Assembly (NCBI GenBank): GCA_964462555.1 | Contig: CAYWXY010000001.1 | Coordinates: 1,577-65,576, forward strand | DNA: 64,000 nucleotides | From: an uncultured Pseudomonadota bacterium | GTDB taxonomy: Bacteria; UBA10199; GCA-002796325; CAYWXY01 | Reading direction: 5' to 3' | Shown here: in pieces, positions 1 through 64,000 of the stretch | How positions within the stretch are numbered: position 1 is the first letter of the stretch | How the letters are laid out: every line of letters starts with the position of its first letter | The notes under the pieces: generated by a model | What the model saw: the letters and a program-made list of their open reading frames with translations, nothing else | What the model was told of the DNA's origin: nothing | The model's database searches: none | Made by a program: the position numbers and the translations under genes

Positions 1-559
1 CGGATAAATAAAGAATTCTTTGCCCCGGAAAGAGCTCTGAGATTTTATTGCCGAGCGCGTGCATGAGATGGGTTTTACCGAGACCCACACCCCCATAGAT
101 AAAAAGAGGGTTGTAATGGCCACCGGGAAGTTCTGCGGCAGACATCGTGGCCGCATGAACAAACTGGTTAGAAGAACCCACGACGAAACGTTCAAATGTA
201 TACTTAGGATTGAGATTCTTTGGGGGCTCCGCACGCTGCTGGGGCTCAACCCTTTCCACAGGCTCTACGGGAAGCGTAATTTCATCGCTGCCGGCCGCAG
301 CCGTGGCGTTACCCGGGATAATCTTAAAATCGAGTGAATAGCTTTTTTCCGTTAGTTGGTAGAGTTCTTGCGTAATCAGGTCGTGATAATAATCGAGAAT
401 CCAATCTTTAACAAACGTATTTGGGGCTCCGAGTATAACCGTATGATCATCAACGTCGACAAACGACAATTGTTGAAACCAATTATTGTAATTGAACTCG
501 TTGACCTTCGGTTTAAGGTTGGTGAGAAGCTGTTGCCAGGTCTGTTCAAAGGCGTGCAT
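1..559 (-). CDS. dnaA: Chromosomal replication initiator DnaA, N-terminal part; gene continues beyond window start (not in ORF track because no stop in window)
   Basis: Manual translation of minus strand from ATG (complement of 557-559): MHAFEQTWQQLLTNLKPKV...NPKYTFERFVVGSSNQFVHAA...NPLFIYGGVGLGKTHLMHALGNKI. Contains the DnaA AAA+ Walker A region GGVGLGKTHL and the conserved NPxYTFxxFVxG motif. Reads divergently from rpmH. Confidence 0.9.
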   Translation of the reverse strand, partial: MHAFEQTWQQLLTNLKPKVNEFNYNNWFQQLSFVDVDDHTVILGAPNTFVKDWILDYYHDLITQELYQLTEKSYSLDFKIIPGNATAAAGSDEITLPVEPVERVEPQQRAEPPKNLNPKYTFERFVVGSSNQFVHAATMSAAELPGGHYNPLFIYGGVGLGKTHLMHALGNKISELFPGQRILYLS

Positions 560-562
560 AAG

Positions 563-571
563 TTATCCACA
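563..571 (+). promoter_or_regulatory. DnaA box (TTATCCACA, perfect consensus) in the dnaA-rpmH intergenic/oriC region
   Basis: Exact 9-mer TTATCCACA seen at 563-571, immediately upstream of the dnaA start. Confidence 0.7.
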
Positions 572-613
572 GGTTCGGCCAAAAAAATTTCCTCCCCCAC
601 CCACTGAGGAAGC

Positions 614-622
614 TGTGGATAA
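614..622 (-). promoter_or_regulatory. DnaA box (TGTGGATAA, reverse complement of TTATCCACA), inverted relative to the first box
   Basis: Exact 9-mer seen at 614-622; two perfect boxes within 60 bp between dnaA and rpmH. Confidence 0.7.
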
Positions 623-997
623 CTCTAAATCAAAGTCGTCACCCCTTTGCAATAGTAATTTCAACCAACCCCACTTTTTACTTAAAGGAGTTGTTTAATT
701 TGTCGGGCCTAAGAGTTTTTCAGAACCAACGAGACCTTGTCAAAATAGGCGGCATATTAGAAAAGCAGATTGACCAGGCTGAGCAAGTGGGCGCCGAGCG
801 GGGCTGCCGGAGATGACCTGCATCAATGGATATAATACCGCAGGCACCGGAGGGCAGGCGACGTTTGGGCCGTAACCCAAACGGAGACGTCCCCGAGGAG
901 CACAGCTTGCGGAGCCTGGCGTAGAGATATTCCATAATAATATCAACATGTTAGTGCTTGTAAGAGAGCGAGAAGGGCGGAAATTGCCAAAACCCCC

Positions 998-1026
998 TTG
1001 ACAAGAAGGCCAAAAAAGTCTTTATT
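998..1026 (+). promoter_or_regulatory. Putative sigma70-like promoter for the rpmH-rnpA-yidD-yidC operon
   Basis: TTGACA at 998-1003, 17-bp spacer, TTTATT at 1021-1026, about 80 bp upstream of rpmH. Confidence 0.35.
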
Positions 1027-1104
1027 CGTGCGGCTTTAGAGGTCATATCGGCCCGTTCATCGGGCCGTATGTGCAGAAAGAGAAAGGAAAATAAGAGGTT
1101 TACC

Positions 1105-1242
1105 ATGAAGAGGACATTTCAACCGAGTCGCACCAAAAGAAAAAGAGCCCTCGGGTTTCGTGCACGCATGAAAACGAAAGGCGGCCGAGAGGTTATCAAC
1201 AGACGCCGAAGAAAGGGTCGTGCGCGCCTAGCCGTTGAGTAG
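1105..1242 (+). CDS. rpmH: 50S ribosomal protein L34 (45 aa; below the ORF-track size cutoff)
   Basis: Manual translation [45 protein letters not shown]; canonical L34 sequence; position immediately upstream of rnpA. Confidence 0.92.
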
Positions 1243-1245
1243 GCC

Positions 1246-1614
1246 ATGAAAAAACACGCCTTTACCACTGACGAAAGACTGCACCATACAACTGAATTTC
1301 AGAGTGTCTATCGAAACGGCCAAAAGGTAGTATCGCGATACTTTATATTGTTCTTTTTAAAGAGTGATCGAGAAAAATCAAGGCGGCGTTTAGGTCTGAC
1401 TATTACACGAAGCGTTGGCAATGCTGTTGAGCGAAATCGGATCAAACGACAAATTCGGGAGTTCTTTCGAAAAAATAAAAAGAATTTTCCGAATGGCGAT
1501 TGTGTTTTTAAGGCACGTATCAAGGCGGGAAGCGCAAAAAACACCGAGCTGCGCGAAGATATTGAACGGGTGCTCGGGCGTTTGAGGAAACAAGGGGATA
1601 AGCGGAATGCGTAG
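1246..1614 (+). CDS. rnpA: Ribonuclease P protein component
   Basis: 122 aa, basic; RLGLTITRSVGNAVERNRIKRQIREFFR matches the RnpA signature (RNR-KR-RE); conserved rpmH-rnpA synteny. Confidence 0.9.
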   Translation: MKKHAFTTDERLHHTTEFQSVYRNGQKVVSRYFILFFLKSDREKSRRRLGLTITRSVGNAVERNRIKRQIREFFRKNKKNFPNGDCVFKARIKAGSAKNTELREDIERVLGRLRKQGDKRNA

Positions 1615-1825
1615 TTTCTTTCAAGGAATGATTCGTCTTTATCAATTGACGATTTCGCCTATTCTCTCAGCGCTAGGCGGCGGTTGTCGCTTCTATCCCA
1701 GTTGTTCTGAATATTCCAAAGAAGCCTTCACACATTATTCATGGCCACGTGCGGTTCTTATGACGATTAAGCGACTGTTGCGGTGTCATCCATTTCATCC
1801 CGGAGGAATCGATCCGGTACGCTAA
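1607..1825 (+). CDS. yidD: Membrane protein insertion efficiency factor YidD
   Basis: 72 aa; YQLTISPILSALGGGCRFYPSCSEYSKEAF and CHPFHPGGIDPV are hallmark YidD motifs; 8-bp overlap with rnpA. Confidence 0.9.
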   Translation: MRSFFQGMIRLYQLTISPILSALGGGCRFYPSCSEYSKEAFTHYSWPRAVLMTIKRLLRCHPFHPGGIDPVR

Positions 1826-1836
1826 AGGGGAATTTT

Positions 1837-3531
1837 ATGGGCGGTGAAAAACGCGGAATCTTTGCCATTGCACTCAGTTTACTGGTCTTTGTGGTCTGGT
1901 ATTCATTTATTCAACCTAAATTTTTCCCCGAGGACAAGAAAACCGAAACAGCAGCCGTTGAAGAGGTGGTAATAGCGGAAAAGCAAGTAGCCACGGCCGA
2001 GACGGCAGCGTTAGACCAAAAACCAACAGAGCCCACCGCAGCAGCGGGGGCGGTTTCCCAGAAGAACGTTGATGAAGTTTTCACAACGATCGAAACCCCA
2101 GAGATTAAGGTAACGTTTACAAATTATGGCGCCAGGCCGACCGAGTGGGTACTTAATCACTACACCACACGAAAAGGGAAAGACTCCAAGCCGATTAATC
2201 TAGTGACTCAGGACCCCACGCCGAAGCACCCATTAGAGCTAACATTTGTAAAAACGAATGTCGCCATTCCTAAAACGCTTCAGTATACCCTTGTTGAGGC
2301 GACGAACGAGCGTGTTCATTATCGTTGGACATCATCGGCACAGGTGATCGACAAGATCTATTCCGTGACCGATATTAAGTATGACCTCGGTCTGACAGTG
2401 ACAATTACCAATAAAGGAAAAGAGGCCTTAACTCAGCAAGTCTCTCTTGCCTGGACCGCAGGGAAGCCCGAAGAAAAAAAGGGTGGTTTCTTTAGCTTTT
2501 TAAAACGCCCATCCGATATTAAAATGCCGGTCTATGATTTCGATGGTGAGGTTGATAGAGAGACCTCCGTTGCCAAGCTTGGCAAGGAATCGGTCAAATG
2601 GGGAAGCCTTTTTTGGACCGGCATTGAAGACCGCTACTTTTTAGCCGCAATTGTTCCACAGGAGGTCGGCGGTTCATTAGGCCTTGAGATGGGAGTGTTT
2701 GGAGAGGCAGGGGCAAACGGTTTCTATTCCGGCCTCGTCCTTCCGGAGGGGATTATTCCCCCAGGTGGCGCGGAAAAATATAAGTTTTCAATCTTTGGTG
2801 GGCCAAAAGATATGCATGCGCTTCAGGCCGTTGGACGGGACCTTGACAAGGCGATCGATTATGGGTGGTTCACATTTATTGCCATCCCGATTCTCTACAC
2901 ACTCAAGTTTCTCTACAGTCTCGTTCATAATTATGGCATCGCCATTATCTTGCTGACAATCTTGATCAAAATTCTTCTCTATCCGATTTCAAAAAAATCG
3001 ATGAAATCAATGAAGGGAATGCAGCAATTGCAACCGCGTCTCAAAGAGCTCAAGGAAAAATATGCCAATGATAAAGAACGCCTCAATGTTGAAATGATGC
3101 AGCTCTTTAAAAACAACAAGGTTAATCCGATGAGCGGTTGTCTTCCGATGGTATTGCAGTTCCCGGTCTACATCGCGCTCTACCGTGTCCTCTGGAACTC
3201 CATTGAGCTTTATCAGGCACCCTTCTTCTGGTTTTATAGCGATCTTTCCCAGCCGGACCCTTACTACATTACGCCGGTTCTTCTGGGTCTTTTTATGGTT
3301 CTCCAACAGAAGTTGACACCAACCGCGACGGCTGATCCAGCCCAGCAAAAGATGATGATGCTCATGCCGGTCATGTTTGCCGTTTTTCTGGCCTTCTTGC
3401 CAGTGGGGCTGGTTATTTACATTCTCGTCAACACGGTCCTCACTGTTCTTCAGCAGTGGATGAACAACAATGATATCCGGTTCAGGGATCTGTTGCGGGG
3501 ACGATTTCCCAAAAAGGCCAATGCCCAATAG
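1837..3531 (+). CDS. yidC: Membrane protein insertase YidC (start likely ATG 1837, not 1783)
   Basis: N-terminal TM, large periplasmic domain, C-terminal 5-TM core with LLTILIKILLYPISKKSMKSMKGMQQLQP...NPMSGCLPMVLQFPVYIALYRVLWNSIEL; RBS AAAGGGG before 1837. Confidence 0.92.
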   Translation: MGGEKRGIFAIALSLLVFVVWYSFIQPKFFPEDKKTETAAVEEVVIAEKQVATAETAALDQKPTEPTAAAGAVSQKNVDEVFTTIETPEIKVTFTNYGARPTEWVLNHYTTRKGKDSKPINLVTQDPTPKHPLELTFVKTNVAIPKTLQYTLVEATNERVHYRWTSSAQVIDKIYSVTDIKYDLGLTVTITNKGKEALTQQVSLAWTAGKPEEKKGGFFSFLKRPSDIKMPVYDFDGEVDRETSVAKLGKESVKWGSLFWTGIEDRYFLAAIVPQEVGGSLGLEMGVFGEAGANGFYSGLVLPEGIIPPGGAEKYKFSIFGGPKDMHALQAVGRDLDKAIDYGWFTFIAIPILYTLKFLYSLVHNYGIAIILLTILIKILLYPISKKSMKSMKGMQQLQPRLKELKEKYANDKERLNVEMMQLFKNNKVNPMSGCLPMVLQFPVYIALYRVLWNSIELYQAPFFWFYSDLSQPDPYYITPVLLGLFMVLQQKLTPTATADPAQQKMMMLMPVMFAVFLAFLPVGLVIYILVNTVLTVLQQWMNNNDIRFRDLLRGRFPKKANAQ

Positions 3532-3581
3532 ATTAAGGGTTCCCTTTACATAGCACCCAAAATATATTATACGTCTTATTC

Positions 3582-6500
3582 ATGATATGGGGCTGTACAC
3601 CATACCGACCGCCGCCGGCCGACTATCCCGAGCTCCCGGATGTCTCACTCCATGACGTCATTCACGACACCCTCGTTATTAAAGACACGAAGGGTGGAGA
3701 CTCCCTCTTTGACTCCTTCTGGGATATTAAAGAAAAATACGATGCCGAGATTGATACGTTCAGAGAAGATGCGGATGGCTTTGTTGATGCCGAAACGAGC
3801 GATACGTCAGACACCTTTGATGCGTTTGATGGCGAAGAGATGTGTGAAGATCTCTGTTTTGATATTTCAGATAGTAACGATGGTGACGCAGAAGTTTGCG
3901 AGTTTGTTGGCGAGATTGACGATACCTGTGATGATATTGACGACGACTGTGACGGCGAAACCGATGAAGAATTTCCCATAGAATTGACCGAGTGTGGCGT
4001 TGGAGGTTGCCTTTCAACGGGCATCTTGGCCTGTGTCGGCGGCGACATTGTTGATACGTGCGTTGAAAAGCCGGCCGAGATTGACGACAGTTTTTGCGAT
4101 GGTATTGATGGCGACTGTGATGGATGGACCGACGAAGATTTTGAATCTGAAACCACGTCATGCGGTATCGGTGCCTGTTTTTCAGAGGGTTTAACACTAT
4201 GTATTGGAGGCGAGGTTCAGGATAGTTGTGAGCCCGCCCTCCCCGCACCAGACGATCCGGGCTGTGATGGCATTGATGATGACTGTGATGATCTGGTTGA
4301 CGAGGACTTTATTCCATATCCAACGTCCTGTGGGGCTGGGGCATGTGCCGCTGATGGTGAGGCGACGTGTGAGGGAGGTTTCATCATCGACAGTTGCGAG
4401 CCGCTAGCCACAGCACCAGACGATAGCGAATGTAACGGCATCGACGATGACTGTGACGGCGAAACAGACGAAGACTTTGTCTCAATGGTAACTGCTTGTG
4501 GTATCGGGGGTTGTGCCTCCGTTGGGCTAACGTTGTGTGTCGGGGGAAGTGTTCAAGACAGTTGCAAGCCAGGAAAGCCCGCGCCAGACGATGCGACATG
4601 CGACGCTATCGACGACGATTGCGACACAAAGATAGATGAAGACGTTCATCCGATTGAGACCGAGTGTGGCACGGGAGCTTGTTTGGGTTTAGGGCTGGCC
4701 ACATGTCTAGACGGAATAATGGTTGATAGCTGTGAAGAGGGAGTGCCGGCCCTGGACGATTCGGAATGCAACGGGATAGACGATGATTGTGACGGCGAAA
4801 CCGACGAAGAGTTTGTGTCTTCAGCCACCGAGTGTGGTCTTGGCGGCTGTGTTAGCACTGGAAGCACCAGTTGTATCAATGGAGAGGTTCAAAATAGTTG
4901 CACGCCAGAGATGCCAACCCCTGACGATGCCAAGTGTGACGGCGTCGATAGTGATTGTGATGAAGAGGTAGACGAAGACTTTATGCCATACGGTATTCAG
5001 TGTGGCGTTGGGGGCTGTATCGCGGACGGCCTGGCCATCTGTTTGAATGGTGAAATTTCGAATGAATGCACACCGGGAGCGGCGCTGGAAGATGATACGT
5101 CATGTGACGGAATCGACGGTGATTGCGATAGTGAGACCGATGAAGATTTTGTCTCAATGGCAACAATGTGTGGCACGGGTGGATGTTTGGCCGAGGGGAT
5201 CACACTCTGTATTGGTGGTGGCATTCAAGACAACTGTGTGCCCGGAGAGGCGGCGCCGAACGATGCGAGCTGTAATGGCGTCGACGATGATTGTGATGGC
5301 AAAACTGACGAAGATTATGTTCAGCAGATAACGAAATGCGGCGTTGGCGGCTGTTTTGAAGAGGGGGCGACCACCTGTTTGGGTGGCGTGATTTTGGACA
5401 GTTGTGTGGCGGGAACTCCTGCTCTGGATGATTCCGAATGCAATGGTATCGATGATGACTGCGATGGCGAAACCGACGAAGATTTTACCTCACAGGCAAC
5501 GGAATGTGGCACGGGGGCTTGTCTTAGCAGCGGAGAGACAAGCTGCATTAATGGTGTCGTACAAAATAGTTGTACCCCACTCTCCCCTGCCTTTGATGAT
5601 GCAACATGTGATGGTATCGATGATGACTGCGATAACGACCTTGACGAAGACTTTACTCCCTACAGCATTCAGTGTGGTATCGGAGGCTGTGTCGCGGACG
5701 GCCTGGCTATCTGTCTAAATGGTGAGATTTCGAATGAATGCACGCCGGGAGCGGCGTTGGAGGATGACACGTCATGTGACGGCATCGACGGTGATTGCGA
5801 CAGCGAGACCGATGAAGATTTTATCTCAATGGCAACAATTTGTGGCACGGGTGGATGTTTGGCCGAGGGCGTCACGCTCTGCATTGGTGGCGGCGTTCAA
5901 GACAACTGTGTGCCCGGAGAAGCTGCGCCGAACGATGCGAGCTGTAATGGCGTCGACGACGATTGTAGTGGCGAGACCGACGAAGATTTTATTTCAGAAA
6001 CAACAGAGTGTGGCACGGGTGCTTGCTGGGCCCAAGGCCTAACCATTTGTCTAAATGGTATGTTGATAGAAAATTGTGAGGAGCTTCTCCCGGCCATTTA
6101 TGATTCGGAGTGTAATGGTGTCGACGATGATTGCAATGGCGAGACCGACGAAGATTTTGTCTCACAGGCAACGGAATGTGGCACAGGAGCTTGTGTTGAT
6201 AGCGGAGAGACAAGCTGTGTTAACGGAGAAGTTCAAAATAACTGCGTTCCACTGCAACCCGCCCTAGATGATGCAACATGTAATGGTGTCGATGATGATT
6301 GCAATGGTGAGAGCGACGAAGACTTTATTCCCTATGGCATTCAGTGTGGCGTGGGGATCTGTCAGGCGAACGGTTTGGCTATTTGTCTAAATGGTGAAGT
6401 GGTTAATGAATGTACGCCTGGCCTCCCAGCACCAGACGACACATCGTGCGACGCGACAGATAACGATTGTGATGGCTTTAGTGATGAAGATTACATTCCC

Positions 6501-9500
6501 GAAACATCGTCATGTGGTGTGGGGGCATGTATCTCGGAAGGAACCATTTATTGTATTGGCGGAGCCTTTGTTGATAACTGTGAGCCCGGCCAACCCAGCG
6601 TCGAACTCTGCGACAATATCGACAATAATTGTAATAATGTTATCGATGATGATTGTATTGAAGGGGATTTCACCTGCGATGGCGTCGACGACGACGAAGA
6701 TGGCGAAACCGATGAAGAGTTTGAGCCCTACCCCACGTCATGTGGTATCGGGGAATGTTTTGCCGAGGGGCTTGCCACCTGCGTGAACGCCTCAATCATC
6801 GATAGTTGCGAGCCGGGAAGTCCGGCGCCGCTTGATACCATTTGCAACAATCTAGATGAAGATTGCGACAGTAATACCGATGAGGATGTTATTCCCGTTG
6901 AGACATATTGTGGAACGGGCGCTTGCGCCGCCGAGGGTCTTGCTATTTGTGTGGGCGGTGAAATGCAAGACAGCTGCACACCCGGGCAGGCGGCAGCGAC
7001 CGACACGTCATGTGACGGTGTGGATAATAATTGCAATGGCGAGACGGACGAAGGATTTATTTCGTATGCCACGTCATGTGGTCAAGGTGCCTGTTTGGCT
7101 GAAGGGCTCGCCACCTGTGTGAATGGCGATGTGGTGGATGATTGCACGCCTGGAAATCCCGCTCTTGATGATGCGACATGCAATAACGTTGATGACAACT
7201 GCAACGGATTTATAGATGAAGATTTTGTTCAATCAATAACGAATTGTGGTGTCGGTGCTTGTGAAAAGAGTGGGACAACATCGTGTATAGATGGCGACGT
7301 CATAGATAGTTGTGTTCCTGGGCAAGCGGCGCAAAATGACACCAGTTGCAACGCTGTCGACGATGACTGTGACGGTGAGGAAGACGAAGATTTTATTTCA
7401 CAGGCAACAGAATGTGGCACAGGCGCCTGCTCTTCCACGGGGCAGACAACGTGTGTGGCGGGCGAGATCGTTAATGATTGTGTTCCAGGTGACCCCGCAG
7501 CCAATGATGCGACATGTAATGGCGTCGACGATGACTGTAACAATGAAACGGACGAAGATTATCAAAATGCCGTCATCCAATGTGGCGTTGGCGCCTGTCT
7601 GGCCGACGGTCTGAAATTGTGTGTAAATGGCGAGCTGACAGACGAATGCACGCCCGGCCAGCCGGCACCCACTGATTCAACCTGTGACAATGTGGATAAT
7701 AATTGTAATGGCGAAACTGACGAGGGCTTCGTTTCTTATGCAACTTCTTGTGGTCAAGGCGCCTGTTTGGCTGAGGGGCTGGCCACGTGCGTCGGCGGCC
7801 AGGTCGTTGATAGTTGCACGCCTGGAAACCCCGCTCTTGACGATGCGACCTGTGATAACATCGATGATAATTGTAATGGGTTTGAAGACGAGGATTTTGC
7901 ATCAACCGTAACGAACTGTGGCGTTGGTGCCTGCGAGGCGAGCGGCACAACATCGTGTGTGGATGGAGATGTCATAGATAGTTGTGTTCCTGGGCAGGCG
8001 GCGCAAAACGACACTAGTTGCAACGGTGTCGACGATGACTGCAATGGTGAAACAGATGATGGTTTTGTGGCCCAGGTAACCGAGTGTGGCGTCGGGGCCT
8101 GTGCGGCAGAGGGCGCAACCGCCTGTGTTGACGGAGAGATAACAAATAACTGTACGCCTGGAGACCCGGCAGGAAGTGACGCCAATTGTGATGGTGTTGA
8201 TAATAATTGTAATAATGAAGTTGATGAAGATTATCAAAATGCCGTCATCCAATGTGGCGTTGGCGCCTGTCTGGCCGACGGTCTGAAATTGTGTGTAAAT
8301 GGCGAGCTGACAGACGAATGCACGCCCGGACAGCCGGCACCCACTGATTCAACCTGTGACAATGTGGATAATAATTGCAATGGCGAGGCTGACGAGGGGT
8401 TCGTTTCTTATGTAACCTCTTGTGGCCAGGGTGCTTGTCTGGCCGAGGGATTGGCAACGTGTTTGGCTGGAAACATTATCGATAGTTGTCTCCCGGGGGA
8501 GGCTGCCGCCAACGATTCGACGTGTGATAATGTTGACGACGATTGTGATGGTTTTAAAGATGAAGATTTTATCCAGGTGGTTACCAACTGTGGCGTGGGT
8601 CCCTGTGAAAAAGAGGGAATCACATCATGTGTCGACGGTGAGGTTATGGATAGTTGTCTTCCGGGAACGCCAGCACCGAGTGATGTTAATTGCGATAATA
8701 TTGACGACGATTGCAATGGCGAGGCCGACGATGGCTTTATCCCATATGATATAGAATGTGGCACGGGTGTCTGTTTTGCCGAAGGGCTTGCCCTTTGCGT
8801 TCAGGGCAGCATTGTTAACGATTGTGCCGAGGGTGAACCGACCGGAAACGACAGTGACTGCGATAATACAGATAATAATTGCAATGGATTTGTCGATGAA
8901 AATTTTGTTCCGTTTGGGACAGGGTGTGGTGTAGGTGCCTGTGCGGCCGAGGGTATGGCGACATGCGTGGGAGGAGAAATTCTTAACAGCTGTACACCAG
9001 GAGAAGCGGCCCCAAACGACACAACATGTGATGGTGTGGATGATGACTGCGACAGCGCGGTCGACGAAGATTATCAAAATGTCATTATTCAGTGTGGCGT
9101 CGGCGCCTGTGTTGAAGATGGATTAAAGCTATGCGTCGGTGGAGAATTTGTCGAGAATTGCGTGCCCGGAGACCCAGCTGAAAATGATACAACTTGTGAT
9201 GGTGTCGACGACGATTGTAATGGATTTAATGATGAAGACTTTAATCCGTATGGCACCAATTGTGGTGTTGGTGCTTGTTTCGCCGCAGGAACAATGACGT
9301 GTGTGGGCGGGCAACTTCAGAACGACTGTGAGCCGGGTGCTCCAGCGCTCACCGACGACGAATGTGATGGTATTGATAATAATTGTAACGGTACGACGGA
9401 TGAAGAATACGCACCAGAGATAACGGCCTGCGGCAGCGGAGCGTGTGCCGCTGAAGGAACAACGGAATGCATGGAAGGCGATATCATTGATAATTGCACA

Positions 9501-11387
9501 CCCGGGCTCGGAGCTGACGATGATCTAACCTGCGATGACGTCGACGACGATTGTAACGGTGAAACCGACGATGGCTACATTCCACAAAATACAGAGTGTG
9601 GTGTTGGCGCCTGTATGGCCGAAGGAATTACATCTTGCGTCGGTGGAACAGAGGTCGACGATTGCGCACCTGGAACGCCGGCCGAAAGCGATACCAATTG
9701 TGACGGCGTCGATGACGATTGTAATGGCGTGGCAGATGATGGATTTGTTTCGTATCCAACAAATTGTGGTCAAGGTGCCTGTTTTGCCGAAGGACTCGCG
9801 ACCTGTGTTGGCGGGGCTATCATCGATAGTTGTGAAGAGGGAACTCCGGCCCTTAACGATGTGACGTGCGATAATGTCGACGACGATTGCGATAATGAAA
9901 TCGACGAAGATTATATTGGCAACGCGATTCAATGTGGCGTCGGCGCCTGTATTGCAGACGGCATCACAGCCTGCGTTGGTGGGACAGAGCTCGACGACTG
10001 TACGCCGGGCCAACCCGCTGCAAGCGACACGACCTGTGATAATGTCGATGATGATTGTAACGGTGTGGCGGATGATGGTTTTGTTTCGTATTCGACAAAT
10101 TGTGGTCAAGGTGCCTGTTTTGCCGAAGGGCTTGCAACTTGTATAAATGGGATATTGAGCGACAGCTGCGAAGAAGGGATTCCGGCCCCGAACGATGTGA
10201 CATGCGATAATGACGACGATGATTGCGATAATGAAATCGACGAAGATTATATTGGTAATGCGATTCAGTGTGGTGTCGGCGCTTGTCTAGCAGATGGAAT
10301 CACAACATGCGTCGGTGGGGCAGAGCTCGACGACTGTACGCCGGGTCAACCAGCGCCATCGGATGAAAGTTGTGACAACGTCGATGACGATTGTAATAAC
10401 CAGACCGACGATGGTTTTGTTCCCTACTCCACCGAGTGTGGTGTAGGCGCATGCGTAGCCGAGGGAGAAGCGACCTGTGTGGGCGGAGAAATTCAGAATA
10501 GCTGCATACCGGGAATGCCCGCAATTAATGACGAGACATGCAACAACATCGACGACGACTGTGACGGCGCGACCGATGAAGACTTCGCATCCTATGTTAC
10601 GAGTTGTGGCGTCGGCGCCTGTCAAGCTGAGGGCCTGGCCACATGTGTGGGTGGAGAAGTGATCGACAGTTGCACGCCAGGAGAGGCGGCGGCCAACGAT
10701 GTAACATGCGATAATGTTGACGATGACTGTAATGGCGAAACCGATGAAGACTACGTTCCAACTGGGATGAGTTGCGGTGTTGGATCATGTGTTGAAAGTG
10801 GTCTCATACAGTGTGTGGGCGGCGAATTAATTGAAGAATGTACGCCGGGAACGCCAACCGATGAAATTTGCGATGGACACGATAACGATTGTGATGGAAA
10901 TACCGACGAGATCTGCATTGACAATATTCAAACGGGCTCCCTTCTCCTTGTTGGCTACACGACGCCGGCGAAGACGGAGATCATCAATAAAGAGGTTTTT
11001 GCAACAATCATTACCGGAGAGGCCCCCCTTCCCGATTCCTTTACGGTGGCGATTGAACATTGTATCGAAGAAGTCTGCACGACGACCGACCCGGTCGCCC
11101 TGGCTAACGGTATTGAACTCTGTGATTTTTCAGTGGGGCTTGGAAATGAGGCGTGCGAAGAAAATCAACCGGCCCCCATCAAGGAGTCAAATATTCTAGA
11201 TCTGACACTTGCGCAACTGATTCCCGGAATGAATCTTTGGTCCCTCTCTCAAGATGAAACATTCCGCGGCAACGTCACAACGTTGTCATACGACCTCGGC
11301 GGTTATAATATTGGTCTCGAGATTCCGATCCCCAACGCAGATGCGGCCTCATGCTACTATCTCTTTAACACCTACGCCTGCGATTAA
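3582..11387 (+). CDS. Giant (2601 aa) acidic cysteine-rich tandem-repeat protein. About 50 copies of a 45-aa six-Cys module ending in an LDLa/TSP3-like Ca-binding loop CDGxDDDCDGxTDEDF. No N-terminal signal peptide. Unique 190-aa C-terminal domain. Likely Ca-binding surface/secreted adhesin-like protein
   Basis: Single uninterrupted ORF. Repeat pattern C-x4-C-x7-C-x8-C-x11-C-x6-C with motifs CG(T/V)G(A/G)C, CxPGxPAxxD and CDG(I/V)DDDCDGETDEDF. Alternating module subtypes (ATECGTGAC.. / IQCGVGGC..). Near-identical DNA blocks recur at 672-bp offsets. First in-frame start is ATG 3582, with a stop at 3534. Confidence 0.85.
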   Translation: MIWGCTPYRPPPADYPELPDVSLHDVIHDTLVIKDTKGGDSLFDSFWDIKEKYDAEIDTFREDADGFVDAETSDTSDTFDAFDGEEMCEDLCFDISDSNDGDAEVCEFVGEIDDTCDDIDDDCDGETDEEFPIELTECGVGGCLSTGILACVGGDIVDTCVEKPAEIDDSFCDGIDGDCDGWTDEDFESETTSCGIGACFSEGLTLCIGGEVQDSCEPALPAPDDPGCDGIDDDCDDLVDEDFIPYPTSCGAGACAADGEATCEGGFIIDSCEPLATAPDDSECNGIDDDCDGETDEDFVSMVTACGIGGCASVGLTLCVGGSVQDSCKPGKPAPDDATCDAIDDDCDTKIDEDVHPIETECGTGACLGLGLATCLDGIMVDSCEEGVPALDDSECNGIDDDCDGETDEEFVSSATECGLGGCVSTGSTSCINGEVQNSCTPEMPTPDDAKCDGVDSDCDEEVDEDFMPYGIQCGVGGCIADGLAICLNGEISNECTPGAALEDDTSCDGIDGDCDSETDEDFVSMATMCGTGGCLAEGITLCIGGGIQDNCVPGEAAPNDASCNGVDDDCDGKTDEDYVQQITKCGVGGCFEEGATTCLGGVILDSCVAGTPALDDSECNGIDDDCDGETDEDFTSQATECGTGACLSSGETSCINGVVQNSCTPLSPAFDDATCDGIDDDCDNDLDEDFTPYSIQCGIGGCVADGLAICLNGEISNECTPGAALEDDTSCDGIDGDCDSETDEDFISMATICGTGGCLAEGVTLCIGGGVQDNCVPGEAAPNDASCNGVDDDCSGETDEDFISETTECGTGACWAQGLTICLNGMLIENCEELLPAIYDSECNGVDDDCNGETDEDFVSQATECGTGACVDSGETSCVNGEVQNNCVPLQPALDDATCNGVDDDCNGESDEDFIPYGIQCGVGICQANGLAICLNGEVVNECTPGLPAPDDTSCDATDNDCDGFSDEDYIPETSSCGVGACISEGTIYCIGGAFVDNCEPGQPSVELCDNIDNNCNNVIDDDCIEGDFTCDGVDDDEDGETDEEFEPYPTSCGIGECFAEGLATCVNASIIDSCEPGSPAPLDTICNNLDEDCDSNTDEDVIPVETYCGTGACAAEGLAICVGGEMQDSCTPGQAAATDTSCDGVDNNCNGETDEGFISYATSCGQGACLAEGLATCVNGDVVDDCTPGNPALDDATCNNVDDNCNGFIDEDFVQSITNCGVGACEKSGTTSCIDGDVIDSCVPGQAAQNDTSCNAVDDDCDGEEDEDFISQATECGTGACSSTGQTTCVAGEIVNDCVPGDPAANDATCNGVDDDCNNETDEDYQNAVIQCGVGACLADGLKLCVNGELTDECTPGQPAPTDSTCDNVDNNCNGETDEGFVSYATSCGQGACLAEGLATCVGGQVVDSCTPGNPALDDATCDNIDDNCNGFEDEDFASTVTNCGVGACEASGTTSCVDGDVIDSCVPGQAAQNDTSCNGVDDDCNGETDDGFVAQVTECGVGACAAEGATACVDGEITNNCTPGDPAGSDANCDGVDNNCNNEVDEDYQNAVIQCGVGACLADGLKLCVNGELTDECTPGQPAPTDSTCDNVDNNCNGEADEGFVSYVTSCGQGACLAEGLATCLAGNIIDSCLPGEAAANDSTCDNVDDDCDGFKDEDFIQVVTNCGVGPCEKEGITSCVDGEVMDSCLPGTPAPSDVNCDNIDDDCNGEADDGFIPYDIECGTGVCFAEGLALCVQGSIVNDCAEGEPTGNDSDCDNTDNNCNGFVDENFVPFGTGCGVGACAAEGMATCVGGEILNSCTPGEAAPNDTTCDGVDDDCDSAVDEDYQNVIIQCGVGACVEDGLKLCVGGEFVENCVPGDPAENDTTCDGVDDDCNGFNDEDFNPYGTNCGVGACFAAGTMTCVGGQLQNDCEPGAPALTDDECDGIDNNCNGTTDEEYAPEITACGSGACAAEGTTECMEGDIIDNCTPGLGADDDLTCDDVDDDCNGETDDGYIPQNTECGVGACMAEGITSCVGGTEVDDCAPGTPAESDTNCDGVDDDCNGVADDGFVSYPTNCGQGACFAEGLATCVGGAIIDSCEEGTPALNDVTCDNVDDDCDNEIDEDYIGNAIQCGVGACIADGITACVGGTELDDCTPGQPAASDTTCDNVDDDCNGVADDGFVSYSTNCGQGACFAEGLATCINGILSDSCEEGIPAPNDVTCDNDDDDCDNEIDEDYIGNAIQCGVGACLADGITTCVGGAELDDCTPGQPAPSDESCDNVDDDCNNQTDDGFVPYSTECGVGACVAEGEATCVGGEIQNSCIPGMPAINDETCNNIDDDCDGATDEDFASYVTSCGVGACQAEGLATCVGGEVIDSCTPGEAAANDVTCDNVDDDCNGETDEDYVPTGMSCGVGSCVESGLIQCVGGELIEECTPGTPTDEICDGHDNDCDGNTDEICIDNIQTGSLLLVGYTTPAKTEIINKEVFATIITGEAPLPDSFTVAIEHCIEEVCTTTDPVALANGIELCDFSVGLGNEACEENQPAPIKESNILDLTLAQLIPGMNLWSLSQDETFRGNVTTLSYDLGGYNIGLEIPIPNADAASCYYLFNTYACD

Positions 11388-12871
11388 TCGTTACTGACGA
11401 GACCCTGAATGAAATAGGGATTAAACGTTTGATCGATCGATGAAAACTCTTGCCAGATCAGCGCAAAGCCATTCTCCTGCGATACAAACGAATCTCCAGC
11501 GACGGTTCCCTGAATAAGTAGGGACTCGTTGGAAGAGAGCGCCCTTCCCGACTGATCGATTTTTGTCAGGTAGGTATTATGAAAGGTGATGCCGGTGTAG
11601 CCCGAAGCGACAGCGTAGGCACTATAGGTTGTAAAATGGGTATCGTTCCAGGTAATCACGGCGCCATCACGATTGGTCGCAATTTCTTTTCTTTCGACAA
11701 GAGCGGCACCAGCGGGACTATATCTTGCAAAGTATAAAGAGCCGATATTAGAATCATCACGTACAACCCAGGTAACGCCCATAGAGGCGCCATCCCAAAC
11801 GAGACTCGGAGTGGTGGAATAGACAGAAGTGTCGGAAATGAGGAGGGCAGAGGTGTCGGAGGAGATATCGGGCTTAAGGTAGATATTCATGAGGTCGCCG
11901 TCTCCAACTTCATTCCAGGTTGCGGCGTAGCTGGAAGACGTCGTGATCAAGATAAGGCGATGTGATCGTGATTCACTGTTGGATATATTCTTTGCGGCGG
12001 TCTTTTCGCTACCGTCGGCGTTGAGAGTCATAAAGTAGATATCGGACCACCAATTGGAACCGCTGTAGCCACACCACGCAAGACCATATTCATCATCTCC
12101 TGAAACAATGGAAATGCAGTCAGTGTTGGTGTGGACAGAGGGTATTTGACGCGCGGGAACGGTCACCGTTCCACTGGCGTCCATTCGCGTAAAATAGATA
12201 ATATCATTGTCGTCCTCTTCCAGACCGTAAACAATTGCGAAATCGGTGCCGTTCCAAGCAATGTCATTAATTGAAATAGTGGGTGTCCCCGATACGAATG
12301 GCATCAATTCGGAATGACTGTTTGTCGACGGATCGAGCGTTACAAAGTTATTATGTGCTACGAGGCCATAGATCGTTCCGCTATAAGCCAAGGCAAAAGG
12401 ATTCGTTTCAACATTTGCGGCAAGCGAGGTCATGTCGATTTTGGATCGAACAACAAATGAAGATGTGTCTGGGTCCGTTGGGTCCAGATATGTGACGCGA
12501 GCTGTTGTCTCAACTTCGGAACCGTCCACCGATAGCGAAGTGGTCAAAATTTTATCATCGTCATCGACAGTTCCGTTGAATACGATTTCTGTGCCATCAG
12601 AAAGGGTTGGGGATATCGAAAAGGCGCTGTCCGTGATTAAAACAGAAACGGTGGCACTTCCTGACACGGTCCCATCGATACTCGATTTGGAAAATGTGCC
12701 ACTTCCGTTGGCATCGGTTTCAAGGCTGTAGTTCGTTAGGGCCGCAGTTGTTAATGTTAGTTCCATATTGCCGAGCGGTTCAGGGTTTCCAGTCTCTGTT
12801 CCCTTTCCTGGCGTGCAGGCGTAGAGAGACACCAATACAAAAAAAAGAAGAACTTTTAAACATTGCCTCAT
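11384..12871 (-). CDS. Putative lipoprotein (495 aa) with Thr/Ser-rich N-terminal region and repeated W-x-G/aromatic blocks (beta-propeller-like); function unknown
   Basis: Signal peptide MRQCLKVLLFFVLVSLYAC with Cys lipobox-like site; recurring motifs IAWNGTDF, LAWCGYSG, ATWNEVGDGD, VTWVVRDD, ITWNDTHF, LIWQEF; 4-bp ATGA overlap with upstream gene. Confidence 0.6.
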   Translation of the reverse strand: MRQCLKVLLFFVLVSLYACTPGKGTETGNPEPLGNMELTLTTAALTNYSLETDANGSGTFSKSSIDGTVSGSATVSVLITDSAFSISPTLSDGTEIVFNGTVDDDDKILTTSLSVDGSEVETTARVTYLDPTDPDTSSFVVRSKIDMTSLAANVETNPFALAYSGTIYGLVAHNNFVTLDPSTNSHSELMPFVSGTPTISINDIAWNGTDFAIVYGLEEDDNDIIYFTRMDASGTVTVPARQIPSVHTNTDCISIVSGDDEYGLAWCGYSGSNWWSDIYFMTLNADGSEKTAAKNISNSESRSHRLILITTSSSYAATWNEVGDGDLMNIYLKPDISSDTSALLISDTSVYSTTPSLVWDGASMGVTWVVRDDSNIGSLYFARYSPAGAALVERKEIATNRDGAVITWNDTHFTTYSAYAVASGYTGITFHNTYLTKIDQSGRALSSNESLLIQGTVAGDSFVSQENGFALIWQEFSSIDQTFNPYFIQGLVSND

Positions 12872-13734
12872 GAATTGTCCTCACTCTTTGTTAATTTGAT
12901 AAAGCCGAGATTGATATTAACCACCTCGGTCTTGTTGTTGTTCCCCTCCTCCAGCTGCCGATGCAGTTTTCGACGAAACTCCTGAAGGGCGTCCTTCAGT
13001 TCGGCCATCTTCTCTGTTGAGATGGCCATTGTGATTGCAGAAAACTCGCGGTCGTCGACCGGATCCATTTTGACGGCTTCTTTGGATAGTTCCATCAGCT
13101 GTTCGTGAAATTCGGTGATCGAAAGGCTGCGGACCACATTTGGGGTCGCGAGCATCTCATCCGTTTTTTTAAGTCGACCAGCCTCATCGCGAGAGATCAG
13201 GCCGAGCCCTTCAAGTTCCTTCATGGCATGTTTGGCCTTTGGGACAGAAATAGGCGGCTTTAGCTTGTTTGCGATCCAATGATAATCCTCACGAAAATTA
13301 TCCAAACGCACAACCTCCATCAGTGCCAAATAGTACCAATTCGAATAAATCTTATAGTACTTTGACTGAAGCGTCGCCGGACTCTTCTTTGGTGTAAAGT
13401 CGACAAGTTGTTGGTAGTAGAGATTTTTTTCATCGTATGTGCCGGCTTGGCAAAAATTGACGAGCGCATGAAAAAAACGCGATTCTTTTTTGGAAAGACG
13501 AAAGCCTTTGCAGATCTTTTCGGCACTATCTGACGTCAGATTTCGCTTGCCGTCCATGATGAGTTTAAGATGGGCAGGCGATTTCATTCCGGCACGCCGA
13601 TTGAAGTTTCGATATGAGAATGTGGGGAGTGTCTCCTTGAGGAAGGAGATTCGATCCTTGAGGAATTCGCGATAGTCAACGAACTGATAAATCTCCTTGA
13701 TCTTGATTTCGTCATTGTTTATTGAATCGTCCAT
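12868..13734 (-). CDS. TIGR02147-like family protein (uncharacterized; N-terminal HTH-like region), translationally coupled to the downstream lipoprotein
   Basis: N-terminal YQFVDYREFLKDRISFLKETLPTFSYRNFNRRAGMKSPAHLKLIMDGKRNLTSDSAEKICKGFRLSKKESRFFHALVNF resembles the DYRxFLxD...FSYRxFAxKAG..SP..L..VI.GKRNL signature recalled for the TIGR02147 family (from memory, not searched). Confidence 0.55.
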   Translation of the reverse strand: MDDSINNDEIKIKEIYQFVDYREFLKDRISFLKETLPTFSYRNFNRRAGMKSPAHLKLIMDGKRNLTSDSAEKICKGFRLSKKESRFFHALVNFCQAGTYDEKNLYYQQLVDFTPKKSPATLQSKYYKIYSNWYYLALMEVVRLDNFREDYHWIANKLKPPISVPKAKHAMKELEGLGLISRDEAGRLKKTDEMLATPNVVRSLSITEFHEQLMELSKEAVKMDPVDDREFSAITMAISTEKMAELKDALQEFRRKLHRQLEEGNNNKTEVVNINLGFIKLTKSEDNS

Positions 13735-13867
13735 CTAAAAACTCCGAAATTTTAGGAAGCACAGGTAAACAACCAACAACACTTATATTGTATAACATAT
13801 TGATATAATTGTCATAATAAATATCGCCAAAAGAGAAAGACATAATATAGTCTATAAATACAATGCC

Positions 13868-14785
13868 TTAGTAAACATGCAGAATGCAGCTCGAGTCCTC
13901 TGCGTTGATACCAATAATGTACACCTCTTCGTCTATTGTCTGGATCGTGCTGTTGAGAGAAAGGTCGTCAAAATGGCACGATTCATAAGATCCAGCGCTT
14001 GCTGGAAGAACCTCTAGCGTAGATACGAAATCGGGGCAGATCAAGGATGTAACCTCAACAATATTGGACAGGCACTCCAAAATTTCTTTTGCGTGAAGTG
14101 CTTCTAATTCATCATCTGATAAATCTTCTGTGTCTTCTATTAATATATGTGGCTTATTAGGTGGTTGGGAAGAATTGTTAATATCGATATTAGGCAGTGA
14201 ATTTAAAAAACCTGGAATTGGATAACTTGGGAGGGGGACTTCTGCATTATTTTCACCCTCAAGAACCACGTCAGGATTGAGACTCTTTATGATGCAATCA
14301 ACTGAATCAAAATGATATGCTACCTCTGAATCTTCAAGCAGGAGGATGTCCCCTGTATTGCTATTGCAGTAATAGGCCTCACCCTTTTCATCTAAGACAC
14401 CAGCGATATTTTCTATAACGTCCTGCAAATGATCAAAGTCGTTCGCAGTCCAGCCTGTTGATGCCTGGCCACAAGCAAACAAAAAATTATAAAGAACTAA
14501 TGTTTCACATTGTGAATCATCAGCGTCTTCATCGCCATCATTCGCACTTTCTCCGCTTTCCCCATCACCATCATCGTCATCACGATCATCCCCCTTGTCG
14601 CCGTCATCATCAAGTTCGGTATCACCTGGGATCTCGACGGCATCATTCTCCCCATCGTCATCGAAGAAGGAGGCAAAATCGTTGGGCCGAACAGTTCCAT
14701 TATCTCCACATCCGGATAGAATAAGTAGCGCCGGCAGGAGAAGAATTGCGGCAAGAACGACAATTTGCTGAAGAAATTTTCTCAT
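13868..14785 (-). CDS. Acidic lipoprotein with poly-Asp/Glu low-complexity region (function unknown)
   Basis: MRKFLQQIVVLAAILLLPALLILSGC lipobox; DDDGENDAVEIPGDTELDDDGDKGDDRDDDDGDGESGESANDGDEDADD tract. Confidence 0.6.
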   Translation of the reverse strand: MRKFLQQIVVLAAILLLPALLILSGCGDNGTVRPNDFASFFDDDGENDAVEIPGDTELDDDGDKGDDRDDDDGDGESGESANDGDEDADDSQCETLVLYNFLFACGQASTGWTANDFDHLQDVIENIAGVLDEKGEAYYCNSNTGDILLLEDSEVAYHFDSVDCIIKSLNPDVVLEGENNAEVPLPSYPIPGFLNSLPNIDINNSSQPPNKPHILIEDTEDLSDDELEALHAKEILECLSNIVEVTSLICPDFVSTLEVLPASAGSYESCHFDDLSLNSTIQTIDEEVYIIGINAEDSSCILHVY

Positions 14786-15003
14786 ACGAACCTCCATATG
14801 GCTTGATTACTTTGTTTACAGAATTTACAAAAGAGCATTTAAAATACAGTGTATTTTATATAAGCAATTTATATGCCAAGATGCGGCCAATAATTAGCTA
14901 ATAATAACGAGCAGGTAGGGTTTGTGGGCTTTTAAGGATGGGGGGTGGTGACCTCGCAGCTGTATACTCAAAACCCCAAAAAACGAGTAAAATGTGAGCG
15001 GGC

Positions 15004-16731
15004 TTACCTAAACTCGGCCTTATAAATATGATTAGTGGAACCATCCGACTGTTGCCAGACAATGACCGTCTCACCATGATCATTGATAGCAATCTGGGGA
15101 TAGTAGGCATCATGATTGTCGGGGCTGATATTGTCGAGAAGATCTTCCGGAACAAATAAAACACCCTCTCGAAATTCGCCCTTAAAGACCTGAGAGTTGG
15201 TATCATCAGACTGTGTCCATACAACAACCGTGTCGCCGTCGACATTCATTGCCACCTGCATACCCTGAGAGGTTCCGTCCTCACGACCGTAATAGCTGAC
15301 CGGTTGCCAGTTGCCATCGCTATTTGCATATAGACCAACACGATAGGCGGCTCCGTCATGCTGCTGACAGACAATGACAGCCCCTCCATCATCATTCATA
15401 GCAATCTGTGCATACCGCGCTGTCAACCCCTCCGTGCTGAGGGCGTCTGAGGTGTCTGTAGGATGTACCCATACCCCCTCACGATACTCGCTCTTCAAAA
15501 TACGAGGAGTAAACGCGTCATCCGATTGATGCCATGCGATAATCGCATCGCCGTTTTCATTCATTGCAACTGCAGGATTGTTGGCGCTAAGACCCTCTGG
15601 GCTGATGTAGTCTGAGCTGTCCGAAGGATGTGTCCAAGCTCCCTCGCGGTATTCGCTCTTGAATATGCGAGATTTACCCTCGGCAAGTTGTGACCAGACA
15701 ATGATGGTTGCCCCGTCATTATCGATCGCAACTTGAGGGTGTGTGGCATTCAAGCTCCCGGGGTCAATATAGTCTGAGCTGCCCGAGGGATGCGTCCATA
15801 CCCCGCCACGATACTCGCTCATATAAATACGGAGATAGTCCCCCCTGTACTGGAACCAGGCAATAACGGTTTCGCCATTGTTGTTCATGGCTACCTGGGG
15901 AAGATAAACGTCATTGTCATCGGGACTTATATTATCTGAGAGGTTCGTCGGATGTGTCCAGGTTCCATCACGATATTCGCTCTTAAAGGTTTGGAGGCTT
16001 TCTCCATCGCTTTGTTTCCAAACGATAATAGCCTCCCCTTGATCATTCATAGCAACCTGTGGTCTCTGGGCATTTTCACCGTCTGGACTGATGTTGTCTG
16101 TGAGGTTCGTCGGATGCGTCCAGGCTCCATCACGATATTCGCTCTTGTAGATCTGGGAGGCATTGCCGTCCGATCGTGACCAGACAATAATGACGTTGCC
16201 GCTATTATCAATGGCAACTTGAGGGGCGAGTTCGTCTCCCCCTCCACCCTCTGGGTCGATGTGATCATTTTCTAGGCTCGTTGGGTGTGTCCAACGGTTT
16301 GAGCAAACGATATCGATGCTACGAACATCATCGCCATTGATTGTTCCGCTTCCGTTTGCGATAGTGCAGTTTTGTAAAAGGGGCTCTGTATCTAAGGTAA
16401 TAGAATAATTGCTGCCATCTTCAAAGGTTTCTTCGAACTGAAAATCACCATTGGCAGACAGGGCAAGATTCTCGCTGTTATTGATCTTAAGAACCAGCTC
16501 TTCGCTTGCAAGCCCTGTTAGCGAACCGCCAACATAATAGTAAGTGGCATCCGTCGTCGTCTCAGACGCTCCCCCCTCCTCCTCGGCTGGTGTCTCAGTC
16601 TCGGTCGGAGCATTTGTTTCGACACTTTCCTTTTCGGCGGGCTGGCTTGAATCTGTTGGAAGCCCACCGCAGGCCGAGAGGGTTGATAGGAAAAAAATAA
16701 TAAATAGAGCATCGAAGCGAAAAAGTTTCAT
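15004..16731 (-). CDS. Lipoprotein with about 9-10 tandem 47-aa repeats (WTHPTNLSDNISPDG...PQVAMN..GEAIIVWxQSDG..xIYKSEYRDG); probable beta-propeller; function unknown
   Basis: MKLFRFDALFIIFFLSTLSACGG lipobox; highly regular internal repeats visible in translation. Confidence 0.65.
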   Translation of the reverse strand: MKLFRFDALFIIFFLSTLSACGGLPTDSSQPAEKESVETNAPTETETPAEEEGGASETTTDATYYYVGGSLTGLASEELVLKINNSENLALSANGDFQFEETFEDGSNYSITLDTEPLLQNCTIANGSGTINGDDVRSIDIVCSNRWTHPTSLENDHIDPEGGGGDELAPQVAIDNSGNVIIVWSRSDGNASQIYKSEYRDGAWTHPTNLTDNISPDGENAQRPQVAMNDQGEAIIVWKQSDGESLQTFKSEYRDGTWTHPTNLSDNISPDDNDVYLPQVAMNNNGETVIAWFQYRGDYLRIYMSEYRGGVWTHPSGSSDYIDPGSLNATHPQVAIDNDGATIIVWSQLAEGKSRIFKSEYREGAWTHPSDSSDYISPEGLSANNPAVAMNENGDAIIAWHQSDDAFTPRILKSEYREGVWVHPTDTSDALSTEGLTARYAQIAMNDDGGAVIVCQQHDGAAYRVGLYANSDGNWQPVSYYGREDGTSQGMQVAMNVDGDTVVVWTQSDDTNSQVFKGEFREGVLFVPEDLLDNISPDNHDAYYPQIAINDHGETVIVWQQSDGSTNHIYKAEFR

Positions 16732-16833
16732 AATACCTCCTTGTGAACGATGATGTATTATCGCAAAAAAGGGAGGTGTATGTTGTGTGCTATTTAGTGG
16801 TTTGCGAAGAATCCGTATACTCGGAGTAAACAG

Positions 16834-17862
16834 TTAGAATAAATCTTTTTGGGTGGAAATGGCGCTTTTGGGAGCGCCGCCTTCATTTTCGGCCTCGGTT
16901 CGAGCAAGATAGACCATAGCGGCACCGATCGCGGAATCGAACCAGTCGTCACTCGCATTATTGTAAGCAACGGTAAGCGTAATCATGTCGCCACTTCCAA
17001 CGGCGACGCCGGCCGGATCTTGAAAGGGTGGAAGTGATGTAATCCGATGATCATCATCGATCAATGCTGTCCCCTTCCAAAAGGGGTCACCCTCATCACC
17101 CTTAGTAAGAGAAACCGAAACGCCATAATTTTGTAGAAGCCCATGGGCCTGAATCACAGAACCTGTCTCCGGTGAATAGGCAACCTCTACCTTTTCAACA
17201 AATTGTCCCGGTGCGATATTAATCGGCTCGTGATAACAAGGGTCGAGATCGATCATCATTGGCAAAACATCGGTCATCATCTTTGTATTGTCCATCGGTT
17301 CGCCAACGAGAATGACCTTGATATAGACACCAAAAAAATCCTGCTTCAACGGGTTCTGAAGAACAACGCGGGCCTCGAGCGGATCGCTGGGAACGACGGC
17401 ATAACCATGTCCCTCGGGAAGTTCAATCTTTTCCATATTGGAACTGGTGGCCGCAAAGGGATTTCCGGTTTGGCTGGTTGTACAAAAACTATTTTCCTCA
17501 CCGTGATTCACGAGAAGGATTTGATGAACAAGCTCGTTTGGGAGAGCAGCACCTTCAGCATCTTCAATGATCGGTTCAATCGATGTTACCCAGAGAGGTT
17601 CCTCCAGGTTGAAGCGCATCGTTGCCGGTTTCAAAATCATGGCGTTGGCAGACGTCATTGACGAAATATCATAAGGCCCCATATGGTACGTATAGACAAC
17701 CTTTCCGGTCTCATCGAGATAGTCGGAGATCGAGAGTTCTGCCTTTGACGGTTCGGCCTTCAGCTGCATGCTGGGGCCGCCTGGAACGTCGTTACAGGCG
17801 GAAAGGAGTGCCACCAAAGATATTGTTGCAAATGTGATAAGCTTTCGCATAAGTTTGGCCAT
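16834..17862 (-). CDS. Hypothetical lipoprotein (true start likely MAKLMRKLITFATISLVALLSAC at 17862)
   Basis: LSAC lipobox after hydrophobic stretch; the listed ORF's N-terminal extension lacks features. Confidence 0.55.
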   Translation of the reverse strand: MAKLMRKLITFATISLVALLSACNDVPGGPSMQLKAEPSKAELSISDYLDETGKVVYTYHMGPYDISSMTSANAMILKPATMRFNLEEPLWVTSIEPIIEDAEGAALPNELVHQILLVNHGEENSFCTTSQTGNPFAATSSNMEKIELPEGHGYAVVPSDPLEARVVLQNPLKQDFFGVYIKVILVGEPMDNTKMMTDVLPMMIDLDPCYHEPINIAPGQFVEKVEVAYSPETGSVIQAHGLLQNYGVSVSLTKGDEGDPFWKGTALIDDDHRITSLPPFQDPAGVAVGSGDMITLTVAYNNASDDWFDSAIGAAMVYLARTEAENEGGAPKSAISTQKDLF

Positions 17863-17901
17863 GTTAACACGAGGCTTTTTTAGCGGTGAATACGCGCCGC
17901 G

Positions 17902-19311
17902 TTGGACAAAATGACGCAGGGTGACATGAAAATGGAAGAGACAATTACAGCTATAGCGACGCCTCCAGGGCGGGGGGCGATCGGGATTATTCGGATCAGC
18001 GGTTCCCAGGCAAAGGAGATTTTGGGGAAGGTGTGGAAAAGTGGCCCCCATCCTGTGGAAAACTTCGTAACACACCGATTATACTTAGGAAATATTGTTG
18101 ATTTGTCCACAGGGGAAACAGTCGATCAGGTAATGGCCGTGCTGATGCAGGGACCACACTCCTATACGGCCGAAGACGTAGTTGAAATCAACTGTCACGG
18201 CGGACCTCAAACGATAAAAGCCATATTAAATCAAATAGTTAAATCGGGTGCGCGACTGGCTGAACCGGGGGAGTTTACGAAACGGGCCTTTTTAAATGGC
18301 AAGCTCGACCTGGCCCAGGCCGAGGCCGTGGCTCAGCTGATCGATGCCCGGTCAAGCCGAGCGGCCAAGTTGGCAGAGGAACAGCTCGAGGGAAAACTCT
18401 CAAAAAAAATTCGGTCTCTTCAGTCCAGTCTCAAAGAGTTGACCGCATACGTCGAGGCAACGATCGATTTTCCCGAAGAGGACGAGCGATTTATTGAAGA
18501 GGGAGAGATCGGAAAACAACTTGGAAATCTACAAACAACAATTACGCACCTGATCGAAAGTTACGATGAGGGACGAATTCTGCGCGAGGGCGTAAAGACC
18601 GTTATCGCGGGGCCACCCAACGCCGGAAAATCAAGTCTCTTAAATGCGATTCTCGGGACCGAACGGGCGATCGTTCATCACATTCCAGGAACAACGCGCG
18701 ACACGATCGAAGAGGGTGTTTTGATTCGCGGTATTCCGTTTCAAATGATTGATACGGCCGGGATTCGGGAGGCCGAGGAGGAAGTAGAAGAGATCGGCGT
18801 GGGTAGAAGCCGTCAGGCGCTGACACAGGCCGAGGTTGTTATTGTTGTTCTCGATGGTCACGATTACCGTGCGACCGACGATCGGTTTGTTGAAGAATTG
18901 AAAGATGTTAAACATGTTGTTGTCGTAATTAACAAGATAGACCTTAAGGAAAAAATTGACGCAGGCGAAATCAGCAATCGTTTCGTCGGTCGAAGGATTG
19001 TAAAGGTGTCGGCCAAAAATGGCGATGGCATTGAACAACTTTTGGAGACCGTGGCCGACGAGATCGTTAGCGACCATGCCGCAAACGAGGAAGAAGATAT
19101 TGTAATTACGTCGGAGCGGCATTTTGAGTTATTAGGTAGATCTGCCGAGGCCCTAGAATCTGCAAACGAGGAGTTATCAAAGAACCAATCGCCGGAATTT
19201 ATTGCCATTCACCTGAAAGAGGCCCTCGGCCAGCTGGGCCGAATCGTCGGCGAGGTCACAACGGACGACCTTTTGAACGAAATCTTCAGTAAATTTTGTA
19301 TTGGGAAATAA
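17902..19311 (+). CDS. mnmE: tRNA modification GTPase MnmE/TrmE (start may be an internal Met near 17926)
   Basis: TITAIATPPGRGAIGIIRISG N-terminal motif; G-domain GPPNAGKSSLLNAIL, DTAGIRE; C-terminal CIGK motif. Confidence 0.92.
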   Translation: MDKMTQGDMKMEETITAIATPPGRGAIGIIRISGSQAKEILGKVWKSGPHPVENFVTHRLYLGNIVDLSTGETVDQVMAVLMQGPHSYTAEDVVEINCHGGPQTIKAILNQIVKSGARLAEPGEFTKRAFLNGKLDLAQAEAVAQLIDARSSRAAKLAEEQLEGKLSKKIRSLQSSLKELTAYVEATIDFPEEDERFIEEGEIGKQLGNLQTTITHLIESYDEGRILREGVKTVIAGPPNAGKSSLLNAILGTERAIVHHIPGTTRDTIEEGVLIRGIPFQMIDTAGIREAEEEVEEIGVGRSRQALTQAEVVIVVLDGHDYRATDDRFVEELKDVKHVVVVINKIDLKEKIDAGEISNRFVGRRIVKVSAKNGDGIEQLLETVADEIVSDHAANEEEDIVITSERHFELLGRSAEALESANEELSKNQSPEFIAIHLKEALGQLGRIVGEVTTDDLLNEIFSKFCIGK

Positions 19312-19408
19312 GAAGAGAGATATTTCACATTTAGCTTTTCATTTATTGTCATGGCGATAGGGGTAGTGCGGGCATACTAAATCGAATAATCACAAAAAGG
19401 AGGTCTCT

Positions 19409-20551
19409 ATGAGAAAGGTTACATTAACAGTGGCATGTGCCATCTTGGCCATATCGCTCGCTGCCTGTGGCGGTTCATCCGGTGGCGGCGGTGGCGGCGG
19501 TGGTGATACCGGATCAGCGCTAAAGGGTTTAGCCACATGTACAGCACAAACAGGTGAGGCTGTCATTTGTGGTACGGTCTATGCGGCCGATGGAACAACG
19601 CCTGTTATTGGGGCAACGATTACACAAGGAACAGCTTCTGGTGATGAAGTTGCTCTGACAGGACTTTATAAGGGAGTTGCAAGTGATACTGCCTGTCAAA
19701 CAGATACAAGCGGTGCGTTTGCCTGTTCGGGAATCACAACCGCAGGAACGTTTACGTTTTACATTGCCAGCGACATCGGAAGTAGCTCTTTTTCTCAGGC
19801 CGCGACAATAGGCGAAACGGCAGATGTGCCAGCGTCTTCGACAACCATCAGTGGAAGCAGCGGAACAGCCCAATGGTTGGTTGTCCCCGGAGCTTATGAT
19901 GGGATTCAAAAACTTCTGGCCGACATGAAGGGGTGCACGTTGACGGGTGACGAATCAAATCCCCCGGCCCTAACAAACAGTGATGAATGTGAGGCACTCG
20001 GCCTACTTGTTTTAACAGCTGTTGAAATTGATACATATTTTTCCGATGTTGCTGAGCTCACGGCATACGATTCGATTTTTGTCAATTGCGCCACAGACCT
20101 GAGTTCATATTCAACCGTTCTTGAGGAATACGTTGCGCAGGGTGGTAATATGTATTTTTCAGATTTGGCTGATGATGGTTTGACGACAGCCTTTCCAGGA
20201 AATGTCACCTTTGGAACAGCCGCGACAAGTTCCGGAACAGTCGCCGCGGCCGACATTGATGACACCGGTCTTGCGACCTATTTGGGCGTTTCAACCATGG
20301 AGATCGTTTTTGATCTCGGTTCCTGGCAAGACATTACATCGGTTGAGAGCAACGTGACGACCTACATCAGTGGTGACACCTCATCACTGGGTGGAATGGC
20401 AGATGCTCCGATTACAGTTGGCTGGAAAGAAGATACAGGCGGATGCCTCTTCTATACATCCTACCATGTCGAGGCAAGTACGGCAGAAGATGCCAATCAG
20501 GAAAAGGCCCTGAAATATCTCGTCCTCAATATTAGTCAAATTTGTCAGTAA
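19409..20551 (+). CDS. Hypothetical lipoprotein with poly-Gly linker
   Basis: MRKVTLTVACAILAISLAACGGSSGGGGGGGGD; strong RBS AAGGAGG 7 nt upstream; followed by a terminator. Confidence 0.65.
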   Translation: MRKVTLTVACAILAISLAACGGSSGGGGGGGGDTGSALKGLATCTAQTGEAVICGTVYAADGTTPVIGATITQGTASGDEVALTGLYKGVASDTACQTDTSGAFACSGITTAGTFTFYIASDIGSSSFSQAATIGETADVPASSTTISGSSGTAQWLVVPGAYDGIQKLLADMKGCTLTGDESNPPALTNSDECEALGLLVLTAVEIDTYFSDVAELTAYDSIFVNCATDLSSYSTVLEEYVAQGGNMYFSDLADDGLTTAFPGNVTFGTAATSSGTVAAADIDDTGLATYLGVSTMEIVFDLGSWQDITSVESNVTTYISGDTSSLGGMADAPITVGWKEDTGGCLFYTSYHVEASTAEDANQEKALKYLVLNISQICQ

Positions 20552-20571
20552 GTTTTTAAGGTCAATACAAA

Positions 20572-20603
20572 GGCCCGGGGATTCAAACCCCGGGCCTTTT
20601 TTT
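20572..20603. terminator. Rho-independent terminator shared by convergent genes 19409-20551(+) and 20602-21435(-)
   Basis: GGCCCGGGG-ATTCAAA-CCCCGGGCC perfect 9-bp stem followed by TTTTTTT. Confidence 0.85.
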
Positions 20604-21435
20604 ATTCATTCAAGAAAGTGTTGACCATATCCTGAAGTCCGGAAAACCAAGGTCCCATTATGGTTAGTTCTCCTCCGCCTGATGAGTAAGGATTAAGAAT
20701 GATGCCGTCTGGTTCATCTTGGTTGCATAGGAATATAATGTTGGCACTAGGGTCTGAAAAATCCCAGGGCGCAGTGGAATATTGATAAGTGTTGTTCTCA
20801 TTACAATCTGATCCCTCGGAAACAATATTTTCACCAAGTAATGTGTATACAATAAGCTTTAATCGGCGTAAGGCCCAATTGGATACTGCGTACTGAAACC
20901 AATTTTGATAAAGATCCCAAAGCTCTTTTGGGGAAACAACACCAGAATAGAGTGTTGATGACGATTGCCAATAAACTTTGCAAAGAGGAACGTCTTGATC
21001 GCTCATGGCGTAAAGGCGACGGCTACCAGGCCTTTTTTTGATAATCTCTTCACCGTTCGTGGAGGCTATATATTGGATGATGACGCAATTTGGCATATCG
21101 TTAGTGGTAGAAAAATTGCTGTGTGAAATAAGCTGAATGGCGGTTGTGTTAGAAAAGGTCTCCGTCGATTCCAAATAATTTGGATTAGTCAAAAAATGTG
21201 CAATTCGATACGATGTTCCTTCATAAAATGAAGAGAGATTGTCAGGCGTCAAAATGATCTCGGCATAATCGATATCTTGATACGTAACCATCTTCTGGTA
21301 AAGACTATAATGAAAGCCGGGGGATGATTGGTCTTGATTCTGAAAGGCTTCTGCCGCGCCCATTAATATGGGCAGCAATGAAATTACAACGGTGACAACA
21401 ATAGTAACGACAACTGCATAGAACATTCCTTTCAT
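20602..21435 (-). CDS. Hypothetical secreted/membrane-anchored protein
   Basis: N-terminal hydrophobic helix MKGMFYAVVVTIVVTVVISLLPILMGAA; no recognizable domain. Confidence 0.5.
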   Translation of the reverse strand: MKGMFYAVVVTIVVTVVISLLPILMGAAEAFQNQDQSSPGFHYSLYQKMVTYQDIDYAEIILTPDNLSSFYEGTSYRIAHFLTNPNYLESTETFSNTTAIQLISHSNFSTTNDMPNCVIIQYIASTNGEEIIKKRPGSRRLYAMSDQDVPLCKVYWQSSSTLYSGVVSPKELWDLYQNWFQYAVSNWALRRLKLIVYTLLGENIVSEGSDCNENNTYQYSTAPWDFSDPSANIIFLCNQDEPDGIILNPYSSGGGELTIMGPWFSGLQDMVNTFLNE

Positions 21436-21847
21436 ATGACCTCCCAAAAGAAATGTCCCTCTAACAATGTAACAGCAGCAAACATGTGTTGATTAATGGC
21501 ACTCTAAAAAAATTTCGATCAAGACGCTGTTGCGTCCTCGGTATCGATTGGTATCGGTGGCGTCGGAACAATGATCGCAATGGCAGAAACAACAAATAGA
21601 GTGTAGGTCCTTCTTTTCATTTCTCCCTCGATTAATGATTGATGTGGCCCCAATGTCGTGTAATGCAAATAGAATGCCAAGGGGTCGAAATGTAAAATAA
21701 TAAATAAAATTAGAGGGATACGCCAGATTTTACAGGCGTCGGATAACTATCATAATGATAGATTCAGGGCCTTCTCTCAAAATGGGAGAGAAAATGGAGC
21801 CCCCAAAAATTGACAATGGGTAGGGCCTCACGTATAGAGCAGGCGCG

Positions 21848-23704
21848 ATGAAAAGGAACTATGACATTATTGTGATCGGCGCAGGCCACGCAGGTATTGA
21901 AGCGGCGCTCGCCTCCGCGCGAATGGGATGTGAGACCCTTCTCGTGACCGGGCGACTGGAGACGATTGGGCATATGAGCTGCAATCCGTCGATCGGTGGT
22001 CTGGCCAAGGGTCATCTGGTCCGCGAGATCGACGCCCTGGGCGGTGAGATGGGAATTGCCGCCGACAAAACCGGCATCCAATTTCGCCGGCTCAATACCA
22101 AGAAGGGGCCCGCCGTTCGGGCAACACGCTGTCAGACCGATCGCACCTCCTACATGCACTACATGCGAAGTGTTTTAGAGAAACAAGAAGGCCTCGAACT
22201 CTTGGAGGGAATTGTTGGGGAGGTTGTTGCCAAGAACGGAACGATTAAGGGAGTAAAGATAGACAATGCGGAAATCTCGTCCTCGAAGGTCATTATTACA
22301 ACCGGGACTTTTTTAAACGCCCTCCTTCACTATGGGATGGAACATGTTGAAGGTGGTCGAGAAAATGATTTTTCCGCGAAGGATCTTTCGAGAAATCTTA
22401 AAGAGCTCGGTTTTACGCTCGGTCGCCTCAAGACCGGAACCTGCCCCCGCCTTAAGGGCGACACAATCGATGTTGACAAAATGGAAATACAACCTGGTGA
22501 TGAGACATCCCCCACTTTTTCATTTAGTAAGACCGACCATCCCCTCCCCCAGCTTCCCTGTTACATGACATATACAAACGAAAAGACGCACGATGTGATT
22601 CGTTCCGGCCTAGATCGGTCGCCACTCTACTCCGGGAAAATTCAGGGAACAGGTCCAAGGTATTGCCCATCAATAGAAGATAAAATCGTCAGGTTTAAAG
22701 ATAAGGCTCGTCACCAACTCTTCGTGGAGCCGGAAGGTCTCGACATTAACGAGGTCTACGTCAATGGCCTGTCGACATCGCTCCCAAAAGATATTCAAGA
22801 GAAAATGCTCACGACGATTCCCGGTCTCGAGAATGCTGAAATTGCTCGATATGGTTATGCCGTTGAATATGATTATGTTCCACCAACACAGCTGAGGCCG
22901 ACATTGGAAACCAAAAAGGTTAAAGGCCTTTATTTGGCCGGCCAGATTAATGGAACGTCGGGCTACGAAGAGGCCGCAGCCCAAGGCCTCATGGCCGGGA
23001 TCAACGCTGTCAATGCGCTCAAGAATAAAGAGCCCTTTATTCTCGGTCGACCCGAGGCCTATATCGGTGTTTTAATCGACGATTTAGTTACGAAGGGAAC
23101 CGAAGAGCCTTACCGCATGTTTACATCACGCGCCGAATATCGACTCCTCCTCAGGGAAGATAATGCCGATCTTCGTCTCTCAGAAAAGGGCCACCGATTG
23201 GAACTTTTGACAGGGGATCGCTACGAAATATTCGCCGAAAAGGAAAAGAGAATTAATGAATTGCGAAAAGTGTTGAACGAAACAAGGCTCAATGCCGACA
23301 AAGAGACAAATCGAATATTAGGCGAAATTGGGACGGCCCATCTTCGAAAACAGATTACACTCGCAGACCTCCTGCGTCGCTCAGAAGTGAAAATTGAAGA
23401 GGCGCTAAAGAACTTCACAGATATAGATCCAGGGGCAATAGAGAATGATGCAGTAGAAGAGGCGGAGATCGAGGTGAAATATTCGGGCTATATTAGGTTC
23501 CAGCTTGAAGATGCCAAACGTCATAAAAAACTCGACGATATGCGAATTCCCGACAACTTTTCATACGAGCGCGAAGGTCTTTCTCGTGAGGTACAGGAGA
23601 AGCTCGAAAGCGTTCAGCCGAGGACGCTTGGACAGGCCTCCCGAATATCGGGAATTACGCCCGCTGCCATTTCGATCTTGATGGTTCACCTCAAAACGCG
23701 GTAA
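21848..23704 (+). CDS. mnmG: tRNA uridine 5-carboxymethylaminomethyl modification enzyme MnmG/GidA
   Basis: [26 protein letters not shown]-binding N-terminus; 618 aa typical length; conserved C-terminal domain. Confidence 0.93.
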
Positions 23705-23739
23705 AGTAGACATCGGGGTCAGACCCCTTTGTCTACTTT
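23703..23739. repeat. Nested hairpin element AAAGTAGACA-TC-GGGGTCAGACCCC-TTT-GTCTACTTT overlapping the mnmG stop; its 27-nt core recurs at 48785-48811
   Basis: Exact 27-nt match ATCGGGGTCAGACCCCTTTGTCTACTT at 23712-23738 and 48785-48811; palindromic. Confidence 0.6.
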
Positions 23740-23759
23740 CAAGAACGACTGGAAATATT

Positions 23760-24896
23760 TTGGAAATGCAGATTGACCAAAAAACTCTAATCAAACTGAT
23801 CGACCGCCTCAATAGCTATCCGGTGGGGCTTCCCGACACACCCGACATTCGAGAATTTCTCCAAATCCTCATGACGTCGGACGAGGCCTCGGTTGCAGCC
23901 TCGTTTCCGATGCGCGAGGCAACAGCCGCGGAACTTTCAAAAAAGAGCGGTTTTGATTTGGAGACGACAGAGAAGCTCCTCGATCAATTGGCCGATAAGG
24001 GCGCTGTCATTGATTTTGAAGTAACGAAAAGCGACCGGTATTATCTTTTAACTCCTTCGATCATCGGTTTTATCGAATTTTCACTGATGAAAATACACGA
24101 AGGTTTGCCGATGAAGCGGATGGCCGAGATTCTCAAGCGCTATGAGGACGAAGATCTCTACAAAGAGGTCTTTGGTTCAAAGACTCCGATTACTCGAACG
24201 CTTGTTGCGCACAACGTTCCGGTATCATCCCAGATCATGACGTATACACAGGTGGCCGAGGTCATTAAGGCCGCCGGCGGTGGCGCCCTCCAGACATGTT
24301 TTTGTCGACACCAGTCCCATCTCATCGACACACCGTGTGAAGTGGCACCCTTTGAAGAGACCTGTATCAGTCTGGGGTCGGCATCATCGTTTGTGGTTCG
24401 CCGTGGTTTCGCAAGACCGGCAACCGTTGAGGAGCTTCTGAAAAAAACACGCGAACTCGGCGAAAAAGGTCTGATTCACGTCACCGACAATGTTCGCAAT
24501 AAGCCGAGCTTTATCTGCAATTGTTGTGGGTGTTGTTGTGGCCTTCTGGCCGGAATTAATCGAAAAAATATTCCACATGCCGTCTCACCATCGCCCTACA
24601 TATTGAAAACCGACGACGAGACATGTATCGGCTGTGCGGCCTGTGTTCAAAAGTGTCAGATTAATGCAATTACGATCCATAATAAAAAGGCGGTCGTCGA
24701 TGCAAAAAATTGTCTTGGGTGTGGAAGCTGTCTAAGGTTTTGCAGGCCAGGAGCGCTGAAGCTCGTTAAGAGAAAAAAGGCCCCGAAAATTCCAAAGAAT
24801 TCCATGAGAAAATTTGCAAAAATATCGTTCGAAAAGGGACGTCTTAGAAAGTGGTTTCCAGACATTGTTCGATCGAGACTAAGAAAGATAATGTAA
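23760..24896 (+). CDS. Uncharacterized iron-sulfur protein with C-terminal 2x[4Fe-4S] ferredoxin-type domain, inserted between mnmG and rsmG
   Basis: CIGCAACVQKCQ and CLGCGSCLRFCRP ferredoxin CxxCxxCxxxCP motifs; additional Cys cluster FICNCCGCCCG. Confidence 0.65.
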   Translation: MEMQIDQKTLIKLIDRLNSYPVGLPDTPDIREFLQILMTSDEASVAASFPMREATAAELSKKSGFDLETTEKLLDQLADKGAVIDFEVTKSDRYYLLTPSIIGFIEFSLMKIHEGLPMKRMAEILKRYEDEDLYKEVFGSKTPITRTLVAHNVPVSSQIMTYTQVAEVIKAAGGGALQTCFCRHQSHLIDTPCEVAPFEETCISLGSASSFVVRRGFARPATVEELLKKTRELGEKGLIHVTDNVRNKPSFICNCCGCCCGLLAGINRKNIPHAVSPSPYILKTDDETCIGCAACVQKCQINAITIHNKKAVVDAKNCLGCGSCLRFCRPGALKLVKRKKAPKIPKNSMRKFAKISFEKGRLRKWFPDIVRSRLRKIM

Positions 24897-24908
24897 GCCG
24901 AAGGGAGT

Positions 24909-25544
24909 ATGATCATGAAAGGTCTTCCAGAATTTGATGCCCATATGGACGAGGCGCAGGTGATTAATTTTGAACAATACCTGGGGCTCCTTCTGAAGTG
25001 GAATCGGGCCTACAATTTAACGGCGTTAAATGATCCAATCGAGGTCTATGAAAAACACTTTTCCGATTCGGCCATGCCCCTTCAGTTTGTAAGAGAGAAC
25101 GCGAAATTGATTGATATTGGCACGGGCGCTGGCTTTCCCGGCGTGCCAATCAAGATACTCCGAAGCGATATTCAGGTTACCCTTGTTGACTCTAAGTCGA
25201 AAAAGGTCAACTTCTGTGAACATGTTGTCCGTGAACTGAGCCTTAAGGGAATCAAGGTGATCCAGGGCCGCGCCGAAGAGGCAGCGATGCAAAAACGGTT
25301 GGGTAAATTCGACGTGGTCGTTTCGCGCGCCACGCTCAAGCTCCCCTCGTTCATCAAGGTGGGAGAAAAATATGTTAAGAAGAGCGGACATTTGATTGCA
25401 ATGCTCGGTGTCAATTGGTCGGATGATCTGGATAAGGCGATGAGTCAAATCAAGAAATCAAACCTTAAGTTGATCAAGGTTCACGAATACACACTACCCA
25501 TCAGTCAAAATCACCGCGCCTTATTAATTTTCGAGAAATCCTAG
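24909..25544 (+). CDS. rsmG: 16S rRNA (guanine527-N7)-methyltransferase RsmG/GidB
   Basis: LLLKWNRAYNLTAL...HFSDS...IDIGTGAGFPGVPIKI SAM-binding motif characteristic of RsmG. Confidence 0.9.
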   Translation: MIMKGLPEFDAHMDEAQVINFEQYLGLLLKWNRAYNLTALNDPIEVYEKHFSDSAMPLQFVRENAKLIDIGTGAGFPGVPIKILRSDIQVTLVDSKSKKVNFCEHVVRELSLKGIKVIQGRAEEAAMQKRLGKFDVVVSRATLKLPSFIKVGEKYVKKSGHLIAMLGVNWSDDLDKAMSQIKKSNLKLIKVHEYTLPISQNHRALLIFEKS

Positions 25545-25668
25545 AAATATAATAAGAATATTCGGTTTGGGTTTCGAGGCTCGTTTCGTCTATTGGTTTC
25601 GGTTGCGGTGAAACAGACGACACCTTGACCGTAAAACGATACGGGCATCGTGACCGAAACCGGAAGTT

Positions 25669-26415
25669 TTAAAGATAATCAGACAAATCGACATCAACGC
25701 CATCAATAGCAAAGGTTCCAGAAAAGGTATAACTCTCTAGATTAAACGGGGCGCCATGTGCCTTAAATGTGACATCGTATGTGATGGTGTGACTGCTTCC
25801 ATTAAGCGTGAGCGTAATCGATGATGACTCTTCAAGGGAGCCGGTAACACATCGTCCACTCCCGATCAGTGTTTCAATGCTTTCTTCGAGACGACCGTTA
25901 AATTGACACGTGAGGAGCCCATCAAGTGAAAACTGTCCCACATCTGGATCGCTAATGGAGTAGGCCTGAAAATCAGCCGAAAGATTTAATGGAACAAAAT
26001 AATAAACCGGCGCCGATGCACCGTTACTTTGAATGGTTTCAAGATCACCATCTGCGTTGATGATAGCGTCACCTGAATCTCCAGAGACATTCATGTTCCG
26101 ATCAACGGTGCCGATTTCACCGCTAAAACCAACATTGACACTCTTCGCACCACTTCCGCCACTTTGTTGGATGCCATCGATACTAACATCTTCAAAGACG
26201 GCCTCGCCGAGAAGCGAGCGAATAATGAGGAGGATTTCAGAATCCCTGAGATCCTCAATCGTTCCCACCTCAGCACTGCCGCTTTCATCCGTCGTCGGCG
26301 CGGAGGTCTCCGGTGAATCCGCTGGATCAGTGGCCCCTTTGTTCGTCCGATCATTTCCACAGGCCATGGTCACGAAGAGAGAAAAGCTCAATATTATAGA
26401 TAAGATATACTTCAT
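25669..26415 (-). CDS. Hypothetical lipoprotein
   Basis: MKYILSIILSFSLFVTMACGN lipobox; acidic Ser/Gly-rich mature region. Confidence 0.55.
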   Translation of the reverse strand: MKYILSIILSFSLFVTMACGNDRTNKGATDPADSPETSAPTTDESGSAEVGTIEDLRDSEILLIIRSLLGEAVFEDVSIDGIQQSGGSGAKSVNVGFSGEIGTVDRNMNVSGDSGDAIINADGDLETIQSNGASAPVYYFVPLNLSADFQAYSISDPDVGQFSLDGLLTCQFNGRLEESIETLIGSGRCVTGSLEESSSITLTLNGSSHTITYDVTFKAHGAPFNLESYTFSGTFAIDGVDVDLSDYL

Positions 26416-26549
26416 TGGTCACCTATAAATGTTATCGGTCCCAGGGTCCCAGATGTTGCGTATAAAATAAAGAAAAAAAGCCAAATATATTGAGATACTT
26501 AGCAACTAATTGGGGCCCCGAACGATAACCTCCCTGACAGCGGAGGGTA

Positions 26550-27854
26550 GTGGGCATGACTAAGTTATCAACTTGGGCGCGGACCAATCTAGTCAAAGTG
26601 GGCGATTTTTTGCCAATCAATCTTGGTCTCGGTAAAGTATGTCCAGCAGTAGATGTGGTTGCTTCCGGGCAAGAAATTGATTCCGGGATCAATATTCTAG
26701 GCGGACAGGCCAATATTGTTGAGGGGATTATTCTTCCTCAGATTCCTGAAGATGAAGCCGCTGGTTTTCTGGAGGCAATCTCCGCATTTGAAGATGCGGC
26801 CTTCGATTACTTTGTCGATATCGATCCGACCAATCCTCTCAAGCCAATCGATATCGGTTGGCAAAATCGTCATCGCATCCAACAAGTTTTAAGTCGTCCT
26901 GGTTTTCAGGCTGCACTCGGTATTTGCGGTTCTTGTTTGGCAACTGCGGTCACGGGACATCTTGTTCCGTATGAAATTGGCGCGCGCATCTTTTCGACCG
27001 CCATGGTTGCGATTCCGCCAACCGATGCACCTAAAGAGGGACTCCTTCGTTACATGGCGGTCTCTCCCGATCTTCGTACTCACTTTACGAATCTAATGAT
27101 TCGTCTTGAACAGGCAATGCGGCGACTTGATCGATTGACACCGGACGATCTTTCATGGTTTGTAATGAAACAACTCGCAAGCCCGGAATTGATGCCATTT
27201 CTCAAGCTGGCCTTTATCGATCTAAAAGATTTGCTCTTCGAACATGATACGCTAACCATCCTTCTCTATAATACCATTCAGAATATTCTCTTTGGTGGCG
27301 ACCGAGACGTTTCAATCTACCGCGTCCACTTCAATATGACGACAATCAATGAGATGGATTCAACGAATCATCACGGGAATGTCTACCTTCGTGTTATTCA
27401 GGCCTGGTTTCAGGAAAAATTTGGAACCATTCACGTGGTTAGGAATCCAGAGCGGACATCATTTGAATTTATTGCACGTCCAGCGCGCCACGTTCGCCAG
27501 GTCATGAACTCTTTTGAAATTGAGGTTCAGCATCGGATCGCAACAGCCACGGGAGTTGATCCTGCGATTGTTGCCGAATTTATTCCGCGTGCAGTTCTCT
27601 CACGGCGAACGTTGACACGCCGAAATCTCTACCGCTACGGTGTTCGGAGCAGTGCTGACATTGTGATGTTTAGAGAGGTCTTGGAGTTTAGTGGCAGGGT
27701 CGATGTTGACGCGCTTGCGGAACTTCCTGAAGAACAACAGCTTCGTGCGGTCCATCGGGTGCGACCTGACATCGATGGTATCGTGAAGACGGGGGACAAG
27801 CGCCTCATTAAGACGCTCTACGCCGTGATGATCAAGGGAATTTCTACGCCGTGA
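26550..27854 (+). pseudogene. N-terminal fragment (434 aa) of a large hypothetical protein, interrupted by a triplicated 26-bp tandem repeat; would fuse in-frame with 27877-29505 if the repeat were single-copy
   Basis: ORF ends ...TLYAVMIKGISTP*; the next ORF begins (M)MIKGITELNAEL; removing 52 bp (two repeat units) restores ...TLYAVMIKGITELNAEL... Confidence 0.6.
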
Positions 27855-27895
27855 TGATCAAGGGAATTTCTACGCCGTGATGATCAAGGGAATTA
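27818..27895 (+). repeat. Three tandem copies of a 26-bp unit CTACGCCGTGATGATCAAGGGAATTT (third copy ends A instead of T) at the junction of two ORFs
   Basis: Directly visible: 27818-27843, 27844-27869, 27870-27895. Confidence 0.9.
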
Positions 27896-29505
27896 CGGAG
27901 CTGAACGCCGAACTCGCGGCCCAGACCACCTTCTTTGAAAAAGAGGTTGGCTTCGGTCAAATAGTCTATCTCGAAACCGAACTTCCCAAGCGGGGAAACC
28001 CCCTCCTTCCGATTTGGCAGCGATATCTTGCGGATCGAACTAATTTTGTTGGCCCCGGCCAATATGATCCGGCCTACTATAATGAAAAATTAAATGATCC
28101 GAGATTCATTGAGACCCTCTTTTTTGATGTGGGCCTTCGAACCGATAATCCAGTCAATTACTATCCGGCAGATGGTCGGTTGGCACCAGAGGTTGATGCG
28201 ATCGTTAAAACAATTCCACCACTCAGGCGTATTCAGGGTCACATGTCTCATCGTCGCCCGGGAAGCGCGGGTGGTGTGATTCAGCGCTTTGAGGCGGCCA
28301 GGAAAAATTTTCTAGCTGTTCCCGAAGGAAAACGTGCAGAGGCCTTGGCCGAGTTGCAAGAGATGGGTAAAGAGCTTCTCGATGCCTTCCGAAACTTCTA
28401 CCGCTGGGCCGTTCGAGATCCGCGAAATCTCTGGACACAAAAACAACACGAGACCTTCTGGGTGAAGCGCGGCGACGGCCTAGAAGAGGTTCCGGCCAAC
28501 TTCTTTGTTCAGGAAGTGGCGCTTGCCGGAAATACGTTCATCATGGAACTTGAGTATGATTCCTTCCGTGCCTATACGGGCGCACATGGTAAACATGACA
28601 TACAAGATAAGGACTTTAACCGTGTTCGCGATGCCGTCTGGTTGGCGGCCGCCGAAATGGATATGCCGATGCCAATTGTTAATCCATCTGGCGGCGACCA
28701 TATCTCGGTCTCTTTTTCGAGCACCAATCTCAACGGAGAAGCGGTTGATCCTGTCGCGTACTCGAAGCTGGTACAAGAGATCATCGTGGAACGGTTCAAG
28801 GATAAGCCATTCCAAGATCTCTTTAAGGTCGATGTTCGCGAGTTCCGTCTCAGCGGAAAAGGCCTAAAACGTCTTGAAGACCCCCATTTCATGGAGCAGA
28901 TGCGCCAAGACTTGAATTTTGCGGCACAGCCGCAACTAACCGCAGTTACGGACCACTACGTTGTTTTGGCCGCTGCGTCGGAGTCACGAGAGGGAGGCGA
29001 AACGACACTAGATATCATTAAGACCTATCTTGCAGAAAATGGGATGGTCGTTGACGGTGAGGCCATGTCGCTCGAGAAGCTTCGCCTCCTGATGTGGAAA
29101 AAAGAGGGGGGAAATCCAGATGAGACAGATTATTGGGTCTTTGGAAAGCTGCAACCCGATGGGTATAAACCCTTTATGAATTTTCTCTCGGTAACGATTG
29201 GTCTCGGCGAACATCGTCCCATTCGGGCCTCTTCTGACGTGGAACTCTTTGCTCAAACGGTTCACCACGCCGGTGCGGCCATGGATAAGGCCAAGACGAC
29301 CGGTTGGCCGGATAAAGGTGAGCTTGCTGATGTTCGGGGAGAGTCTCCGATCCATCGGGTGAAAACCGAAAGCAACTTCAGTAAACCGCTATTCACCCCT
29401 TCTCCAACAACCCTTTTACAAGGGGGGGTCTCATTCCTTATGAAGACGGCCGACGGTTTGGCCCACCGAGCTGTCGATTATCTCGTAGACCGTATTCTCA
29501 GATAA
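27877..29505 (+). pseudogene. C-terminal fragment (542 aa) of the same large hypothetical protein (GTG/ATG start is an artefact of the repeat-induced frameshift)
   Basis: Reading frame is continuous with 26550-27854 after removal of two 26-bp repeat copies; no recognizable domains. Confidence 0.6.
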
Positions 29506-29601
29506 TTTCATTATATTTCTGGCATAGGCAGAATTCGTCAGGCACTCCTTGAAGTGTCCGTTAGGTCATGATATAGAGGCGCAAATAGTGCGGGGGGTAC
29601 T

Positions 29602-29925
29602 ATGTCCGAAAATATTGTCGCAAAGATTCGAAAAGCCGAAGAAGATGCCCAGTCTTTTGTGGACCTGGCAAAGCGTGAATCAAGCGCCGGGATTGCCCAG
29701 GCCAAAAAAGATCTCGAGGCGGCTCATCAGAAGTCTGAAGCAGAATCCCGAGAACATCTCAAAAAGTTTCGAAAATCTAAGGCAGAAAAATACAGAGCCG
29801 AAACAAAACGATTAAGAGATGAAGGTAAGAAGGCAGAGACTGCCTATGCCCAGAATCTGGAAGCGCGCTTTGGTGAGATTAAGGCAAAAATCGAAGAGAT
29901 GATCAGGAAAGAGCTATGTCTATAG
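29602..29925 (+). CDS. V/A-type ATPase peripheral-stalk subunit G/H-like (small coiled-coil protein)
   Basis: 107 aa, Lys/Glu/Ala-rich heptad-like sequence; first gene of the V-type operon. Confidence 0.55.
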   Translation: MSENIVAKIRKAEEDAQSFVDLAKRESSAGIAQAKKDLEAAHQKSEAESREHLKKFRKSKAEKYRAETKRLRDEGKKAETAYAQNLEARFGEIKAKIEEMIRKELCL

Positions 29926-31871
29926 CCCGAATGGAAAAGATTCGAGTCGTCGGCCTCAAGCGTCAGCGCCGACAGATACTCGATCTCTTGCAGTCACTTG
30001 CTGTGCTGCAGGTTGAGGAAGTATGTGATGAGCCGATAACGCTCGAACGCGATATTCACTATGATTCCATGATTACCGATCTTGAATTTGCCATTGATTT
30101 TCTAGAGCCTCATGAAGAAAGCGCCAAGGGTTTTCTTGAGGGGCTAGCGCCCGGCAAGGTTATCGTCGACTATAAAGACGTGAAGGCGCGCGTTGGGAAG
30201 GTTCTCTCCGCTAAGCCGGTAAAGCGGTGTCGCCGGTTGGAATCCGAGCTCGTCAACCTAGACGAACTGGAGCGCAACCTCTCTCGCGAACGAATTCTCC
30301 TGACGCCATGGCAGGATCTTAATGAACCGCTCGAAGATCTTGTAAATATGAAACACGCGACATTTTTCGCAGGCATAATGGGAGAGCTGGAGATTGTACG
30401 GGCCCGCGAGGCCCTGGCCGATCTTCCGGCCGAGATTCAGGTGGTGAGACCGGACAAGAACGGTTCGCTAATTTTGGCCGTCGCTGAAAAAGAAGCGGCT
30501 GAAGAGGTTCAGCAAATTTTGCTGGAGAACGATTATTTACCAATCAAACTACCGGTGAGTCCACGGACGCCCAGCGAAGAGATTGCGAAGATCGATCATT
30601 CGCTGAAGGCGGCCAACGATCGCCGAAACGAAGTTATAGAAATCGCCAAGAAGATTGCTCGCGGCCGCTTCGACCTAATGTTAGCCCACGATTTCTTTAT
30701 GCAGAAGCGTGCAGCACAAAATGCCGAAAAGAAAGTGGCTCTTTCCCCATACACCTTTGTTGTCGAGGGGTGGATTCGGCGAAGAGAGCTTTCAAAAATG
30801 AAAAAAAAGCTACAGGCCTTCTTTCCCGATTCGCTTGTTGTATCAATCGAAGCGAAAGAGGACGAAGAGCCACCGGTGGCGATTGAAAACAGATCGATCG
30901 TTCGCCCATTTGAGTCGGTCACAGGCATCTACGGCCTCCCCTCGTATAAAGAGGTCGATCCGACCCCCCTCCTTTCAACCTTTTTTATCATCTTCTTTGG
31001 GCTCTGTCTTGGAGATGCAGGCTACGGAATCACGTTAGCGTTGGTCTCTTATTTTTTTTACAAAAAGGTCGGGCCGACGAGTGGCGCCAGAAAGCTACTA
31101 AAACTTCTATTCTACGGTGGCATCGCAACATTCATTGCTGGTGTCGTGGCGGGAGGTTGGTTTGGTGTCGAGCCGATCGCCTTTCCAGAGTCGTGGCAAC
31201 CTGCCCGAAATTTTCTCTTAAAGATTCGCATTCTCGACCCTGTCAACAACCCGATCCAGATGCTTCTCGTGGCCCTTTCGTTTGGCATTATTCAGATTGT
31301 CTTTGGTATCTTGATCAGCTTCTATGTCAAGGTGAGGGACGGCCTGATACTCGATGCTATCCTGGATGACCTTCTCTGGATCTATTTTCTCCTCATCCTG
31401 GTTGCCTTCGGCATCCAAAAGGCCGGGGCGATAACGATCAGTCCATATATTGGCAAGATGGTTCTCGGCGGGGTTGTGGCGCTTGTTTTGACGCAGGGAC
31501 GCAAAGAAAAGAATCTGATCTTAAAAATAGGCTCTGGCATCTTGAGCCTCTATAAGACAGTAGGTTATTTGAGCGACACCCTTTCCTACTCGCGTATCTT
31601 GGCGCTCGGTTTGGCCACATCAATCATTGCAATGGTGATTAATATGGTGGCCATCATGACGAAGGATATGATTCCAATTGTGGGATATGTCATCATGATT
31701 CTTGTCCTAATAGGTGGGCATATTTTCAACATTGCAGTGAATGTTTTGGGCTCATTTATCCATTCATCACGGTTGCAATTTGTGGAGTTCTTTTCGAAAT
31801 TTTTGGTGGGTGGCGGAACGGAATTTGACCCGCTTCGTCGCGAAAGTAAATTTGTTGAGATGAAAGAATAA
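29916..31871 (+). CDS. ntpI: V-type ATPase subunit I (a-subunit, membrane stator)
   Basis: 651 aa; hydrophilic N-terminal half and multi-TM C-terminal half with essential Arg in LSYSRILALGLATSIIAMVIN. Confidence 0.88.
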   Translation: MSIARMEKIRVVGLKRQRRQILDLLQSLAVLQVEEVCDEPITLERDIHYDSMITDLEFAIDFLEPHEESAKGFLEGLAPGKVIVDYKDVKARVGKVLSAKPVKRCRRLESELVNLDELERNLSRERILLTPWQDLNEPLEDLVNMKHATFFAGIMGELEIVRAREALADLPAEIQVVRPDKNGSLILAVAEKEAAEEVQQILLENDYLPIKLPVSPRTPSEEIAKIDHSLKAANDRRNEVIEIAKKIARGRFDLMLAHDFFMQKRAAQNAEKKVALSPYTFVVEGWIRRRELSKMKKKLQAFFPDSLVVSIEAKEDEEPPVAIENRSIVRPFESVTGIYGLPSYKEVDPTPLLSTFFIIFFGLCLGDAGYGITLALVSYFFYKKVGPTSGARKLLKLLFYGGIATFIAGVVAGGWFGVEPIAFPESWQPARNFLLKIRILDPVNNPIQMLLVALSFGIIQIVFGILISFYVKVRDGLILDAILDDLLWIYFLLILVAFGIQKAGAITISPYIGKMVLGGVVALVLTQGRKEKNLILKIGSGILSLYKTVGYLSDTLSYSRILALGLATSIIAMVINMVAIMTKDMIPIVGYVIMILVLIGGHIFNIAVNVLGSFIHSSRLQFVEFFSKFLVGGGTEFDPLRRESKFVEMKE

Positions 31872-31883
31872 CGTTTTTATTAA

Positions 31884-32362
<479 letters not shown>

Positions 32363-32363
<1 letters not shown>

Positions 32364-32923
32364 TGTCTCTCGACAATATATTAAAGAGAATCAAAGAACA
32401 GTCCGAGGGTGAGGCATCAGCGATTCGTCAAGGGGCTGAAGACGAAATTGCCAAGATCAATGAGGTTGGGAAAAAAGAGCATGACGCGTTGGATGCGGCC
32501 GTTCGAAAAGAAGAGGCGTCCATCGACACCGAATTGTCGAATGCTATCTTGCTCCCAGCGCGAATGGAGATACGCGGAGCCAAACTCAAGACGAAACAGG
32601 AGATGATCGACCGGGCCTTTAGCGATGCGATTCAGTTTTCAGATGACGACTATCAGCGCGTCCTCGATCATCTTTTTTCTCAGATCCCAAAGGTGACAGA
32701 CGGGACGATTCATCCAGCCGCGGGGAAAGAGGCGATCACAAAGGCCTATATAAAGAGTAAAAAAATCAAGGCCACGGTGGGAGATGCGGTTGATGCACTC
32801 AAGGGTGGTTTTATTCTCAAGAGTGGTCGCGTGGAATATGACTGTTCATTTGATACACTACTTAAAAAACTAAAGGAGCAACTCGAAACGGAGATTGCCC
32901 CGCTTTTTAACGACAATGAGTGA
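32363..32923 (+). CDS. ntpE: V-type ATPase subunit E
   Basis: 186 aa; N-terminal coiled coil with repeated EAxxI/K patterns; operon position. Confidence 0.8.
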
Positions 32924-33692
32924 AAACTATACATATGCTGTGGCGCGAATTCGCGCCCTTGAGGCAAAGATGCTCACTGCAACACAGGTCGGCCGGATGG
33001 TAGAGGCCGCTGATCTGGAACGGGCCTTCTTTGTTCTCAATGAAACAAGTTATGCTGAACATATCTCTGGGTCAGTCAGCCCCTTTAATTTTCATGAAAT
33101 TTTGAAGGCAGAACTCGATTCGGTTCATACCTTTCTGGAATATACGGCCGGAGATGACGACGCCCTTCGAACCTTCTGGCGGAAATACGACTATGGCAAT
33201 GCGAAACTCTTGCTCAGAAGGAGCGAAGAGGATGAAGAGGTGATTTCTGAAAAACTCCTTCATTACGGAAATGTAAAAATCGACCAGTTGACGACGTATA
33301 TCATGAAGGGTGAGGGACGGGTTCCCATCTGGTTAGACCACGCTGTGGGCCGCGCCCTCCTCCGTTTTGAGGAGGAAAAGAAGACGGCCGGGATCGATGA
33401 TGTTTTGGATGAGGCCTACTTTGACGATTTGGCTTTGAGCGGAAATGCCCTGTTAATGCGTCTTGCCAAGCTTTGGAGTGAACGCCCCTTTCCTTTTGAC
33501 TCTGAGGGGGATCGGGCGACAATTGATCTCCTGCGTCAGATTAAACGCAAGGCCTTTGGAATAGAACCATTGATCACATTTTGGCTCGCCAAGGTTTTGG
33601 AGGCACGTTTTATTCGTGTGATCTTGGCGGGGAAGAAACACCATGTGAAGATCGAATTGTTAAAAGAATATGTGAGAGAGACCTATGTCTGA
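32916..33692 (+). CDS. ntpC: V-type ATPase subunit C (d-type)
   Basis: MSENYTYAVARIRALEAKMLT... typical N-terminus of bacterial NtpC/AtpC; operon position. Confidence 0.75.
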   Translation: MSENYTYAVARIRALEAKMLTATQVGRMVEAADLERAFFVLNETSYAEHISGSVSPFNFHEILKAELDSVHTFLEYTAGDDDALRTFWRKYDYGNAKLLLRRSEEDEEVISEKLLHYGNVKIDQLTTYIMKGEGRVPIWLDHAVGRALLRFEEEKKTAGIDDVLDEAYFDDLALSGNALLMRLAKLWSERPFPFDSEGDRATIDLLRQIKRKAFGIEPLITFWLAKVLEARFIRVILAGKKHHVKIELLKEYVRETYV

Positions 33693-33993
33693 TATCGCGA
33701 TGATCGGAAGCATCGATCAAATACAACTCTTTGGCCTTTTGGGGCTGGATTTGTTCCCGGCAGAAAATGCCAGTGAGGCACGGGGGCAGCTAAGCCATTT
33801 AATCGAGGAAAAGAGTCATAAGGTTGTTTTTATCATGGAAGGGCTCGCATGTGAGATGCGAGACGAGATGCGCGAGGCTGAATTTTTGGATGAACCGGTT
33901 GTATCTCCCCTGCCCGACCATATTCGAGAGGTTTGCTATATCGATGATGAATTGCGTCGCCTCAGCAAGTCAGCGATTGGAATGGAAGTTTAA
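33685..33993 (+). CDS. ntpF: V-type ATPase subunit F
   Basis: 102 aa; MSDIAMIGSIDQIQLFGLLGLDLF matches the subunit F N-terminus. Confidence 0.8.
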   Translation: MSDIAMIGSIDQIQLFGLLGLDLFPAENASEARGQLSHLIEEKSHKVVFIMEGLACEMRDEMREAEFLDEPVVSPLPDHIREVCYIDDELRRLSKSAIGMEV

Positions 33994-34000
33994 TGAAAAA

Positions 34001-34112
34001 TACAAATTACAAGCACCAAATCACAAACAAATTCCAATATACAAATTACGAATGTTGTTTGTTTTGGTCATTGTGATTTGTCTATTGTTTGTAATTTGGA
34101 AATTGTAATTTG
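34001..34112. repeat. About 110-nt imperfect palindrome (AC-rich arm / GT-rich arm; CAAATTACAA...TTGTAATTTG) in the ntpF-ntpA intergenic region
   Basis: Arm 34003-34030 pairs with 34085-34112 (24 of 28 bases complementary); repeated CAAAT(T/C)ACAA motifs. Confidence 0.6.
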
Positions 34113-34123
34113 AGATTTTTATA

Positions 34124-35881
34124 TTGGAGACAAATATGGGACAAGAAGGAAAAATCGTACGTGTTGCAGGGCCGCTGGTTGTCGCCGAGGGAATTGAGGG
34201 TGCTCGGATGGCCGACGTTGTGAAGGTCGGTGAGTTAAAGCTCGTGGGAGAAATCATCGAGCTTAAGGGAGATAAGGCCTTCATCCAGGTCTACGAAGAG
34301 ACCGCCGGCATTGGCCCAGGGGATCCGGTCGAGACAACGGGCGAGCCCCTTTCAGTGACACTGGGACCGGGCCTGATATCCTCTATCTACGATGGCATTC
34401 AACGACCACTCAATTTGATTGAGGAAAAATCGGGCGTTTTCATTGCGCGAGGCATTGAGGTTCCATCGGTCGATATGGAAAAGAAGTGGGAATTTAAGGC
34501 AACAGCCAAAAAGGGCGACAAGGTTATTGGCGGCGATATTATTGGTGAGGTTGAAGAAAGTGCGCTGGTTGTCCATAAGATCATGATCCCTGAAGGAATT
34601 GAGGGAGAAATTGAAGAGATTAAATCGGGGAGCTTCAAGGTGTCCGAAGCCATTGCCAAGGTGGGCGGCAAAGAAATTACAATGATTCAAAAGTGGCCCG
34701 TTCGAAAACTTCGTCCCTTCGCAAAGAAACTCCCGGTGATTGAACCCTTAACGACCGGTCAACGAATTATCGATTCGCTCTTTACGCTTGCCAAGGGTGG
34801 AACCGCCGCCATCCCAGGTCCTTTTGGTTCGGGAAAAACGGTGGTTCAGCATCAAATTGCAAAGTGGGCCGATGTTGATATCGTCATCTTTGTCGGTTGC
34901 GGTGAACGTGGAAACGAAATGACCGATGTTCTTCTCGAATTTCCAGAGCTCAAGGATCCGACCAGCGGCAGACCTCTGATTGAACGAACGGTTCTGATTG
35001 CCAACACATCGAATATGCCGATTGCGGCACGTGAGGCGTCGGTCTACACGGGCTCGGCCATCGCCGAATATTTTCGAGATATGGGATATAATGTGGCTTT
35101 GATGGCCGATTCGACATCGCGCTGGGCGGAAGCTCTTCGTGAGATGTCGGGACGCCTTGAGGAGATGCCCGGAGAAGAAGGATATCCAGCCTACCTCGGT
35201 TCGCGTGTGGCTGAATTTTACGAACGCTCCGGTCGCGGTGTTTGCAAGGGAAGTGATGAAAATCGAATTGGAACACTGACGATGATAGGCTCAGTCTCCC
35301 CTGCCGGTGGTGATTTGTCGGACCCGGTGGTTCAAAATACCCTTCGTGTCGTCAAGGTCTTCTGGGGCCTTGATTACAAACTGGCCCACCAGCGACACTT
35401 TCCGGCGATCAATTGGCTCATCAGCTACTCCCTCTACCTCGACAATTTAGAACCGACCTTTCGGGATCAGGTGGATCCGGAATGGAGTCGGACCCGTGCC
35501 GACATGACCCGACTCCTTCAGGAAGAGGCGGAGCTTGAAGAAATCGTTCGACTCGTCGGTCAAGACGCCCTTTCCGATCGCGAACGGCTTATTCTATTTG
35601 TTACGAAATCGATCCGTGAGGATTTTCTCTATCAAAGCGCCTTTGATGACGTTGATCAGTTTTCAACATTTGAAAAACAGTTTCGAATGATGCATCTGTT
35701 GATTGATTTTTATCATCAAGCCCTGAAAACCCTCGAAGGGGGCATTACATTCGATAAGATTCAAAGGCTTAAGAACTTTGTGAAGGTCGCAAAGATGCGT
35801 TTCATACCCAATAACGAGCCCGAAAAGATCGATGAGATTCACAAGGCGTTAATTGCCGAACTCGGAACACTTAGAAAGTAG
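34124..35881 (+). CDS. ntpA: V-type ATPase catalytic subunit A
   Basis: 585 aa; Walker [18 protein letters not shown]; characteristic non-homologous insert region; strong similarity pattern to A subunits. Confidence 0.93.
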
Positions 35882-35891
35882 CGAGGAGCAT

Positions 35892-37286
35892 ATGGAGAAG
35901 GTTTACAAAACAACCGTTAGCATTTCCGGCCCACTCATTATGGTGGAGGATGTCGCCGGGGTCAAATACGACGAACTTGTTCAGGTCAAGACGGCGTCCG
36001 GAGAGCTTCGGAATGGCAAGGTCTTAGAGGTGGATCGGGATAAGGCCCTTGTTCAGGTCTTTGAGGGGACCGATAGTCTCGATATCAACAAGACCGAGAT
36101 TCGTTTTCAGGGGCGTGGTCTTCAATTTGGTCTGTCGCCCGATGTCATCGGTCGAACGTTTGATGGCCTCGGCCGCCCGATCGATGGGATGCCGCCATTG
36201 GTTGCCGACAAGAGCCTCGACATTAACGGAAACCCAATTAATCCCTATTCACGCAACTATCCTAATGACTTTATTCAGACCGGAATTTCATCGATCGATG
36301 GCATGAATACACTATCACGTGGTCAAAAGCTTCCGATTTTTTCGGCCTCCGGTCTCCCTCACCCTCGCGTTGCAGCGCAAATAGCTCGGCAGGCAAAGGT
36401 CTTAAAGGGCAAGGGAGAGTTTGCCGTTGTCTTTGCGGCCATGGGCATTACGTTCGAAGAGGCCGAATATTTTATGAGTAGCTTTCGAAAGACCGGCTCG
36501 ATCGAACGGGCTGTCCTCTTTTTGAATTTGGCCAACGATCCGGCCATCGAGCGAATTGCCACGCCAAAGATGGCGCTGACGACAGCCGAATATTTGGCCT
36601 TCGATTTAGGGATGCATGTCCTCGTTATTTTGACCGACATGACCAACTATTGTGAATCACTTCGCGAAGTCTCGGCCGCACGCAAAGAGGTCCCTGGCCG
36701 CCGCGGATATCCCGGTTATCTATATACCGATTTGGCCACAATGTACGAACGGGCCGGTCGAATCAAGGAACGGGAAGGTTCGATCACCATGATTCCCATT
36801 CTCACGATGCCGGAAGATGACAAGACCCACCCCATTCCCGATTTGACAGGGTATATTACAGAGGGGCAGCTCATTTTGTCGCGCGAACTGCATCAGAAGG
36901 GAATCTATCCGCCAATGGATGTGTTGCCATCGCTCTCCAGGCTCAAAGATAAGGGCATTGGGCCCGGGAAGACACGCGAAGATCACCCCGATCTTTCGAA
37001 CCAGCTCTTTGCGGCTTATACGAAGGGGCGCGAGGTACGAGAGCTAGTCGTCATCTTGGGTGAGGAGGCACTCAGCGATCTGGATCAGATCTATCTCAAA
37101 TTTGCTGATGCCTATGAAAAAGAGTTTATCGAACAGGGAGACGATGAACGCTCGATTGAAGACACTCTTGCGATCGGATGGGAACTCATATCGATGATTC
37201 CAGAGGAAGAGCTTCGTCGGATCAAGCCGGAGCTCATTGAGAAATATATGCATAAAAAAGTTGATAGTGCGGAAGTTCAGAAGTGA
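35892..37286 (+). CDS. ntpB: V-type ATPase subunit B
   Basis: About 465 aa; [18 protein letters not shown]...; [21 protein letters not shown] conserved B-subunit motifs. Confidence 0.92.
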
Positions 37287-37346
37287 GGAAGTTGATATAA
37301 TAGATGTCATCCTCCGGCGTGACCGGAGGATCCAGGGAGAGAAACA

Positions 37347-37973
37347 GTGGAGATAAGAGTCAGCGCCACACGAATGGAGTTGTTGAAGCTCAAGCGAAAG
37401 CTTGCCTTGGCCCAGCGCGGACATAAGCTTTTGAAGGACAAGCTCGATGGCCTCATTCAGAACTTCATTAAGACTAGCAAGGAACTCCGGACAACATATA
37501 ATGACTTGACCGAAGAGCTGAGCGTCTCGCTGTCTCACGGTATTTTGCTTGCAAAAGAGGTCGACCGGCAGTCATTAACGGCCGCCCTCACCTCCCCCTC
37601 CCTTGATCCAAAGGTGGAGCGTTCAACAAAAAATCTTATGGGTGTTCGTACGCCAAAGCTCGACTTGACGATCGGCGAGGAGTGGCAATCGTTTGGTCCC
37701 ACGTTTTTCTCAGAAAAATTCTTAAAGACGGTTGAGCAATATAAGGATCTCCTGCCCAAGATGCTTTTGATGGCCGAAAAATATAAAACACTTCAGAAAG
37801 TCGGCCGAGAAATCGTCGAAATCAAACGCCGCGTCAATGCCCTCGAATATGTCCTGATCCCGAGCCTCGAAGACAAGGTTCGCTATATCCGAATGAAGCT
37901 CGGTGAGATCGAACGCAGCACGACCGTCGGCCTCCTCAAGATCAAAGAACTCGTCCAATCAAACAGAGGTTAA
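37347..37973 (+). CDS. ntpD: V-type ATPase subunit D (central stalk); GTG start
   Basis: 208 aa; TRMELLKLKRKLALAQRGHKLLKDKLDGL typical NtpD N-terminus. Confidence 0.85.
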   Translation: MEIRVSATRMELLKLKRKLALAQRGHKLLKDKLDGLIQNFIKTSKELRTTYNDLTEELSVSLSHGILLAKEVDRQSLTAALTSPSLDPKVERSTKNLMGVRTPKLDLTIGEEWQSFGPTFFSEKFLKTVEQYKDLLPKMLLMAEKYKTLQKVGREIVEIKRRVNALEYVLIPSLEDKVRYIRMKLGEIERSTTVGLLKIKELVQSNRG

Positions 37974-38277
37974 TCCACCTCCGTAAGTTATATTCATCGA
38001 GGACAGTCGTTCTTCATATAGGTACTCCCTCACACGTCTCCCGCGGCATGAGGCTCCTTCGCAACTTCGAATAAGTCCAGCTTCCGTAAGCTGAGCTCCT
38101 CGGGGACGTCTCCGTTTGGTTGACGTCCCTTTGGGGTGGAGGCCAAACCCCTCCGGGTTGTGAGGAGAGGAAAACTGAGACGGCTTAAAATCGAGCAGCT
38201 GGAGCCGATAATCGAACAGATCTACTTTCCTGACTGGATGAATGGCGTACCGGCTGAGCAGGCCTTTCCGAGTGAGT

Positions 38278-38703
38278 CTATTTGTCGGATTCTGGATACA
38301 ATTCTTGGATTAAATTCATCAAAATCTCAATTTCGATGGCGAATTGCGATGTGACATTCATGATTTCACGTGGTTTTAGGTCTAAAAAGCCATTTATGGA
38401 CGTTCCTCGGAGATCCATCGCCATCAGCCAGATATCGGGCTCATTGATCCAGCTGAGGCGGACCCCTTCTTGAATGCAGGCGCGTGGGCTTAAGACATCG
38501 ATCCCCTGTTTGGAAAGGGAGATCTTGAGGAAATTGAGCGTCATGACGAAAAGATTCTCAAATCGTTTCATAAGGGCATCGAAGCAGAGAATCGCGTAAG
38601 GTTCGCTCGGTTTTTGCTCCTGATACGTCTCATAGGCCTCCTGGAATGATGTGAGTTTCTTTTGGAGGTCCTCGAGGGCCAATGTGAGCGTATAACGTTT
38701 CAT
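38278..38703 (-). CDS. HI0074-family nucleotidyltransferase-substrate-binding (HepT/HEPN-like) protein; the canonical Rx4-6H motif appears degenerate (RGTSINGF)
   Basis: ALMKRFENLFVMTLNFLKISLSKQGIDVLSPRACIQEGVRLSWINEPDIWLMAMDLRGTS resembles the ..IQRFEFTFELAWK..K..L...G....SPR..IREA......D...W..M...RN.TSHTY core. Confidence 0.5.
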   Translation of the reverse strand: MKRYTLTLALEDLQKKLTSFQEAYETYQEQKPSEPYAILCFDALMKRFENLFVMTLNFLKISLSKQGIDVLSPRACIQEGVRLSWINEPDIWLMAMDLRGTSINGFLDLKPREIMNVTSQFAIEIEILMNLIQELYPESDK

Positions 38704-38705
38704 CC

Positions 38706-39257
38706 CTAGTCCTTACTCGCGAATAGTGCCTTTTCGTCCGTATAGCCATGGAGCCGGACATATTGTTCCTGAATCATCAATTTGTACCAAAGGGGTGCCG
38801 CATTCAGATTGACGATGTCGATCCGATATGGAAAGGCGCTGTCGAACAATTTTTGGCGAAGAATGCCAAGTTCCTTCTCCTTTGGTGCCCGCGGAAAATA
38901 GACGGCAAAATTCCAGTCAGGCTTAGGGCCAAATTTTCCAATATCATTTGAGCTGAATAATAAGAGATCGGCCTTATATTTTTTCGCAAACTCAAAAAGC
39001 TGATATGAGATCACCTTGATTCTGTCGGGCGCCCTTTTCATTGCCTCGAAGGCCAAGGTCCGATCCGATGTCAAAACACGATAGTCGACATTCAGAAATT
39101 GGCGGATTTTTTCAAACGTCGAATTAAAAACGGACGAATCTTCAAACATATTGTAGATCGATTGTCTCGATATGCCGCAATAATCGGAGAGCTTGTTGAC
39201 GGAGACACCCCTCGTCTTCAGAATCGATTCAAGCTTCAATTTGTCCAAGTACAGCAT
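38706..39257 (-). CDS. HTH (XRE-like) domain fused to a minimal-nucleotidyltransferase-like domain (MntA-like partner; catalytic GS/DxD motif degenerate: FSS...DWN)
   Basis: N-terminal SVNKLSDYCGISRQSIYNMFED helix-turn-helix; C-terminal LLLFSSNDIGKFGPKPDWNFAVYF aligns to hG[GS]x9-13DxD of minimal NTases; 3-bp gap to the downstream HI0074-like gene. Confidence 0.45.
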   Translation of the reverse strand: MLYLDKLKLESILKTRGVSVNKLSDYCGISRQSIYNMFEDSSVFNSTFEKIRQFLNVDYRVLTSDRTLAFEAMKRAPDRIKVISYQLFEFAKKYKADLLLFSSNDIGKFGPKPDWNFAVYFPRAPKEKELGILRQKLFDSAFPYRIDIVNLNAAPLWYKLMIQEQYVRLHGYTDEKALFASKD

Positions 39258-39694
39258 AATTACTTGTATAATTAATAAGACAAAATGTCAAATATATAAG
39301 ACTACTCATGCTGGCGGTCATCTGTCGGCCCGAATGGAGGCCTATATATTGTTAAATATATGATAAATAAGGAATATATATGAGTAGATTATAGGCGAGC
39401 ATGGCCGAGGCCAAAAAATGGCCTAATTTTGTCTAAAATCGCTCTTCCCGACCCATTCCCCTCCTACCACGCTAAAAATCGCGAGAATCGAGAATGAGCG
39501 CGAGGAAATAATGCTGTAAAATCATATAGATACATGGATCTCCAGAGAAAAGTCAATAAAAACAAGCAGATAGGGCTATTGGCGATTTTGTGTTCGTATA
39601 ATGGGGCGGCGGAGAGTGCGGCGCATAATGAATGTCGTATAGTGTTACATGCTTTTCGGGCGATGGCGGGGTCTTCTTGTCGTCGGTCGACAAA

Positions 39695-39710
39695 TGTTTC
39701 ACGTGAAACA
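39695..39710. promoter_or_regulatory. parS centromere-like site, perfect 16-bp consensus TGTTTCACGTGAAACA
   Basis: Exact palindrome read directly; 155 bp upstream of parA. Confidence 0.85.
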
Positions 39711-39791
39711 TTTCGGTACCCGAAGATGAATTTTTTCAAAATAGGGAAGGGGCGATGCCATCACGAAGTTCACTTGGTCAAAAAAAGAAAT

Positions 39792-39807
39792 TGTTTCACG
39801 TGAAACA
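39792..39807. promoter_or_regulatory. Second perfect parS site TGTTTCACGTGAAACA
   Basis: Exact palindrome; 58 bp upstream of parA; followed by degenerate half-site TTTCACTTGAAAT. Confidence 0.85.
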
Positions 39808-39864
39808 ATTTCACTTGAAATAAGAGGCAAAAGTGTACTACGTAATAGATCACAAAAACGAGGG

Positions 39865-40677
39865 GTGTCTATGTCATCAATCATTGGAATCTGTAATCAA
39901 AAGGGTGGGGTCGGCAAGACGACGACAGCTGTATCTCTAGCGTCCTGTCTAGCCGCTGCTGAGAAGAGGACGCTTCTCATCGATATCGATCCTCAGGGAA
40001 ACGCAACGACAGGCCTAGGGATCGACAAACGAAACATTACAAAGAGCGTCTATGATCTGATGATTGGTCGCGCATCCGTTGGCGAATTGGCCTGTGACAC
40101 GATGATTGAACATCTCAAACTGATTCCATCCAATAATGAGCTTGCGGGTGCCGAGGTAGAGCTAGTCGGCATGATATCGAGAGAAACGCGACTGAAGACG
40201 GGCCTAAGGGCAGCTCATGACAATTACGATTACATTATCCTAGATTGTCCACCGTCATTGGGGCTTCTGACGCTGAACGCCATGACGGCAGCAGAATCGT
40301 TAGTCATTCCGGTACAATGCGAATATTATGCCATGGAGGGGATGGCCGACCTATACCAAACAATCAAACTGGTCCGTTCCCATCTGAATCCCCAGCTAAA
40401 GGTCATGGGGATCGTTCTAACGATGTTTGACGCACGAAATAATCTGTCTAGGCAGGTTGCAAGCGAGGTTCGGGAATACTTTAAGGAAGAGGTCTTTCAG
40501 GTCATCATACCGAGAAATGTAAAGCTTTCAGAGGCACCCAGCTATGGGAAACCGATACTTCTCTACGACGTTGCATCAAAGGGTGCGGAGAGCTATTTCG
40601 CGCTGGCCTCAGAGGTGATTGCCTTGACAGATAAGGCAAGGACCCAGGAGTCTGAGGCGCTGAGCACCGCTGAGTAA
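39865..40677 (+). CDS. parA: Chromosome partitioning ATPase ParA/Soj
   Basis: Deviant Walker A IGICNQKGGVGKTTTAVSLAS; 270 aa. Confidence 0.92.
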   Translation: MSMSSIIGICNQKGGVGKTTTAVSLASCLAAAEKRTLLIDIDPQGNATTGLGIDKRNITKSVYDLMIGRASVGELACDTMIEHLKLIPSNNELAGAEVELVGMISRETRLKTGLRAAHDNYDYIILDCPPSLGLLTLNAMTAAESLVIPVQCEYYAMEGMADLYQTIKLVRSHLNPQLKVMGIVLTMFDARNNLSRQVASEVREYFKEEVFQVIIPRNVKLSEAPSYGKPILLYDVASKGAESYFALASEVIALTDKARTQESEALSTAE

Positions 40678-40735
40678 TTAGATAAGTGGCTGATATTATT
40701 AAATATTGACTAGTCGCATAATATATGGAGGGGAC

Positions 40736-41617
40736 ATGCAATCACGCAAGGCCTTAGGAAAAGGGTTGGCATCATTAATCCCGAGTGAAACAAAAGTGAA
40801 GCTCGAAAACGGAACAAAGGTGCCGTACGAAAACATTGCCGTCGATGCGATCGTTCCAAACCGCATGCAACCGCGAAAAGAATTTTCCGAGGAATCACTT
40901 CAAGAGCTGGCCGCGTCGATTAAACAAAATGGAATCGTTCAGCCACTCATAGTAACGCCAGCGGTAAGCGGTCGATACGAATTAATAGCGGGGGAGAGAC
41001 GTCTTCGTGCATCAAAGATCGCCGGACTAGAAAAGGTGCCGGTCGTTGTGCGTGATGCAAGCACCGAGTTAATGTTGGAACTTGCAATCGTTGAAAATGT
41101 TCAACGTGAAGATTTAAACCCAATCGACGAAGCTCGGGCCTACAAAGAATTAATCGATGCGTTCGACTATACTCAAGATGAGGTTGCTGACAAGGTTTCG
41201 AAATCACGTCCACATGTTACAAATACGCTTCGGTTGCTCTATTTGCCGAAGGTGATTCAAGAGGACGTCGTCGTAGGACGCTTGAGCCCCGGGCATGCGC
41301 GGGCACTCCTTGCAATTTCCGATCTGCAGGAACAGTTGAAGATTCGGGAACATATTCTTCACTCGAAGTTGACTGTTCGCAATGTTGAGCGAATGATTCA
41401 GGAAAGCATCAAGGGCGGCAAGACAAAAGGGAAAGGGAAGAAAAGAAAGGTAGAGTTGTCACCTCAGATGAAGGCGTTGCAGGACGAAATGACTCATGGT
41501 CTAGGAACAAAAGTGTCATTCAATCCCGCCAGGAACAATAAAGGGGGGCAAGTCATTATCGAATACTATTCCATTCAAGATCTGAATCGAATATACAAAA
41601 AAATTATTACGGAGTAA
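40736..41617 (+). CDS. parB: Chromosome partitioning protein ParB/Spo0J (start at internal ATG 40736 with GGAGGGG RBS)
   Basis: GERRLRASKIAGLEKVPVVVRD ParB box; HTH region; 4x K-rich C-terminus. Confidence 0.9.
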   Translation: MQSRKALGKGLASLIPSETKVKLENGTKVPYENIAVDAIVPNRMQPRKEFSEESLQELAASIKQNGIVQPLIVTPAVSGRYELIAGERRLRASKIAGLEKVPVVVRDASTELMLELAIVENVQREDLNPIDEARAYKELIDAFDYTQDEVADKVSKSRPHVTNTLRLLYLPKVIQEDVVVGRLSPGHARALLAISDLQEQLKIREHILHSKLTVRNVERMIQESIKGGKTKGKGKKRKVELSPQMKALQDEMTHGLGTKVSFNPARNNKGGQVIIEYYSIQDLNRIYKKIITE

Positions 41618-41640
41618 TTTGAGTAGAAGGAGGAACGTTA

Positions 41641-42090
41641 ATGTTTGGTGCAAACGAAAAGGAGACGAAGGTGACTACAAAAAACGATCAAGTCAATGGT
41701 CTACTCGACAAGGGCTGTACCTTTGAAGGCAAATTGACCTTCGATGGTACCGTGCAAATCAACGGCGATTTTCAAGGAGAGATATACTCCGATGGAACGC
41801 TGGTGGTGGGCAACGACGCCAAGGTTACAGGTAAGATCTTTGTCGACACACTGGTCACGTATGGCCGCCTGGAAGGTGAGATTGCGGCCAAAAGCCGGAT
41901 CGAGATGCATATTCCGGCCGTGGTCGTGGGGAGCGTCAACACAAAGAGTCTTTCAGTGGAAGATGGCGTCATCTTTGAGGGCCAATGCCACATGGAAAAG
42001 AGTGGGGCGGAGAAGACCGAGACAACAGCCGTGAACTACGACAAAAATGACGATGCTGGAGAATCCGAAGAAGACGTTCTCGTCATGTAG
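41641..42090 (+). CDS. Bactofilin (DUF583) cytoskeletal protein
   Basis: Repetitive beta-helical pattern G.F.G.I.SDGTLVVGNDAKVTGKIFVDTLVTYGRLEGEI; acidic C-terminal tail. Confidence 0.8.
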   Translation: MFGANEKETKVTTKNDQVNGLLDKGCTFEGKLTFDGTVQINGDFQGEIYSDGTLVVGNDAKVTGKIFVDTLVTYGRLEGEIAAKSRIEMHIPAVVVGSVNTKSLSVEDGVIFEGQCHMEKSGAEKTETTAVNYDKNDDAGESEEDVLVM

Positions 42091-42111
42091 ATTAAGTCGG
42101 GGGAGAAGCAC

Positions 42112-42576
42112 TTGACAGAAGTCGAGTTGATACCAAAGATCGATTCGTTTGGGTCTGCCATACGTTACGCTGTGGCTGTTGGCCTGCACGGCATTCTTTT
42201 TTTGACACTTTTCTTTATTCTAAGGCGCTTAGTTTTTGCGCCACTCGCAAGAAGGGCCCACCGAAACGAAAACCTTCTCAAAAAGGCGGAGGAAGAGATC
42301 GAAATTCTTCAAAAAGAGAATAATATTCTTTTAGAGGAATATGAGGGTCGAATGGAGGGCGCTCGCCAGTTGGCCGTCGAGCGGCGAGAGGTGACGCGCA
42401 TGATGGGACAGTGGCGCGCCGATATGATTCTTGGGGATGTCAAGAGAGAGACCAATCGGGACCTCAAAAATGTGGTTAAAAAGGCAGAGGCGTCGCAACA
42501 GGCCGTCTTGCCAGTGGTGTCAGAGGAAATATCAAAGAGCGCCACTAAATTTGCGGAAAAAATCACCGAATCTTAA
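42112..42576 (+). CDS. atpF: F0F1 ATP synthase subunit b' (peripheral stalk)
   Basis: Single N-terminal TM then coiled coil; LRRLVFAPLARRAHRNENLLKKAEEE. Confidence 0.7.
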   Translation: MTEVELIPKIDSFGSAIRYAVAVGLHGILFLTLFFILRRLVFAPLARRAHRNENLLKKAEEEIEILQKENNILLEEYEGRMEGARQLAVERREVTRMMGQWRADMILGDVKRETNRDLKNVVKKAEASQQAVLPVVSEEISKSATKFAEKITES

Positions 42577-42587
42577 GTGGGTGGCCT

Positions 42588-43082
42588 ATGGGGGAGACAC
42601 TCTATCTTGCGTTATTGAATCTCGGACTGATTGTTGCCGGGGCCTACCTTTTAAGTCGCGGCAGAGTAAAGAGGTTCATAAAAAACCGATATATAATGAT
42701 TATGGCTCAGAGAAGGAACGTTGAGGCCGATCTTGGGGAGGCGAAGGCCAACAACAAGACCTTTCGGGCGCGAATGGAATCGATCCGGGACGATATCGAT
42801 CAGGCACTTGAAGATGCAGAGGTTGCCGGGGAGCACGACGGAAAAAAAATGCTAATCGATGCAGAAATAATGGCCGATCAAATTATTGGTAGATCGATGC
42901 AGCGGGCAGACCACGAAATCATGAAAAAGGATCGAGAATTTTATCACGACCTTGTTGAACGCTATGTTGAAGAAGTTGAGCAACAACTTAAGGGAAAGAC
43001 AACGCTGGAACAGCAGGTTCGTTGGGGGAAAAAGATATTAAGAAAAATTGAGGCCGGGGAGAGAAGAAGCGATGGACGCTAA
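42588..43082 (+). CDS. atpF: F0F1 ATP synthase subunit b
   Basis: N-terminal TM LYLALLNLGLIVAGAYLL then charged coiled coil; precedes atpH. Confidence 0.7.
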   Translation: MGETLYLALLNLGLIVAGAYLLSRGRVKRFIKNRYIMIMAQRRNVEADLGEAKANNKTFRARMESIRDDIDQALEDAEVAGEHDGKKMLIDAEIMADQIIGRSMQRADHEIMKKDREFYHDLVERYVEEVEQQLKGKTTLEQQVRWGKKILRKIEAGERRSDGR

Positions 43083-43632
43083 GATTGTCGGCAGACGATA
43101 TGCCGCAGCACTATATCGTCTGGCAAAGAAAGAACGGATTGAATATCGGCTCGAGACCGAGTTGAAGATGATTCAATGTCAGATTGAGGAATATCCCGAT
43201 TGGGGAGCACTTCTTGCTGATCACTTCATGCCGTCCTCTGAAAAATGTCTCATGTTGGATGAATTTGCAGGTGTTTCTGGGATTCATCGACACACACTAG
43301 CGCTCCTTAAAGTCCTTGTTGAAGAACGTCGGGTGGTCGTTTTTGAGGAAATTTATAAGGCCTTTAATAAGATGTGGCGGGAGGGGCGCGGAGAGATAGA
43401 GGTTGTTGTAACGGCAGCGCATCCAGAAGTTTTGGTTGAACTGAAAGAGGATATCCAAAAAACGCTTTACTCTGTGGGGAAAAGGTCGCCCATCGTTCGG
43501 GGAAAAGTAGATCCAGAGATTATAGGGGGTCTTCGTATTAAAATTGGCGATGTTGTTTATGATGGAAGTATTCGGGAACAACTCAAGAAGGTGCGGCGAG
43601 ACCTCCTTGTCGCGGCTGAGGCGGTTTCTTAA
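43072..43632 (+). CDS. atpH: F0F1 ATP synthase subunit delta (OSCP)
   Basis: RYAAALYRLAKK N-terminus and C-terminal GGLRIKIGDVVYDGSIREQL typical of delta. Confidence 0.8.
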   Translation: MDAKIVGRRYAAALYRLAKKERIEYRLETELKMIQCQIEEYPDWGALLADHFMPSSEKCLMLDEFAGVSGIHRHTLALLKVLVEERRVVVFEEIYKAFNKMWREGRGEIEVVVTAAHPEVLVELKEDIQKTLYSVGKRSPIVRGKVDPEIIGGLRIKIGDVVYDGSIREQLKKVRRDLLVAAEAVS

Positions 43633-43647
43633 CCAGCGGGGAATGAA

Positions 43648-45147
43648 ATGACATTAAAAATCAATGAAGTAAGCGAGTTGATCGAGCGACAGATCGAAAA
43701 TTATGGTCAATACATTGCGAAGGAAGAGGTGGGTGAGATTATCTCCGTGGGTGATGGTATTGCCCGCATTCATGGTTTGACGAAGGCGATTTCGGGCGAG
43801 CTTCTCGAGTTTCCGAATAACATTCGAGGAATGGTGCTAAATCTCGAAGAAGACAATGTCGGTGCCGTGATTATGGGCAATGATGAATTGTTGCGTGAAG
43901 GGGATGAGGTCAGGCGGACCGGAGAGGTGGTATCGGTCCCAGTAGGGGACGCGCTTCTCGGTCGCGTTGTTGACGCCCTGGGGCGGCCTCTTGATGGTAA
44001 GGGGCAACTACGGGCAAGCGAGCATCGTCCCGTTGAGTCAGAGGCCCCAGGAATTATTGATCGTCAACCGGTATCGGAGCCTCTTGAGACCGGAATCAAG
44101 ATCGTTGATGCCCTAACACCAATCGGACGGGGCCAGCGGGAGCTCATTATTGGCGATCGGCAAACGGGGAAAACGGCAATCGCAATTGATGCGATCATCA
44201 ATCAAAAAGGGCGTGATGTTTGCTGTATCTATGTGGCCATTGGTCAGAAGATGTCGACCGTAGCTCGCGTTGTGGACAAGTTAACACAGATGGGGGCCAT
44301 GGCCTACACCACCGTCATCAATTCATCAGCATCCGATCCAGCGCCACTCCAATTTCTAGCACCATACAGCGGGGCGGCCATGGGTGAACACTGGCGCGAC
44401 GATGGGAAACATGTCTTGATCATCTATGACGATCTTTCAAAACATGCGGTGGCCTATCGACAAATTTCACTCTTGCTTAGACGTCCACCAGGGCGGGAGG
44501 CCTATCCCGGCGATGTCTTTTACCTTCATTCACGTCTCCTCGAGCGTTCTGCAAAGATGAACGATGCGCTCGGCGCAGGATCGCTAACGGCCCTGCCTAT
44601 CGTCGAAACACAGGATGGTGATGTCACAGCCTATATTCCGACAAATATTATTTCGATGACCGATGGTCAAATTTACCTAGAGCCAGATCTCTTTTATGCG
44701 GGCGTTCGTCCCGCGATGAATGTCGGTCTTTCAGTTTCACGAGTAGGGGGGGCTGCACAGAGCGCGGCAATGAAAGAGGTTGGCGGACAGCTTCGAATCG
44801 AGCTTGCGCAATATCGGGAGTTGGAGAGTTTTTCACAATTTGGTGGAGAACTTGACTTGGCGTCGAGAAAAAAGTTGGCACGTGGGCAAATATTGATAGA
44901 GGTCTTGAAGCAGAACCAGTTTGTACCCCTTTCGTCAGGCCTTCAGGTGATTCATCTCTATGCGGCGGTTCATGGCTGGTTGGACCATACTCCAGTTCAA
45001 CAGATAAAGGACCGAATGACGAAACTTTCTTCATTTATTACAAAGACAAACAAAGAAATTATTGCCGAAATCGAGACAAAGGGCGAATTGGACAGTTCGA
45101 TTAAGAAGTCGATTGACGAAATACTCGGAAGTTTTCAGTGGGGATAG
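43648..45147 (+). CDS. atpA: F0F1 ATP synthase subunit alpha
   Basis: Walker [19 protein letters not shown]; 499 aa; canonical alpha motifs. Confidence 0.95.
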
Positions 45148-45150
45148 ACC

Positions 45151-46032
45151 GTGCAGAAGCTTAAGGAAATAAAAAAACGGATTCGATCGGTCCAGTCGAC
45201 GATGAAGATTACGGGCGCGATGCGGATGATCTCAATATCCAAGCTCCGGGCAGCCCAGGGAAATGCAGAACGCTCCAGACTTTACTGTGATGGACTGAGA
45301 GATATAGCCCTCAGAATTGCAGCCAAAAGCAATGGTGAGGGGCACCCAGCTCTACTTCTGAAGTCAAACCCCAAAAAAGCAACACTGGTTGTGATCGCTT
45401 CTCAGAAGGGGTTCTGTGGAAACCTAAACGAGAATCTCTTTAATCAGATCAACCATTTTGTCCAAATGATGGAAGATCGTGGCACACACATGACAACGTT
45501 CGTCGCTGGGGCAAAGGGTTTTCGGCACTTCTCAAAGGGACAAATTGAATGTGAGCGGCTGGATGTGGGGATTGAGGATCTCCTCGTAAAGATTAAGCTC
45601 GAGGGGATTTGCCGACACCTGCTGCAGCTCTATCTTTCAGGCGAAACCGATCAGATTTTTTTGGCCTACCAGGGGTTTGAATCAATCACACGCCAGAGGG
45701 TCGAGCTGGAAATGTTTTTGCCAATCTGGGTTCGAGAGAGTGAAAGACCGAAGACTGGGAGTACAGTCGACTATCTTTACGAGCCATCAAAAGATGATGT
45801 GGTTGATATGCTTATTCAAAAAACACTTCGTTCAACTTTCTTTCAAGCCCTCTTGGAGAGCTGGGCGTCAGAATTGGCCGCCCGAATGGTGACGATGGAT
45901 CAAGCGCTGAGAAATGCACGTGATGTTGTGGGTCAGCTGACAAAGCAATATCATCATGTTCGACAAACGGTTATTACACGGGATCTGCTGGATATTGTCG
46001 GTGGGGCCGAGGCACTTCGAAATCAACAGTAA
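45151..46032 (+). CDS. atpG: F0F1 ATP synthase subunit gamma (GTG start)
   Basis: LKEIKKRIRSVQSTMKITGAMRMISISKLRAAQ N-terminus; conserved C-terminal helix. Confidence 0.92.
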   Translation: MQKLKEIKKRIRSVQSTMKITGAMRMISISKLRAAQGNAERSRLYCDGLRDIALRIAAKSNGEGHPALLLKSNPKKATLVVIASQKGFCGNLNENLFNQINHFVQMMEDRGTHMTTFVAGAKGFRHFSKGQIECERLDVGIEDLLVKIKLEGICRHLLQLYLSGETDQIFLAYQGFESITRQRVELEMFLPIWVRESERPKTGSTVDYLYEPSKDDVVDMLIQKTLRSTFFQALLESWASELAARMVTMDQALRNARDVVGQLTKQYHHVRQTVITRDLLDIVGGAEALRNQQ

Positions 46033-47448
<1,416 letters not shown>

Positions 47449-47451
47449 GGC

Positions 47452-47703
47452 GTGCAGCTTAAGGTGATTACACGCGAAGGCATACAGGTTGAACAGGAGG
47501 TAGGAGATGTTTCACTTCCGGTTCATGATGGGCGTCTCCAGGTTCTAAATGAGCATACAGACGCTATCCTTCAAATCGAGGAGGGGGATATCCAATTTGA
47601 TAGATCAACTCTGGCTGTTGGCCGTGGGTTGGCACATGTTGTAAATCATGAAATAACGATTTTTGTAGAGGGAGTTCGTGGGCGTGTACGACCAAAAATG
47701 TAA
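47452..47703 (+). CDS. atpC: F0F1 ATP synthase subunit epsilon, short form (beta-sandwich domain only, 83 aa; GTG start)
   Basis: LKVITREG...DVSLPVHDGRLQVLNEHTDAI...; lacks the C-terminal two-helix regulatory domain. Confidence 0.75.
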   Translation: MQLKVITREGIQVEQEVGDVSLPVHDGRLQVLNEHTDAILQIEEGDIQFDRSTLAVGRGLAHVVNHEITIFVEGVRGRVRPKM

Positions 47704-48316
47704 AGCTTGGAAAAAAACAATCTTTTTGGCAGGTCTCCTCCTGTTTTTTATGACGTCACGGGTGACATGGGGAAGTCAGCTGTTGGATGAGTTTAGCGCT
47801 ATCTACCATAGCGGGGTAATTATTGAGGTCGGCGTTCAGCTCGATCGCTTTGGCCATCCGAAAGAAAGTTGCCACTTGAAGACAATTAAAGGGGGTCGCG
47901 AAGAGGTTGACGAAGTTCTCAAGCAGTTCGGCGTCTGTAAAAAGAGAAGGAATATGAAGGTTGAACAAAAGCGTCTCATGTTTCTCTATCGAAACGGTAA
48001 CGGCAATTATCGTTCAATGAACCTCATTCGAAAGGGCGTAGGTCCGTATTCGGATCAGCCGATGTACAAAGACTTTCAGAATTTCATTAAAAAGGTAATT
48101 CGGTGGACAGGTAATCAAACAATCTCTCCAAGCGGCATGATTGTCCTTAAAGATTCAAAAATATGCGAAACGCTTAAAAAGAACGACTATTTTAAGACAC
48201 GTTATCCGGAGTCAATATCCTCTGACGAATTTGTCGCTGGTGGAGATGCTGGAATGTTCCAAAAGTTTTCACCCCTGGTTCGTATTCAATGTGGCGGGGA
48301 AGATCAATCTTTATAG
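47678..48316 (+). CDS. Hypothetical secreted protein (alternative GTG start; overlaps atpC end)
   Basis: KKTIFLAGLLLFFMTSRVTWGS signal-peptide-like N-terminus; no recognizable domain. Confidence 0.4.
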   Translation: MGVYDQKCKAWKKTIFLAGLLLFFMTSRVTWGSQLLDEFSAIYHSGVIIEVGVQLDRFGHPKESCHLKTIKGGREEVDEVLKQFGVCKKRRNMKVEQKRLMFLYRNGNGNYRSMNLIRKGVGPYSDQPMYKDFQNFIKKVIRWTGNQTISPSGMIVLKDSKICETLKKNDYFKTRYPESISSDEFVAGGDAGMFQKFSPLVRIQCGGEDQSL

Positions 48317-48771
48317 ATGGATCGGATGGTCCTCGTTGAGTCGCTTTTGACCAAGCGGAAGGATGGTCGTAAGTTTAAATCAAAAGATTCGAGAATTTTC
48401 TCCTTTTCGAAATCCGCCGGCCGATCGGGATCTCGCCGAAGCCCATATTTAAGCTGCGCCGCGTGCTCAAATGCGGAGATGACCTCACGAATGCAATAAT
48501 CAGAATAGTCCTCTTCAAAACCTTCACAAATAATATCTTCACGGATGTCGCCCAAATAATCGATGATCTCTTGGATAAACCAACTCTCATGATCGCGTGG
48601 AAGGGGAGTATAATAAGTAGCAGTCATTCTTAGAATCAAACGACGAACGTCACTGAGGATGCGATGAAGCGCCACCACCGGCTTACCGAGACGACGTTGA
48701 ATCAGAAGGTAGGAGATGAGGTCTCCAAGGCGGGCGATATCTGCTTCGGGTATAATTTTGCGCCCCACCAT
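48304..48771 (-). CDS. Hypothetical protein (probable start MVGRKIIPEA; weak MazG-like EADIARLGDLISYLLIQRRLG motif)
   Basis: Part of the listed ORF 48304-48873 downstream of the repeat element; upstream 34 codons are translation of the intergenic hairpin repeats. Confidence 0.35.
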   Translation of the reverse strand: MVGRKIIPEADIARLGDLISYLLIQRRLGKPVVALHRILSDVRRLILRMTATYYTPLPRDHESWFIQEIIDYLGDIREDIICEGFEEDYSDYCIREVISAFEHAAQLKYGLRRDPDRPADFEKEKILESFDLNLRPSFRLVKSDSTRTIRSIYKD

Positions 48772-48784
48772 GGCATTTTTGTTT

Positions 48785-48843
48785 ATCGGGGTCAGACCCC
48801 TTTGTCTACTTATTTCAAAAAGTATGAAAAGGGGTCTGACCCC
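48785..48843. repeat. Second locus of the GGGGTC(A/T)GACCCC hairpin element: 27-nt core identical to 23712-23738 plus a second GGGGTCTGACCCC palindrome 30 nt downstream
   Basis: ATCGGGGTCAGACCCCTTTGTCTACTT at 48785-48811; GGGGTCTGACCCC at 48831-48843. Confidence 0.6.
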
Positions 48844-48914
48844 ATTAAAAAAAAGTGAAGGCCCGGCTCTCAAGGAGGGGGAACCTAGAGCCGGGACCTT
48901 CAGGGCAGCAGATA

Positions 48915-49280
48915 CTAACTTTCTTCACCTGCCGTTGGTGTCTCAAGTGAGAGGGAGGACTCTTTAACGAGTTTTGCGGTGGTGGGACCATCTGTCGTGA
49001 TATAGGGCAAAATCTTATTGAAGAGCTTCTGGCCAATACCCTTGACCTTCATTACATCCTCGGTGGTACTGAATTTCTCTGATTCACGATAGCTGGCGAT
49101 TGCGGAGGCCTTGGAGGGGCCGACGCCAGGGAGCAACACGAGTTCCTCGACGCCGGCACTATTGATATTGACGACCCCTTGGAGATGGACACCCTTTTTG
49201 GCCATTGCCAATTGGCTGATGCCTAAAACGAGGGCAATCAGGACAAAGAGGGGGACGATTCGCTGAAATTTCTTGAACAT
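48915..49280 (-). CDS. comEA: ComEA-like helix-hairpin-helix DNA-binding competence protein
   Basis: Signal/TM N-terminus; VNINSAGVEELVLLPGVGPSKASAIASYRESEKFSTTEDVMKVKGIGQKLFNKI is the canonical ComEA HhH tandem. Confidence 0.8.
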   Translation of the reverse strand: MFKKFQRIVPLFVLIALVLGISQLAMAKKGVHLQGVVNINSAGVEELVLLPGVGPSKASAIASYRESEKFSTTEDVMKVKGIGQKLFNKILPYITTDGPTTAKLVKESSLSLETPTAGEES

Positions 49281-49283
49281 GAC

Positions 49284-49466
49284 TTACTCCTTTCCTTTTT
49301 TGATGCGATTTCGGATATGAATCTTGCCGTCGAGGGGGAGAGAATTGAGTAATACATTGAGTGAATCGTCGCGATTTACAAAGGCCGAACCGATCTTCAC
49401 CCAGATCGCCTTCTTTCCTTCCCTCTCGATAATATGAAACACGTCCTTGATATGATTTTCTTCCAT
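49284..49466 (-). CDS. Small hypothetical protein (about 60 aa)
   Basis: ORF only; MEENHIKDVFHIIEREGKKAIWVKIGSAFVNRDDSLNVLLNSLPLDGKIHIRNRIKK; no homology recognized. Confidence 0.25.
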   Translation of the reverse strand: MEENHIKDVFHIIEREGKKAIWVKIGSAFVNRDDSLNVLLNSLPLDGKIHIRNRIKKGKE

Positions 49467-49743
49467 ATTGATTCCTTTCCTGCCTGGCCGGGGCAATGTC
49501 GATCAACGCCTCCTCCTTAAGCAAGAGACGTGCCATTTCCGAAAAAAGGGGAACAGACAAACGAAGAACGAAGACTCTTGATTAGACTCAGGAAAAAGAG
49601 ATAGCGGTCATAGATAGTGGGATAGATGAGGGTCAAAGGTGTGACACGTTGGCAGAATAGTGGTCAAGCTGTTCAGAAATGATGCAGCTATTCTAAATTT
49701 CTCGATTTCCGACAAAGAGGGCGAAATGGATCAGGGCCTCTTT

Positions 49744-50681
49744 TTCAAGGGATTGTTTGAAAGGGTCAAGTGACGACATCGCCTTGTCAATATAGCCTCT
49801 GGCGACCTCTTTGGATTCATCGATACTCTGGTATTTTTCAAGAATGGTGGTTACCGATTCTAAATCCTTTTCGGAGTAATGAGGGGTTAGAAGAGATTCA
49901 GCAATAATCTCTCGTTCCTCCGATGATACCTTGGCGAGGGCGTAAATAATAGGAAGCGTTAATTTTCCCTCTTTTAGATCGGTGCCACGTCGTTTGCCAA
50001 ACCGTTTCCCTTCGTGGTATAATCCAAAATATCGTCGACAATCTGAAAGGCAATGCCAAGTGACAGGCCATATTGACGAAGAGCCGCCGTGAGGCGTGTC
50101 GGAGCATTAGCCAAAATACTTCCTGCCTCACATGTTGCCGCGATCAGATAGGCCGTTTTTTTTGTGACAATATTGATGTATGTATCAAAATCCATTTTGA
50201 GGTCGCTGCTCTGAATAATCTCCAGCGCTTCTCCCTCGGTTGTTTTTTTGGCTGCATCGGTAAGGCACGCGATCACACTCCGTGTCGTATGTGAGGCCAA
50301 AATCTCATTGGCAAGACTGAGGCAAAAATCACCAACCAAGACGCTCAGATGATTTCCCCACTTGGCATTAGCAGAAACAACACCTCGCCGAAGCTCCGCA
50401 CTGTCAAGAACGTCATCGTGGATCAGGGAGGCGGTATGAATCAATTCAATGGCGGCCGCAAGATGGATGGCGCGCTCATCCGACCCCCCACAAATGCGAT
50501 GGGTCAGAATTGAAAGAGCGGGCCTTAGACGCTTTCCACCACTAAAGACGATATGGTGGGCCACATCTCGGACCATCGGGACCTCTGCCGTCTGAATGGC
50601 CTCTTCTAAAATAGTTTCCAGCCGTTCCAGATCATCCTGGATCGTTAAAAATAGAGGGTGGGGTCGCTCTGCCGCTTTCAT
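49744..50681 (-). pseudogene. Polyprenyl diphosphate synthase (IspA/IspB family) with apparent frameshift near 49975-49990 between the second Asp-rich motif and the GK..G.DL.EGK.TLP region
   Basis: Frame A: ...LIHDDVLDSAELRRG...FQIVDDILDYTTKGNGLANDVAPI* (stop 49974). Frame -1 continues ...EGKRFGKRRGTDLKEGKLTLPIIYALAKVSSEEREII... to a stop at 49744. Both halves carry the family signatures. Confidence 0.7.
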
Positions 50682-50819
50682 GGGATTATTTTGCTCAATT
50701 TTGTTGGGAATTGTCAAAGCAAACATTATTACGGCATTTCTGCACCTGCTGGGGCCGCAGATAACCTCAGACACTCTTTTTAATAGTGAGATTTCAAGAA
50801 GTATAGTAAAATTCCAGGC

Positions 50820-51563
50820 ATGGAGGGGAAGCCAAAAGGATGTGTAGTGCTTCACGGGTTGAGTGGCACACCAGAGACGATGCGTCCAGTAGTGGACTCC
50901 TTAAGAGAGGCGAACTTTTACGTCAACGCACCGCTTCTTCCTGGACATGGAACGAAGTATCAAGATTTGTCACAGGTCAAGTGGCAAGATTGGTGGAAAA
51001 AGGTGCTCGAAGCATATTATGACGTCAAAGAGAAATCGGAGCGAGTGAGCTGTGTGGGCCTGTCGCTCGGTAGTCTCTTAGCCCTTCAGTTGGCGATAGA
51101 GATGAAGCTCGATCTACAGGCGGCTGTCGTTATGGGTACACCGCTCGTTCTTCCACCACTCCTGGAGCACCTGGCTCACCCGTTGGTGAAATATTCTCCG
51201 GTCAGGTGGCTGTACCGCTATAGCGATAAGGATTGGAAAAAAAGTGTAGCGGATGAAGAAGGAAGAGATTTTTATCAAAAACACAGCTATGAGAAACTTT
51301 CGGTTCACGCCGTCATGGAACTCTTTCGGCTAAAAAAGAAAATTCGATCACGCCTAGGCGAAATCACTGCCCCCGTCCTGGCCATTCATGGCCAGGGAGA
51401 TCTTGTAGCGCCCCTTAAGAATCTGGATATCTTGGAACGGTCGATTGGTTCCAACATGTTTGAAGAGATGGTCTTTGGTGCCTCTAGACACGTGGTATCG
51501 CTCGATCATGATAGAAATCGTGTCGCTGAGGCAACGGTTGCTTTTTTGACCAAGTTCTCGTAA
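50820..51563 (+). CDS. Alpha/beta-hydrolase fold esterase (carboxylesterase-like)
   Basis: GLSLGS nucleophile elbow (GxSxG), HG oxyanion region VVLHGLSGTP, IHGQGDLVAP near the C-terminus. Confidence 0.7.
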   Translation: MEGKPKGCVVLHGLSGTPETMRPVVDSLREANFYVNAPLLPGHGTKYQDLSQVKWQDWWKKVLEAYYDVKEKSERVSCVGLSLGSLLALQLAIEMKLDLQAAVVMGTPLVLPPLLEHLAHPLVKYSPVRWLYRYSDKDWKKSVADEEGRDFYQKHSYEKLSVHAVMELFRLKKKIRSRLGEITAPVLAIHGQGDLVAPLKNLDILERSIGSNMFEEMVFGASRHVVSLDHDRNRVAEATVAFLTKFS

Positions 51564-51565
51564 AA

Positions 51566-51622
51566 GGGGTCTGGATCCCATTGTGTCACTTTAATATAGT
51601 GAAACAATGGGTGCCTGACCCC
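51566..51622. repeat. Intergenic hairpin flanked by GGGGTCTG...ACCCC (same outer motif as the 23712/48785 elements) enclosing a 13-bp-stem inverted repeat CCCATTGTGTCAC/GTGAAACAATGGG
   Basis: Read directly; lies between the esterase stop and the metallophosphoesterase RBS. Confidence 0.45.
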
Positions 51623-51631
51623 GGAGGTAAT

Positions 51632-52180
51632 ATGAAGATTGGTGTCATCAGCGATAGTCACGGTGAGCTTAATATGCTCAAAGAGGCCATCAATCATATG
51701 GTGGATAGACACCATATTGATGCGTTGATTCATCTGGGTGACGACTCAACTGATCTGAAGATCATCGGCAATCCTCCTATCGATATTTATTGGGTCCCCG
51801 GTCTTTACGAAGATCGATATAAAAACGAAGCCATTGAGAATCGTCAAATTATCGAATTTGAAGGGATTCCTTTTCTTCTGACGCATTCACCCACCATCGA
51901 TTCGCACGATTTGCCGGGTGATATCGATCCGAGAGAAGCGATAGAAGATGGGGATGTGCAGGTTGTGTTGTATGGCCACCTGCATCGGTGGCGAATCGGC
52001 GAAGAAAAAGAGGTTGTTGTTATTAATCCAGGCCACCTGACACCTCAAGGAAGTCAAACCAGCAAAGGTCTTCCCCCGAGCTATGCACTTTTGGATGTGT
52101 CCTCTAGAAAACTTGAAGTGAAAATAATGTCACTCACCGATGAGGTGGAGGCAGAAAAAACGTTTTTCTTTGAAGTCTAG
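51632..52180 (+). CDS. Metallophosphoesterase, YfcE/MJ0936 family
   Basis: MKIGVISDSHG..., GDDSTD, HSPT, VVLYGHLHRW motifs; GGAGGT RBS. Confidence 0.8.
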   Translation: MKIGVISDSHGELNMLKEAINHMVDRHHIDALIHLGDDSTDLKIIGNPPIDIYWVPGLYEDRYKNEAIENRQIIEFEGIPFLLTHSPTIDSHDLPGDIDPREAIEDGDVQVVLYGHLHRWRIGEEKEVVVINPGHLTPQGSQTSKGLPPSYALLDVSSRKLEVKIMSLTDEVEAEKTFFFEV

Positions 52181-52182
52181 TC

Positions 52183-53589
52183 TTAGGTAAGTTCGAACTT
52201 TTCCAGATATTTTGGGATGATTGTCTGGATCCCCTTGAAATTCTGATCAATCAAAACCTTCATAGCGGCTACAGATTCCTCTTCACCATGAACCAGGAAG
52301 ATTGTTCGAGGAGGTCTATTGAAAGTTCCAAGCCACTGAATGATGTCATCTCGATCACCATGCGCGGATAGCGATTCAATAAACTCAAGATGACAATTGA
52401 TGCCGACCGGTTGACCGTGAATCTTTAGTGCCTTGGCACCATCAATGATCGCCCTGCCGCGAGTGCCCGCCGCCTGAAAACCGACAATAACAAGGCAAGA
52501 CTTTGGGTCTCCAGCATAGGCCTTTAAATGATGGAGAATTCGTCCGCCGGTCATCATGCCGCTCGCAGAAAGGATAATCGCTGGCCCTTCTAGTTTGTTA
52601 AGCGCCTTTGAATCGACCTCATCATGAACATAGTGAAGGTTGGGCATTCGAAATATATTGGGGTCATGTTCATCGCTCGAAATGAGATGTTCCTTGGAGT
52701 AATGGGTATAAATAGCCGTGGCGTCAATACCGAGGGGTGTATTCAGGTAGATGGGAACCGAAGGCGGAATTCGTTTTTCCTGGCTCAGTCGTTTAAGAAT
52801 ATAGAGAATTTCTTGTGTTCGGCCAACGGCAAAGGCCGGAATCAGGACCTTTCCTCCTCGGGCAACGGTTTCCTTGATGAGCTTTTCAAATCGGTCAAAA
52901 ATATCCTCTTCAGGATGACTGTGAGCTCCATAAGTTGATTCCAAAACAAGATAATCAATATCCCGTTCAATGGTTGAAGGGTCGTGCGTAATCAATGAGC
53001 CATACCGACCAATATCTCCGGCAAAAAGGATCGTTTTTGCCGTCTTGTCTTCCATCGCAATTTCAACAAAGCGCGAGCCCAAAATATGGCCCGCTCGGTG
53101 CATTCGCAATGTGATGTTATGGCCGATTGGAATGTCAGTATTATCCGGGGCGGCCTTGAAATAGGAAAATGTATCCAGTGCATCTTGATATGTATAGAGG
53201 GGGAGGGCCGGATGGTGCTTTGAAAATCCCTTTTTCGATGCATACTTGGTATCTTCCTCTTGAAGGTAGCCAGAATCGGGAAGGAGAATTTTACAAAGTT
53301 CAATCGTTGGTTGACTGGCTAAGACATCGCCATGAAATCCATTTTTGATAAAGAGGGGAAGGTAACCACTATGATCGATATGCGCATGCGTGAGAATAAC
53401 GCTCTTAACATCTTTAGGCGCCAGTGGAAGTGGAGACCAATTCTTTAGACGCAGTTCCTTGAGGCCCTGAAAGAGACCGCAATCGACCATCCAACTATTG
53501 GCACCGCTGGACAGAAGAAATTTTGAACCAGTGACTGTTTCTGTAGCCCCTAGAAACTGCAACGTGGTACTACTACTCGTTCTCCGCAT
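52183..53589 (-). CDS. MBL-fold metallo-hydrolase of the beta-CASP family (RNA-metabolising nuclease)
   Basis: ILTHAHIDHSGYLP (HxHxDH), LESTYG, HLSAHGD C-terminal motif; 468 aa. Confidence 0.75.
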   Translation of the reverse strand: MRRTSSSTTLQFLGATETVTGSKFLLSSGANSWMVDCGLFQGLKELRLKNWSPLPLAPKDVKSVILTHAHIDHSGYLPLFIKNGFHGDVLASQPTIELCKILLPDSGYLQEEDTKYASKKGFSKHHPALPLYTYQDALDTFSYFKAAPDNTDIPIGHNITLRMHRAGHILGSRFVEIAMEDKTAKTILFAGDIGRYGSLITHDPSTIERDIDYLVLESTYGAHSHPEEDIFDRFEKLIKETVARGGKVLIPAFAVGRTQEILYILKRLSQEKRIPPSVPIYLNTPLGIDATAIYTHYSKEHLISSDEHDPNIFRMPNLHYVHDEVDSKALNKLEGPAIILSASGMMTGGRILHHLKAYAGDPKSCLVIVGFQAAGTRGRAIIDGAKALKIHGQPVGINCHLEFIESLSAHGDRDDIIQWLGTFNRPPRTIFLVHGEEESVAAMKVLIDQNFKGIQTIIPKYLEKFELT

Positions 53590-53676
53590 ACTGAATTCGA
53601 GAATCCTTTCTTCGTGGGATTAGGTGAGAATACTCCCTTTGGCCCAAAAGATCAATCAAACAGGCAAACTTCAGCA

Positions 53677-55896
53677 TTACGAAAGAGTCTCCCGGTTGGG
53701 TCGGGCTTGATAATCCTGTGATACAATAATGTCGGCGCTCCTTTTGAGATTTTGAATGATATGATGTTCAATCTCGAGAACCTTAAGGATGAAGTTGAAA
53801 TCCTGATCTGGATCACGGGCTCTGTTTCGTTCCTTGATCTCTTCAATTCGCTTGGTGTAGTCCGACTCAAGAAAAACCTTAAGCGTGATATTTTTGAGTT
53901 TCAAACCATATGTTAAATCAACAAGGATCACATCACGCCCCGTTATATCGGCCGGAACATTATCGTATCGCCGGGATCCCAGGCTGCGGCAATCAGACGG
54001 GACAAAAAGGGTCGTGGTTTTGCAATCGATCGCAGCACCTAGAATGCTATCCAAACGGTCCAGGTCGACCTCTTGGGGACCAAGATAATCTGTCAACTTT
54101 CCATCGTCATATGCCTTTAGACGAGCATGATGGTTTTCTGCAGGAGGTTTCTTAAAAAAAGCATCACCTGGTAGGGTCATTCCCCAGATCTTCTCTTGGC
54201 GTAGGCGATAGCGCAAAAATTCTGCAATCTCCGTCTTGCCAGCACCCGACTCTCCGCCCAGAGCAATGGAGACACGTTGACCAGAGGCACGCGCCTTTTT
54301 AACGGCTTCCTTAATGTAGGGAAGAAGACCCTCTGCAGCCTGTTTATGTTTTGGACGAATAATTGGCGGATCGCCCCGCCATGCAAATGATAGACGATGA
54401 TAGGCGCGGCCGTCACGTTGCATCATGACCGTATCAAATGTTTTCGATGGATTATCGACATCAACAACCTCATCCTGACAAAGACGGTCCAGGACTTGTC
54501 CTTGAAGGCGAGCAATACCCAGCCAACTAAAGGCCTCTTTGGCACGCTTAAATCCATTCATGGATAAAAGTTTAAGTTCTCCCGGGTCCCCCGATTTTTC
54601 GACAAGACGTTTTGCTGCAGCGGCTGGATCCTCGGGGTCGACAATGATGGCATTTACGCCATCTGTTAGCCAACGTGAAATTCCCGCATTTTTTGAGATG
54701 ACAACGGGAGCGCCAGCGGCCATGGCCTCTGCGACGCCCATTCCAAAGGGTTCCATCATCTGCATGCCGACATAAAAGAGACAATTGTGCGCCAGAACCG
54801 AAAGGACTTCCCAACCTTCACTGGGTATTCGAACGACATGAGCATCGGTCAAGTCATAACGTTGCATCATCTTCTTGATTTCTTCCTCAACATGCAGCTC
54901 TTCATCCATCGGTTTCTTTGGGTCACCCCCCACCAAGACAAGCTTCATCGACTTGAATCGTTCTGGATCAAGACGCCGGGTTTCACCGAAAACAGCGACA
55001 ACGCCCGGAATATTTTTGGCCTCAGAAAAACGACCAAAAAAGAGCATGTAACGGTTCGGACTTAAGCCAAGGGGTTTTAAAATGTCGAGCCTTGCACGCT
55101 TACTTCGATAAGCGTCAAAGAAATATTGTCCGGCCCCGGCCGGCATGATCAGGTGAGGGTACGCAGCATTATAATATTCTTTAAGAACCGCAGGTTCAGC
55201 AGGCGTATTGGCGATCTCAAGATTGGCTCCATGTAGGGCGGTAAATTCAAAACTTTCACGCGTCCAAAAGTTATACTGATCGTCAAGCCATGTTTCTGGG
55301 TCGAGTGGATCAAAGCCAAGATTAAGAACCTTCTTGATCCCTATAGAATGTGGGATGACAACTGTTGGAACCTTCAGTCGCTCGCCAACCTCAACCGATC
55401 CGGCCATTCCGTCGGCATAGTGCCCCATAACAGTATTTGCATTAAAGAGGAGTGAGATTGCCACCTCGGCCTCGGCCATCTCTGGAACAAGAGGGTAAAT
55501 GTCCTCTTTTCGGACAAATTTGTCGCCGCCGGCCTGAATCCGAACCAACCAGACATTCTTTCCGAACTGTTCGACACGCGGGTAGGGCTTGAACCACCGA
55601 GCAAGAATAATAACTTTTCGACCCTGCTTAGCCCAGGCCTTGGAGGTCTCAAGGACGTAATAGGTTTGGCCACCGGTATCTGGTACGCCTGCCGGGGGTG
55701 GATCCCCCCAATAGCCATGTGTCGAGATCATGACAATACGGTCTGCACGAGTCGTCGCACGGCGCTTGCGAACGACTGGAATGCCATGTTCCTGGAATAA
55801 CTGGAAATATTCTTCTAAAAGTGAAGGCGAAAGGTCATAACGTTTAGCCAAGGTGTTAAGCCATCGTCTACTTGCATCATCTATTATTGTCCCCAT
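53677..55896 (-). CDS. Bifunctional protein: SPS-like GT4 glycosyltransferase (N-terminal, about 480 aa) fused to a C-terminal P-loop PRK/uridine-kinase-family kinase domain
   Basis: GT: ISTHGYWGDPPPAGVPDTGGQTYYVLE (sucrose-phosphate-synthase-type DTGGQ motif), EPFGMGVAEAMAAGAPVV. Kinase: VSIALGGESGAGKTEIAEF Walker A, VILVDLTYGL, KVFLESDYTKRIEEIKERNRARD (uridine-kinase-like D..RL.RR..RD). Confidence 0.7.
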   Translation of the reverse strand: MGTIIDDASRRWLNTLAKRYDLSPSLLEEYFQLFQEHGIPVVRKRRATTRADRIVMISTHGYWGDPPPAGVPDTGGQTYYVLETSKAWAKQGRKVIILARWFKPYPRVEQFGKNVWLVRIQAGGDKFVRKEDIYPLVPEMAEAEVAISLLFNANTVMGHYADGMAGSVEVGERLKVPTVVIPHSIGIKKVLNLGFDPLDPETWLDDQYNFWTRESFEFTALHGANLEIANTPAEPAVLKEYYNAAYPHLIMPAGAGQYFFDAYRSKRARLDILKPLGLSPNRYMLFFGRFSEAKNIPGVVAVFGETRRLDPERFKSMKLVLVGGDPKKPMDEELHVEEEIKKMMQRYDLTDAHVVRIPSEGWEVLSVLAHNCLFYVGMQMMEPFGMGVAEAMAAGAPVVISKNAGISRWLTDGVNAIIVDPEDPAAAAKRLVEKSGDPGELKLLSMNGFKRAKEAFSWLGIARLQGQVLDRLCQDEVVDVDNPSKTFDTVMMQRDGRAYHRLSFAWRGDPPIIRPKHKQAAEGLLPYIKEAVKKARASGQRVSIALGGESGAGKTEIAEFLRYRLRQEKIWGMTLPGDAFFKKPPAENHHARLKAYDDGKLTDYLGPQEVDLDRLDSILGAAIDCKTTTLFVPSDCRSLGSRRYDNVPADITGRDVILVDLTYGLKLKNITLKVFLESDYTKRIEEIKERNRARDPDQDFNFILKVLEIEHHIIQNLKRSADIIVSQDYQARPNRETLS

Positions 55897-55984
55897 GCTC
55901 TATTGATGACAAAAAGGGTCACTCCTGTCAACAGGGTCTAATTTAATTGACGCGTAGGTGCGAAGCCGCTAAATTAACAAAACG

Positions 55985-57034
55985 ATGGTATTCAAATCCC
56001 TCAGGATTGCGCACGTGGCACCACTCTTTGCCAGTATTCCACCGCTGAAATATGGTGGAACCGAACGGGTTCTGGATTGGTTGATCCGCGCGCAACTAGA
56101 AAAAGGTCATGATGTGACCCTCTTTGCCAGTGGCGATAGTCAAACCCAGGCAAAGTTGGTTTCGGCCATCCCGGAAGCGATGTGGAATTCTGGAGGAAGC
56201 GAATTCCCTAATATTTATCATACAATTGAACTTGATATGTTGCTCAGACGGGCCGAAGAATTCGATGTCATCCACTTTCACTTCAATTTTATGCATCTGC
56301 AGGCGGTTCATATTATCAAAAAACCGCTCATTTCAACATTACATTGGCGGGTTGATCTCAAGGAATTTCAGGATCTCTATAACTATTTTACTGATGTGCC
56401 ATTGGTTGCAATTAGCGAATCCCAGAAATCATATATTCCCCAGGCAAATGTTGTTGATGTCGTCTACCATGGTTTGCCATTGGAAGATTATCATTTTTGT
56501 CCAGGGCCGGGAGAATATTTGGCCTTTGTTGGGCGCTTCAGTGCCATAAAAGGACCTCATATTGCCCTTGAGGTGGCCAGACGCGTCGGAATTCCACTGA
56601 AAATCGCAGCTCGAATTCCCGAAGAAGAAGAGGATCGAAAATATTTCGAAAATACGATCAAGCCAATGTTGGAAGGCCCGAATGTTGAATATGTTGGTGA
56701 GTTAGATGAGAAGGAAAAGATTCCCTTCATGGGAAAAGCCCTGGCTACACTGATTCCCACCTGTTGGCCGGAGCCCTTTGGTCTGGTAACGATCGAGTCG
56801 TTGGCGGTCGGAACGCCGGTCGTTGTCTACCCAATGGGTGGGACAAAAGAGATTGTTGAAGACGGCGTTAATGGGTTTGCCGTAAATTCTGTGGATGAGA
56901 TGTGTGATGCGGTTAAAAGAATTGGGGAAATAAGTCGAAAGACATGTCGACAACACGTCGAGGACAAATTTTCTTCTAAGGGAATGGCCGCAGCCTATGA
57001 TAAGATCTATCATCAACTTATTGATAAATGTTGA
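55985..57034 (+). CDS. Glycosyltransferase family 4 (group 1)
   Basis: IAHVAPLFASIPPLKYGGTERVLDWL N-terminus; EPFGLVTIESLAVGTPVV EX7E-type motif. Confidence 0.8.
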   Translation: MVFKSLRIAHVAPLFASIPPLKYGGTERVLDWLIRAQLEKGHDVTLFASGDSQTQAKLVSAIPEAMWNSGGSEFPNIYHTIELDMLLRRAEEFDVIHFHFNFMHLQAVHIIKKPLISTLHWRVDLKEFQDLYNYFTDVPLVAISESQKSYIPQANVVDVVYHGLPLEDYHFCPGPGEYLAFVGRFSAIKGPHIALEVARRVGIPLKIAARIPEEEEDRKYFENTIKPMLEGPNVEYVGELDEKEKIPFMGKALATLIPTCWPEPFGLVTIESLAVGTPVVVYPMGGTKEIVEDGVNGFAVNSVDEMCDAVKRIGEISRKTCRQHVEDKFSSKGMAAAYDKIYHQLIDKC

Positions 57035-57042
57035 GGGGGAGT

Positions 57043-57693
57043 ATGAAGTTTCATGCCGCGATCTTTGATATGGATGGCGTCGTCGTTGACACCGTTCCCA
57101 TTCACTTTGCTGCCTGGAAGAGAATGTTTGAAGAGCACGGGCACCCATTTACATTCGATGAATACAAAGAAAAAGTCGACGGGATTCCACGAATCGACGG
57201 AACGCGAAATGTTCTAACGGACTTGAGCGAAGAAGAGATTCAAAAAGCAGCGGCACAAAAACAGGAATATTTTTCAGAGGAAATTGAAAAAACAAAAATT
57301 CCGATCTACGATTCAACAGTCAAATTAATCGATAATCTGCAAAAAAATGGGATTAAAGTTGCCGTTATTTCAGCATCAAAGAATGCCCCGCTAATTCTAA
57401 CACGAATAGGCCTGATTGACCGTCTTGACGCTACTGTAAATGGCAATGACGTGACACGAGGGAAGCCGGATCCTCAGGTTTTTTTGATGGCTGCCGAGCG
57501 GTTGGACGCATCTGCTAATCAGTCCATAGTCTTTGAGGACGCGGTTTTGGGGGTGGAGGCGGCCAAACGTGCAGAAATGAAATGTATTGGCATTGATCGA
57601 TATGGGGAACCGGAGAGACTTAAAGAGGCTGACCATGTTGTGAGCGATCTTTCTGAGGTGACGATCGAGACAATCGAAGCTCTATTTTCTTAG
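57043..57693 (+). CDS. pgmB: Beta-phosphoglucomutase (HAD superfamily)
   Basis: AAIFDMDGVVVDT HAD motif I; SASKN motif II; GKPDPQVF; FEDAVLGVEAAKRAEM motif IV. Confidence 0.8.
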   Translation: MKFHAAIFDMDGVVVDTVPIHFAAWKRMFEEHGHPFTFDEYKEKVDGIPRIDGTRNVLTDLSEEEIQKAAAQKQEYFSEEIEKTKIPIYDSTVKLIDNLQKNGIKVAVISASKNAPLILTRIGLIDRLDATVNGNDVTRGKPDPQVFLMAAERLDASANQSIVFEDAVLGVEAAKRAEMKCIGIDRYGEPERLKEADHVVSDLSEVTIETIEALFS

Positions 57694-57702
57694 TGGGTAT
57701 GG

Positions 57703-60012
57703 ATGGGGAATATGGGAAAGCGCATATTTGATGATCTTCTGTCATCGGAAGAATGGCTGATTGAGCAGAAGGGGTGGGCGAGGCCCTTACAGCAGATTCG
57801 CGAAGCGCAGTTTACGTTGGGAAATGGTCTTATCGGCTCTCGAGGCATTTTAGAAGAACTCCCCTACGATGCAAACGCCGGAACATTCGTTGCCGGCATC
57901 TTTGATCGCGTGGGAGCCAAGATTCCAGAGTTAGTCAACCTTCCAAACCCGGTCGTTTTTCGAATAGATGTTGAGGGCGAGAAAGTCGATCCAGCAGCGA
58001 TGGACATTATGAGCCACTATCGAGCCCTTGATATGCGGAAGGGCCTTCTGGTTCGCCACACCCGATATAAATCGGCGCTAAAAAAACGAATTGATTATCA
58101 ATCGTATCGATTTGTTGGAATGTACCAAAAATTTATCGGGGCAATGGTCGTTTCCATATCGCCACTCGACGAAGATATGACATTCAACGTTCTCTCGACG
58201 GTTGATACGTCGGTGTGCAATCGGGGGTTTCTGACTGAGGGGCGCAAGCGTCACTACGAAGTGACCGCCATCGCAAAGGGGAAGATTGGAAATTATACCG
58301 AGGTTCAGACTTTTGAACATCGTCATATTATCGGGTATGCAACGTGCGTAGAGATTGAACATAAAGGAAGGCGAAAGGTTATTCCCGACAAAAGTTTTGT
58401 CGTACGGGTTAAAAAGGGGGAAAGGGCAACATTTGTTCGATATTTTACGATTGTACCGTCATTCTACGTTAAGGGAGACATCAAAAAGGTGGCCACCAAA
58501 GAGCTGACGCGTGGTCGAAATTTGGGCGTCAAGCGCCTCTTTGGAGCGCACGAGCGTGAGTGGAGCGAAAAATGGAAAATGGCAGATATCGTGATGGAAG
58601 GTTCCGACATCCGCCAGAAGGCCGTTCGTTTTAATCTATATCACTTGATAATTTCGGGGCATCACGATGATCGTATCAGTATCGGTGCGCGAACCTTAAG
58701 TGGGGAGGGATACCGTGGGCATATTTTCTGGGATGCCGAAACATTCATCTACCCCTTCTTCCTCTACACGAATCCGCGTATTGCGCGAAGTATGCTGATG
58801 TATCGATATAATCGCCTGGATCCCGCCCGTCAGATAGCGGCGGCCAAGGGGTATAAGGGAGCACTTTTTCCATGGGAATCGGCAGCGTCGGGAGAGGAGA
58901 CAACGCCGGCATGGTTTAAGGATTTAGCAGGCGAGGTTTTGAAAATCGAAACACTCGAAGAAGAACACCATATTGTGGCCGATATCGCCTATGCCATTCA
59001 CCAGTATGTAAGGGCAACCGGAGACGACGCCTTTATGGTCAATTGTGGCCTGGAGATGCTCTTGGAGACAGCTCGTTTTTGGGCATCAAGAGTGATTTAT
59101 AATAAAAAGAAAAAGCGATATGAAATGCACCACATCATGGGACCCGACGAGTTTCATTCGGGAACGAACAATAATACATTTACGAGCATAATGGCCCGCT
59201 TCAATATGCAAGTTGCCCAGAAGTGGTATCAGTGGGTTAAAAAACATAAGCCGGCCAAGTTAAAGAGCCTTGTTAAAAAAATTGGGTTTAAAGAGGCGGA
59301 GATGAAGAAATGGCGGGAAATATCGCAGAAAATATTCCTGCCTTATTCGAAGACAAAAAAGATTTACGAGGAGTTTGAAGGGTATTTTAAATTAAAGGAT
59401 GTTCGGATCACGCAGCTTGATCAAAATTTCATGCCAATCGTTCCTCATCAGGCACAGCCCGTTGAGGATGGAAAAACACAAATGATCAAGCAGGCCGATG
59501 TTGTCATGTTCTTATATATGCTATACGATCAGTTTTCGCCGGCCGAAGTTAAGCGTAACTTTAAGTATTACGAAAAAAGAACGCTGCATAAATCATCGCT
59601 CAGTCCGTCGATCTATGCATTGATGGCCGCGCGCGTGGGCGCCATGGAAAAAGCTCTAAACTATCTTACGATTGCTGCGCATGCCGATCTGATGGATGTG
59701 CATGGAAACGCCGCTGAGGGCTTTCACGGCGCGTCGGGGGGTGGTGTGTGGCAGGCAATGGTCATGGGTTTTGGTGGGCTGGATGTTCGAGAGGATCGGA
59801 TTTGTTTTAAACCAATACTTCCCACGCTCTGGAAGTCGCTCTCTTACAAAATTATGTCTCACGGCGCGAGAATTGCGGTGAAGGTTTTGCCGAAGGAAAT
59901 CCATATAACACGCGAAACAGCGGGACATCGAAAAAATGTTATTGTTGAGGCTGGGGGCGTTGCCAAGCAGCTCAAAAAAGGAAAGACAGTTAAGTTGTTG
60001 CACGATAGTTAG
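57703..60012 (+). CDS. Glycoside hydrolase family 65 disaccharide phosphorylase (maltose/trehalose/kojibiose phosphorylase-like)
   Basis: 769 aa; catalytic-region signature GHIFWDAETFIYPFFLYTNP...KGALFPWESA; N-terminal beta-sandwich plus (alpha/alpha)6 barrel layout. Confidence 0.85.
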   Translation: MGNMGKRIFDDLLSSEEWLIEQKGWARPLQQIREAQFTLGNGLIGSRGILEELPYDANAGTFVAGIFDRVGAKIPELVNLPNPVVFRIDVEGEKVDPAAMDIMSHYRALDMRKGLLVRHTRYKSALKKRIDYQSYRFVGMYQKFIGAMVVSISPLDEDMTFNVLSTVDTSVCNRGFLTEGRKRHYEVTAIAKGKIGNYTEVQTFEHRHIIGYATCVEIEHKGRRKVIPDKSFVVRVKKGERATFVRYFTIVPSFYVKGDIKKVATKELTRGRNLGVKRLFGAHEREWSEKWKMADIVMEGSDIRQKAVRFNLYHLIISGHHDDRISIGARTLSGEGYRGHIFWDAETFIYPFFLYTNPRIARSMLMYRYNRLDPARQIAAAKGYKGALFPWESAASGEETTPAWFKDLAGEVLKIETLEEEHHIVADIAYAIHQYVRATGDDAFMVNCGLEMLLETARFWASRVIYNKKKKRYEMHHIMGPDEFHSGTNNNTFTSIMARFNMQVAQKWYQWVKKHKPAKLKSLVKKIGFKEAEMKKWREISQKIFLPYSKTKKIYEEFEGYFKLKDVRITQLDQNFMPIVPHQAQPVEDGKTQMIKQADVVMFLYMLYDQFSPAEVKRNFKYYEKRTLHKSSLSPSIYALMAARVGAMEKALNYLTIAAHADLMDVHGNAAEGFHGASGGGVWQAMVMGFGGLDVREDRICFKPILPTLWKSLSYKIMSHGARIAVKVLPKEIHITRETAGHRKNVIVEAGGVAKQLKKGKTVKLLHDS

Positions 60013-60054
60013 CCAGCCGTAGGCTGGTCCGCCTCTGGCGGAAAGGAGGTCGTC

Positions 60055-60435
60055 ATGATCCTGGTTAAAGAAATGATGAATAAAAAAGTGGTTTCTATTA
60101 AGTTGACGGATGGCGTGAAGAAAATCTGTCAGATTCTTACTAAAAATATAATTACCGGCGTTCCGGTAGTTGATAATAAAAAAGAAATTCTTGGTTTCGT
60201 TTCAGAGCGAGACATCATTGCAGCCGTTAATAAGCCAAACTTCATGAAAAAAGTGGCAAAGGATCTAATGGTTAGGGATGTTTATACGGTTGAAGATAGT
60301 GTAAGTCTTAATGAGGTCTCCATGATTTTTTCAAAAGAGATTTTCCGGCATCTTCCCGTGACACGGAAGGGAAAGCTTGTTGGGATTATTACGCGAAAAG
60401 ATATCATCAACCAAATGCTCGGACACTATTACTGA
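60055..60435 (+). CDS. CBS-domain pair protein
   Basis: Two CBS repeats (VVSIKLTDGVKKICQILTKNIITGVPVV...; VYTVEDSVSLNEVSMIFSKEIFRHLPVT...). Confidence 0.8.
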   Translation: MILVKEMMNKKVVSIKLTDGVKKICQILTKNIITGVPVVDNKKEILGFVSERDIIAAVNKPNFMKKVAKDLMVRDVYTVEDSVSLNEVSMIFSKEIFRHLPVTRKGKLVGIITRKDIINQMLGHYY

Positions 60436-60460
60436 TATGCAATACGTTTCGAGAGAAATT

Positions 60461-61417
60461 CTACATTTTCTTCAAATAAAATTCGTTTGAGAGAATGATG
60501 TCTTGATTATTTTCCTTGTCTCTAGCAGCTAGCCGAATCCGATATCGACCAAAAGGGAGATTGATTGGTTTGTTCGAATGACAATCATTTGGTGTCGTCT
60601 TTATCTGAAGGGCCATCCGGTTCATAGGAGATATAATCTTTCCCTCAAGCCCCAGATTAATAGTGCCAGCTTTCACCCACTTGCCTCGGTCGAATCGTTC
60701 CAGTTCTCCACAACCATTTGGTATCAAGGAAGCGTTTGTTTTGCTGATCAACGTGAGACGAATGGCGTCATTTTTAAAATAGTCGTTCTGATTCGTCTCA
60801 AGTTGATTGAGTGAAGGGTTGTTGCCGCTACCCACCAATTTTCTCACTGTTTCGTTTTCACCCCAGGTTCTCGTAGGGCCGGTGTCAATATGAATAAAAT
60901 CGTAGCCGGGATAAAAGCCGACACCACCACAGCCGAGTTTTGTTGCATAATCTCGAATGGCCGATTCAGTCACCTCATCCAGGTGAAAATCGATGGCCTG
61001 GCCCTCCATGTGAAGACTCTCCCGAGCGACGCGTCGACCGCTCTCCTTGAGACCCTGATTGTAGGCTGGGCTCCGATATCCCGAGATAATTTCAACCGTG
61101 CGCACCCCGAAGTGGTCCTGAATATCATCAATAATATCAATAAGTTCAACTCTGATCGGGCGTTCCTGACCATCAGGAGAACGAAGAATATGAAAGATTT
61201 TGGCCAAACCCGCTTGATTATAAGAACCATTTGCATTATACGTCACAACGGTCGACTCATCCAAATGATAGTTATAGAGACTCAGCACCCCATCACCATG
61301 AGGAAGACATTTATTATCGATTCCCCAAGCGGATGGAGCTGCTGCAAGGAAAAGAAAAAGTAGAATTGGAGAAATTAGTATGAAGCGCTTGATATTGGTT
61401 ATTCTTATTTCACTCAT
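60461..61417 (-). CDS. DUF882/peptidase M15A (YcbK-like) protein with signal peptide
   Basis: EIISGYRSPAYNQGL...SLHMEGQAIDFHL (HxxGxAxD zinc-binding motif); signal peptide FILISPILLFLFLAAAPSAWG; AAAGGGG RBS. Confidence 0.75.
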   Translation of the reverse strand: MSEIRITNIKRFILISPILLFLFLAAAPSAWGIDNKCLPHGDGVLSLYNYHLDESTVVTYNANGSYNQAGLAKIFHILRSPDGQERPIRVELIDIIDDIQDHFGVRTVEIISGYRSPAYNQGLKESGRRVARESLHMEGQAIDFHLDEVTESAIRDYATKLGCGGVGFYPGYDFIHIDTGPTRTWGENETVRKLVGSGNNPSLNQLETNQNDYFKNDAIRLTLISKTNASLIPNGCGELERFDRGKWVKAGTINLGLEGKIISPMNRMALQIKTTPNDCHSNKPINLPFGRYRIRLAARDKENNQDIILSNEFYLKKM

Positions 61418-61922
61418 CAGCTGGCCCCTTTCGTTGGCAATTTCATCGGTGCCACAGAAACCCATATTTGAATACGAGGGTGACGGTCAACTCGAAATTT
61501 TTAATACACACAGTCACGAGTTGATGGAGATTGACTACAAAAACGAGGACGGAGAATATATTGAAGAGGGACTTGATGATGTGAAATATATTCTTCGGTG
61601 TCGTTTGACCGACGAAATCATCGCCTTTGATCTACGCTTGATTGAATTGATTGATCATATTCAGGATCACTTTGGCGGAAAGAAGATCGAGATTATTTCC
61701 GGGTATCGAAGTCCGGAGCTTAATTCGGCACTTCGAGCAAGCGGGCGGGGTGTTGCGAGCCGAAGCCTTCATATGCTTGGAAAGGCTGTAGATATACGAA
61801 TCCCAGGGGTGTCAACCCGAGAGGTTCGCAACTATGCTATTTCGCTGAAGGCCGGCGGCGTGGGATATTACTCCGGACCAGATTTTGTTCATATTGATGT
61901 TGGACGTGCTCGTCGTTGGTAG
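61380..61922 (+). CDS. DUF882/peptidase M15A (YcbK-like) paralog with signal peptide
   Basis: IEIISGYRSPELNSAL...SLHMLGKAVDIRI; signal peptide MKRLILVILISLISWPLSLA; GGAG RBS. Confidence 0.75.
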   Translation: MKRLILVILISLISWPLSLAISSVPQKPIFEYEGDGQLEIFNTHSHELMEIDYKNEDGEYIEEGLDDVKYILRCRLTDEIIAFDLRLIELIDHIQDHFGGKKIEIISGYRSPELNSALRASGRGVASRSLHMLGKAVDIRIPGVSTREVRNYAISLKAGGVGYYSGPDFVHIDVGRARRW

Positions 61923-61925
61923 TTC

Positions 61926-62840
61926 CTAATAGTCATCTAACACAGCCACACATTCATCAGAAGAGACTTTGCGCCCGCGCGACGCCACGAGTTCATTGAG
62001 GTTAACCTGGATAACATCGTTTCGTTTTGTCGGATATTTTAACTTGGCCACACGGTCCAGATTGATTTTCTTGATTTCAATTCCGGCCCGCACCAGGGCG
62101 TCGATGAACTCAGTTTGAATATCCTTCGCCCAGCGATAGATATCTGGATGAATCAAAACGATATTGTCCCGAATCTCAACCGGATGGTAAACAATCTGAA
62201 CGTTGAGTGGGGAAATAAGTTTAACCCAATAGCTGCGGCTGCGATGTTTTTTATATTTATTAAATAGTGAGTCGTCAGACCCATTCATCCGTTTTTGGAT
62301 ATACCATGCAAGATTGGCCGCCTCATCGTTGTGCATTCGCAGACATCCATGTGACGCTGCACGTCCAACGCTCTTGTCCTTATTGGTACCATGCAGGCGA
62401 ATTCCCTGTTGCATCAAAAGCTTCACTGGGCCCAGCGGATTGCGTGGTCCGGGCGGCGCCTTGGCAGCACCTCGCGCCCACGGCGAGTTCGGTGGAATCC
62501 ACCATGGGTTCCAGACGATGGTCTCAACGCTCTGAGAGCCAGCCGGTGTCTTGTAGATCGGTTGACCCACGGCAACATCATATCTGCCCACCTCTCGGCC
62601 TTCATCGTAGAGCGAGACCTTTCGTGCCGGAATGTTGATGATCAACTTAAGGTCGGGATAGACCGGTTCCTCAACAACGGGCTCCGGTTCGGCCTTCACT
62701 GCCTTGGCGGCCCTATTGAGACGCTGGGGCGGTAAGATTCCAGCGTATGGATTCTTCCTCGCGATCGACTGTGCCTGGAAGAGCGAAATCAGCAAGATAA
62801 TGATATTGGCGACGATGGCGAATTTGACAAGTTGTTTCAT
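61926..62840 (-). CDS. L,D-transpeptidase (YkuD domain)
   Basis: IRLHGTNKDKSVGRAASHGCLRMHNDEAANL catalytic HG...SHGC(I/L)R motif; N-terminal signal peptide. Confidence 0.8.
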   Translation of the reverse strand: MKQLVKFAIVANIIILLISLFQAQSIARKNPYAGILPPQRLNRAAKAVKAEPEPVVEEPVYPDLKLIINIPARKVSLYDEGREVGRYDVAVGQPIYKTPAGSQSVETIVWNPWWIPPNSPWARGAAKAPPGPRNPLGPVKLLMQQGIRLHGTNKDKSVGRAASHGCLRMHNDEAANLAWYIQKRMNGSDDSLFNKYKKHRSRSYWVKLISPLNVQIVYHPVEIRDNIVLIHPDIYRWAKDIQTEFIDALVRAGIEIKKINLDRVAKLKYPTKRNDVIQVNLNELVASRGRKVSSDECVAVLDDY

Positions 62841-62995
62841 TCGATACCCCCTCTTTTGCTGCGAACCCATCTACTGGGTATGCATGAACCATGCCACCGA
62901 AAATTTGACTCCAAGCAAAAAATTACATTAAATATCGATAGGTTAGATATCGACATATCCTTATCAGATTGGCAAAAGGGTAAAATTTGACATGG

Positions 62996-63015
62996 AACGT
63001 CAACGAATTGACGTT
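62996..63015. promoter_or_regulatory. Perfect inverted repeat AACGTCAA-CGAA-TTGACGTT (putative operator) within three phased TTGAC(A/G) repeats
   Basis: Read directly; TTGACA 62986, TTGACG 63008, TTGACG 63028; between divergent genes. Confidence 0.4.
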
Positions 63016-63095
63016 TAGATGGAAAAATTGACGCTTTCAAGCGGGTTTAGAGATAGTTCTTGAAGGGATTGAGAGCGTCCGATAATAATATAAGA

Positions 63096-64000
63096 ATGGT
63101 GCAACCGATTCAACATAAGCGCAGAGAGATCGGGCCGAAAGGGACCCATCCACCAGTCTCTAAGAAGGTCGTCGCGCGATCATCGGACGGCCCCGCCGAG
63201 ATGATAAAAAAAATTAATGCCGCCCACCGACAACAACGGAGAGATTGGATTACTATCAATCGTAACCATCCATTGTTTAGGGATTGGATGCTCGGACAGA
63301 TAATGAGTTTATGTAGGGATGAACAGATCGATTGTCGGATAGAAAGTTATCGGATGGGTGATTCGAATTTCCAGGGAATCCGAGTGATGCTCACCAGTTC
63401 TAAGTGTGATTCAGGAGATGATTCGGAGGGGTGTGTTGAATCACTCTTTGATGGTTATTATGAACACCGGTGGCTCCCGCTAGGAGTTGGCTATCAAGTT
63501 ATTACGGCAAGTTTAGGGAAAGCAAAGAAAGGGAGTGAAACAGTTGTTATTCCAACTCTTTCACAAGGGGTCTCCAAAACACTCAAGGGAATAAAAAGGG
63601 TTCTGGTAAAGAAGGCTCCAAAAGGGAACGAAGTAGATATCAGTCAGGCCCTGCGGCAAATGGATATCAAGCGAATGGAGGGAATTGCGCGTTGGAGCGA
63701 GTTTGCCGCCAACATGCCTACAGAGCGAGATTTTATTATCGGGCAGACAATTCACATGTGTCGCGACAATGATATCGAATGCAAACCAAATAGTGACACA
63801 GATCTTTTTGGGGAGCCATTTTATAGTCTGGATGTTTCATTTTCGGATGAAGAGGTGACTCTAAACGACGATGCAGAAATGGCGCTTGAGGCCTTTTTCG
63901 ATGAAATGTCGGAAGAGAAGCGCATCCCGTTCAACTTTCAATATCAAATCATCAATACGCACGTGAACCCCGAAACTCATCGAATCGAAGGCTCCATTAT
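63096..64000 (+). CDS. Hypothetical protein, 5' partial view (open frame runs off the window end; not in ORF track)
   Basis: No stop codon from 63057 to 64000 in this frame; candidate starts ATG 63096 / 63201 / 63288; translation MVQPIQHKRREIGPKGT...MIKKINAAHRQQRRDWITINRNHPLFRDWMLGQ... Confidence 0.4.
   Translation, partial: MVQPIQHKRREIGPKGTHPPVSKKVVARSSDGPAEMIKKINAAHRQQRRDWITINRNHPLFRDWMLGQIMSLCRDEQIDCRIESYRMGDSNFQGIRVMLTSSKCDSGDDSEGCVESLFDGYYEHRWLPLGVGYQVITASLGKAKKGSETVVIPTLSQGVSKTLKGIKRVLVKKAPKGNEVDISQALRQMDIKRMEGIARWSEFAANMPTERDFIIGQTIHMCRDNDIECKPNSDTDLFGEPFYSLDVSFSDEEVTLNDDAEMALEAFFDEMSEEKRIPFNFQYQIINTHVNPETHRIEGSI

Follow-up and report, generated by a model that had tools for sequence, protein, structure and literature searches.

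Downstream of yidC, the 64-kb stretch of DNA analysed here (the window) carries a single very long open reading frame for a cysteine-rich and acidic repeat protein, and the question arises what kind of protein this is, how its gene came to lie in this place and where in the cell its product could work. As the original prediction had it, the reading frame is intact and uninterrupted over 2601 codons, and the same gene is present in L081, an independent assembly from another sample. The product (~265 kDa, net charge ~-578) consists almost entirely of tandem six-cysteine modules. The gene starts 50 nt past the yidC stop codon, and there is no upstream in-frame start because of a TAA at 3534. Exact look-ups found no record of either the giant protein or YidC. 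The gene is built as follows:

3582..11387, plus strand: whole coding sequence, 2601 aa plus stop codon, for a MopE-motif (PF11617) repeat protein
3582..3896, plus strand: N-terminal region, aa 1-105, MIWGC-TPY followed by an acidic linker rich in Asp, Glu and Pro
3897..3971, plus strand: N-terminal half module, aa 106-130, a CxxxDxDC-DGETDEE acidic loop without the beta-sheet half
3972..6491, plus strand: array A, 15 canonical 56-aa six-Cys modules, aa 131-970
6492..6719, plus strand: interruption, aa 971-1046, with a variant module (x9 spacing), an extra Cys-capped loop and one Cys-less loop (DGVDDDEDGETDEE)
6720..10751, plus strand: array B, 24 canonical modules, aa 1047-2390
10752..10916, plus strand: terminal variant module with a capped loop (C-x9-C-x6-C-x7-C)
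10917..11384, plus strand: conserved C-terminal domain of ~155 aa, ending in AASCYYLFNTYACD and common to the small orthologs

The predicted cysteine spacing C-x4-C-x7-C-x8-C-x11-C-x6-C is exact in 39 modules. The repeat period, however, is not 45 aa but 56 aa, made up of 42 aa from the first to the last cysteine and a 14-aa linker, and instead of ~50 copies there are 39 canonical modules, two variant modules and one N-terminal half module, with 42 CxxxDxDC motifs. Twelve columns are invariant over the 39 modules (C8, G9, G11, C13, G17, C21, C30, D39, C42, D46, C49, and D54). The two loop cysteines are spaced by six residues and the remaining four belong to a beta-sheet unit. Each module closes, as had been noted, with an acidic loop of the DxDxDG type, a kind of all-oxygen D/N/E loop that is typical of Ca2+ sites. 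The module end follows the pattern C-[DN]-x-x-D-[DN]-[DN]-C-[DN]-G-x-x-D-[ED], the mean number of acidic residues per loop is 9.8 (42 motifs), and 29 of the 42 loops match [DN]x[DN]x[DN]Gxx[DE]. Cysteine accounts for 10.0% of the residues (261 Cys) and Asp plus Glu for 23.1%, rather than for about 13% and 20%. Only five His and five Trp occur in the 2601 aa, none of them at a conserved module column. The capped loop of the terminal variant module is the one unit that is found also in the small orthologs L085p and L086p. Neither Pfam and NCBIfam nor the first homolog search gave a match to the C-terminal domain.

The sole Pfam family found in the protein was PF11617 (Cu-binding_MopE), which was matched in 21 stretches with 163.6 bits (E = 1.1e-48; gathering threshold, 27 bits) by a model that spans only module positions ~37-55. 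This bears out the predicted likeness to the myxobacterial "putative metal-binding" (MopE-type) motif: the Cys-framed acidic loop C-x-D-x-x-D-x-D-C-D-G-x-x-D-E is repeated, with D39, C42, D46, C49, and D54 invariant in the 39 modules. The protein had also been thought unusual, but the same 56-aa module was present in 6877 cluster representatives (50% identity clusters; whole-module profile, E<=1e-3), among them dozens of proteins of 2000-5800 aa and many giants with 20-68 modules. Matches named "MopE-related protein" show the identical cysteine spacing over the full 56 aa. The giant gene is real and belongs to this large, already catalogued repeat family, for which a literature search on functional work returned nothing relevant. 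A match to a well-characterised family of known function would have counted against the original prediction; as the family is catalogued but functionally uncharacterised, this objection holds only by half.

With the PF11617 proteins of this kind in Myxococcota and other uncultured bacteria, the giant protein shares the CxxxDxDC-DGxxDE loop, the identical six-Cys module and an architecture of giant size and many modules that is common among them. It differs from them in being an almost pure module array without another domain family, in lacking the signal peptide (or lipobox) and also the tail of MYXO-CTERM type that many members have, and in having N- and C-terminal regions that were seen in no more than a few syntenic orthologs. 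Of the 121 top family proteins beginning with Met, 88 have a hydrophobic N-terminal segment according to a crude hydropathy test; 37 of these 88 are lipobox-like, and 14 of them have a hydrophobic-plus-RRR C-terminal tail. When the last 265 aa were used as a query, homologs were matched via the modules only, and the N-terminal 112 aa and the C-terminal 146 aa were unmatched among them.

The gene was originally placed between yidC and mnmE, as an insertion displacing jag. Its neighbours are the following:

1783..3531, plus strand: yidC, upstream neighbour
11384..16731, minus strand: four lineage-specific genes, absent from L085-L088
16834..17862, minus strand: conserved lipoprotein of ~343 aa, which in relatives lies directly next to the small ortholog in convergent orientation
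17902..19311, plus strand: mnmE, 6.5 kb downstream of the giant gene

Thus, yidC is adjacent as stated, but mnmE is separated from the giant gene by five minus-strand genes. No jag was present between yidC and mnmE in any of the eight relatives examined, and the giant gene did not displace it. The gene order of the relatives is yidC, an ortholog of 310-633 aa, the conserved lipoprotein and mnmE, and in four family-level relatives (L085-L088) this small ortholog occupies exactly the slot of the giant gene, which is therefore not an insertion. The small orthologs have the same C-terminal domain and 0, 1, 1, and 7 motifs. The four lineage-specific genes encode a 495-aa lipoprotein, a 288-aa DUF4423 protein, a 309-aa acidic lipoprotein, and a 575-aa repeat lipoprotein. 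The ~343-aa lipoprotein is 53-57% identical to its L085 and L086 copies; it had no match in Pfam or, in a profile search, in the PDB, and its profile found nothing in metagenome_contigs. A profile of the C-terminal domain likewise found nothing in a 5.8-billion-protein index or in metagenome_contigs, negatives that say little because the known orthologs were not recovered either. A recent acquisition of the giant gene by horizontal transfer is not favoured, since its GC3 of 0.47 is within the range of the other genes of the window and its orthologs are syntenic.

The modules share on average 58% nucleotide identity. An alternation of two subtypes had been proposed, and a weak signal of this kind exists (mean identity 0.60 at an offset of two modules and 0.64 at four, against ~0.57 at odd offsets), but it comes mainly from a few block duplications of four and two modules. 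Over their 168 nt, modules 21 and 25 share 97% identity. Synonymous sites between modules are saturated (pS 0.80). The duplicated blocks have dN/dS values of 0.07-0.25, including a young pair with a dS of 0.11 and a dN/dS of 0.07, and the modules are under purifying selection. Over 13.5 kb, the L081 assembly shows 99.7% identity and an unchanged gene order, and its allele has one extra 168-bp module after aa 1994, which is a diverged copy and not a perfect duplicate. The two alleles of this species, with 42 and 43 motifs, show that strains still differ in copy number. Codon differences between the alleles number only four, all nonsynonymous, too few for measuring selection between alleles. The gene arose by an approximately 42-fold multiplication of one 56-residue module inside a small yidC-adjacent gene.

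Immediately upstream of the giant gene lies the following element:

3545..3573, plus strand: promoter-like element TTTACA-N17-TATACG, which ends 8 nt before the ATG and is conserved in orthologs

The 64-kb window contains no second match, and shuffled sequences gave an expectation of 0. The same element is located 7 nt before the ortholog ATG in L085 and L087; the L088 ortholog is preceded by the variant TTTACT-N16-TATACG. A sigma-70 scan did not call the element because position 6 of its -10 hexamer is a G. Between the element and the ATG no Shine-Dalgarno sequence was found, and other genes of the window have AGGAGG-type sites; the giant-gene mRNA may be leaderless. The position of a conserved promoter-like element directly before this ATG argues that it is the true start. 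A hydrophobic stretch encoded upstream in frame (ILYVLF before MIWGC) was considered as a hidden signal peptide and rejected, because it has no canonical start and overlaps the AT-rich promoter-like element, and also because this element has ATA or ATT in every frame.

In agreement with the original prediction, no signal peptide was found: the best 10-aa Kyte-Doolittle window at the N-terminus reached 0.79, compared to 2.5-3.3 for neighbouring lipoproteins in the same test. The cysteine at position 5, which follows MIWG without a hydrophobic core, does not form a lipoprotein signal, but it is homologous to the lipobox cysteine of the L087 ortholog, where MIQYLAAAALLFVAGC constitutes a canonical one. 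In view of this sequence, the hydrophobic core looks deleted in the giant protein. Hydrophobic N-termini are present in the orthologs of L087 and L086, and the L088 ortholog is without one. A BLASTP alignment of aa 1-135 with L085p (E = 9e-10) starts as late as aa 14 and stops within the shared motif. At the C-terminus, a hydrophobic-plus-basic tail is absent, and a search for known sorting domains (MYXO-CTERM, PEP-CTERM, T9SS CTD, LPXTG) gave no NCBIfam family at E<=1 and, in Pfam, only PF11617.

AlphaFold confidently predicted that each module consists of a sheet of three strands and an acidic loop, with a mean pLDDT of 87.5 in the four-module model and 85.7 in that of 1.5 modules. The pTM was only 0.39 for four modules, as is expected if adjacent modules have no fixed mutual orientation. 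A search for a solved structure resembling the module gave no match, and sequence searches of the PDB with four modules and with the module profile gave no chain at E<=10, MopE* included; the structures of teneurin, TSP3, LDL-A, and MopE were matched neither by sequence nor by fold. In a set of 2371 family modules, C8 and C30 were lost together 59 times and C30 alone eight times, and C8-C30 is the most likely disulfide of the sheet half.

As to the loop, the core of PF11617 has been aligned with that of the teneurin C-rich domain (PMC3278476). In its crystal structure, this domain (human teneurin-4 residues 834-871) holds three Ca2+ with TSP3-like and LA-like coordination, the ligands being the same D/N positions as in the acidic core; like the module, it has six Cys within ~40 residues and a Cys-framed D-x-x-D-N-D-x-D-G-x-x-D core (PMC9058538). 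By this similarity at the level of the motif, the module loops may bind Ca2+. TSP3 repeats and LDL-A modules, to which the loops had been likened in the original prediction, are likewise disulfide-stapled DxDxDGxxD all-oxygen Ca2+ loops in tandem in extracellular proteins, and the resemblance has been stated for the teneurin relative (PMC9058538) and is directly visible in the loop sequences. They differ from the 56-aa module in cysteine number and spacing, however, and neither PF00057 (LDL-A) nor cbEGF nor PF02412 (TSP_3) was reported at E<=1 in the Pfam HMM search, in which HMMER filters may hide very weak PF02412 matches. The six-Cys spacing of LDL-A with its C-D-G-x-x-D-C-x-D-G-S-D-E motif is absent from the module, and of the TSP3 features the DxDxDGxxD loop was found as a sequence pattern in the 29 loops counted above.

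We give about an even chance to the reading that the protein is a disulfide-stapled, Ca2+-loaded beads-on-a-string stalk of the PF11617 family that carries the conserved C-terminal domain. The first half of each module would be a small antiparallel beta-sheet of three strands that contains one disulfide, most likely C8-C30, and the second half a 28-residue loop with about ten acidic residues, D-x-x-C-[DN]-x-x-D-[DN]-[DN]-C-[DN]-G-x-x-D-[ED], which, if the teneurin C-rich domain and thrombospondin type-3 repeats are a guide, could cage two or three Ca2+. The six invariant cysteines would pair into three disulfides per module, which would require an oxidising, extracytoplasmic location. Forty-two such modules in tandem would form a long, Ca2+-stiffened and strongly anionic stalk that keeps the N-terminus at a distance from the C-terminal domain, which is probably the working end. 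The array grew via tandem duplication within a small ancestral gene beside yidC, whose lipoprotein signal, intact in the L087 ortholog, is missing from the giant protein.

The missing N-terminal signal and the lack of a known C-terminal sorting domain stand against the stalk. A protein retained in the cytoplasm could form neither disulfides nor loaded Ca2+ sites; it might be a recently disabled relic or have another role, for instance as a thiol/carboxylate sponge for metal cations. The MIWGC terminus is identical in both assemblies, the hydrophobic core looks lost compared with L087 (L088 has none either), the promoter-like element marks the ATG as the probable start, and every codon difference between the alleles is nonsynonymous. 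We nevertheless regard a lack of export as unlikely: four differences are too few for gauging selection, the 7.8-kb reading frame is intact in both alleles, the duplicated blocks, down to the young pair, have low dN/dS values, and the invariant six-Cys pattern and the signal peptides across the family point to a disulfide-bonded extracytoplasmic fold. Export without an N-terminal signal could also be achieved in the manner of type-1 secretion, the protein leaving unfolded via a C-terminal signal and folding outside on binding Ca2+. Its size, extreme acidity, Ca2+-type repeats and distinct conserved C-terminal domain would fit such a substrate, but 261 cysteines are unusual for one, Pfam did not report the RTX repeat (HemolysinCabind, GGxGxDxUx), and the window genes scanned include no secretion-system genes, among them no ABC transporter, membrane-fusion protein or TolC gene. 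The L086 and L087 orthologs, moreover, have hydrophobic N-termini. We consider this route very unlikely.

The name of the only family matched, together with the very high density of carboxylates and cysteines, would suggest a secreted scavenger or store of a transition metal such as copper. The copper site of MopE consists of two His and a Trp-derived kynurenine (PMC3423442), which the few His and Trp of the giant protein, none conserved in the module, cannot mirror. With MopE/CorA of methanotrophs only the short PF11617 motif is in common; homology to the MopE* copper domain was not found, the part of MopE matched by PF11617 is small, and the model "lacks specificity" for MopE/CorA (PMC6189053), and the all-oxygen DxDxDG-type loop is typical of Ca2+ sites (PMC9058538). 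A metal store of this kind therefore has little probability, and the Pfam name "Cu-binding" is probably misleading for the module family. That the reading frame is an assembly artefact of a repetitive region could be suspected from the near-identity of modules 21 and 25 and from the difference of exactly one module between the assemblies. However, a mean module identity of only 58% means that the assembly neither collapsed nor inflated a repeat here, frame and cysteine register are perfect over 7.8 kb, and the other assembly reproduces the locus with an extra module that is itself diverged. The probability of an artefact is negligible, and chance and assembly artefact are excluded.

For annotation, the value of this result is a negative one, as the gene represents neither a novel protein class nor a replacement of jag. 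The stalk reading concerns a module family with 6877 cluster representatives and proteins of up to 68 modules, yet without a solved structure or tested function. More speculatively, and in our view distinctly unlikely in this full form, a signal-less polyanion of 265 kDa and 261 Cys made from a leaderless transcript might reach the cell surface along a route independent of an N-terminal signal, which perhaps recognises the C-terminal domain, or might serve as an intracellular cation store; either way the module would be a Ca2+-binding fold without a solved representative that can be multiplied into surface fibres of adjustable length. The locus itself is a clean natural series, one syntenic gene with 0, 1, 1, 7, 42, or 43 motifs and the C-terminal domain throughout, and is therefore a convenient system for studying the role of the module in Ca2+ binding, rigidity and spacing, the rate at which the array grows, and the C-terminal domain as the possible functional end.

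The ORF at 3582-11387 on the plus strand of the window comprises 2601 codons without interruption and encodes a protein of ~265 kDa with a net charge of about -578, which is rich in Asp (15.0%), Gly (12.4%), Cys (10.0%, 261 residues), and Glu (8.2%) and contains only 23 Lys plus Arg and only 5 His residues. The original prediction had put Cys at 13% and Asp/Glu at 20%, values not matched by these measurements. As the Cys intervals are strictly periodic (4, 7, 8, 11, 6, 14), the repeat unit is 56 residues and not 45; the predicted Cys spacing and acidic module ending were correct. The protein contains 42 CxxxDxDC motifs, and 12 columns (C8, G9, G11, C13, G17, C21, C30, D39, C42, D46, C49, and D54) are invariant in 39 of 39 canonical modules. 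Instead of the roughly 50 copies expected, the following layout was found:

N-terminal part: half module
aa 131-970 and aa 1047-2390: two arrays, together 39 canonical modules
aa 971-1046 and aa 2391-2445: two variants of the module that carry one additional Cys-capped loop each

The sole family reported by Pfam was PF11617 (Cu-binding_MopE, "putative metal-binding motif"; E=1.1e-48, 21 stretches), whose model spans only the acidic loop (about module positions 37-55). LDL-A, TSP_3, and calcium-binding EGF, all suggested previously as candidates for a profile search, were not reported by Pfam at E<=1, and the NCBIfam scan of the protein reported nothing. A homolog search yielded 89 proteins matching via the modules. 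Several bear the name "MopE-related protein" and belong to Myxococcota or further uncultured phyla; in many, the very same six-Cys spacing is combined with a signal peptide or lipobox. When a profile of the full 56-aa module was scored on 1.84 billion cluster representatives, 6877 proteins passed E<=1e-3 and 1013 passed E<=1e-30; the matches include dozens of proteins 2000-5800 aa in length, with 20-68 modules matched. By these counts the module is common, as is the giant architecture, and both are already catalogued; membership of the protein in the PF11617/MopE-related family is nearly certain. We found no functional study of "MopE-related" module proteins in the literature.

The giant gene is real, intact, and under selection. 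The top match of the profile search was P0090 (2657 aa), the giant protein encoded on L081, a contig of a second assembly (ENA ERZ23499064) that shows 99.7% identity to the window across 13.5 kb, with an unchanged gene order. Because of this near-identical gene, an assembly artefact is excluded. The L081 allele has the same upstream sequence and MIWGC start but one additional diverged 56-aa module after aa 1994 (window 9487-9646 versus L081 6868-7195), giving 42 rather than 41 full modules, a difference that may itself have an assembly cause. The remaining codon differences are only four, all nonsynonymous, of which three cluster at codons 828-840. Mean identity between modules is 58% for DNA and 52% for protein, and synonymous sites are saturated (mean pS 0.80). 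The few younger block duplications, of four or two modules each, show 77-97% nucleotide identity and dN/dS values of 0.07-0.25; they account for the alternation of module subtypes described before, which is present but weak. GC3 of the gene (0.47) resembles that of other window genes, and the raised GC of the region arises at codon positions 1 and 2 owing to amino acid composition.

An in-frame TAA at 3534, two codons beyond the yidC stop, precludes an earlier start. No Shine-Dalgarno sequence precedes the ATG at 3582, and many window genes have AGGAGG-type sites. Immediately upstream of this ATG lies the element TTTACA-N17-TATACG (3545-3573), which is unique in the 64-kb window, with none expected by chance. 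The same element is found in the relatives L085 (4803-4831) and L087 (5494-5522), 7 nt ahead of the start codon of the gene in the same slot (7-8 nt across genes), and a one-base variant in the relative L088. A sigma-70 scan did not call the site. Its conservation, its uniqueness in the window, and the lack of a Shine-Dalgarno sequence after it suggest a promoter with a transcript beginning at or just before the ATG, i.e., a leaderless mRNA. The position of this promoter-like element supports 3582 as the true start, and the protein therefore begins with MIWGC and has no signal peptide, as originally noted.

The window covers an origin-proximal region (rnpA, yidC, mnmE, mnmG, rsmG, parAB, and V-type and F-type ATPase operons). 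The V-type ATPase operon (29916-37973) and the F-type ATP synthase operon (42112-47448) lie <=15 kb apart near parAB (39865-41617). The giant gene had been placed directly before mnmE; in fact five minus-strand genes (11384-18075) intervene:

within 11384-14797, minus: 495-aa lipoprotein, weak DUF7467 match, lineage-specific; its stop and that of the giant gene overlap by 4 nt
within 11384-14797, minus: 288-aa DUF4423 protein, lineage-specific
within 11384-14797, minus: 309-aa lipoprotein containing a highly acidic Asp/Glu/Gly stretch, lineage-specific
15004-16731, minus: 575-aa lipoprotein with about nine tandem repeats of ~47 aa (WTHPxxLxDxISPxG...QVAM...G.A.IVW), not in L085-L088
16834-17862, minus: ~343-aa conserved lipoprotein, 53-57% identity to the relatives' copies

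The 575-aa lipoprotein, with only weak Pfam matches (BNR_4 and neuraminidase-like), is probably a beta-propeller. The ~343-aa lipoprotein contains an HQxxLxNHxEEN stretch and had no Pfam or PDB match. A 380-aa Gly/Ser/Thr-rich lipoprotein (19409-20551, plus) follows directly 3' of mnmE, a slot occupied by an unannotated gene of 386-443 aa in L085, L086, and L088.

Displacement of jag by the giant gene is not supported, as the nearest species representatives (YidC identity 40-47%, or 68% for the partial match L005) also lack jag and have mnmE directly after yidC. Contigs of closer relatives were found via MnmG homologs (63-74% identity). Four of these relatives (L085-L088, family-level) agree in gene order: yidC is followed by a small gene on the plus strand, then by a conserved lipoprotein gene on the minus strand, and then by mnmE. 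The lipoprotein gene is the ~343-aa one and adjoins the small MopE-motif gene on its downstream side, in convergent orientation. In L089, the fifth relative examined, the small gene is missing. L088 also carries a gas-vesicle protein gene (PF00741, 11911-12459) a few kb from its yidC-mnmE-mnmG cluster, a hint that the lineage may be planktonic. The small gene encodes 310-633 aa in the slot of the giant gene, with (T/N)PY after a Cys close to the N-terminus (L085, L088, and the giant), an acidic linker, CxxxDxDC motifs (0 in L088, 1 in L085, 1 in L086, 7 in L087), and a ~150-aa C-terminal domain that aligns with the giant's end and terminates in AACxYxYNxFAC (BLASTP E=8e-13 and 1e-10, 25-26% identity over ~185 aa). 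These shared features identify it as the ortholog of the giant gene, which thus arose by tandem expansion within a conserved gene and is not a foreign insertion. Specific to this species are ~6.9 kb of modules and the four genes on the minus strand at 11384-16731, lipoprotein genes in three cases.

The L087 ortholog begins with MIQYLAAAALLFVAGC, a canonical lipoprotein signal; the N-terminus is hydrophobic in L086, weakly so in L085, and not in L088. As Cys5 of the giant aligns with the L087 lipobox Cys, the hydrophobic core of its lipoprotein signal looks lost. Among the best 150 of the 6877 profile matches, 121 proteins other than P0090 are Met-initial; a crude hydropathy test finds a hydrophobic N-terminal segment in 88 of these (lipobox-like in 37), and 14 of the 121 have a C-terminal hydrophobic stretch with RRR after it, resembling MYXO-CTERM anchors. 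No known C-terminal sorting domain was found in the giant protein by Pfam and NCBIfam, and no secretion-system genes among the window genes scanned.

AlphaFold2 runs with alignments built from the protein's own modules gave a mean pLDDT of 87.5 when four modules were modelled and 85.7 with 1.5 modules. The predicted module consists of a three-stranded antiparallel sheet (positions 4-8, 15-22, and 25-28) and, after it, a loop of 28 residues that lacks regular secondary structure. The four-module pTM, low at 0.39, is consistent with a beads-on-a-string arrangement. The loop residues D39, [DN]43, D46, [DN]47, [DN]48, [DN]50, G51, D54, and [ED]55 follow a pattern of the DxDxDG type. [quoted passage not shown] From the loop pattern and this comparison we infer two or three Ca2+ per module, or ~80-125 per molecule. 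Joint loss of C8 and C30 (both missing 59 times, C30 alone 8 times, in 2371 modules of 239 family proteins) points to a C8-C30 disulfide. Copper binding, implied by the Pfam name, is unlikely, because PF11617 spans only a small part of MopE (PMC6189053) and the copper ligands described for MopE in PMC3423442, two His and a Trp-derived kynurenine, have no counterpart in the giant protein. Most likely, the modules would form a strongly anionic stalk, loaded with Ca2+, stapled by disulfides, and variable in length, which would hold out the conserved C-terminal domain on the cell surface or beyond it. We give this mechanism as a whole an even chance; the main feature that it does not account for is the missing signal peptide.

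The giant protein adds to a large known family and is not a new kind of protein. Two by-products deserve attention: the promoter-like element conserved right next to the start codon and the series of orthologs with 0, 1, 1, 7, and 42 or 43 motifs.

Follow-up and report, generated by a model that had tools for sequence, protein, structure and literature searches.

Old higher-order duplications and probable short-patch gene conversion in a giant acidic repeat gene of an uncultured bacterium

The stretch of bacterial DNA analyzed here (64,000 nucleotides at its full length, hereafter the window) holds a giant plus-strand open reading frame at 3582-11387, in which blocks of DNA recur with high similarity at fixed offsets of 672 or 336 bp. 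The original prediction attributed these blocks to very recent unequal crossover and expansion, and the locus raises the question of how old its repeats are and how their copies came to be so alike. The reading we favor, and hold with fairly high confidence, is that this gene for an acidic, disulfide-rich protein of 41 modules bears old higher-order duplications, short conversion patches and the loss of a module at a microhomology.

Architecture of the giant gene

The 7.8-kb gene encodes a highly acidic, cysteine-rich repeat protein of 2601 aa (265 kDa), identical to the database protein P0121, and its frame is open throughout the 2601 codons. The whole protein comprises 601 Asp and Glu residues versus 23 Lys and Arg, together with 261 cysteines (10% Cys). 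A Pfam scan matched it to PF11617 (Cu-binding_MopE, putative metal-binding motif) with 163.6 bits and an E-value of 1.1e-48, above the gathering threshold of 27 bits, the coverage being confined to the 30-aa MopE motif, and an NCBIfam scan of the protein returned no match. The MopE-type motifs are spaced by exactly 56 aa and the direct-repeat families within the gene by multiples of 168 bp, and the gene is composed of 41 modules, each in frame and 168 bp (56 aa) long. Modules 1-16 constitute array 1 (3915-6602) and modules 17-41 constitute array 2 (6663-10862), separated by a 60-bp spacer (6603-6662) that holds a lone MopE-type motif (CDNIDNNCNNVIDDDC). These arrays are preceded by an acidic non-repeat region of 111 aa (3582-3914), which has no Pfam match, and are followed by a terminal lone MopE motif with a C-terminal non-repeat domain of ~155 aa (10863-11384), all of them on the plus strand. 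The ORF begins with MIWGC, 45 nt past an in-frame stop, and carries no recognizable signal peptide, with neither an n-region nor an h-region. Likewise, Pfam and NCBIfam recognized no sorting domain on the protein, its C terminus included, and no homologues of the N- and C-terminal regions were found; the C-terminal domain as a query retrieved no orthologues among proteins, and its matches among metagenome contigs were to the MopE motif only.

Clustering of the modules by protein sequence gave the type string.A.A.BCA.BCA.BC. for array 1 and.DEFGHEFGHEF..H...EIEI.D. for array 2, within which three plus-strand higher-order repeats are seen. Repeat 1 (4755-6434, modules 6-15, BCA.BCA.BC) and repeat 2 (6999-8678, modules 19-28, EFGHEFGHEF) both have a four-module period of 672 bp and 2.5 units, and repeat 3 (9519-10526, modules 34-39, with EIEI at modules 35-38) has a two-module period of 336 bp; Tandem Repeats Finder reported a 336-bp array at 9597-10397 with 80% matches. 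The self-identity of the gene was highest at an offset of 672 bp (0.56), followed by 336 bp (0.54) and 168 bp (0.53). Neighboring modules were the least alike (56.8% in DNA, 50.6% in protein) and modules at four-module distance the most alike (64.2% and 61.2%), and every module pair with more than 75% DNA identity lay four or two modules apart. The identity between units thus exceeds that between neighboring monomers (64.2% versus 56.8%), as is characteristic of a higher-order repeat. The 672-bp unit had been labeled as one of five modules, which is wrong, for it comprises four 168-bp modules, and the 336-bp unit comprises two. A five-module unit was rejected, since 672/5 gives no integer and no multiple of 3, and the autocorrelation has its maxima at multiples of 168 only.

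In its multi-monomer unit, in the higher identity between units than between neighboring monomers and in its homogenization between units, the arrangement resembles primate alpha satellite; unlike arrays of that type, the repeats of the giant gene encode protein, evolve under purifying selection, reach only 2.5 units per block and are mostly old (dS of at least 1 outside the patches). The rearrangements are in frame, as are those produced by repeat recombination in cagY of Helicobacter pylori (PMC2194252).

Ages of the high-identity tracts

Three block pairs had been described as near-identical, namely 4990-5290 and 7554-7730 with their copies at +672 and 9720-9960 with its copy at +336, and all three are indeed present. 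The second pair was as described, being 97.2% identical with an exact run of 104 bp, and hence with more than 100 bp perfectly identical. The first pair is similar to a lesser degree (90.4% identical, longest exact run 35 bp), and the third, at only 83.4% and with no exact run above 35 bp, does not merit the term near-identical. The similarity of the blocks is far beyond chance, the third-codon-position identity of in-register module pairs being 0.376 +/- 0.07. A scan for tracts with at least 87% identity in 60-bp windows detected 5008-5318 (90%), 5442-5526, 7268-7378 and 7531-7756 (93%) at offset 672, as well as 9708-9808 and 9840-10015 (88%) at offset 336, and no tracts at other offsets; 5442-5526 and 7268-7378 are two minor tracts beyond the three flagged earlier. 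The tracts are ~100-310 bp in length, all of them shorter than their period, and they cross module borders.

The ages of these tracts, as judged from Nei-Gojobori estimates, proved to be heterogeneous. The tract at 5008-5318, which spans the borders of modules 7/8/9 and has its copy at 5680-5990, gave a dN of 0.04 and a dS of 0.42, the tract at 7531-7756 (copy at 8203-8428) gave 0.035 and 0.26, and the two adjoining tracts that together occupy 9708-10015 gave 0.065 and 0.79, all on the plus strand. The tract flanks, in contrast, showed a dN of 0.19-0.57 and an undefined, saturated dS, and third-codon-position identity fell from 0.8-0.96 within the tracts to 0.25-0.4 in the flanks, as low as between unrelated module pairs. 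Because no full period of uniform near-identity exists, the pattern is not that of a fresh unequal crossover of a 672- or 336-bp unit, and the claim of very recent crossover and expansion is not supported by tracts that are shorter than their period, cross module borders and lie between saturated flanks. Only the 153-bp core at 7554-7706 (exact runs of 104 and 47 bp with one mismatch; dN 0, dS 0.06) is young, and it is the youngest of the putative conversion patches. Three assemblies with mutual differences of ~0.05% have this core in identical form, and therefore it is older than their split. We conclude that the higher-order blocks are old and that the tracts are of differing ages, mostly not recent. 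With a dN/dS of ~0.1 in the tracts, we further conclude that purifying selection lies behind much of their similarity and makes their age seem lower than it is.

The sharpness of the patches was most evident in higher-order repeat 2, in which the longest run of identical third positions was 34, compared with a maximum of 24 in 20,000 shuffles. A scan test restricted to same-amino-acid codons yielded P=0.0007 in repeat 2, P=0.03 in repeat 1 and P=0.25, hence no significant heterogeneity, in repeat 3, which may be a moderately old, uniform duplication, an origin as likely there as conversion. For patches that are so sharp and fall short of a period, the best explanation is gene conversion in short tracts between modules of the same type. 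No moderately diverged orthologue was found in searches of proteins and metagenome contigs, and hence no donor/acceptor polarity is assigned to any patch.

The history that we propose would have three layers. Ancient single-module duplications would have built the array, whose modules now share ~57% DNA identity with saturated synonymous sites, and old four-module duplications (modules 6-15 and 19-28) together with a two-module one (modules 34-39) would have produced the 672- and 336-bp periodicities. Subsequently, same-type modules lying one period apart would have undergone non-reciprocal gene conversion in short patches, which would have generated the tracts of 100-310 bp with 88-97% identity and differing ages, the youngest being the ~150-bp core at 7554-7706, and purifying selection (dN/dS ~0.1) would keep them more alike than their age implies. 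The array length would shift through whole-module loss by recombination or replication slippage at short microhomologies of neighboring modules, the window representing one 168-bp deletion relative to a 42-module allele. If so, this one gene of an uncultured bacterium exemplifies old higher-order duplication, short-patch conversion and microhomology-associated module loss. DNA identity between coding repeat copies alone does not date a duplication: judged by synonymous sites, the young part is a patch of ~150 bp only, and of the three near-identical tracts two are old.

Length variation and rival readings

The 90% cluster of P0121 contains two further members of 2657 aa each, encoded on the contigs L081 (ERZ23499064) and L082 (ERZ23499040), which derive from two different other samples and show the same gene order. 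Both carry 42 modules versus 41 in the window, to which they are ~99.95% identical; between L081 and the window there are 6 substitutions in ~13.4 kb, L081 also having one extra 168-bp module, and L081 and L082 differ at one position. (In an exact look-up, YidC and the giant protein were absent from the contig index, and P0121 was present in the protein collection.) The comparison of repeat number with near-identical metagenome contigs, as originally suggested, thus revealed a difference. The prediction of a length-variation hotspot holds as far as variation itself is concerned; however, the indel consists of a single 168-bp module at 9564-9591, outside the flagged tracts, and neither these tracts nor a step of 672 or 336 bp is involved.

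The junction of the missing module coincides with a 28-bp microhomology, ACCGACGATGGCTACATTCCACAAAATA (9564-9591, plus strand), which is found in both adjacent modules of the 42-module allele, and module 34 of the window is a hybrid of the two ancestral modules. As these two modules are only 74% identical in the 42-module allele, this form is no fresh duplication of the 41-module form. Slippage or recombination at short direct repeats 168 bp apart is a well-known route to deletion, and the loss in the window would be either a genuine deletion or a jump of the assembler. A search for further alleles with the deletion junction, using modules 33-36 as the query, retrieved only relatives of 39-59% identity, and no paralogous donor was found for the clustered SNPs at 6063, 6071 and 6099. 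The 41/42-module polymorphism is concrete and can be checked on reads.

Could the array nevertheless be actively expanding, whole 672- or 336-bp units having been added by very recent unequal crossover? We regard this as improbable. It would account for an identity that is highest at exactly one period, for an exact repeat of 104 bp within the gene and for a repeat number that varies among near-identical assemblies; yet the tracts of 100-310 bp fall short of one period between synonymously saturated flanks, a combination that already largely refutes this reading, and two of the three tracts have a dS as high as 0.42 and 0.79. Moreover, what was observed is that one 168-bp module was lost and no higher-order unit gained, the extra module of the long allele matches its neighbor at only 74%, and the three assemblies do not differ in any flagged tract. 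This last agreement also bears on the reading, to which we give equally little credence, that the patch mosaic, the 41-module count or both arose from a short-read assembler switching between modules. A repetitive gene from metagenome assemblies, a count of 41 or 42 depending on the assembly and a junction inside a 28-bp exact repeat all suit such an artefact; the three assemblies, two of them from different samples, nonetheless agree base for base over the flagged tracts, and the frame of 2601 codons is intact. Exact repeats of at least 30 bp number only five in the gene (104, 47, 35, 35 and 35 bp), the longest being shorter than a typical read, and a repeat of 28 bp is below the final k-mer sizes that assemblers normally use. 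The risk of assembly collapse for which the locus had been flagged is accordingly low at the flagged tracts.

That no conversion took place, and that the patches are exceptionally constrained segments, at the protein or nucleotide level, of one old duplication, seems to us less probable still. Strong purifying selection in the tracts (dN/dS ~0.1) and the lack of significant heterogeneity in higher-order repeat 3 are in accord with it, but in the core at 7545-7712 synonymous third positions are 93-96% identical versus 25-39% in the flanks, which goes beyond constraint at the protein level, and the same module positions are unconserved in other module pairs. With old duplications overlaid by short conversion patches as the preferred reading, the locus is one of ordinary repeat-gene evolution.

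Among known systems, the Periscope Proteins (SasG, Rib/alpha C, Sgo_0707 and CdrA), which are likewise large bacterial proteins with small folded domains in tandem, offer the nearest concept, although their defining identity of adjacent repeats is lacking here. In that class, the repeat number changes in frame among very close strains, which has been attributed to intragenic recombination (Whelan et al. 2021, PMC8201768). The difference of 41 versus 42 modules at ~99.95% flank identity, possibly an assembly error, is comparable. In contrast to the highly identical adjacent repeats of Periscope Proteins, those of the giant gene share 56.8% of their DNA and 50.6% of their protein sequence, and high identity is confined to short patches four or two modules apart; furthermore, neither a wall anchor nor a distal ligand domain was recognized, and the length difference is one of a single module only. 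The array thus follows the usual rule that neighboring domains are diverged.

The module family and the genomic setting

When the 41 modules were turned into a profile, 7876 cluster representatives matched it at E<=1e-3, of which 4017 did so at E<=1e-10; the matches usually ran end to end (positions 1-55), and a single protein contained as many as 63 copies. Uncultured Myxococcota, Bradymonadia and 'Deltaproteobacteria' supplied the best relatives over the full length, which have 2000-4500 aa at 40-50% identity and are named 'MopE-related protein', 'Notch-like' or hypothetical in their sources. Proteins labeled 'MopE-related' or 'putative metal-binding motif' (PF11617; Myxococcota, Bradymonadia and other uncultured bacteria) have the same 56-aa module and number in the thousands, many being 2000-6000 aa long with 10-60 copies and with cysteine and acidic contents similar to those of the giant protein. 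Unlike most of them, the giant protein has neither a signal peptide nor a sorting tail, and its strongest periodicity is four modules, compared with one in most relatives. Signal-peptide-like N termini in 47 of the 60 top homologues, together with C-terminal tails that in many are MYXO-CTERM-like, suggest that the family is mostly secreted or surface-bound. Because most relatives appear to be so, we propose that the giant protein is probably a long extracellular fiber or stalk; its own ORF has no signal peptide, and the probable location on the cell surface is suggested by the relatives.

Each module retains six cysteines and a loop, bracketed by cysteines, with the pattern D9-x-[DN]11-x-[DN]13-G14-x-x-D17, in which D9, D/N11 and D17 are present in 41 of 41 modules, D/N13 in 40 and G14 in 28. 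By its sequence pattern only, this acidic loop is predicted to bind calcium, as it fits the DxDxDG type. Loops of this type, for example in thrombospondin type 3 repeats, were reportedly treated by Rigden and Galperin in 2004, and the modules share their sequence pattern. AlphaFold2, run on three modules with paralogous modules as the alignment (locally confident at pLDDT 92.4, with a pTM of 0.52), predicted for each module an acidic MopE-type loop and a three-stranded beta-sheet. This sheet, with CGxGxC...G...C...C, distinguishes the module from the thrombospondin type 3 and teneurin families; Pfam found no TSP_3 (PF02412) in the giant protein, and the cysteine-rich region of teneurins can be aligned to the MopE motif (PMC3278476). 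The module profile matched none of the PDB chains at E<=1, and a fold search with the module model likewise returned no solved structure alike. A preprint on 'cysteine-rich repeats' (10.64898/2026.06.07.730663) was set aside as not relevant, the cysteine spacing being different.

The Pfam motif takes its name from MopE*/CorA of methanotrophs, the copper site of which consists of two histidines and a tryptophan-derived kynurenine (PMC3423442, PMC3912023), and the solved structures of which contain a structural calcium site with acidic side-chain ligands (PMC3912023). The giant protein lacks this copper site and has no sequence match to the crystallized chains. Among the 2296 residues of the 41 modules there are 1 His, 2 Trp and 0 Arg; the copper ligands of MopE*/CorA are hence absent, and a copper-binding function was rejected. 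Giant adhesins of the RTX/type I secreted kind carry GGxGxD nonapeptide repeats together with a type I secretion signal at the C terminus, and neither the whole protein nor its C terminus gave such a match in Pfam or NCBIfam.

The module thus belongs to a very large family of thousands of protein clusters, often labeled 'copper-binding MopE', with neither copper ligands nor a solved structure, which we predict probably forms calcium-binding extracellular fibers. We propose that the giant protein may be a calcium-stabilized, disulfide-locked fiber outside the cell. More speculatively, and with considerable doubt on our part, the module may be a structurally undescribed rod unit, stabilized by calcium and locked by disulfides, whose arrangement in four alternating types would be a built-in means of keeping neighbors dissimilar, as domains and as DNA, and would thereby limit misfolding and recombination while allowing an occasional whole-module loss. 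If true, the array would be a slow counterpart, in an uncultured lineage, of the length tuning seen in Periscope Proteins.

As for the genomic setting, the window contains no tRNA genes and no second MopE-repeat gene. The giant gene lies downstream of rnpA and yidC, and mnmE starts at 17902. Among the genomes found, the three nearest, with YidC 40-68% identical, have mnmE directly after yidC, and the adjacency of the two genes in these relatives suggests that a block of ~14.4 kb (3532-17901) is an insertion at the conserved yidC-mnmE junction in the window. Besides the giant gene, this block comprises five minus-strand ORFs, one of which encodes a DUF4423 protein.

Probable insertion carrying the giant gene

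The giant gene (3582-11387, plus strand), which encodes an acidic, Cys-rich repeat protein of 2601 aa, lies together with five minus-strand ORFs in an interval (3532-17901) flanked by yidC and mnmE. These ORFs encode proteins of 495, 288 (a DUF4423 protein), 309, 575, and 413 aa. Because yidC directly adjoins mnmE in the three nearest relatives found (L001, L002, and L005), the interval looks like a lineage-specific insertion of approximately 14.4 kb near the rnpA-yidC-mnmE-mnmG cluster.

The metagenome contigs L081 and L082, which were derived from two different samples, are 13,566 and 13,570 bp in length and correspond to positions 2620-16017 of the window. Their termini nearly coincide, one lying inside yidC and the other inside the 575-aa ORF, and thus suggest shared assembly break points, where strain variation or repeats are possibly present.

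Composition and termini of the giant protein

The whole protein contains 601 Asp and Glu residues versus 23 Lys and Arg residues, and its 41 tandem MopE-type modules (3915-10862) comprise 2296 residues including 13 Lys and no Arg. The strong GC skew on the coding strand of this region (0.18-0.23) was taken to reflect the codon usage for this residue composition.

A signal peptide, present in most relatives, was absent from the giant ORF. The protein begins with a lipobox-like MIWGC, and the 15 in-frame codons between a TAA stop and the ORF start read as a hydrophobic stretch, GFPLHSTQNILYVLF. From this sequence, a short lipoprotein signal could be hidden by a non-canonical ATA start or by the loss of a start codon. 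The region concerned (3534-3596) showed no substitutions relative to L081.

At the other end, the C-terminal region of approximately 155 aa past the last motif (10863-11384) belonged to no Pfam family, and no homologue of it was detected in the protein collection or the metagenome contigs. The giant gene ends in a stop codon that overlaps by 4 bp (11384-11387) the 3' terminus of the 495-aa ORF, which is convergent with it (11384-12871, minus strand). Only a weak match to DUF7467 was obtained for the 495-aa ORF. L081 and L082 show this arrangement as well.

Variation and periodicity of the modules

Three of the six substitutions distinguishing the window from L081 and L082 fall within 37 bp at the border of modules 13 and 14 (6063, 6071, and 6099), and each alters an amino acid (L828M, E830D, and Y840D). 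No paralogous donor module accounting for this cluster was found.

Among the relatives, P0012 (3171 aa) has a two-module higher-order repeat, its self-periodicity being strongest at 108 aa and exceeding that at 54 aa, whereas most others peaked at the single-module period. Higher-order organization is therefore seen more than once in the family without being a general feature of it.

Possible ATPase genes

Elsewhere in the window, a 651-aa ORF (29916-31871) matched V-type ATPase subunit I (PF01496, E=2.3e-22). The neighboring ORFs at 26550-29505 had no Pfam match; together with the 651-aa ORF, they could constitute a V/A-type ATPase operon.

Follow-up and report, generated by a model that had tools for sequence, protein, structure and literature searches.

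A TIGR02147-family gene and its tagged lipoprotein partner: one copy of an apparent regulator/surface-protein cassette

The locus and its surroundings

Here we describe a pair of adjoining minus-strand genes within a 64-kb stretch of DNA (the window, to whose positions all coordinates refer). We use T for the TIGR02147/DUF4423 protein encoded at 12868-13734, and partner for the exported product of the gene directly downstream of T, which in the window occupies 11384-12871. The pair comprises the following features:

12868..13734, minus strand: T gene, 288 aa, predicted cytoplasmic DNA-binding regulator (TIGR02147 and PF14394 matches)
11384..12871, minus strand: partner gene, encoding a lipoprotein of 495 aa (tether motif near the N-terminus, then a beta-propeller body)
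12868..12871, minus strand: ATGA overlap of T stop codon and partner start codon (read in the sequence)
12815..12871, minus strand: partner lipoprotein signal peptide, MRQCLKVLLFFVLVSLYA and then the lipidated C (Cys19; PS51257-style match LFFVLVSLYAC)
12782..12802, minus strand: tether motif G24-T-E-T-G-N-P30, five residues past the lipidated Cys (PWM score 28.1)
11387..12454, minus strand: seven-bladed beta-propeller domain, partner residues about 140-495, repeats of ~52 aa

The partner ATG lies at 12871-12869 in the context ...AAT TCA TGA, with ATGA common to both genes. This confirms the overlap claimed in a preliminary description of the locus, indicating that T and partner are probably translationally coupled. 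The mature partner begins C19-TPGK-GTETGNP, and the segment carrying this tag is modelled as disordered (pLDDT below 50). The same description had called the downstream lipoprotein beta-propeller-like, and its body indeed models as a seven-bladed propeller, with repeated four-stranded blades and a closed ring.

Using a PS51257-style regular expression ([LVI][ASTVI][GAS]C at positions 15-35, K/R in the n-region and a hydrophobic core), we found lipoboxes in the partner and in the products of the three minus-strand genes upstream of T (LYAC, LSGC, LSAC and LSAC), in agreement with the earlier view that every minus-strand gene here apart from 12868-13734 encodes a predicted lipoprotein. The three further genes, each recognized by this expression and each outside the conserved cassette described below, are:

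13868..14797 (or 14785), minus strand: lipoprotein gene, LSGC, acidic low-complexity tether
15004..16731, minus strand: lipoprotein gene, LSAC, Cys21, PDIAV-like and BNR-like repeats
16834..17862, minus strand: lipoprotein gene, LSAC, Cys23

We detected no family match, tag motif or conserved synteny for 13868-14797, and no NCBIfam or Pfam family match for 16834-17862. The product of 15004-16731 was rejected as a PDIAV motif-containing lipoprotein (NF053835), scoring 64.7 bits against a cut-off of 90. The adjoining giant gene encodes a MopE-type (PF11617) Cys/Asp-rich repeat protein.

Pairing and a shared N-terminal tag among relatives

In nearly every one of 80 related loci (Myxococcota, Bdellovibrionota, Fibrobacterota, Desulfobacterota and UBA10199-like MAGs), the gene next downstream of T encodes an exported protein, and the two in most cases overlap by 4 nt. 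Among 66 related cassettes, 45 have a 4-nt overlap between T stop and partner start and 4 more have a 1-nt overlap, and two metagenome contigs outside the 80-locus genome set show the identical arrangement. To the question raised earlier, whether lipoprotein genes always follow TIGR02147-like genes, the answer is clearly affirmative: in about 70 of 79 loci the partner has both a signal peptide and a common N-terminal motif. A strict five-residue form of this motif occurs within 480 nt after T in 55 of 78 loci (2.8 loci expected from the background rate), and degenerate forms occur in about 16 further loci. Four Polyangiaceae loci have T and partner divergent and not coupled. Some genomes carry several paralogous cassettes, and tandem copies also exist.

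The tag reads G-(T/I/V)-(E/D)-(V/T/I)-G-N-P across the mature N-termini of partners, with the consensus G-G-T-E-V-G-N-P derived from 54 loci, and lies within about 6-13 residues of the signal-peptide Cys or cleavage site, on its C-terminal side. In Halobacteriovorax-like loci it follows SPase-I-type signal peptides, and it is therefore placed relative to the mature N-terminus. Six-frame searches of 835 kb gave 68 strong PWM matches, of which 62 are directly downstream of T, 4 belong to divergent upstream neighbours of T and 1 to the second gene downstream; the roughly 750 kb of flanking DNA contained no tagged gene away from T. Every motif position draws on all of its synonymous codons (in genomes of 34-72% GC), indicating that selection acts on the tag peptide. 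Variants include GTETGTP in the partner of the closest T homologue, GTEVVSP elsewhere (both with Asn replaced) and copies in which Ser or Gly takes the place of Pro, and the tag is nearly identical among all paralogues.

The partner bodies, by contrast with their varying little at the N-terminus, are mutually unrelated and range from 77 to 671 aa, including CBM_4_9, PF09826 Beta_propel, beta-helix and no-match bodies. The body is thus best regarded, with fair confidence, as a freely exchangeable payload: a propeller, CBM, beta-helix or small Cys-rich domain. The window copy shows both hallmarks of the cassette, an exported-protein gene directly downstream with a 4-nt overlap and a G-x-[ED]-x-G-N-P tag, the latter being the single PWM match in six frames of the window. 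We found no mention of the partner, its tag or the operator described below in the literature searched or in NCBIfam/Pfam matches to the partners. T plus a tagged exported partner thus looks like a widespread regulator/surface-protein cassette of several bacterial phyla, for which we found no earlier description.

T and the DNA upstream of its gene

The proposed TIGR02147 assignment of 12868-13734 was borne out by HMM search: T is a full-length, above-threshold member of this uncharacterised family ('Fsuc_second'; Pfam DUF4423), matching TIGR02147 (NCBIfam) at 226.9 bits (E 3e-67, cut-off 50, profile positions 2-271 of 272) and PF14394 at 142.4 bits (cut-off 30). It is encoded by the sole TIGR02147-type gene in the window. 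The N-terminal signature DYRxFL...FSYRxF..AG..SP..LK.V.DGKRNL is present, as are the residues that are invariant (R22, L25, S40, R64) or near-invariant (the K57-L66 block) in our alignment A1. Homologues are annotated merely as 'TIGR02147 family protein', and the sole paper that we found on the family gives a proteomics table entry, Bd3700 (PMC12546842).

The AF2 model of T (pLDDT 90) combines a five-helix XRE-type HTH, a winged helix (both with structural matches) and a helical hairpin, the last probably serving for dimerisation, which gives substance to the initial guess of an HTH-like protein. The two DNA-binding-type elements map as follows:

13537..13614, minus strand: XRE-type helix-turn-helix, T residues about 41-66, FNRRAGMKSPAHLKLIMDGKRNL, the best-conserved stretch of the family
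13165..13284, minus strand: winged-helix part of DUF4423, T residues about 151-190 (helices 151-157 and 164-176, beta hairpin 180-190)

T has a pI of 8.9 with basic HTH parts, and no signal peptide was found in it. We infer that it is a sequence-specific DNA-binding transcription factor, a role indirectly supported by the operator palindrome in relatives and its covariation with a T helix.

This palindrome, GT(A/T)TTC-N4-GAA(A/T)AC, lies upstream of about 30% of cassettes and so is not a defining feature of all members. Unbiased dyad enumeration recovered it in 10 + 6 loci against 0.05 expected, and 835 kb contain 18 exact copies of its 12 bases (about 0.05 expected), 14 of them just upstream of T. 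Where another lipoprotein gene precedes T (loci L017 and L049), the palindrome is instead upstream of that gene. Operator type changes in step with the first residues of the recognition helix, SSG[FT] pairing with GTTTTC (8/8) and [SA]PN[FY] with GTATTC (15/15), a correlation that is partly confounded by phylogeny.

In the window, the gap upstream of T is 133 nt and the family palindrome is absent (best PWM score 0.3 in 13600-14050). The region holds other candidate elements:

13787..13815, minus strand: sigma-70-like promoter candidate for the T-partner pair, ATGACA-17-TACAAT (consensus scan, 10/12 matches, pattern match only)
13779..13812, no strand: inverted repeat, 10-nt arms 90% complementary, 14-nt spacer (repeat search), overlapping the promoter candidate
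13791..13803, minus strand: TCAATATGTTATA block, kept in the upstream region of the closest T homologue (L086, 48% identity; MAFFT alignment of the two upstream regions)
13765-13773: GTTGTTTAC, likewise common to the window and L086 upstream regions (MAFFT alignment)

The inverted repeat bears no resemblance to the family palindrome and is a possible operator of the window copy.

Structurally, T aligns through its N-terminal domain with the controller (C) proteins of restriction-modification systems (C.Esp1396I, C.AhdI) and with small XRE autoregulators such as HigA. Like C genes, T precedes and often overlaps a co-expressed gene, and in many T cassettes a palindromic box precedes the regulator gene. 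However, T is three to four times larger than these proteins, with its extra winged helix and helical hairpin, and where they accompany a nuclease or toxin, T accompanies a tagged protein that is exported. A HigA-type toxin-antitoxin pair was rejected: it calls for a neighbouring cytoplasmic toxin, whereas the partner carries a lipoprotein signal peptide ahead of its propeller body, and PADLOC returned no match.

Readings of the cassette

Taken together, we think it rather probable that 12868-13734 and 11384-12871 are one copy of a widespread, self-contained and autoregulated two-gene regulator/exported-protein cassette. In this model T, a basic cytoplasmic protein with an XRE HTH and a winged helix, would act as a transcription factor controlling its own bicistronic operon, in many relatives by binding a palindromic operator 60-100 nt upstream of the start codon. 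The partner would be translated by ATGA coupling and then exported, here as a lipoprotein with a propeller body, its flexible N-terminal tether presenting the family-wide G-T-E-x-G-N-P directly past the signal-peptide cleavage site. The model is weakened because the window copy lacks the palindrome that only that minority of loci possesses. It also leaves the confinement of the tag to T neighbourhoods unexplained if T is a plain regulator of its target, which counts against it. Moreover, a pure transcription factor is not usually coupled in translation to an abundant structural protein, and the arrangement hints at a stoichiometric relationship.

One extension, tentative at perhaps a chance in four, is that T, while still in the cytoplasm with its own partner's precursor, also binds this precursor at the tagged N-terminus, as a dedicated targeting chaperone or as an export-coupled feedback sensor whose DNA binding would change on binding the precursor. 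Tag and T are hardly ever seen apart, whichever of the two one starts from, the frequent 4-nt overlap suggests co-production, and the tag is a short linear motif on a disordered tether adjoining the signal peptide, under peptide-level selection while the payload varies freely. Conserved non-HTH residues of T (W133, E140, W153, H210, R229 and T235) could form a binding site. Against this, the tag lies beyond the cleavage site and would normally be exported quickly, the four divergent Polyangiaceae loci lack coupling, and near-identity of the tag among paralogues leaves no paralogue-specific recognition.

Such a working mode may resemble that of T3SS IpgC/MxiE, FlgM/sigma-28 and the REMP chaperones TorD, DmsD and NapD. 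In those systems a cytoplasmic protein is encoded beside a specific exported protein whose conserved N-terminal region contains the recognition element. The strict linkage of tag and T would be explained if the cassette works like these secretion-coupled chaperone-regulators. However, the T3SS and REMP chaperones have no sequence or fold relationship to T, and T partners bear Sec/lipoprotein signal peptides rather than Tat or T3SS signals.

We give a second possibility the same low level of belief: that the tag acts solely in the envelope, where some unlinked factor for sorting, surface exposure or processing would read it, or where it might even be a self-cleavage site at Asn-Pro that frees the protein from its lipid anchor, with T merely a local transcription factor inherited with the partner 5' end at cassette duplication. 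The tag lies where lipoprotein sorting signals usually lie, 2-9 residues past the lipidated Cys; like the Lol-avoidance residues and the Bacteroidota lipoprotein export signal, it is a short tether motif just past the lipidated Cys. The tandem or multiple paralogues and the tag past SPase-I-type signal peptides in Halobacteriovorax-like loci also agree with this reading, and Asn-Pro autocleavage has precedent in FlhB/YscU NPTH and reovirus mu1. Yet the tag differs from those sorting signals in sequence and in its additional occurrence past SPase-I signal peptides, and a general tag should be spread over the lipoproteome and occur far from T, whereas this one is confined to genes adjoining one regulator family. 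The Asn and Pro replacements noted above argue against obligatory Asn-Pro chemistry.

The preliminary description saw all five minus-strand genes and the giant MopE-repeat gene as one coherent cell-surface module, a view that we consider unlikely. Four of the five genes encode lipoproteins, and of the 6 lipobox ORFs among the 46 window ORFs of at least 150 aa, four lie in this block and a fifth at 19409-20551, a clustering that modestly exceeds chance. A lipoprotein gene shares the operon ahead of T, behind the operator, in L017 and L049, and the partner's repeat has relatives inside giant MopE-motif proteins. However, all-against-all ORF clustering of the 80 loci gave no conserved neighbour family besides T and partner, the three other lipoproteins lack the tag (PWM, six frames of the window), intergenic gaps of 102-218 nt lie ahead of T, and the pair has a promoter-like site of its own after the 133-nt gap. 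The partner also shows no significant similarity to the 575-aa lipoprotein (15004-16731) or to the giant protein of the window. Only T and partner form a conserved unit, and the other genes are more readily viewed as sharing with it a variable island of surface-protein genes that is inserted between yidC and mnmE.

An RRNPP-like signalling pair, in which a peptide from the partner N-terminus is released, re-imported and bound by T, is very improbable: T does carry its XRE HTH at the N-terminus ahead of a helical domain, neighbours the gene of a secreted protein that has a short conserved peptide, and has ComR among its Foldseek matches, but the latter is weak (probability 0.2), the T model has no TPR domain, partners are large proteins (many with folded domains) rather than pro-peptides, the peptide is identical in all paralogues and thus gives no specificity, and the hosts are diderm bacteria.

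The autoregulated two-gene cassette therefore remains our preferred reading, with any functional tie between T and the tag as its most consequential addition. If T does recognize the tag, the pair would make the transcription of each surface-protein cassette depend on the export state of its product, or would escort the precursor to the membrane. It would then be a Sec/lipoprotein-pathway counterpart of type III secretion-coupled regulators, expanded within single genomes of predatory, gliding and fibre-degrading bacteria into many paralogous cassettes.

The putative regulator–lipoprotein pair and its genomic setting

Five minus-strand ORFs (g1–g5) separate a giant MopE-type repeat gene from mnmE, and all six genes sit between yidC and mnmE, with mnmG and rsmG next:

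1783-3531: yidC
3582-17862: island of ~14.3 kb, holding the giant gene plus g1–g5
11384-12871, minus strand: g1, 495 aa
12868-13734, minus strand: g2, 288 aa
13868-14797, minus strand: g3, 309 aa (305 aa with a start at 14785)
15004-16731, minus strand: g4, 575 aa
16834-17862, minus strand: g5, 342 aa
17902-25544: mnmE-mnmG-rsmG side
19409-20551, plus strand: extra lipoprotein gene directly after mnmE, with a poly-glycine tether (CGGSSGGGGGGGGD)

The product of g2 (hereafter T) had been likened to the TIGR02147 family from its N-terminal signature, and the NCBIfam HMM bears this out at 226.9 bits against a cut-off of 50, covering nearly the whole profile. Pfam DUF4423 scores 142 bits, and g2 is the only TIGR02147 gene in the 64-kb window. 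Its stop codon overlaps the start of g1 by ATGA at 12868-12871, as the preliminary description had noted, and the lipoboxes read there also hold under a PROSITE-PS51257-style rule (LYAC in g1, LSGC in g3, LSAC in both g4 and g5). Such a lipobox is present in 6 of the 46 window ORFs of at least 150 aa, indicating that local lipoprotein enrichment is real but modest.

Searching a protein collection returned 29 relatives of g2 at 24–48% identity, while scanning a single genome from each species for the family peptide KL[VI][MI]DGKRN gave 218, and 80 loci were fetched.

Lineages of the 80 fetched loci, by record title
Myxococcota: 23
Unclassified 'Deltaproteobacteria' / UBA10199-like: 20
Bdellovibrionota: 16
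Fibrobacterota: 12
Desulfobacterota: 6
Oddly labelled MAGs: 3

The preliminary description had proposed checking whether such genes are always trailed by lipoprotein genes, and in almost all 80 loci an ORF with a signal peptide does follow T on the same strand. This partner starts 4 nt before the T stop in 45 of 66 cases and 1 nt before it in 4 of 66, and the 66 partners span 77–671 aa. Outside the 80-locus set, the 4-nt overlap recurs in the closest homologue of the window T, which shares 48% identity with it and has a partner that begins LASCG-KGTETGTPHP; a metagenome contig carries two tandem T paralogues, each trailed by a lipoprotein bearing a G-T-E-V-G-N-P-type peptide after the signal peptide (the tag); and a Bdellovibrionales MAG holds two pairs, of which one is canonical and the other, with IGNGGG, is degenerate. 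Judged by gene order and sequence similarity, g2-g1 is one copy of a two-gene cassette found across phyla, and the window copy is an ordinary member of that family. MAGs labelled Sulfitobacter, Senegalimassilia and Nitrospira have cassette layouts near-identical to those of Halobacteriovorax or Fibrobacter, and these contigs (L037, L058 and L079) are probably mis-binned.

The broader proposal of a coherent five-gene surface module beside the giant gene is not supported by this comparison, as g3–g5 and the giant gene are not conserved neighbours of T elsewhere in the 80 loci. When 2,260 ORFs of these loci were clustered by all-against-all BLASTP, only T, antisense shadow ORFs and one PF09826 Beta_propel family emerged, the last near T in ~10 of the 80. 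With no other conserved neighbour family we dropped the five-gene reading, and sequence comparison supports g2-g1 as the defensible unit. Similarity of g1 to g4, and of g1 to the giant protein, is not significant, and the tag is absent from g3, g4 and g5. We also rejected a role as a defence system or toxin-antitoxin pair, since PADLOC matched nothing.

yidC and mnmE normally lie side by side close to the replication origin, so the giant gene and g1–g5 look like a surface-protein insertion of variable kind in a conserved backbone. The window copy of the giant gene (3582-11387) encodes 2601 aa, whereas on two ENA metagenome contigs (L001 4635-12608), identical in their flanks, its product is 2657 aa long; the extra 168 nt correspond to one 56-aa repeat, pointing either to a variable number of repeats or to a collapse during assembly. 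The giant gene converges with g1, their stop codons overlapping as TTAA at 11384-11387, and no terminator-like site lies between the two genes. On the other side of the island, mnmE is split into two called genes (313 and 144 aa) in one metagenome assembly (L003 206-1591), likely by a frameshift or assembly error, and is intact at 461 aa in the sister assembly L004. The lipoprotein encoded at 19409-20551 had no family match. Within the island, g4 bears PDIAV-like and BNR-like repeats under the family cut-off (64.7 bits against 90 for the NCBIfam 'PDIAV motif-containing lipoprotein' model), with about eight repeats of the type PQVA.N..G.aiivW.qsdg....i.kSEYRdG.WthP.

A peptide tag ahead of unrelated partner bodies

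Directly behind the lipobox cysteine, partners carry an N-terminal motif with the consensus G-G-T-E-V-G-N-P. A strict five-residue pattern falls within 480 nt past T in 55 of 78 usable loci, against 2.8 expected from the background rate in the same DNA, and recognisable variants (e.g., GTIIGNP, GVEVTNP, GTNTGNP and GTHTGNP) occur in ~16 further loci. The glycine of the G-N pair mostly lies 6–13 residues past the cysteine; the window partner reads C19-TPGK-G-T-E-T-G-N-P. In Halobacteriovorax-like partners GGVGVGN(S/G) comes after a signal peptide of the SPase-I type, so the tag is placed relative to the mature N-terminus and not to the lipid.

We scanned the 80 loci, 835 kb of DNA translated in six frames, with a position weight matrix (PWM) built from the partners themselves, which therefore gauges specificity and not sensitivity. 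There were 68 matches at 16 bits or more, 62 of them immediately downstream of T. Four Polyangiaceae loci (L028, L038, L041 and L068) have their match in a divergent lipoprotein just upstream of a T that has no downstream partner, in L015 it falls in the second gene downstream, and the L061 match, which no signal peptide precedes, looks spurious. Exactly one match falls in the window, in g1. The Polyangiaceae tags read GGTDVGNG, without the proline, and in these loci the query match to T stops at residue 257.

Across genomes of 34%–72% GC, every synonymous codon is used at each conserved tag position. The constraint thus acts on the peptide, ruling out a DNA- or RNA-level explanation; no Rfam match was found in the window. 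Together, these patterns identify a partner-specific peptide tag under purifying selection.

Behind the tag the partner bodies are unrelated, and include CBM_4_9 (Fibrobacter), the PF09826 beta-propeller, right-handed beta-helix and small Cys-rich domains, with many having no match. NCBIfam and Pfam searches of nine partners and four isolated N-termini (E up to 10) hit payload domains only and nothing over the tag; the idea of an existing curated family for the partners was dropped, as neither collection has a model for the tag region. RefSeq names a Fibrobacter intestinalis pair 'TIGR02147 family protein' and 'carbohydrate binding domain-containing protein'. By domain content, the payload is exchangeable between cassettes.

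For g1, a word-indexed search found no close homologue besides itself, and an exhaustive search found repeat-level relatives only. Residues ~195-480 consist of a ~52-aa repeat that recurs in 888 cluster representatives; giant MopE-motif proteins account for many of these. The AF2 model of g1 has a mean pLDDT of 80, exceeding 85 over most of residues 140-495, and disorder is predicted for residues 19-47, the stretch that holds the tag. The repeat consensus is PSLvWTGSEYGvAW.D.RDG..EIYFAR (window 11387-12290, residues ~195-495) and has no Pfam model; it often recurs in many copies within proteins of 1,000–3,800 aa that also bear MopE motifs.

Fold and candidate operator of the putative regulator

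The AF2 model of T (pLDDT 90, pTM 0.79) is all-helical apart from one beta hairpin. Its N-terminal part matches the XRE-type HTH proteins C.Esp1396I, C.AhdI, HigA, DdrO and P22 c2, which fits the HTH-like fold guessed at first sight, and its middle part matches the winged helices of MarR, ArsR and DnaD-N, so that T is modelled with a double DNA-binding-type fold. The long C-terminal helices 199-223 and 240-263 form a predicted hairpin that could mediate dimerisation. The pI of T is 8.9 (family median 9.2), with basic HTH parts and an acidic C-terminal part, and neither a signal peptide nor a hydrophobic segment was found in it. We found no solved structure credibly related to T by sequence and no full-length fold match for the model.

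An unbiased 5-mer dyad enumeration over the 250 nt upstream of T genes yielded GTATTC-N4-GAATAC in 10 loci and GTTTTC-N4-GAAAAC in 6, where shuffled sequence predicts ~0.05 loci for each. Exact copies of the 12-base palindrome number 18 in 835 kb (~0.05 expected), and 14 of these lie 66–190 nt upstream of a T match; if as many as two mismatches are tolerated, a copy falls in this interval in 24 loci. The palindrome is typically centred 61–100 nt ahead of the start codon, often with extra half-sites close by. Where the recognition helix starts with SSG[FT] the half-site is GTTTTC (8/8 loci), and where it starts with [SA]PN[FY] the half-site is GTATTC (15/15 loci), a covariation that fits the prediction of direct readout, although the SSGF group forms a single clade. 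In this subset of loci, then, the conserved palindrome tracks the putative recognition helix.

The window T has SPAH at the start of this helix, and the family palindrome is absent upstream of it (best score 0.3). This region contains a sigma-70-like promoter candidate (13815-13787) overlapped by a 10-nt inverted repeat, and shares the blocks TCAATATGTTATA and GTTGTTTAC with the upstream region of the closest homologue.

In three loci (L017, L043 and L049) a more distant palindrome fronts another lipoprotein gene heading the same operon, and in L064 one fronts a Beta_propel lipoprotein gene after the partner; T regulons may therefore reach past the tagged partner. The copies of GTATTC-N4-GAATAC beside such cassette-side lipoprotein genes, several of them PF09826 Beta_propel, are at L017 17-38, L043 237-258, L049 4951-4972 and L064 7413-7434.

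Models for the tag and significance of the cassette

T would act as a transcription factor that autoregulates its own operon. A plain regulator–target relationship leaves unexplained why the tag is exclusive to genes next to T and why translational coupling is so prevalent. T may itself recognise the tag while the precursor is still in the cytoplasm, as a chaperone or export-feedback sensor; alternatively, recognition or processing of the tag may fall to an envelope factor, and linkage to T may reflect cassettes duplicating as units. An RRNPP-type peptide signal is unlikely, because T lacks a TPR domain, its partners are large and all paralogues carry the same peptide. Obligatory self-cleavage at Asn-Pro is likewise unlikely, as the asparagine is substituted in some copies, including the closest homologue, and the proline in others.

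The searchable literature on TIGR02147, DUF4423, Bd3700 and Fibrobacter paralogous families yielded one incidental mention, a proteomics table entry listing the DUF4423 protein Bd3700 as upregulated in intraperiplasmic growth (PMC12546842). The pairing, the tag and the operator are absent from this literature, and curators may already have seen the adjacency of T and its partner. We regard the cassette as a probable XRE-type autoregulated operon whose unprecedented part is the strictly linked N-terminal tag on a co-expressed exported protein.

TIGR02147/DUF4423 genes are multi-copy and occur in Fibrobacter, Bdellovibrio-like predators, Myxococcota and related uncultured lineages. Our results give this old model, which has no assigned function, a concrete and testable functional frame as the putative regulator in self-contained regulator/surface-protein cassettes. 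This frame rests on the coupling of T to an exported partner whose payload is exchangeable, on a common tag seen nowhere but in T partners in the sampled DNA, and on a palindrome that is common ahead of many copies and covaries with the recognition helix. Tag and operator are simple signatures for annotating hundreds of 'hypothetical lipoproteins' and for choosing cultured models, with WP_078775339.1 / WP_078775296.1 of Fibrobacter intestinalis as one example of a pair. If the regulator itself does read the tag, the cassette would represent a new link of gene expression to protein export.

Follow-up and report, generated by a model that had tools for sequence, protein, structure and literature searches.

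One ancestral gene of about 965 codons is interrupted, in the lineage sampled here, by three perfect tandem copies of a 26-bp unit. The best reading of the data, which we regard as reasonably probable, is a recent loss-of-function triplication that became fixed in this lineage; no switch, whether evolved or in active use, is indicated.

A triplicated 26-bp unit between two reading frames

The window, i.e. the whole stretch of 64,000 nucleotides that was analysed, comes from an uncultured Pseudomonadota bacterium. Tandem Repeats Finder places the array at 27817–27894 of the window (+ strand), with the unit TCTACGCCGTGATGATCAAGGGAATT, a period of 26, 3.0 copies, 100% matches and 0 indels. A previous sequence-only reading of this DNA had put three tandem 26-bp copies at 27818–27895: the perfect triplication is real, but this register sits one base too far to the right, which leaves a mismatch in the third copy at 27895 (A, not T). 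The two open reading frames that it gave, 26550–27854 and 27877–29505, are present as such; the gene callers of other assemblies take ATG 26556 (432 aa) and ATG 27880 (541 aa) as starts. The features of the locus are the following.

26556–27854, + strand: ORF1, N-terminal fragment, of 432 aa when started at ATG 26556 and 434 aa when started at GTG 26550
27817–27842, + strand: repeat copy 1, the ancestral copy, reading LYAVMIKGI in the productive frame
27843–27868, + strand: repeat copy 2, inserted, one frame off and reading STP followed by two stops, TGA TGA, at 27852–27857
27869–27894, + strand: repeat copy 3, inserted, source of the ORF2 start codons GTG 27877 and ATG 27880
27854–27880, + strand: mini-ORF of 8 codons, MIKGISTP and a stop; one UGAUG joins the ORF1 stop to its AUG, and a second UGAUG joins its own stop to the ORF2 AUG
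27880–29505, + strand: ORF2, C-terminal fragment, 541 aa, beginning MIKGITELN

The array totals 78 bp, a 52-nt insertion relative to the one-copy gene, and the AVMIKGI that the repeat had been said to encode in the productive frame is found within LYAVMIKGI. No further match to the 26-mer exists in the 64-kb window with up to 3 mismatches tolerated (nor did any of 100 shuffles give a match), and an Rfam search of the window returned 0 matches. No microhomology was found at the array boundaries. An imperfect 19-nt direct repeat is present on both sides of the array, out of register with the 26-bp unit.

Alleles of one to five copies built in silico bear out the frame logic of the sequence-only reading. 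A single copy fuses both ORFs, into 967 codons from GTG 26550 or 965 from ATG 26556, and is read ...KTLYAVMIKGITELNAELAAQ... across the junction; with 2, 3, 4 or 5 copies, translation always terminates after codon 434 at the TGA TGA of copy 2. Four copies regain the frame, yet the copy-2 stops remain, so that the frame is open in the one-copy allele only. The removal of two units from the present array yields an ORF like that of the ortholog described below.

Ribosomes initiated on ORF1 thus quit the ancestral frame past copy 1 and hit the two stops in copy 2. Their product is a 432-aa fragment ending ...LYAVMIKGISTP, just before TGA 27852–27854, and severed mid-way through a conserved helix of 33 residues; within it are the helical N-region and a first beta-alpha-beta domain, which has an NPERT hairpin. 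ORF2 carries the putative catalytic domain—with the conserved LAAQTTFFEKE helix, GPGQY, DPRN and a GGDEF-fold domain bearing E/D...GGDH—and is devoid of a ribosome-binding site of its own: no Shine-Dalgarno sequence stands at working distance, an AAGG at -20 being all. Among the 25 window starts listed, five have AAGGAG(G) starting 11–12 nt upstream. A promoter and terminator scan gave no signal above shuffles, and none near ORF2.

A single gene in the relatives

The closest ortholog (P0001, on contig L006; 71% at the amino acid level, 76% at the nucleotide level, same neighbours) is a single ORF of 946 aa, in which the segment occurs in one diverged copy without TGATGA. It is the single-copy, unsplit junction that the sequence-only reading had proposed to look for in orthologs, and its other prospect, two genuinely separate genes, does not agree with orthologs unsplit at this point. 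Besides, in an alignment of 47 family members not one has a gap across KRLIKTLYAVMIKGITELNAELAAQTTFFEKE, and no such repeat was found in the homologous genes of L006 to L009. Two ancestral genes are ruled out by the one-ORF ortholog together with the lack of any indel in these 47 members. The sole other split member found, L016, resembles a multiply broken gene and not a clean two-gene form; a scan of genome contigs gave one distant relative alone, at 40% identity, in a Deltaproteobacteria MAG. In the AlphaFold2 model (mean pLDDT 84, pTM 0.80) the repeat-encoded residues 421–429 fall within a helix predicted at 415–447, with a pLDDT of about 96–97.

The same array in other contigs

Six other contigs (L001 to L005 and L014) share the three copies of the window, a count to be taken as at least three, since assemblies with a largest k of 55–77 would show 3 copies even where the true number is higher. 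These contigs have the sample accessions ERZ23499038, ERZ23499059, ERZ23499040 and JGI 3300009375, 3300009374 and 3300009106, and were deposited via two sources: ENA, as third-party assemblies with two different study prefixes, and JGI. Shared SNPs divide the 7 sequences into two haplotypes, both with three copies. The triplication is thus not an assembly error, as six more contigs, each assembled independently, show it too.

The sequence-only reading had kept an assembly artefact as its alternative, the true genome being one-copy. Tandem repeats are indeed a classic trouble spot for short-read assemblers, and some of the 7 sequences may share related samples or identical reads. Nevertheless the six contigs, sample accessions, two sources and two haplotypes just described speak against it, at 78 bp the array fits within an ordinary Illumina read, and in a de Bruijn simulation a one-copy genome always gave one copy, the errors collapsing the array and never expanding it. 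We consider an artefact, which would include a sequencing error, as highly improbable. Contig L005 starts 130 nt upstream of the array and L014 starts 43 nt upstream of it. Although these distances match no standard k, the starts could come from assembly-graph branching near the array, which might point to heterogeneity.

We also searched metagenome contigs with a gapped pattern for 1 to 3 copies and with a flank pattern independent of the copy number, and both gave 0 matches; since the known three-copy JGI contigs are likewise unmatched there, this collection is without the population studied here.

Could the protein still be made from the two halves?

A working split gene would be one whose halves are made separately and reassemble, ORF2 being translated by termination and reinitiation through two consecutive UGAUG overlaps: from the ORF1 stop to the 8-codon mini-ORF, then to the ORF2 AUG at 27880. 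Both overlaps are present exactly, so the mini-ORF is a possible path as judged from the sequence, and the overlaps could permit some translation of ORF2. Moreover, all family-invariant residues are kept in both halves, the MIKGI part of the helix is present in both fragments, and the top Foldseek matches to the whole chain are proteins that carry two palm or cyclase domains on one chain (AC9, Cmr2/Cas10, GTP cyclohydrolase III). Mammalian adenylyl cyclase regains activity from C1 and C2 halves that are expressed separately. However, the model puts the cut in a helix of high confidence within a compact fold rather than in a linker; no family member has an indel at the junction; ORF2 has no Shine-Dalgarno sequence at working distance, and two reinitiations in series would be expected to be inefficient in its absence; and the other split member, L016, looks multiply broken. 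The picture of a pseudo-heterodimer is tentative, because the N-terminal beta-alpha-beta domain and the C-terminal palm domain share no profile similarity (hhalign probability 1%, no sequence-detectable internal duplication). We therefore judge a split gene unlikely.

Translational coupling by a UGAUG stop/start overlap occurs at trpB-trpA of E. coli. The present locus is alike in that the ORF1 stop and the mini-ORF AUG, then the mini-ORF stop and the ORF2 AUG, both overlap as UGAUG; it differs in that the overlaps are an accidental by-product of the repetition of GTGATGA, are two in series and have no upstream Shine-Dalgarno sequence.

A full-length protein might otherwise arise by translational recoding, either by a +1 frameshift within 27832–27851 or by a 52-nt hop from copy 1 to copy 3. 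The ORF2 frame is the +1 frame of ORF1 and is open from 27832, hence a window of 20 nt for a productive shift; the tandem copies also supply matched take-off and landing codons 52 nt apart, and the hop of T4 gene 60 is 50 nt. Yet the RNA around the array folds no more stably than its shuffles (-22.2 kcal/mol, the shuffles averaging -22.5; z = 0.10), so that a stable take-off stem-loop of the gene 60 type is missing. The sole stop-adjacent codon, CCG 27849–27851, lands on CCG 27875–27877, again before a stop, and GGA 27837–27839 is not stop-adjacent, so that the take-off and landing arrangement of gene 60 is missing as well. There is no re-pairing slippery site: CCG-UGA would shift to CGU, and AUU-U to UUU with a first-position mismatch. 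A frameshift of the prfB type is not apparent either, with no re-pairing at CCG UGA and the sole AAGG about 15 nt upstream. Finally, a +1 shift would add 17 aa to the product, within a helix free of indels in 47 homologs. Recoding appears to us extremely doubtful; the peptides that would distinguish its products are as follows.

Predicted junction peptide of the +1 frameshift product: RRDDQGNFYAVMIK
Predicted junction peptide of the hop product from the three-copy template: TLYAVMIKGITELN
Predicted peptide of one-copy cells or of the hop: TLYAVMIKGITELNAELAAQ

Reversion and the question of a switch

The array probably arose in two steps, a rare 26-bp duplication without microhomology and then an easier expansion from 2 to 3 through misaligned copies. 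Conversely, the loss of exactly two copies by the misalignment of copies would give back the wild-type gene without a scar; the three-copy allele is thus revertible in principle.

The sequence-only reading had gone further and proposed a slipped-strand on/off switch. As a reversible contingency switch, the OFF array would yield one-copy ON cells via slipped-strand mispairing or unequal exchange, at a useful rate, so that an expressing minority would always be present in the population. The length of the unit, 26 bp, is not divisible by 3, the repeat sets the frame from within the gene (open with one copy, closed with two or more), the exact loss of two units recreates exactly the ancestral ORF, the three copies are 100% identical and neither half has decayed. 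In pneumococcal capsule genes, reversible inactivation by duplication is documented: PMC4243769 describes cap3A, cap8E and tts, after Waite et al. 2001 and 2003, as switched off by spontaneous tandem duplications. As in those genes, a perfect tandem duplication inside an ORF, missing in the wild-type allele, causes a frameshift and a truncation, and the exact loss of the extra copies—here in silico—gives back the original gene. In pneumococcus, however, ON and OFF forms and reversion were observed in culture and the duplications vary by isolate, whereas here no ON form is seen in consensus assemblies and the identical three-copy allele is present in all sampled contigs. Our case also differs by being a triplication, in an uncultured environmental bacterium and in a gene that is not for a surface structure.

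The copy number does not vary among the window and the six contigs, these counts being those of consensus assemblies, which would miss a minority of one-copy (ON) cells. As the 2-, 3- and 4-copy states are all OFF and should be selectively equivalent, fast slipping should give a mixture of them. Only OFF alleles were met: no intact allele came out of an exact look-up or of two homology searches. The exact fused protein is not in a collection of 15 billion proteins; the homology searches gave no near-identical full-length protein. One of the latter, with a 165-aa query spanning the junction, matched P0031 only (an ORF2 fragment), and the other had missed the ORF1 cluster; these searches being patchy, the negative is a weak one. 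The tract is missing from the ortholog and 46 other family members, which indicates a recent repeat and not an evolutionarily maintained contingency tract.

Contingency tracts have units of about 1–9 nt, usually in many copies, unlike three copies of 26 bp. Simple-sequence-repeat contingency loci underlie slipped-strand phase variation in Neisseria, Haemophilus and Campylobacter (PMC11868660). Our array resembles them as an intragenic repeat with a unit not divisible by three, whose copy number sets the frame. But their tracts are conserved among strains and differ in length between sibling cells, and their loci are ON at every third copy number; the present one is absent from relatives, invariant in the data and ON at one copy only. 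On/off switching is in sum mechanically possible but unsupported, with the same copy number in seven sequences and two haplotypes, and as a contingency switch we hold it for improbable. Slightly less probable still is that the repeat regulates rather than merely destroys, the array being a maintained OFF contingency state or a chained-UGAUG form made of two polypeptides. Were the maintained OFF state true, rare one-copy revertants would express a previously undescribed enzyme of GGDEF fold (GGDH), and a free-living, uncultured environmental bacterium would have a contingency locus with a long repeat unit.

The protein family

The protein encoded by the interrupted gene is rare, conserved and compact; it has several domains, and its C-terminal half adopts the GGDEF/nucleotide-cyclase palm fold. 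The fused protein has no Pfam match, falling short of the gathering score of GGDEF (PF00990), which was matched in 1 of 51 family members and only at E=0.094; neither half nor the homologs gave a match in Pfam, NCBIfam or PADLOC. A PDB profile search gave a single match, to a retron RT, which was insignificant (E=1.4) and was discarded. GGDEF diguanylate cyclases (PF00990) have GG(D/E)EF at the active site; here the motif is GGDH(I/L)S, with GGDH at residues 697–700 (967-aa numbering). G696 and D697 are invariant and the next residue is not E. Unlike in the GGDEF cyclases and the related palm-domain cyclases (class III cyclases, Cas10, GTP cyclohydrolase III), the domain is inside a compact protein of ~750 residues, and the large N-terminal part is confined to a small family of 66 representatives. 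This very small unannotated family, with its GGDEF-type palm domain carrying GGDH, could represent a novel type of nucleotide cyclase or transferase.

Age and meaning of the lesion

If the array is a recent loss-of-function triplication, the gene would be functionally off, or strongly reduced at best. The lesion looks young: the 2.9 kb gene has no further stop or frameshift, and changes at family-conserved sites show no excess over the intact ortholog (12 in the window only vs 21 in P0001 only, p=0.16), with a long-term dN/dS of ~ 0.07. Perfectly intact halves would be equally expected if the two pieces were still used or if revertants were periodically selected. An evolutionarily young lesion would have become fixed in the sampled population through drift or hitch-hiking, or through a loss of the protein that was tolerated or useful.

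The locus offers a clean natural case of a short tandem triplication that knocks out a gene and reaches fixation in an environmental population. It also calls for caution in annotation, since the database "hypothetical proteins" of 432 and 541 aa each represent half of a single gene. Should reversion be demonstrated, duplication-based phase variation would extend past pathogens and to a 26-bp unit; the locus is a ready target for studying repeat instability in the wild. A loss-of-function lesion also agrees with a second disruptive indel segregating in a neighbouring gene: V-ATPase subunit I is split by a 5-bp deletion in L001 and L002, so gene-breaking indels do occur in this population.

Structure of the array and reading frames

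The array occupies 27817-27894 and consists of exactly 3.0 perfect copies of the unit TCTACGCCGTGATGATCAAGGGAATT (TRF: period 26, 100% matches); an internal segment of 26 bp has gained two copies, an insertion of 52 nt. The sequence-only reading had rightly seen three tandem copies at the junction of two ORFs, but its register, 27818-27895, lies one base too far to the right and leaves a terminal mismatch in the third copy. The 5' flanking base is C (last base of the unit, T) and the 3' flanking base is A (first base of the unit, T), so that the array ends sharply, with neither partial copy nor microhomology. No second site for the 26-mer was found in the window with three mismatches allowed, and shuffles were likewise devoid of matches. 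The two ORFs are present as described, and the elements of the junction are the following:

26550-27854, ORF1, the N-terminal part of the interrupted gene
27854-27880, mini-ORF of 8 codons (MIKGISTP*), opened by the AUG that overlaps the ORF1 stop
27877-29505, ORF2, the C-terminal part

On other assemblies, gene callers start the two ORFs at ATG 26556 (432 aa) and ATG 27880 (541 aa). When alleles with 0 to 5 copies were rebuilt in silico, a single ORF was obtained with one copy only (967 codons from GTG 26550, or 965 from ATG 26556). All alleles of at least two copies terminate after codon 434, at TGA TGA in copy 2 (27852-27857); with four copies the frame is regained, yet these stops persist. 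The rebuilt alleles thus agree with the earlier proposal that one copy fuses the ORFs and that three bring a TGA in copy 2. As the one-copy allele alone is open, the locus has one ON and many OFF states.

GTGATGA is present in every unit, hence the overlap of the ORF1 stop with an AUG (UGAUG, 27852-27856); the stop of the mini-ORF in turn overlaps the ORF2 AUG at 27880. The ORF2 frame, +1 relative to ORF1, is open from 27832, so that both open frames overlap over 20 nt. ORF2 lacks a Shine-Dalgarno sequence within working distance, its AAGG lying at -20; for other genes of the window, AAGGAG(G) begins 11-12 nt 5' of the start in 5 of the 25 listed starts. Recoding by a +1 frameshift or a 52-nt hop appears very improbable: RNA structure is absent (z=0.10), so is a re-pairing site, and the sole stop-adjacent codon would land ahead of another stop.

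Copy number in other assemblies

The ORF2 product occurs in NCBI, JGI and ENA records. Exact-protein look-up retrieved six further contigs of the same population (L001-L005 and L014), from ENA (ERZ23499038, ERZ23499059, ERZ23499040) and JGI (3300009375, 3300009374, 3300009106), all 99.9-100% identical to the window and each with three perfect copies. Relative to the window, the same 5-bp deletion and four SNPs mark both L001 and L002, and L003 and L005 have one of these polymorphisms apiece; the contigs are hence not a single clone. In de Bruijn simulations a one-copy genome gave one copy in every assembly, so that the repeat cannot be created by assembly; with a largest k of 55-77, a true number of at least three always collapses to three. 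"Three" is a formal minimum, and the gene is broken whatever the true number from three upwards. An assembly artefact, envisaged at first, is rejected as barely conceivable, given the six further contigs and simulations that only collapse arrays.

The exact fused protein was absent from a collection of 15 billion sequences, and no near-identical uninterrupted protein was retrieved with a full-length or a junction-spanning query; as the searches were patchy, both are weak negatives.

L014, an ENA contig of 1001 nt found in two samples, is 100% identical to window 27774-28430, three copies included. Its positions 658-1001, past window 28430, are 344 nt of 63% GC unrelated to the window; L014, on which the protein P0031 is predicted, is most likely chimeric.

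One ancestral gene

P0001 (71% aa identity; locus L006, 76% nt), the nearest relative, is one 946-aa ORF with the same neighbours as in the window: upstream a divergent gene of ~245 aa, downstream a gene of 107 aa and that of V-ATPase subunit I. The DNA of L006 has the segment once, GTCTACGCGGTTATCATCCGGGCGATT, without TGATGA. Distant homologs (34-44% identity, 1100-1340 aa) are uninterrupted across the junction, KRLIKTLYAVMIKGITELNAELAAQTTFFEKE is gap-free in every sequence of the 47-member alignment, and the homologous genes of L006-L009 contain no tandem repeat. The alternative of two genuine genes is discarded, P0001 being one ORF with a single copy and the homologs unsplit.

The window gene has no further stop, and its family-conserved sites have not changed more often than those of P0001 (12 versus 21, p=0.16); long-term dN/dS is ~0.07, with dS saturated. 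To judge from its sequence, this copy bears no sign of long decay.

NCBI, JGI and ENA hold P0009 (432 aa) and P0002 (541 aa) as separate unnamed proteins; they are fragments of one gene (window 26556-29505). A distant family member in L016 (4001-7432, JGI 3300032978) is divided into three ORFs (416, 84 and 618 aa), with its first interruption just 5' of the conserved helix cut by the array in the window; it could be a decaying pseudogene or the product of sequencing errors.

The encoded protein

No model of Pfam, NCBIfam or PADLOC matches the protein, and an exhaustive HMMER search among 1.84 billion proteins found only 66 representatives of the family, nearly all single chains spanning both halves. 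The AlphaFold2 model from 47 sequences (mean pLDDT 84.2, pTM 0.80; pLDDT >90 across most of residues 160-915) predicts that the restored protein is one compact chain, with the repeat-encoded residues 421-429 in the middle of helix 415-447 (pLDDT ~96-97).

To the C-terminal half the model assigns a GGDEF fold, with E649 and D651 on its first strand and GGDH 697-700 in a hairpin; D667, G696, D697 and K740 are invariant among the 47 members. The restored protein shares this fold with the GGDEF family but departs from its sequence models and motif. As a by-product, the analysis brings a family of GGDEF-fold (GGDH) proteins that is small and unannotated. In the N-terminal half, residues ~251-354 form a beta-alpha-beta-beta-alpha-beta unit whose NPERT hairpin is conserved. 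The best whole-chain Foldseek matches are two-palm proteins (AC9, Cmr2, GTP cyclohydrolase III); as these are weak (E ~5e-4) and hhalign found no similarity between the N- and C-terminal domains, a "two-palm" architecture is only a suggestion.

The UGAUG overlaps are real, and chained reinitiation through them might yield a working two-piece enzyme. This seems doubtful, since the modelled break falls within a helix of a compact fold, ORF2 is without ribosome-binding site, and the family offers no clean natural split, the three pieces of L016 looking like decay or sequencing error.

Loss of function or switch

We consider it probable that the allele is null or strongly reduced, that it arose recently by duplication then expansion, and that it is fixed in the sampled population. 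A tandem duplication would have come first, and misalignment of the copies would then have raised two to three. As the allele stands, ORF1 ends early, inside the conserved helix, and the GGDEF-fold domain is detached onto ORF2. Precise loss of two units should restore the gene.

A slipped-strand on/off switch, as first proposed, is unproven. A switch with rare revertants is mechanically sound and neither half has decayed; it is nevertheless unlikely, because the copy number is invariant though two, three or four copies would be expected to be equivalent states, the patchy searches found no ON allele, and the tract is unconserved. Switching, if any, is unlikely to be fast.

According to PMC4243769 (citing Waite 2001, 2003), spontaneous tandem duplications reversibly inactivate pneumococcal capsule genes. 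This is the nearest precedent, with the type of lesion and the scarless way back in common. In pneumococcus, though, the duplications vary and switching itself was seen, in contrast to the single fixed allele and the lack of observed reversion here. Of the traits of classical SSR contingency loci that were compared (review PMC11868660), the array shares only a unit not divisible by three. The lesion is a fresh instance of an already known kind.

Gene neighbourhood

The interrupted gene lies upstream of a V-type ATPase operon, amid the housekeeping genes yidC, mnmE, mnmG and rsmG. In L001 and L002, ENA assemblies of different study prefixes, the V-ATPase subunit I gene (29916-31871) has lost CCGAT at 31251-31255, flanked by CC microhomology, which splits the protein into 482 and 179 aa; both the window and the ortholog L006 have it whole, at 651 aa. 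The JGI contigs end just upstream of this site (L003 and L005 at 30928, L004 at 31038), which may reflect a mix of two haplotypes. Subunit I being broken in one haplotype, disruptive indels circulate in the population, consistent with a plain mutational loss of the repeat-bearing gene. The 107-aa ORF (29602-29925) shows a weak resemblance to subunit H of archaeal/V-type ATPases (TIGR02926, E=1.7e-4).

The gene context of distant family members is not conserved. After P0003, the family member at L008 (11924-19834), come a 1630-aa protein that combines Lactamase_B/Anti-Pycsar_Apyc1 with cNMP-binding domains and a further protein with a faint cNMP-binding match; such cyclic-nucleotide neighbours would fit a cyclase-like role of the family.

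An origin-proximal position on the chromosome is suggested by the set yidC, mnmE, mnmG (gidA) and rsmG (gidB), among which a DUF4423 protein is situated (12868-13734, minus strand, and 1783-25544 for the whole observation); GC skew rises steadily over the entire window. The sole relative among GTDB representatives is a Deltaproteobacteria MAG. A 2601-aa ORF (3582-11387) contains many MopE-type Cys-rich metal-binding motifs (PF11617) and 336-bp tandem repeats at 9597-10541 (~2.4 copies, 75-80% identical).
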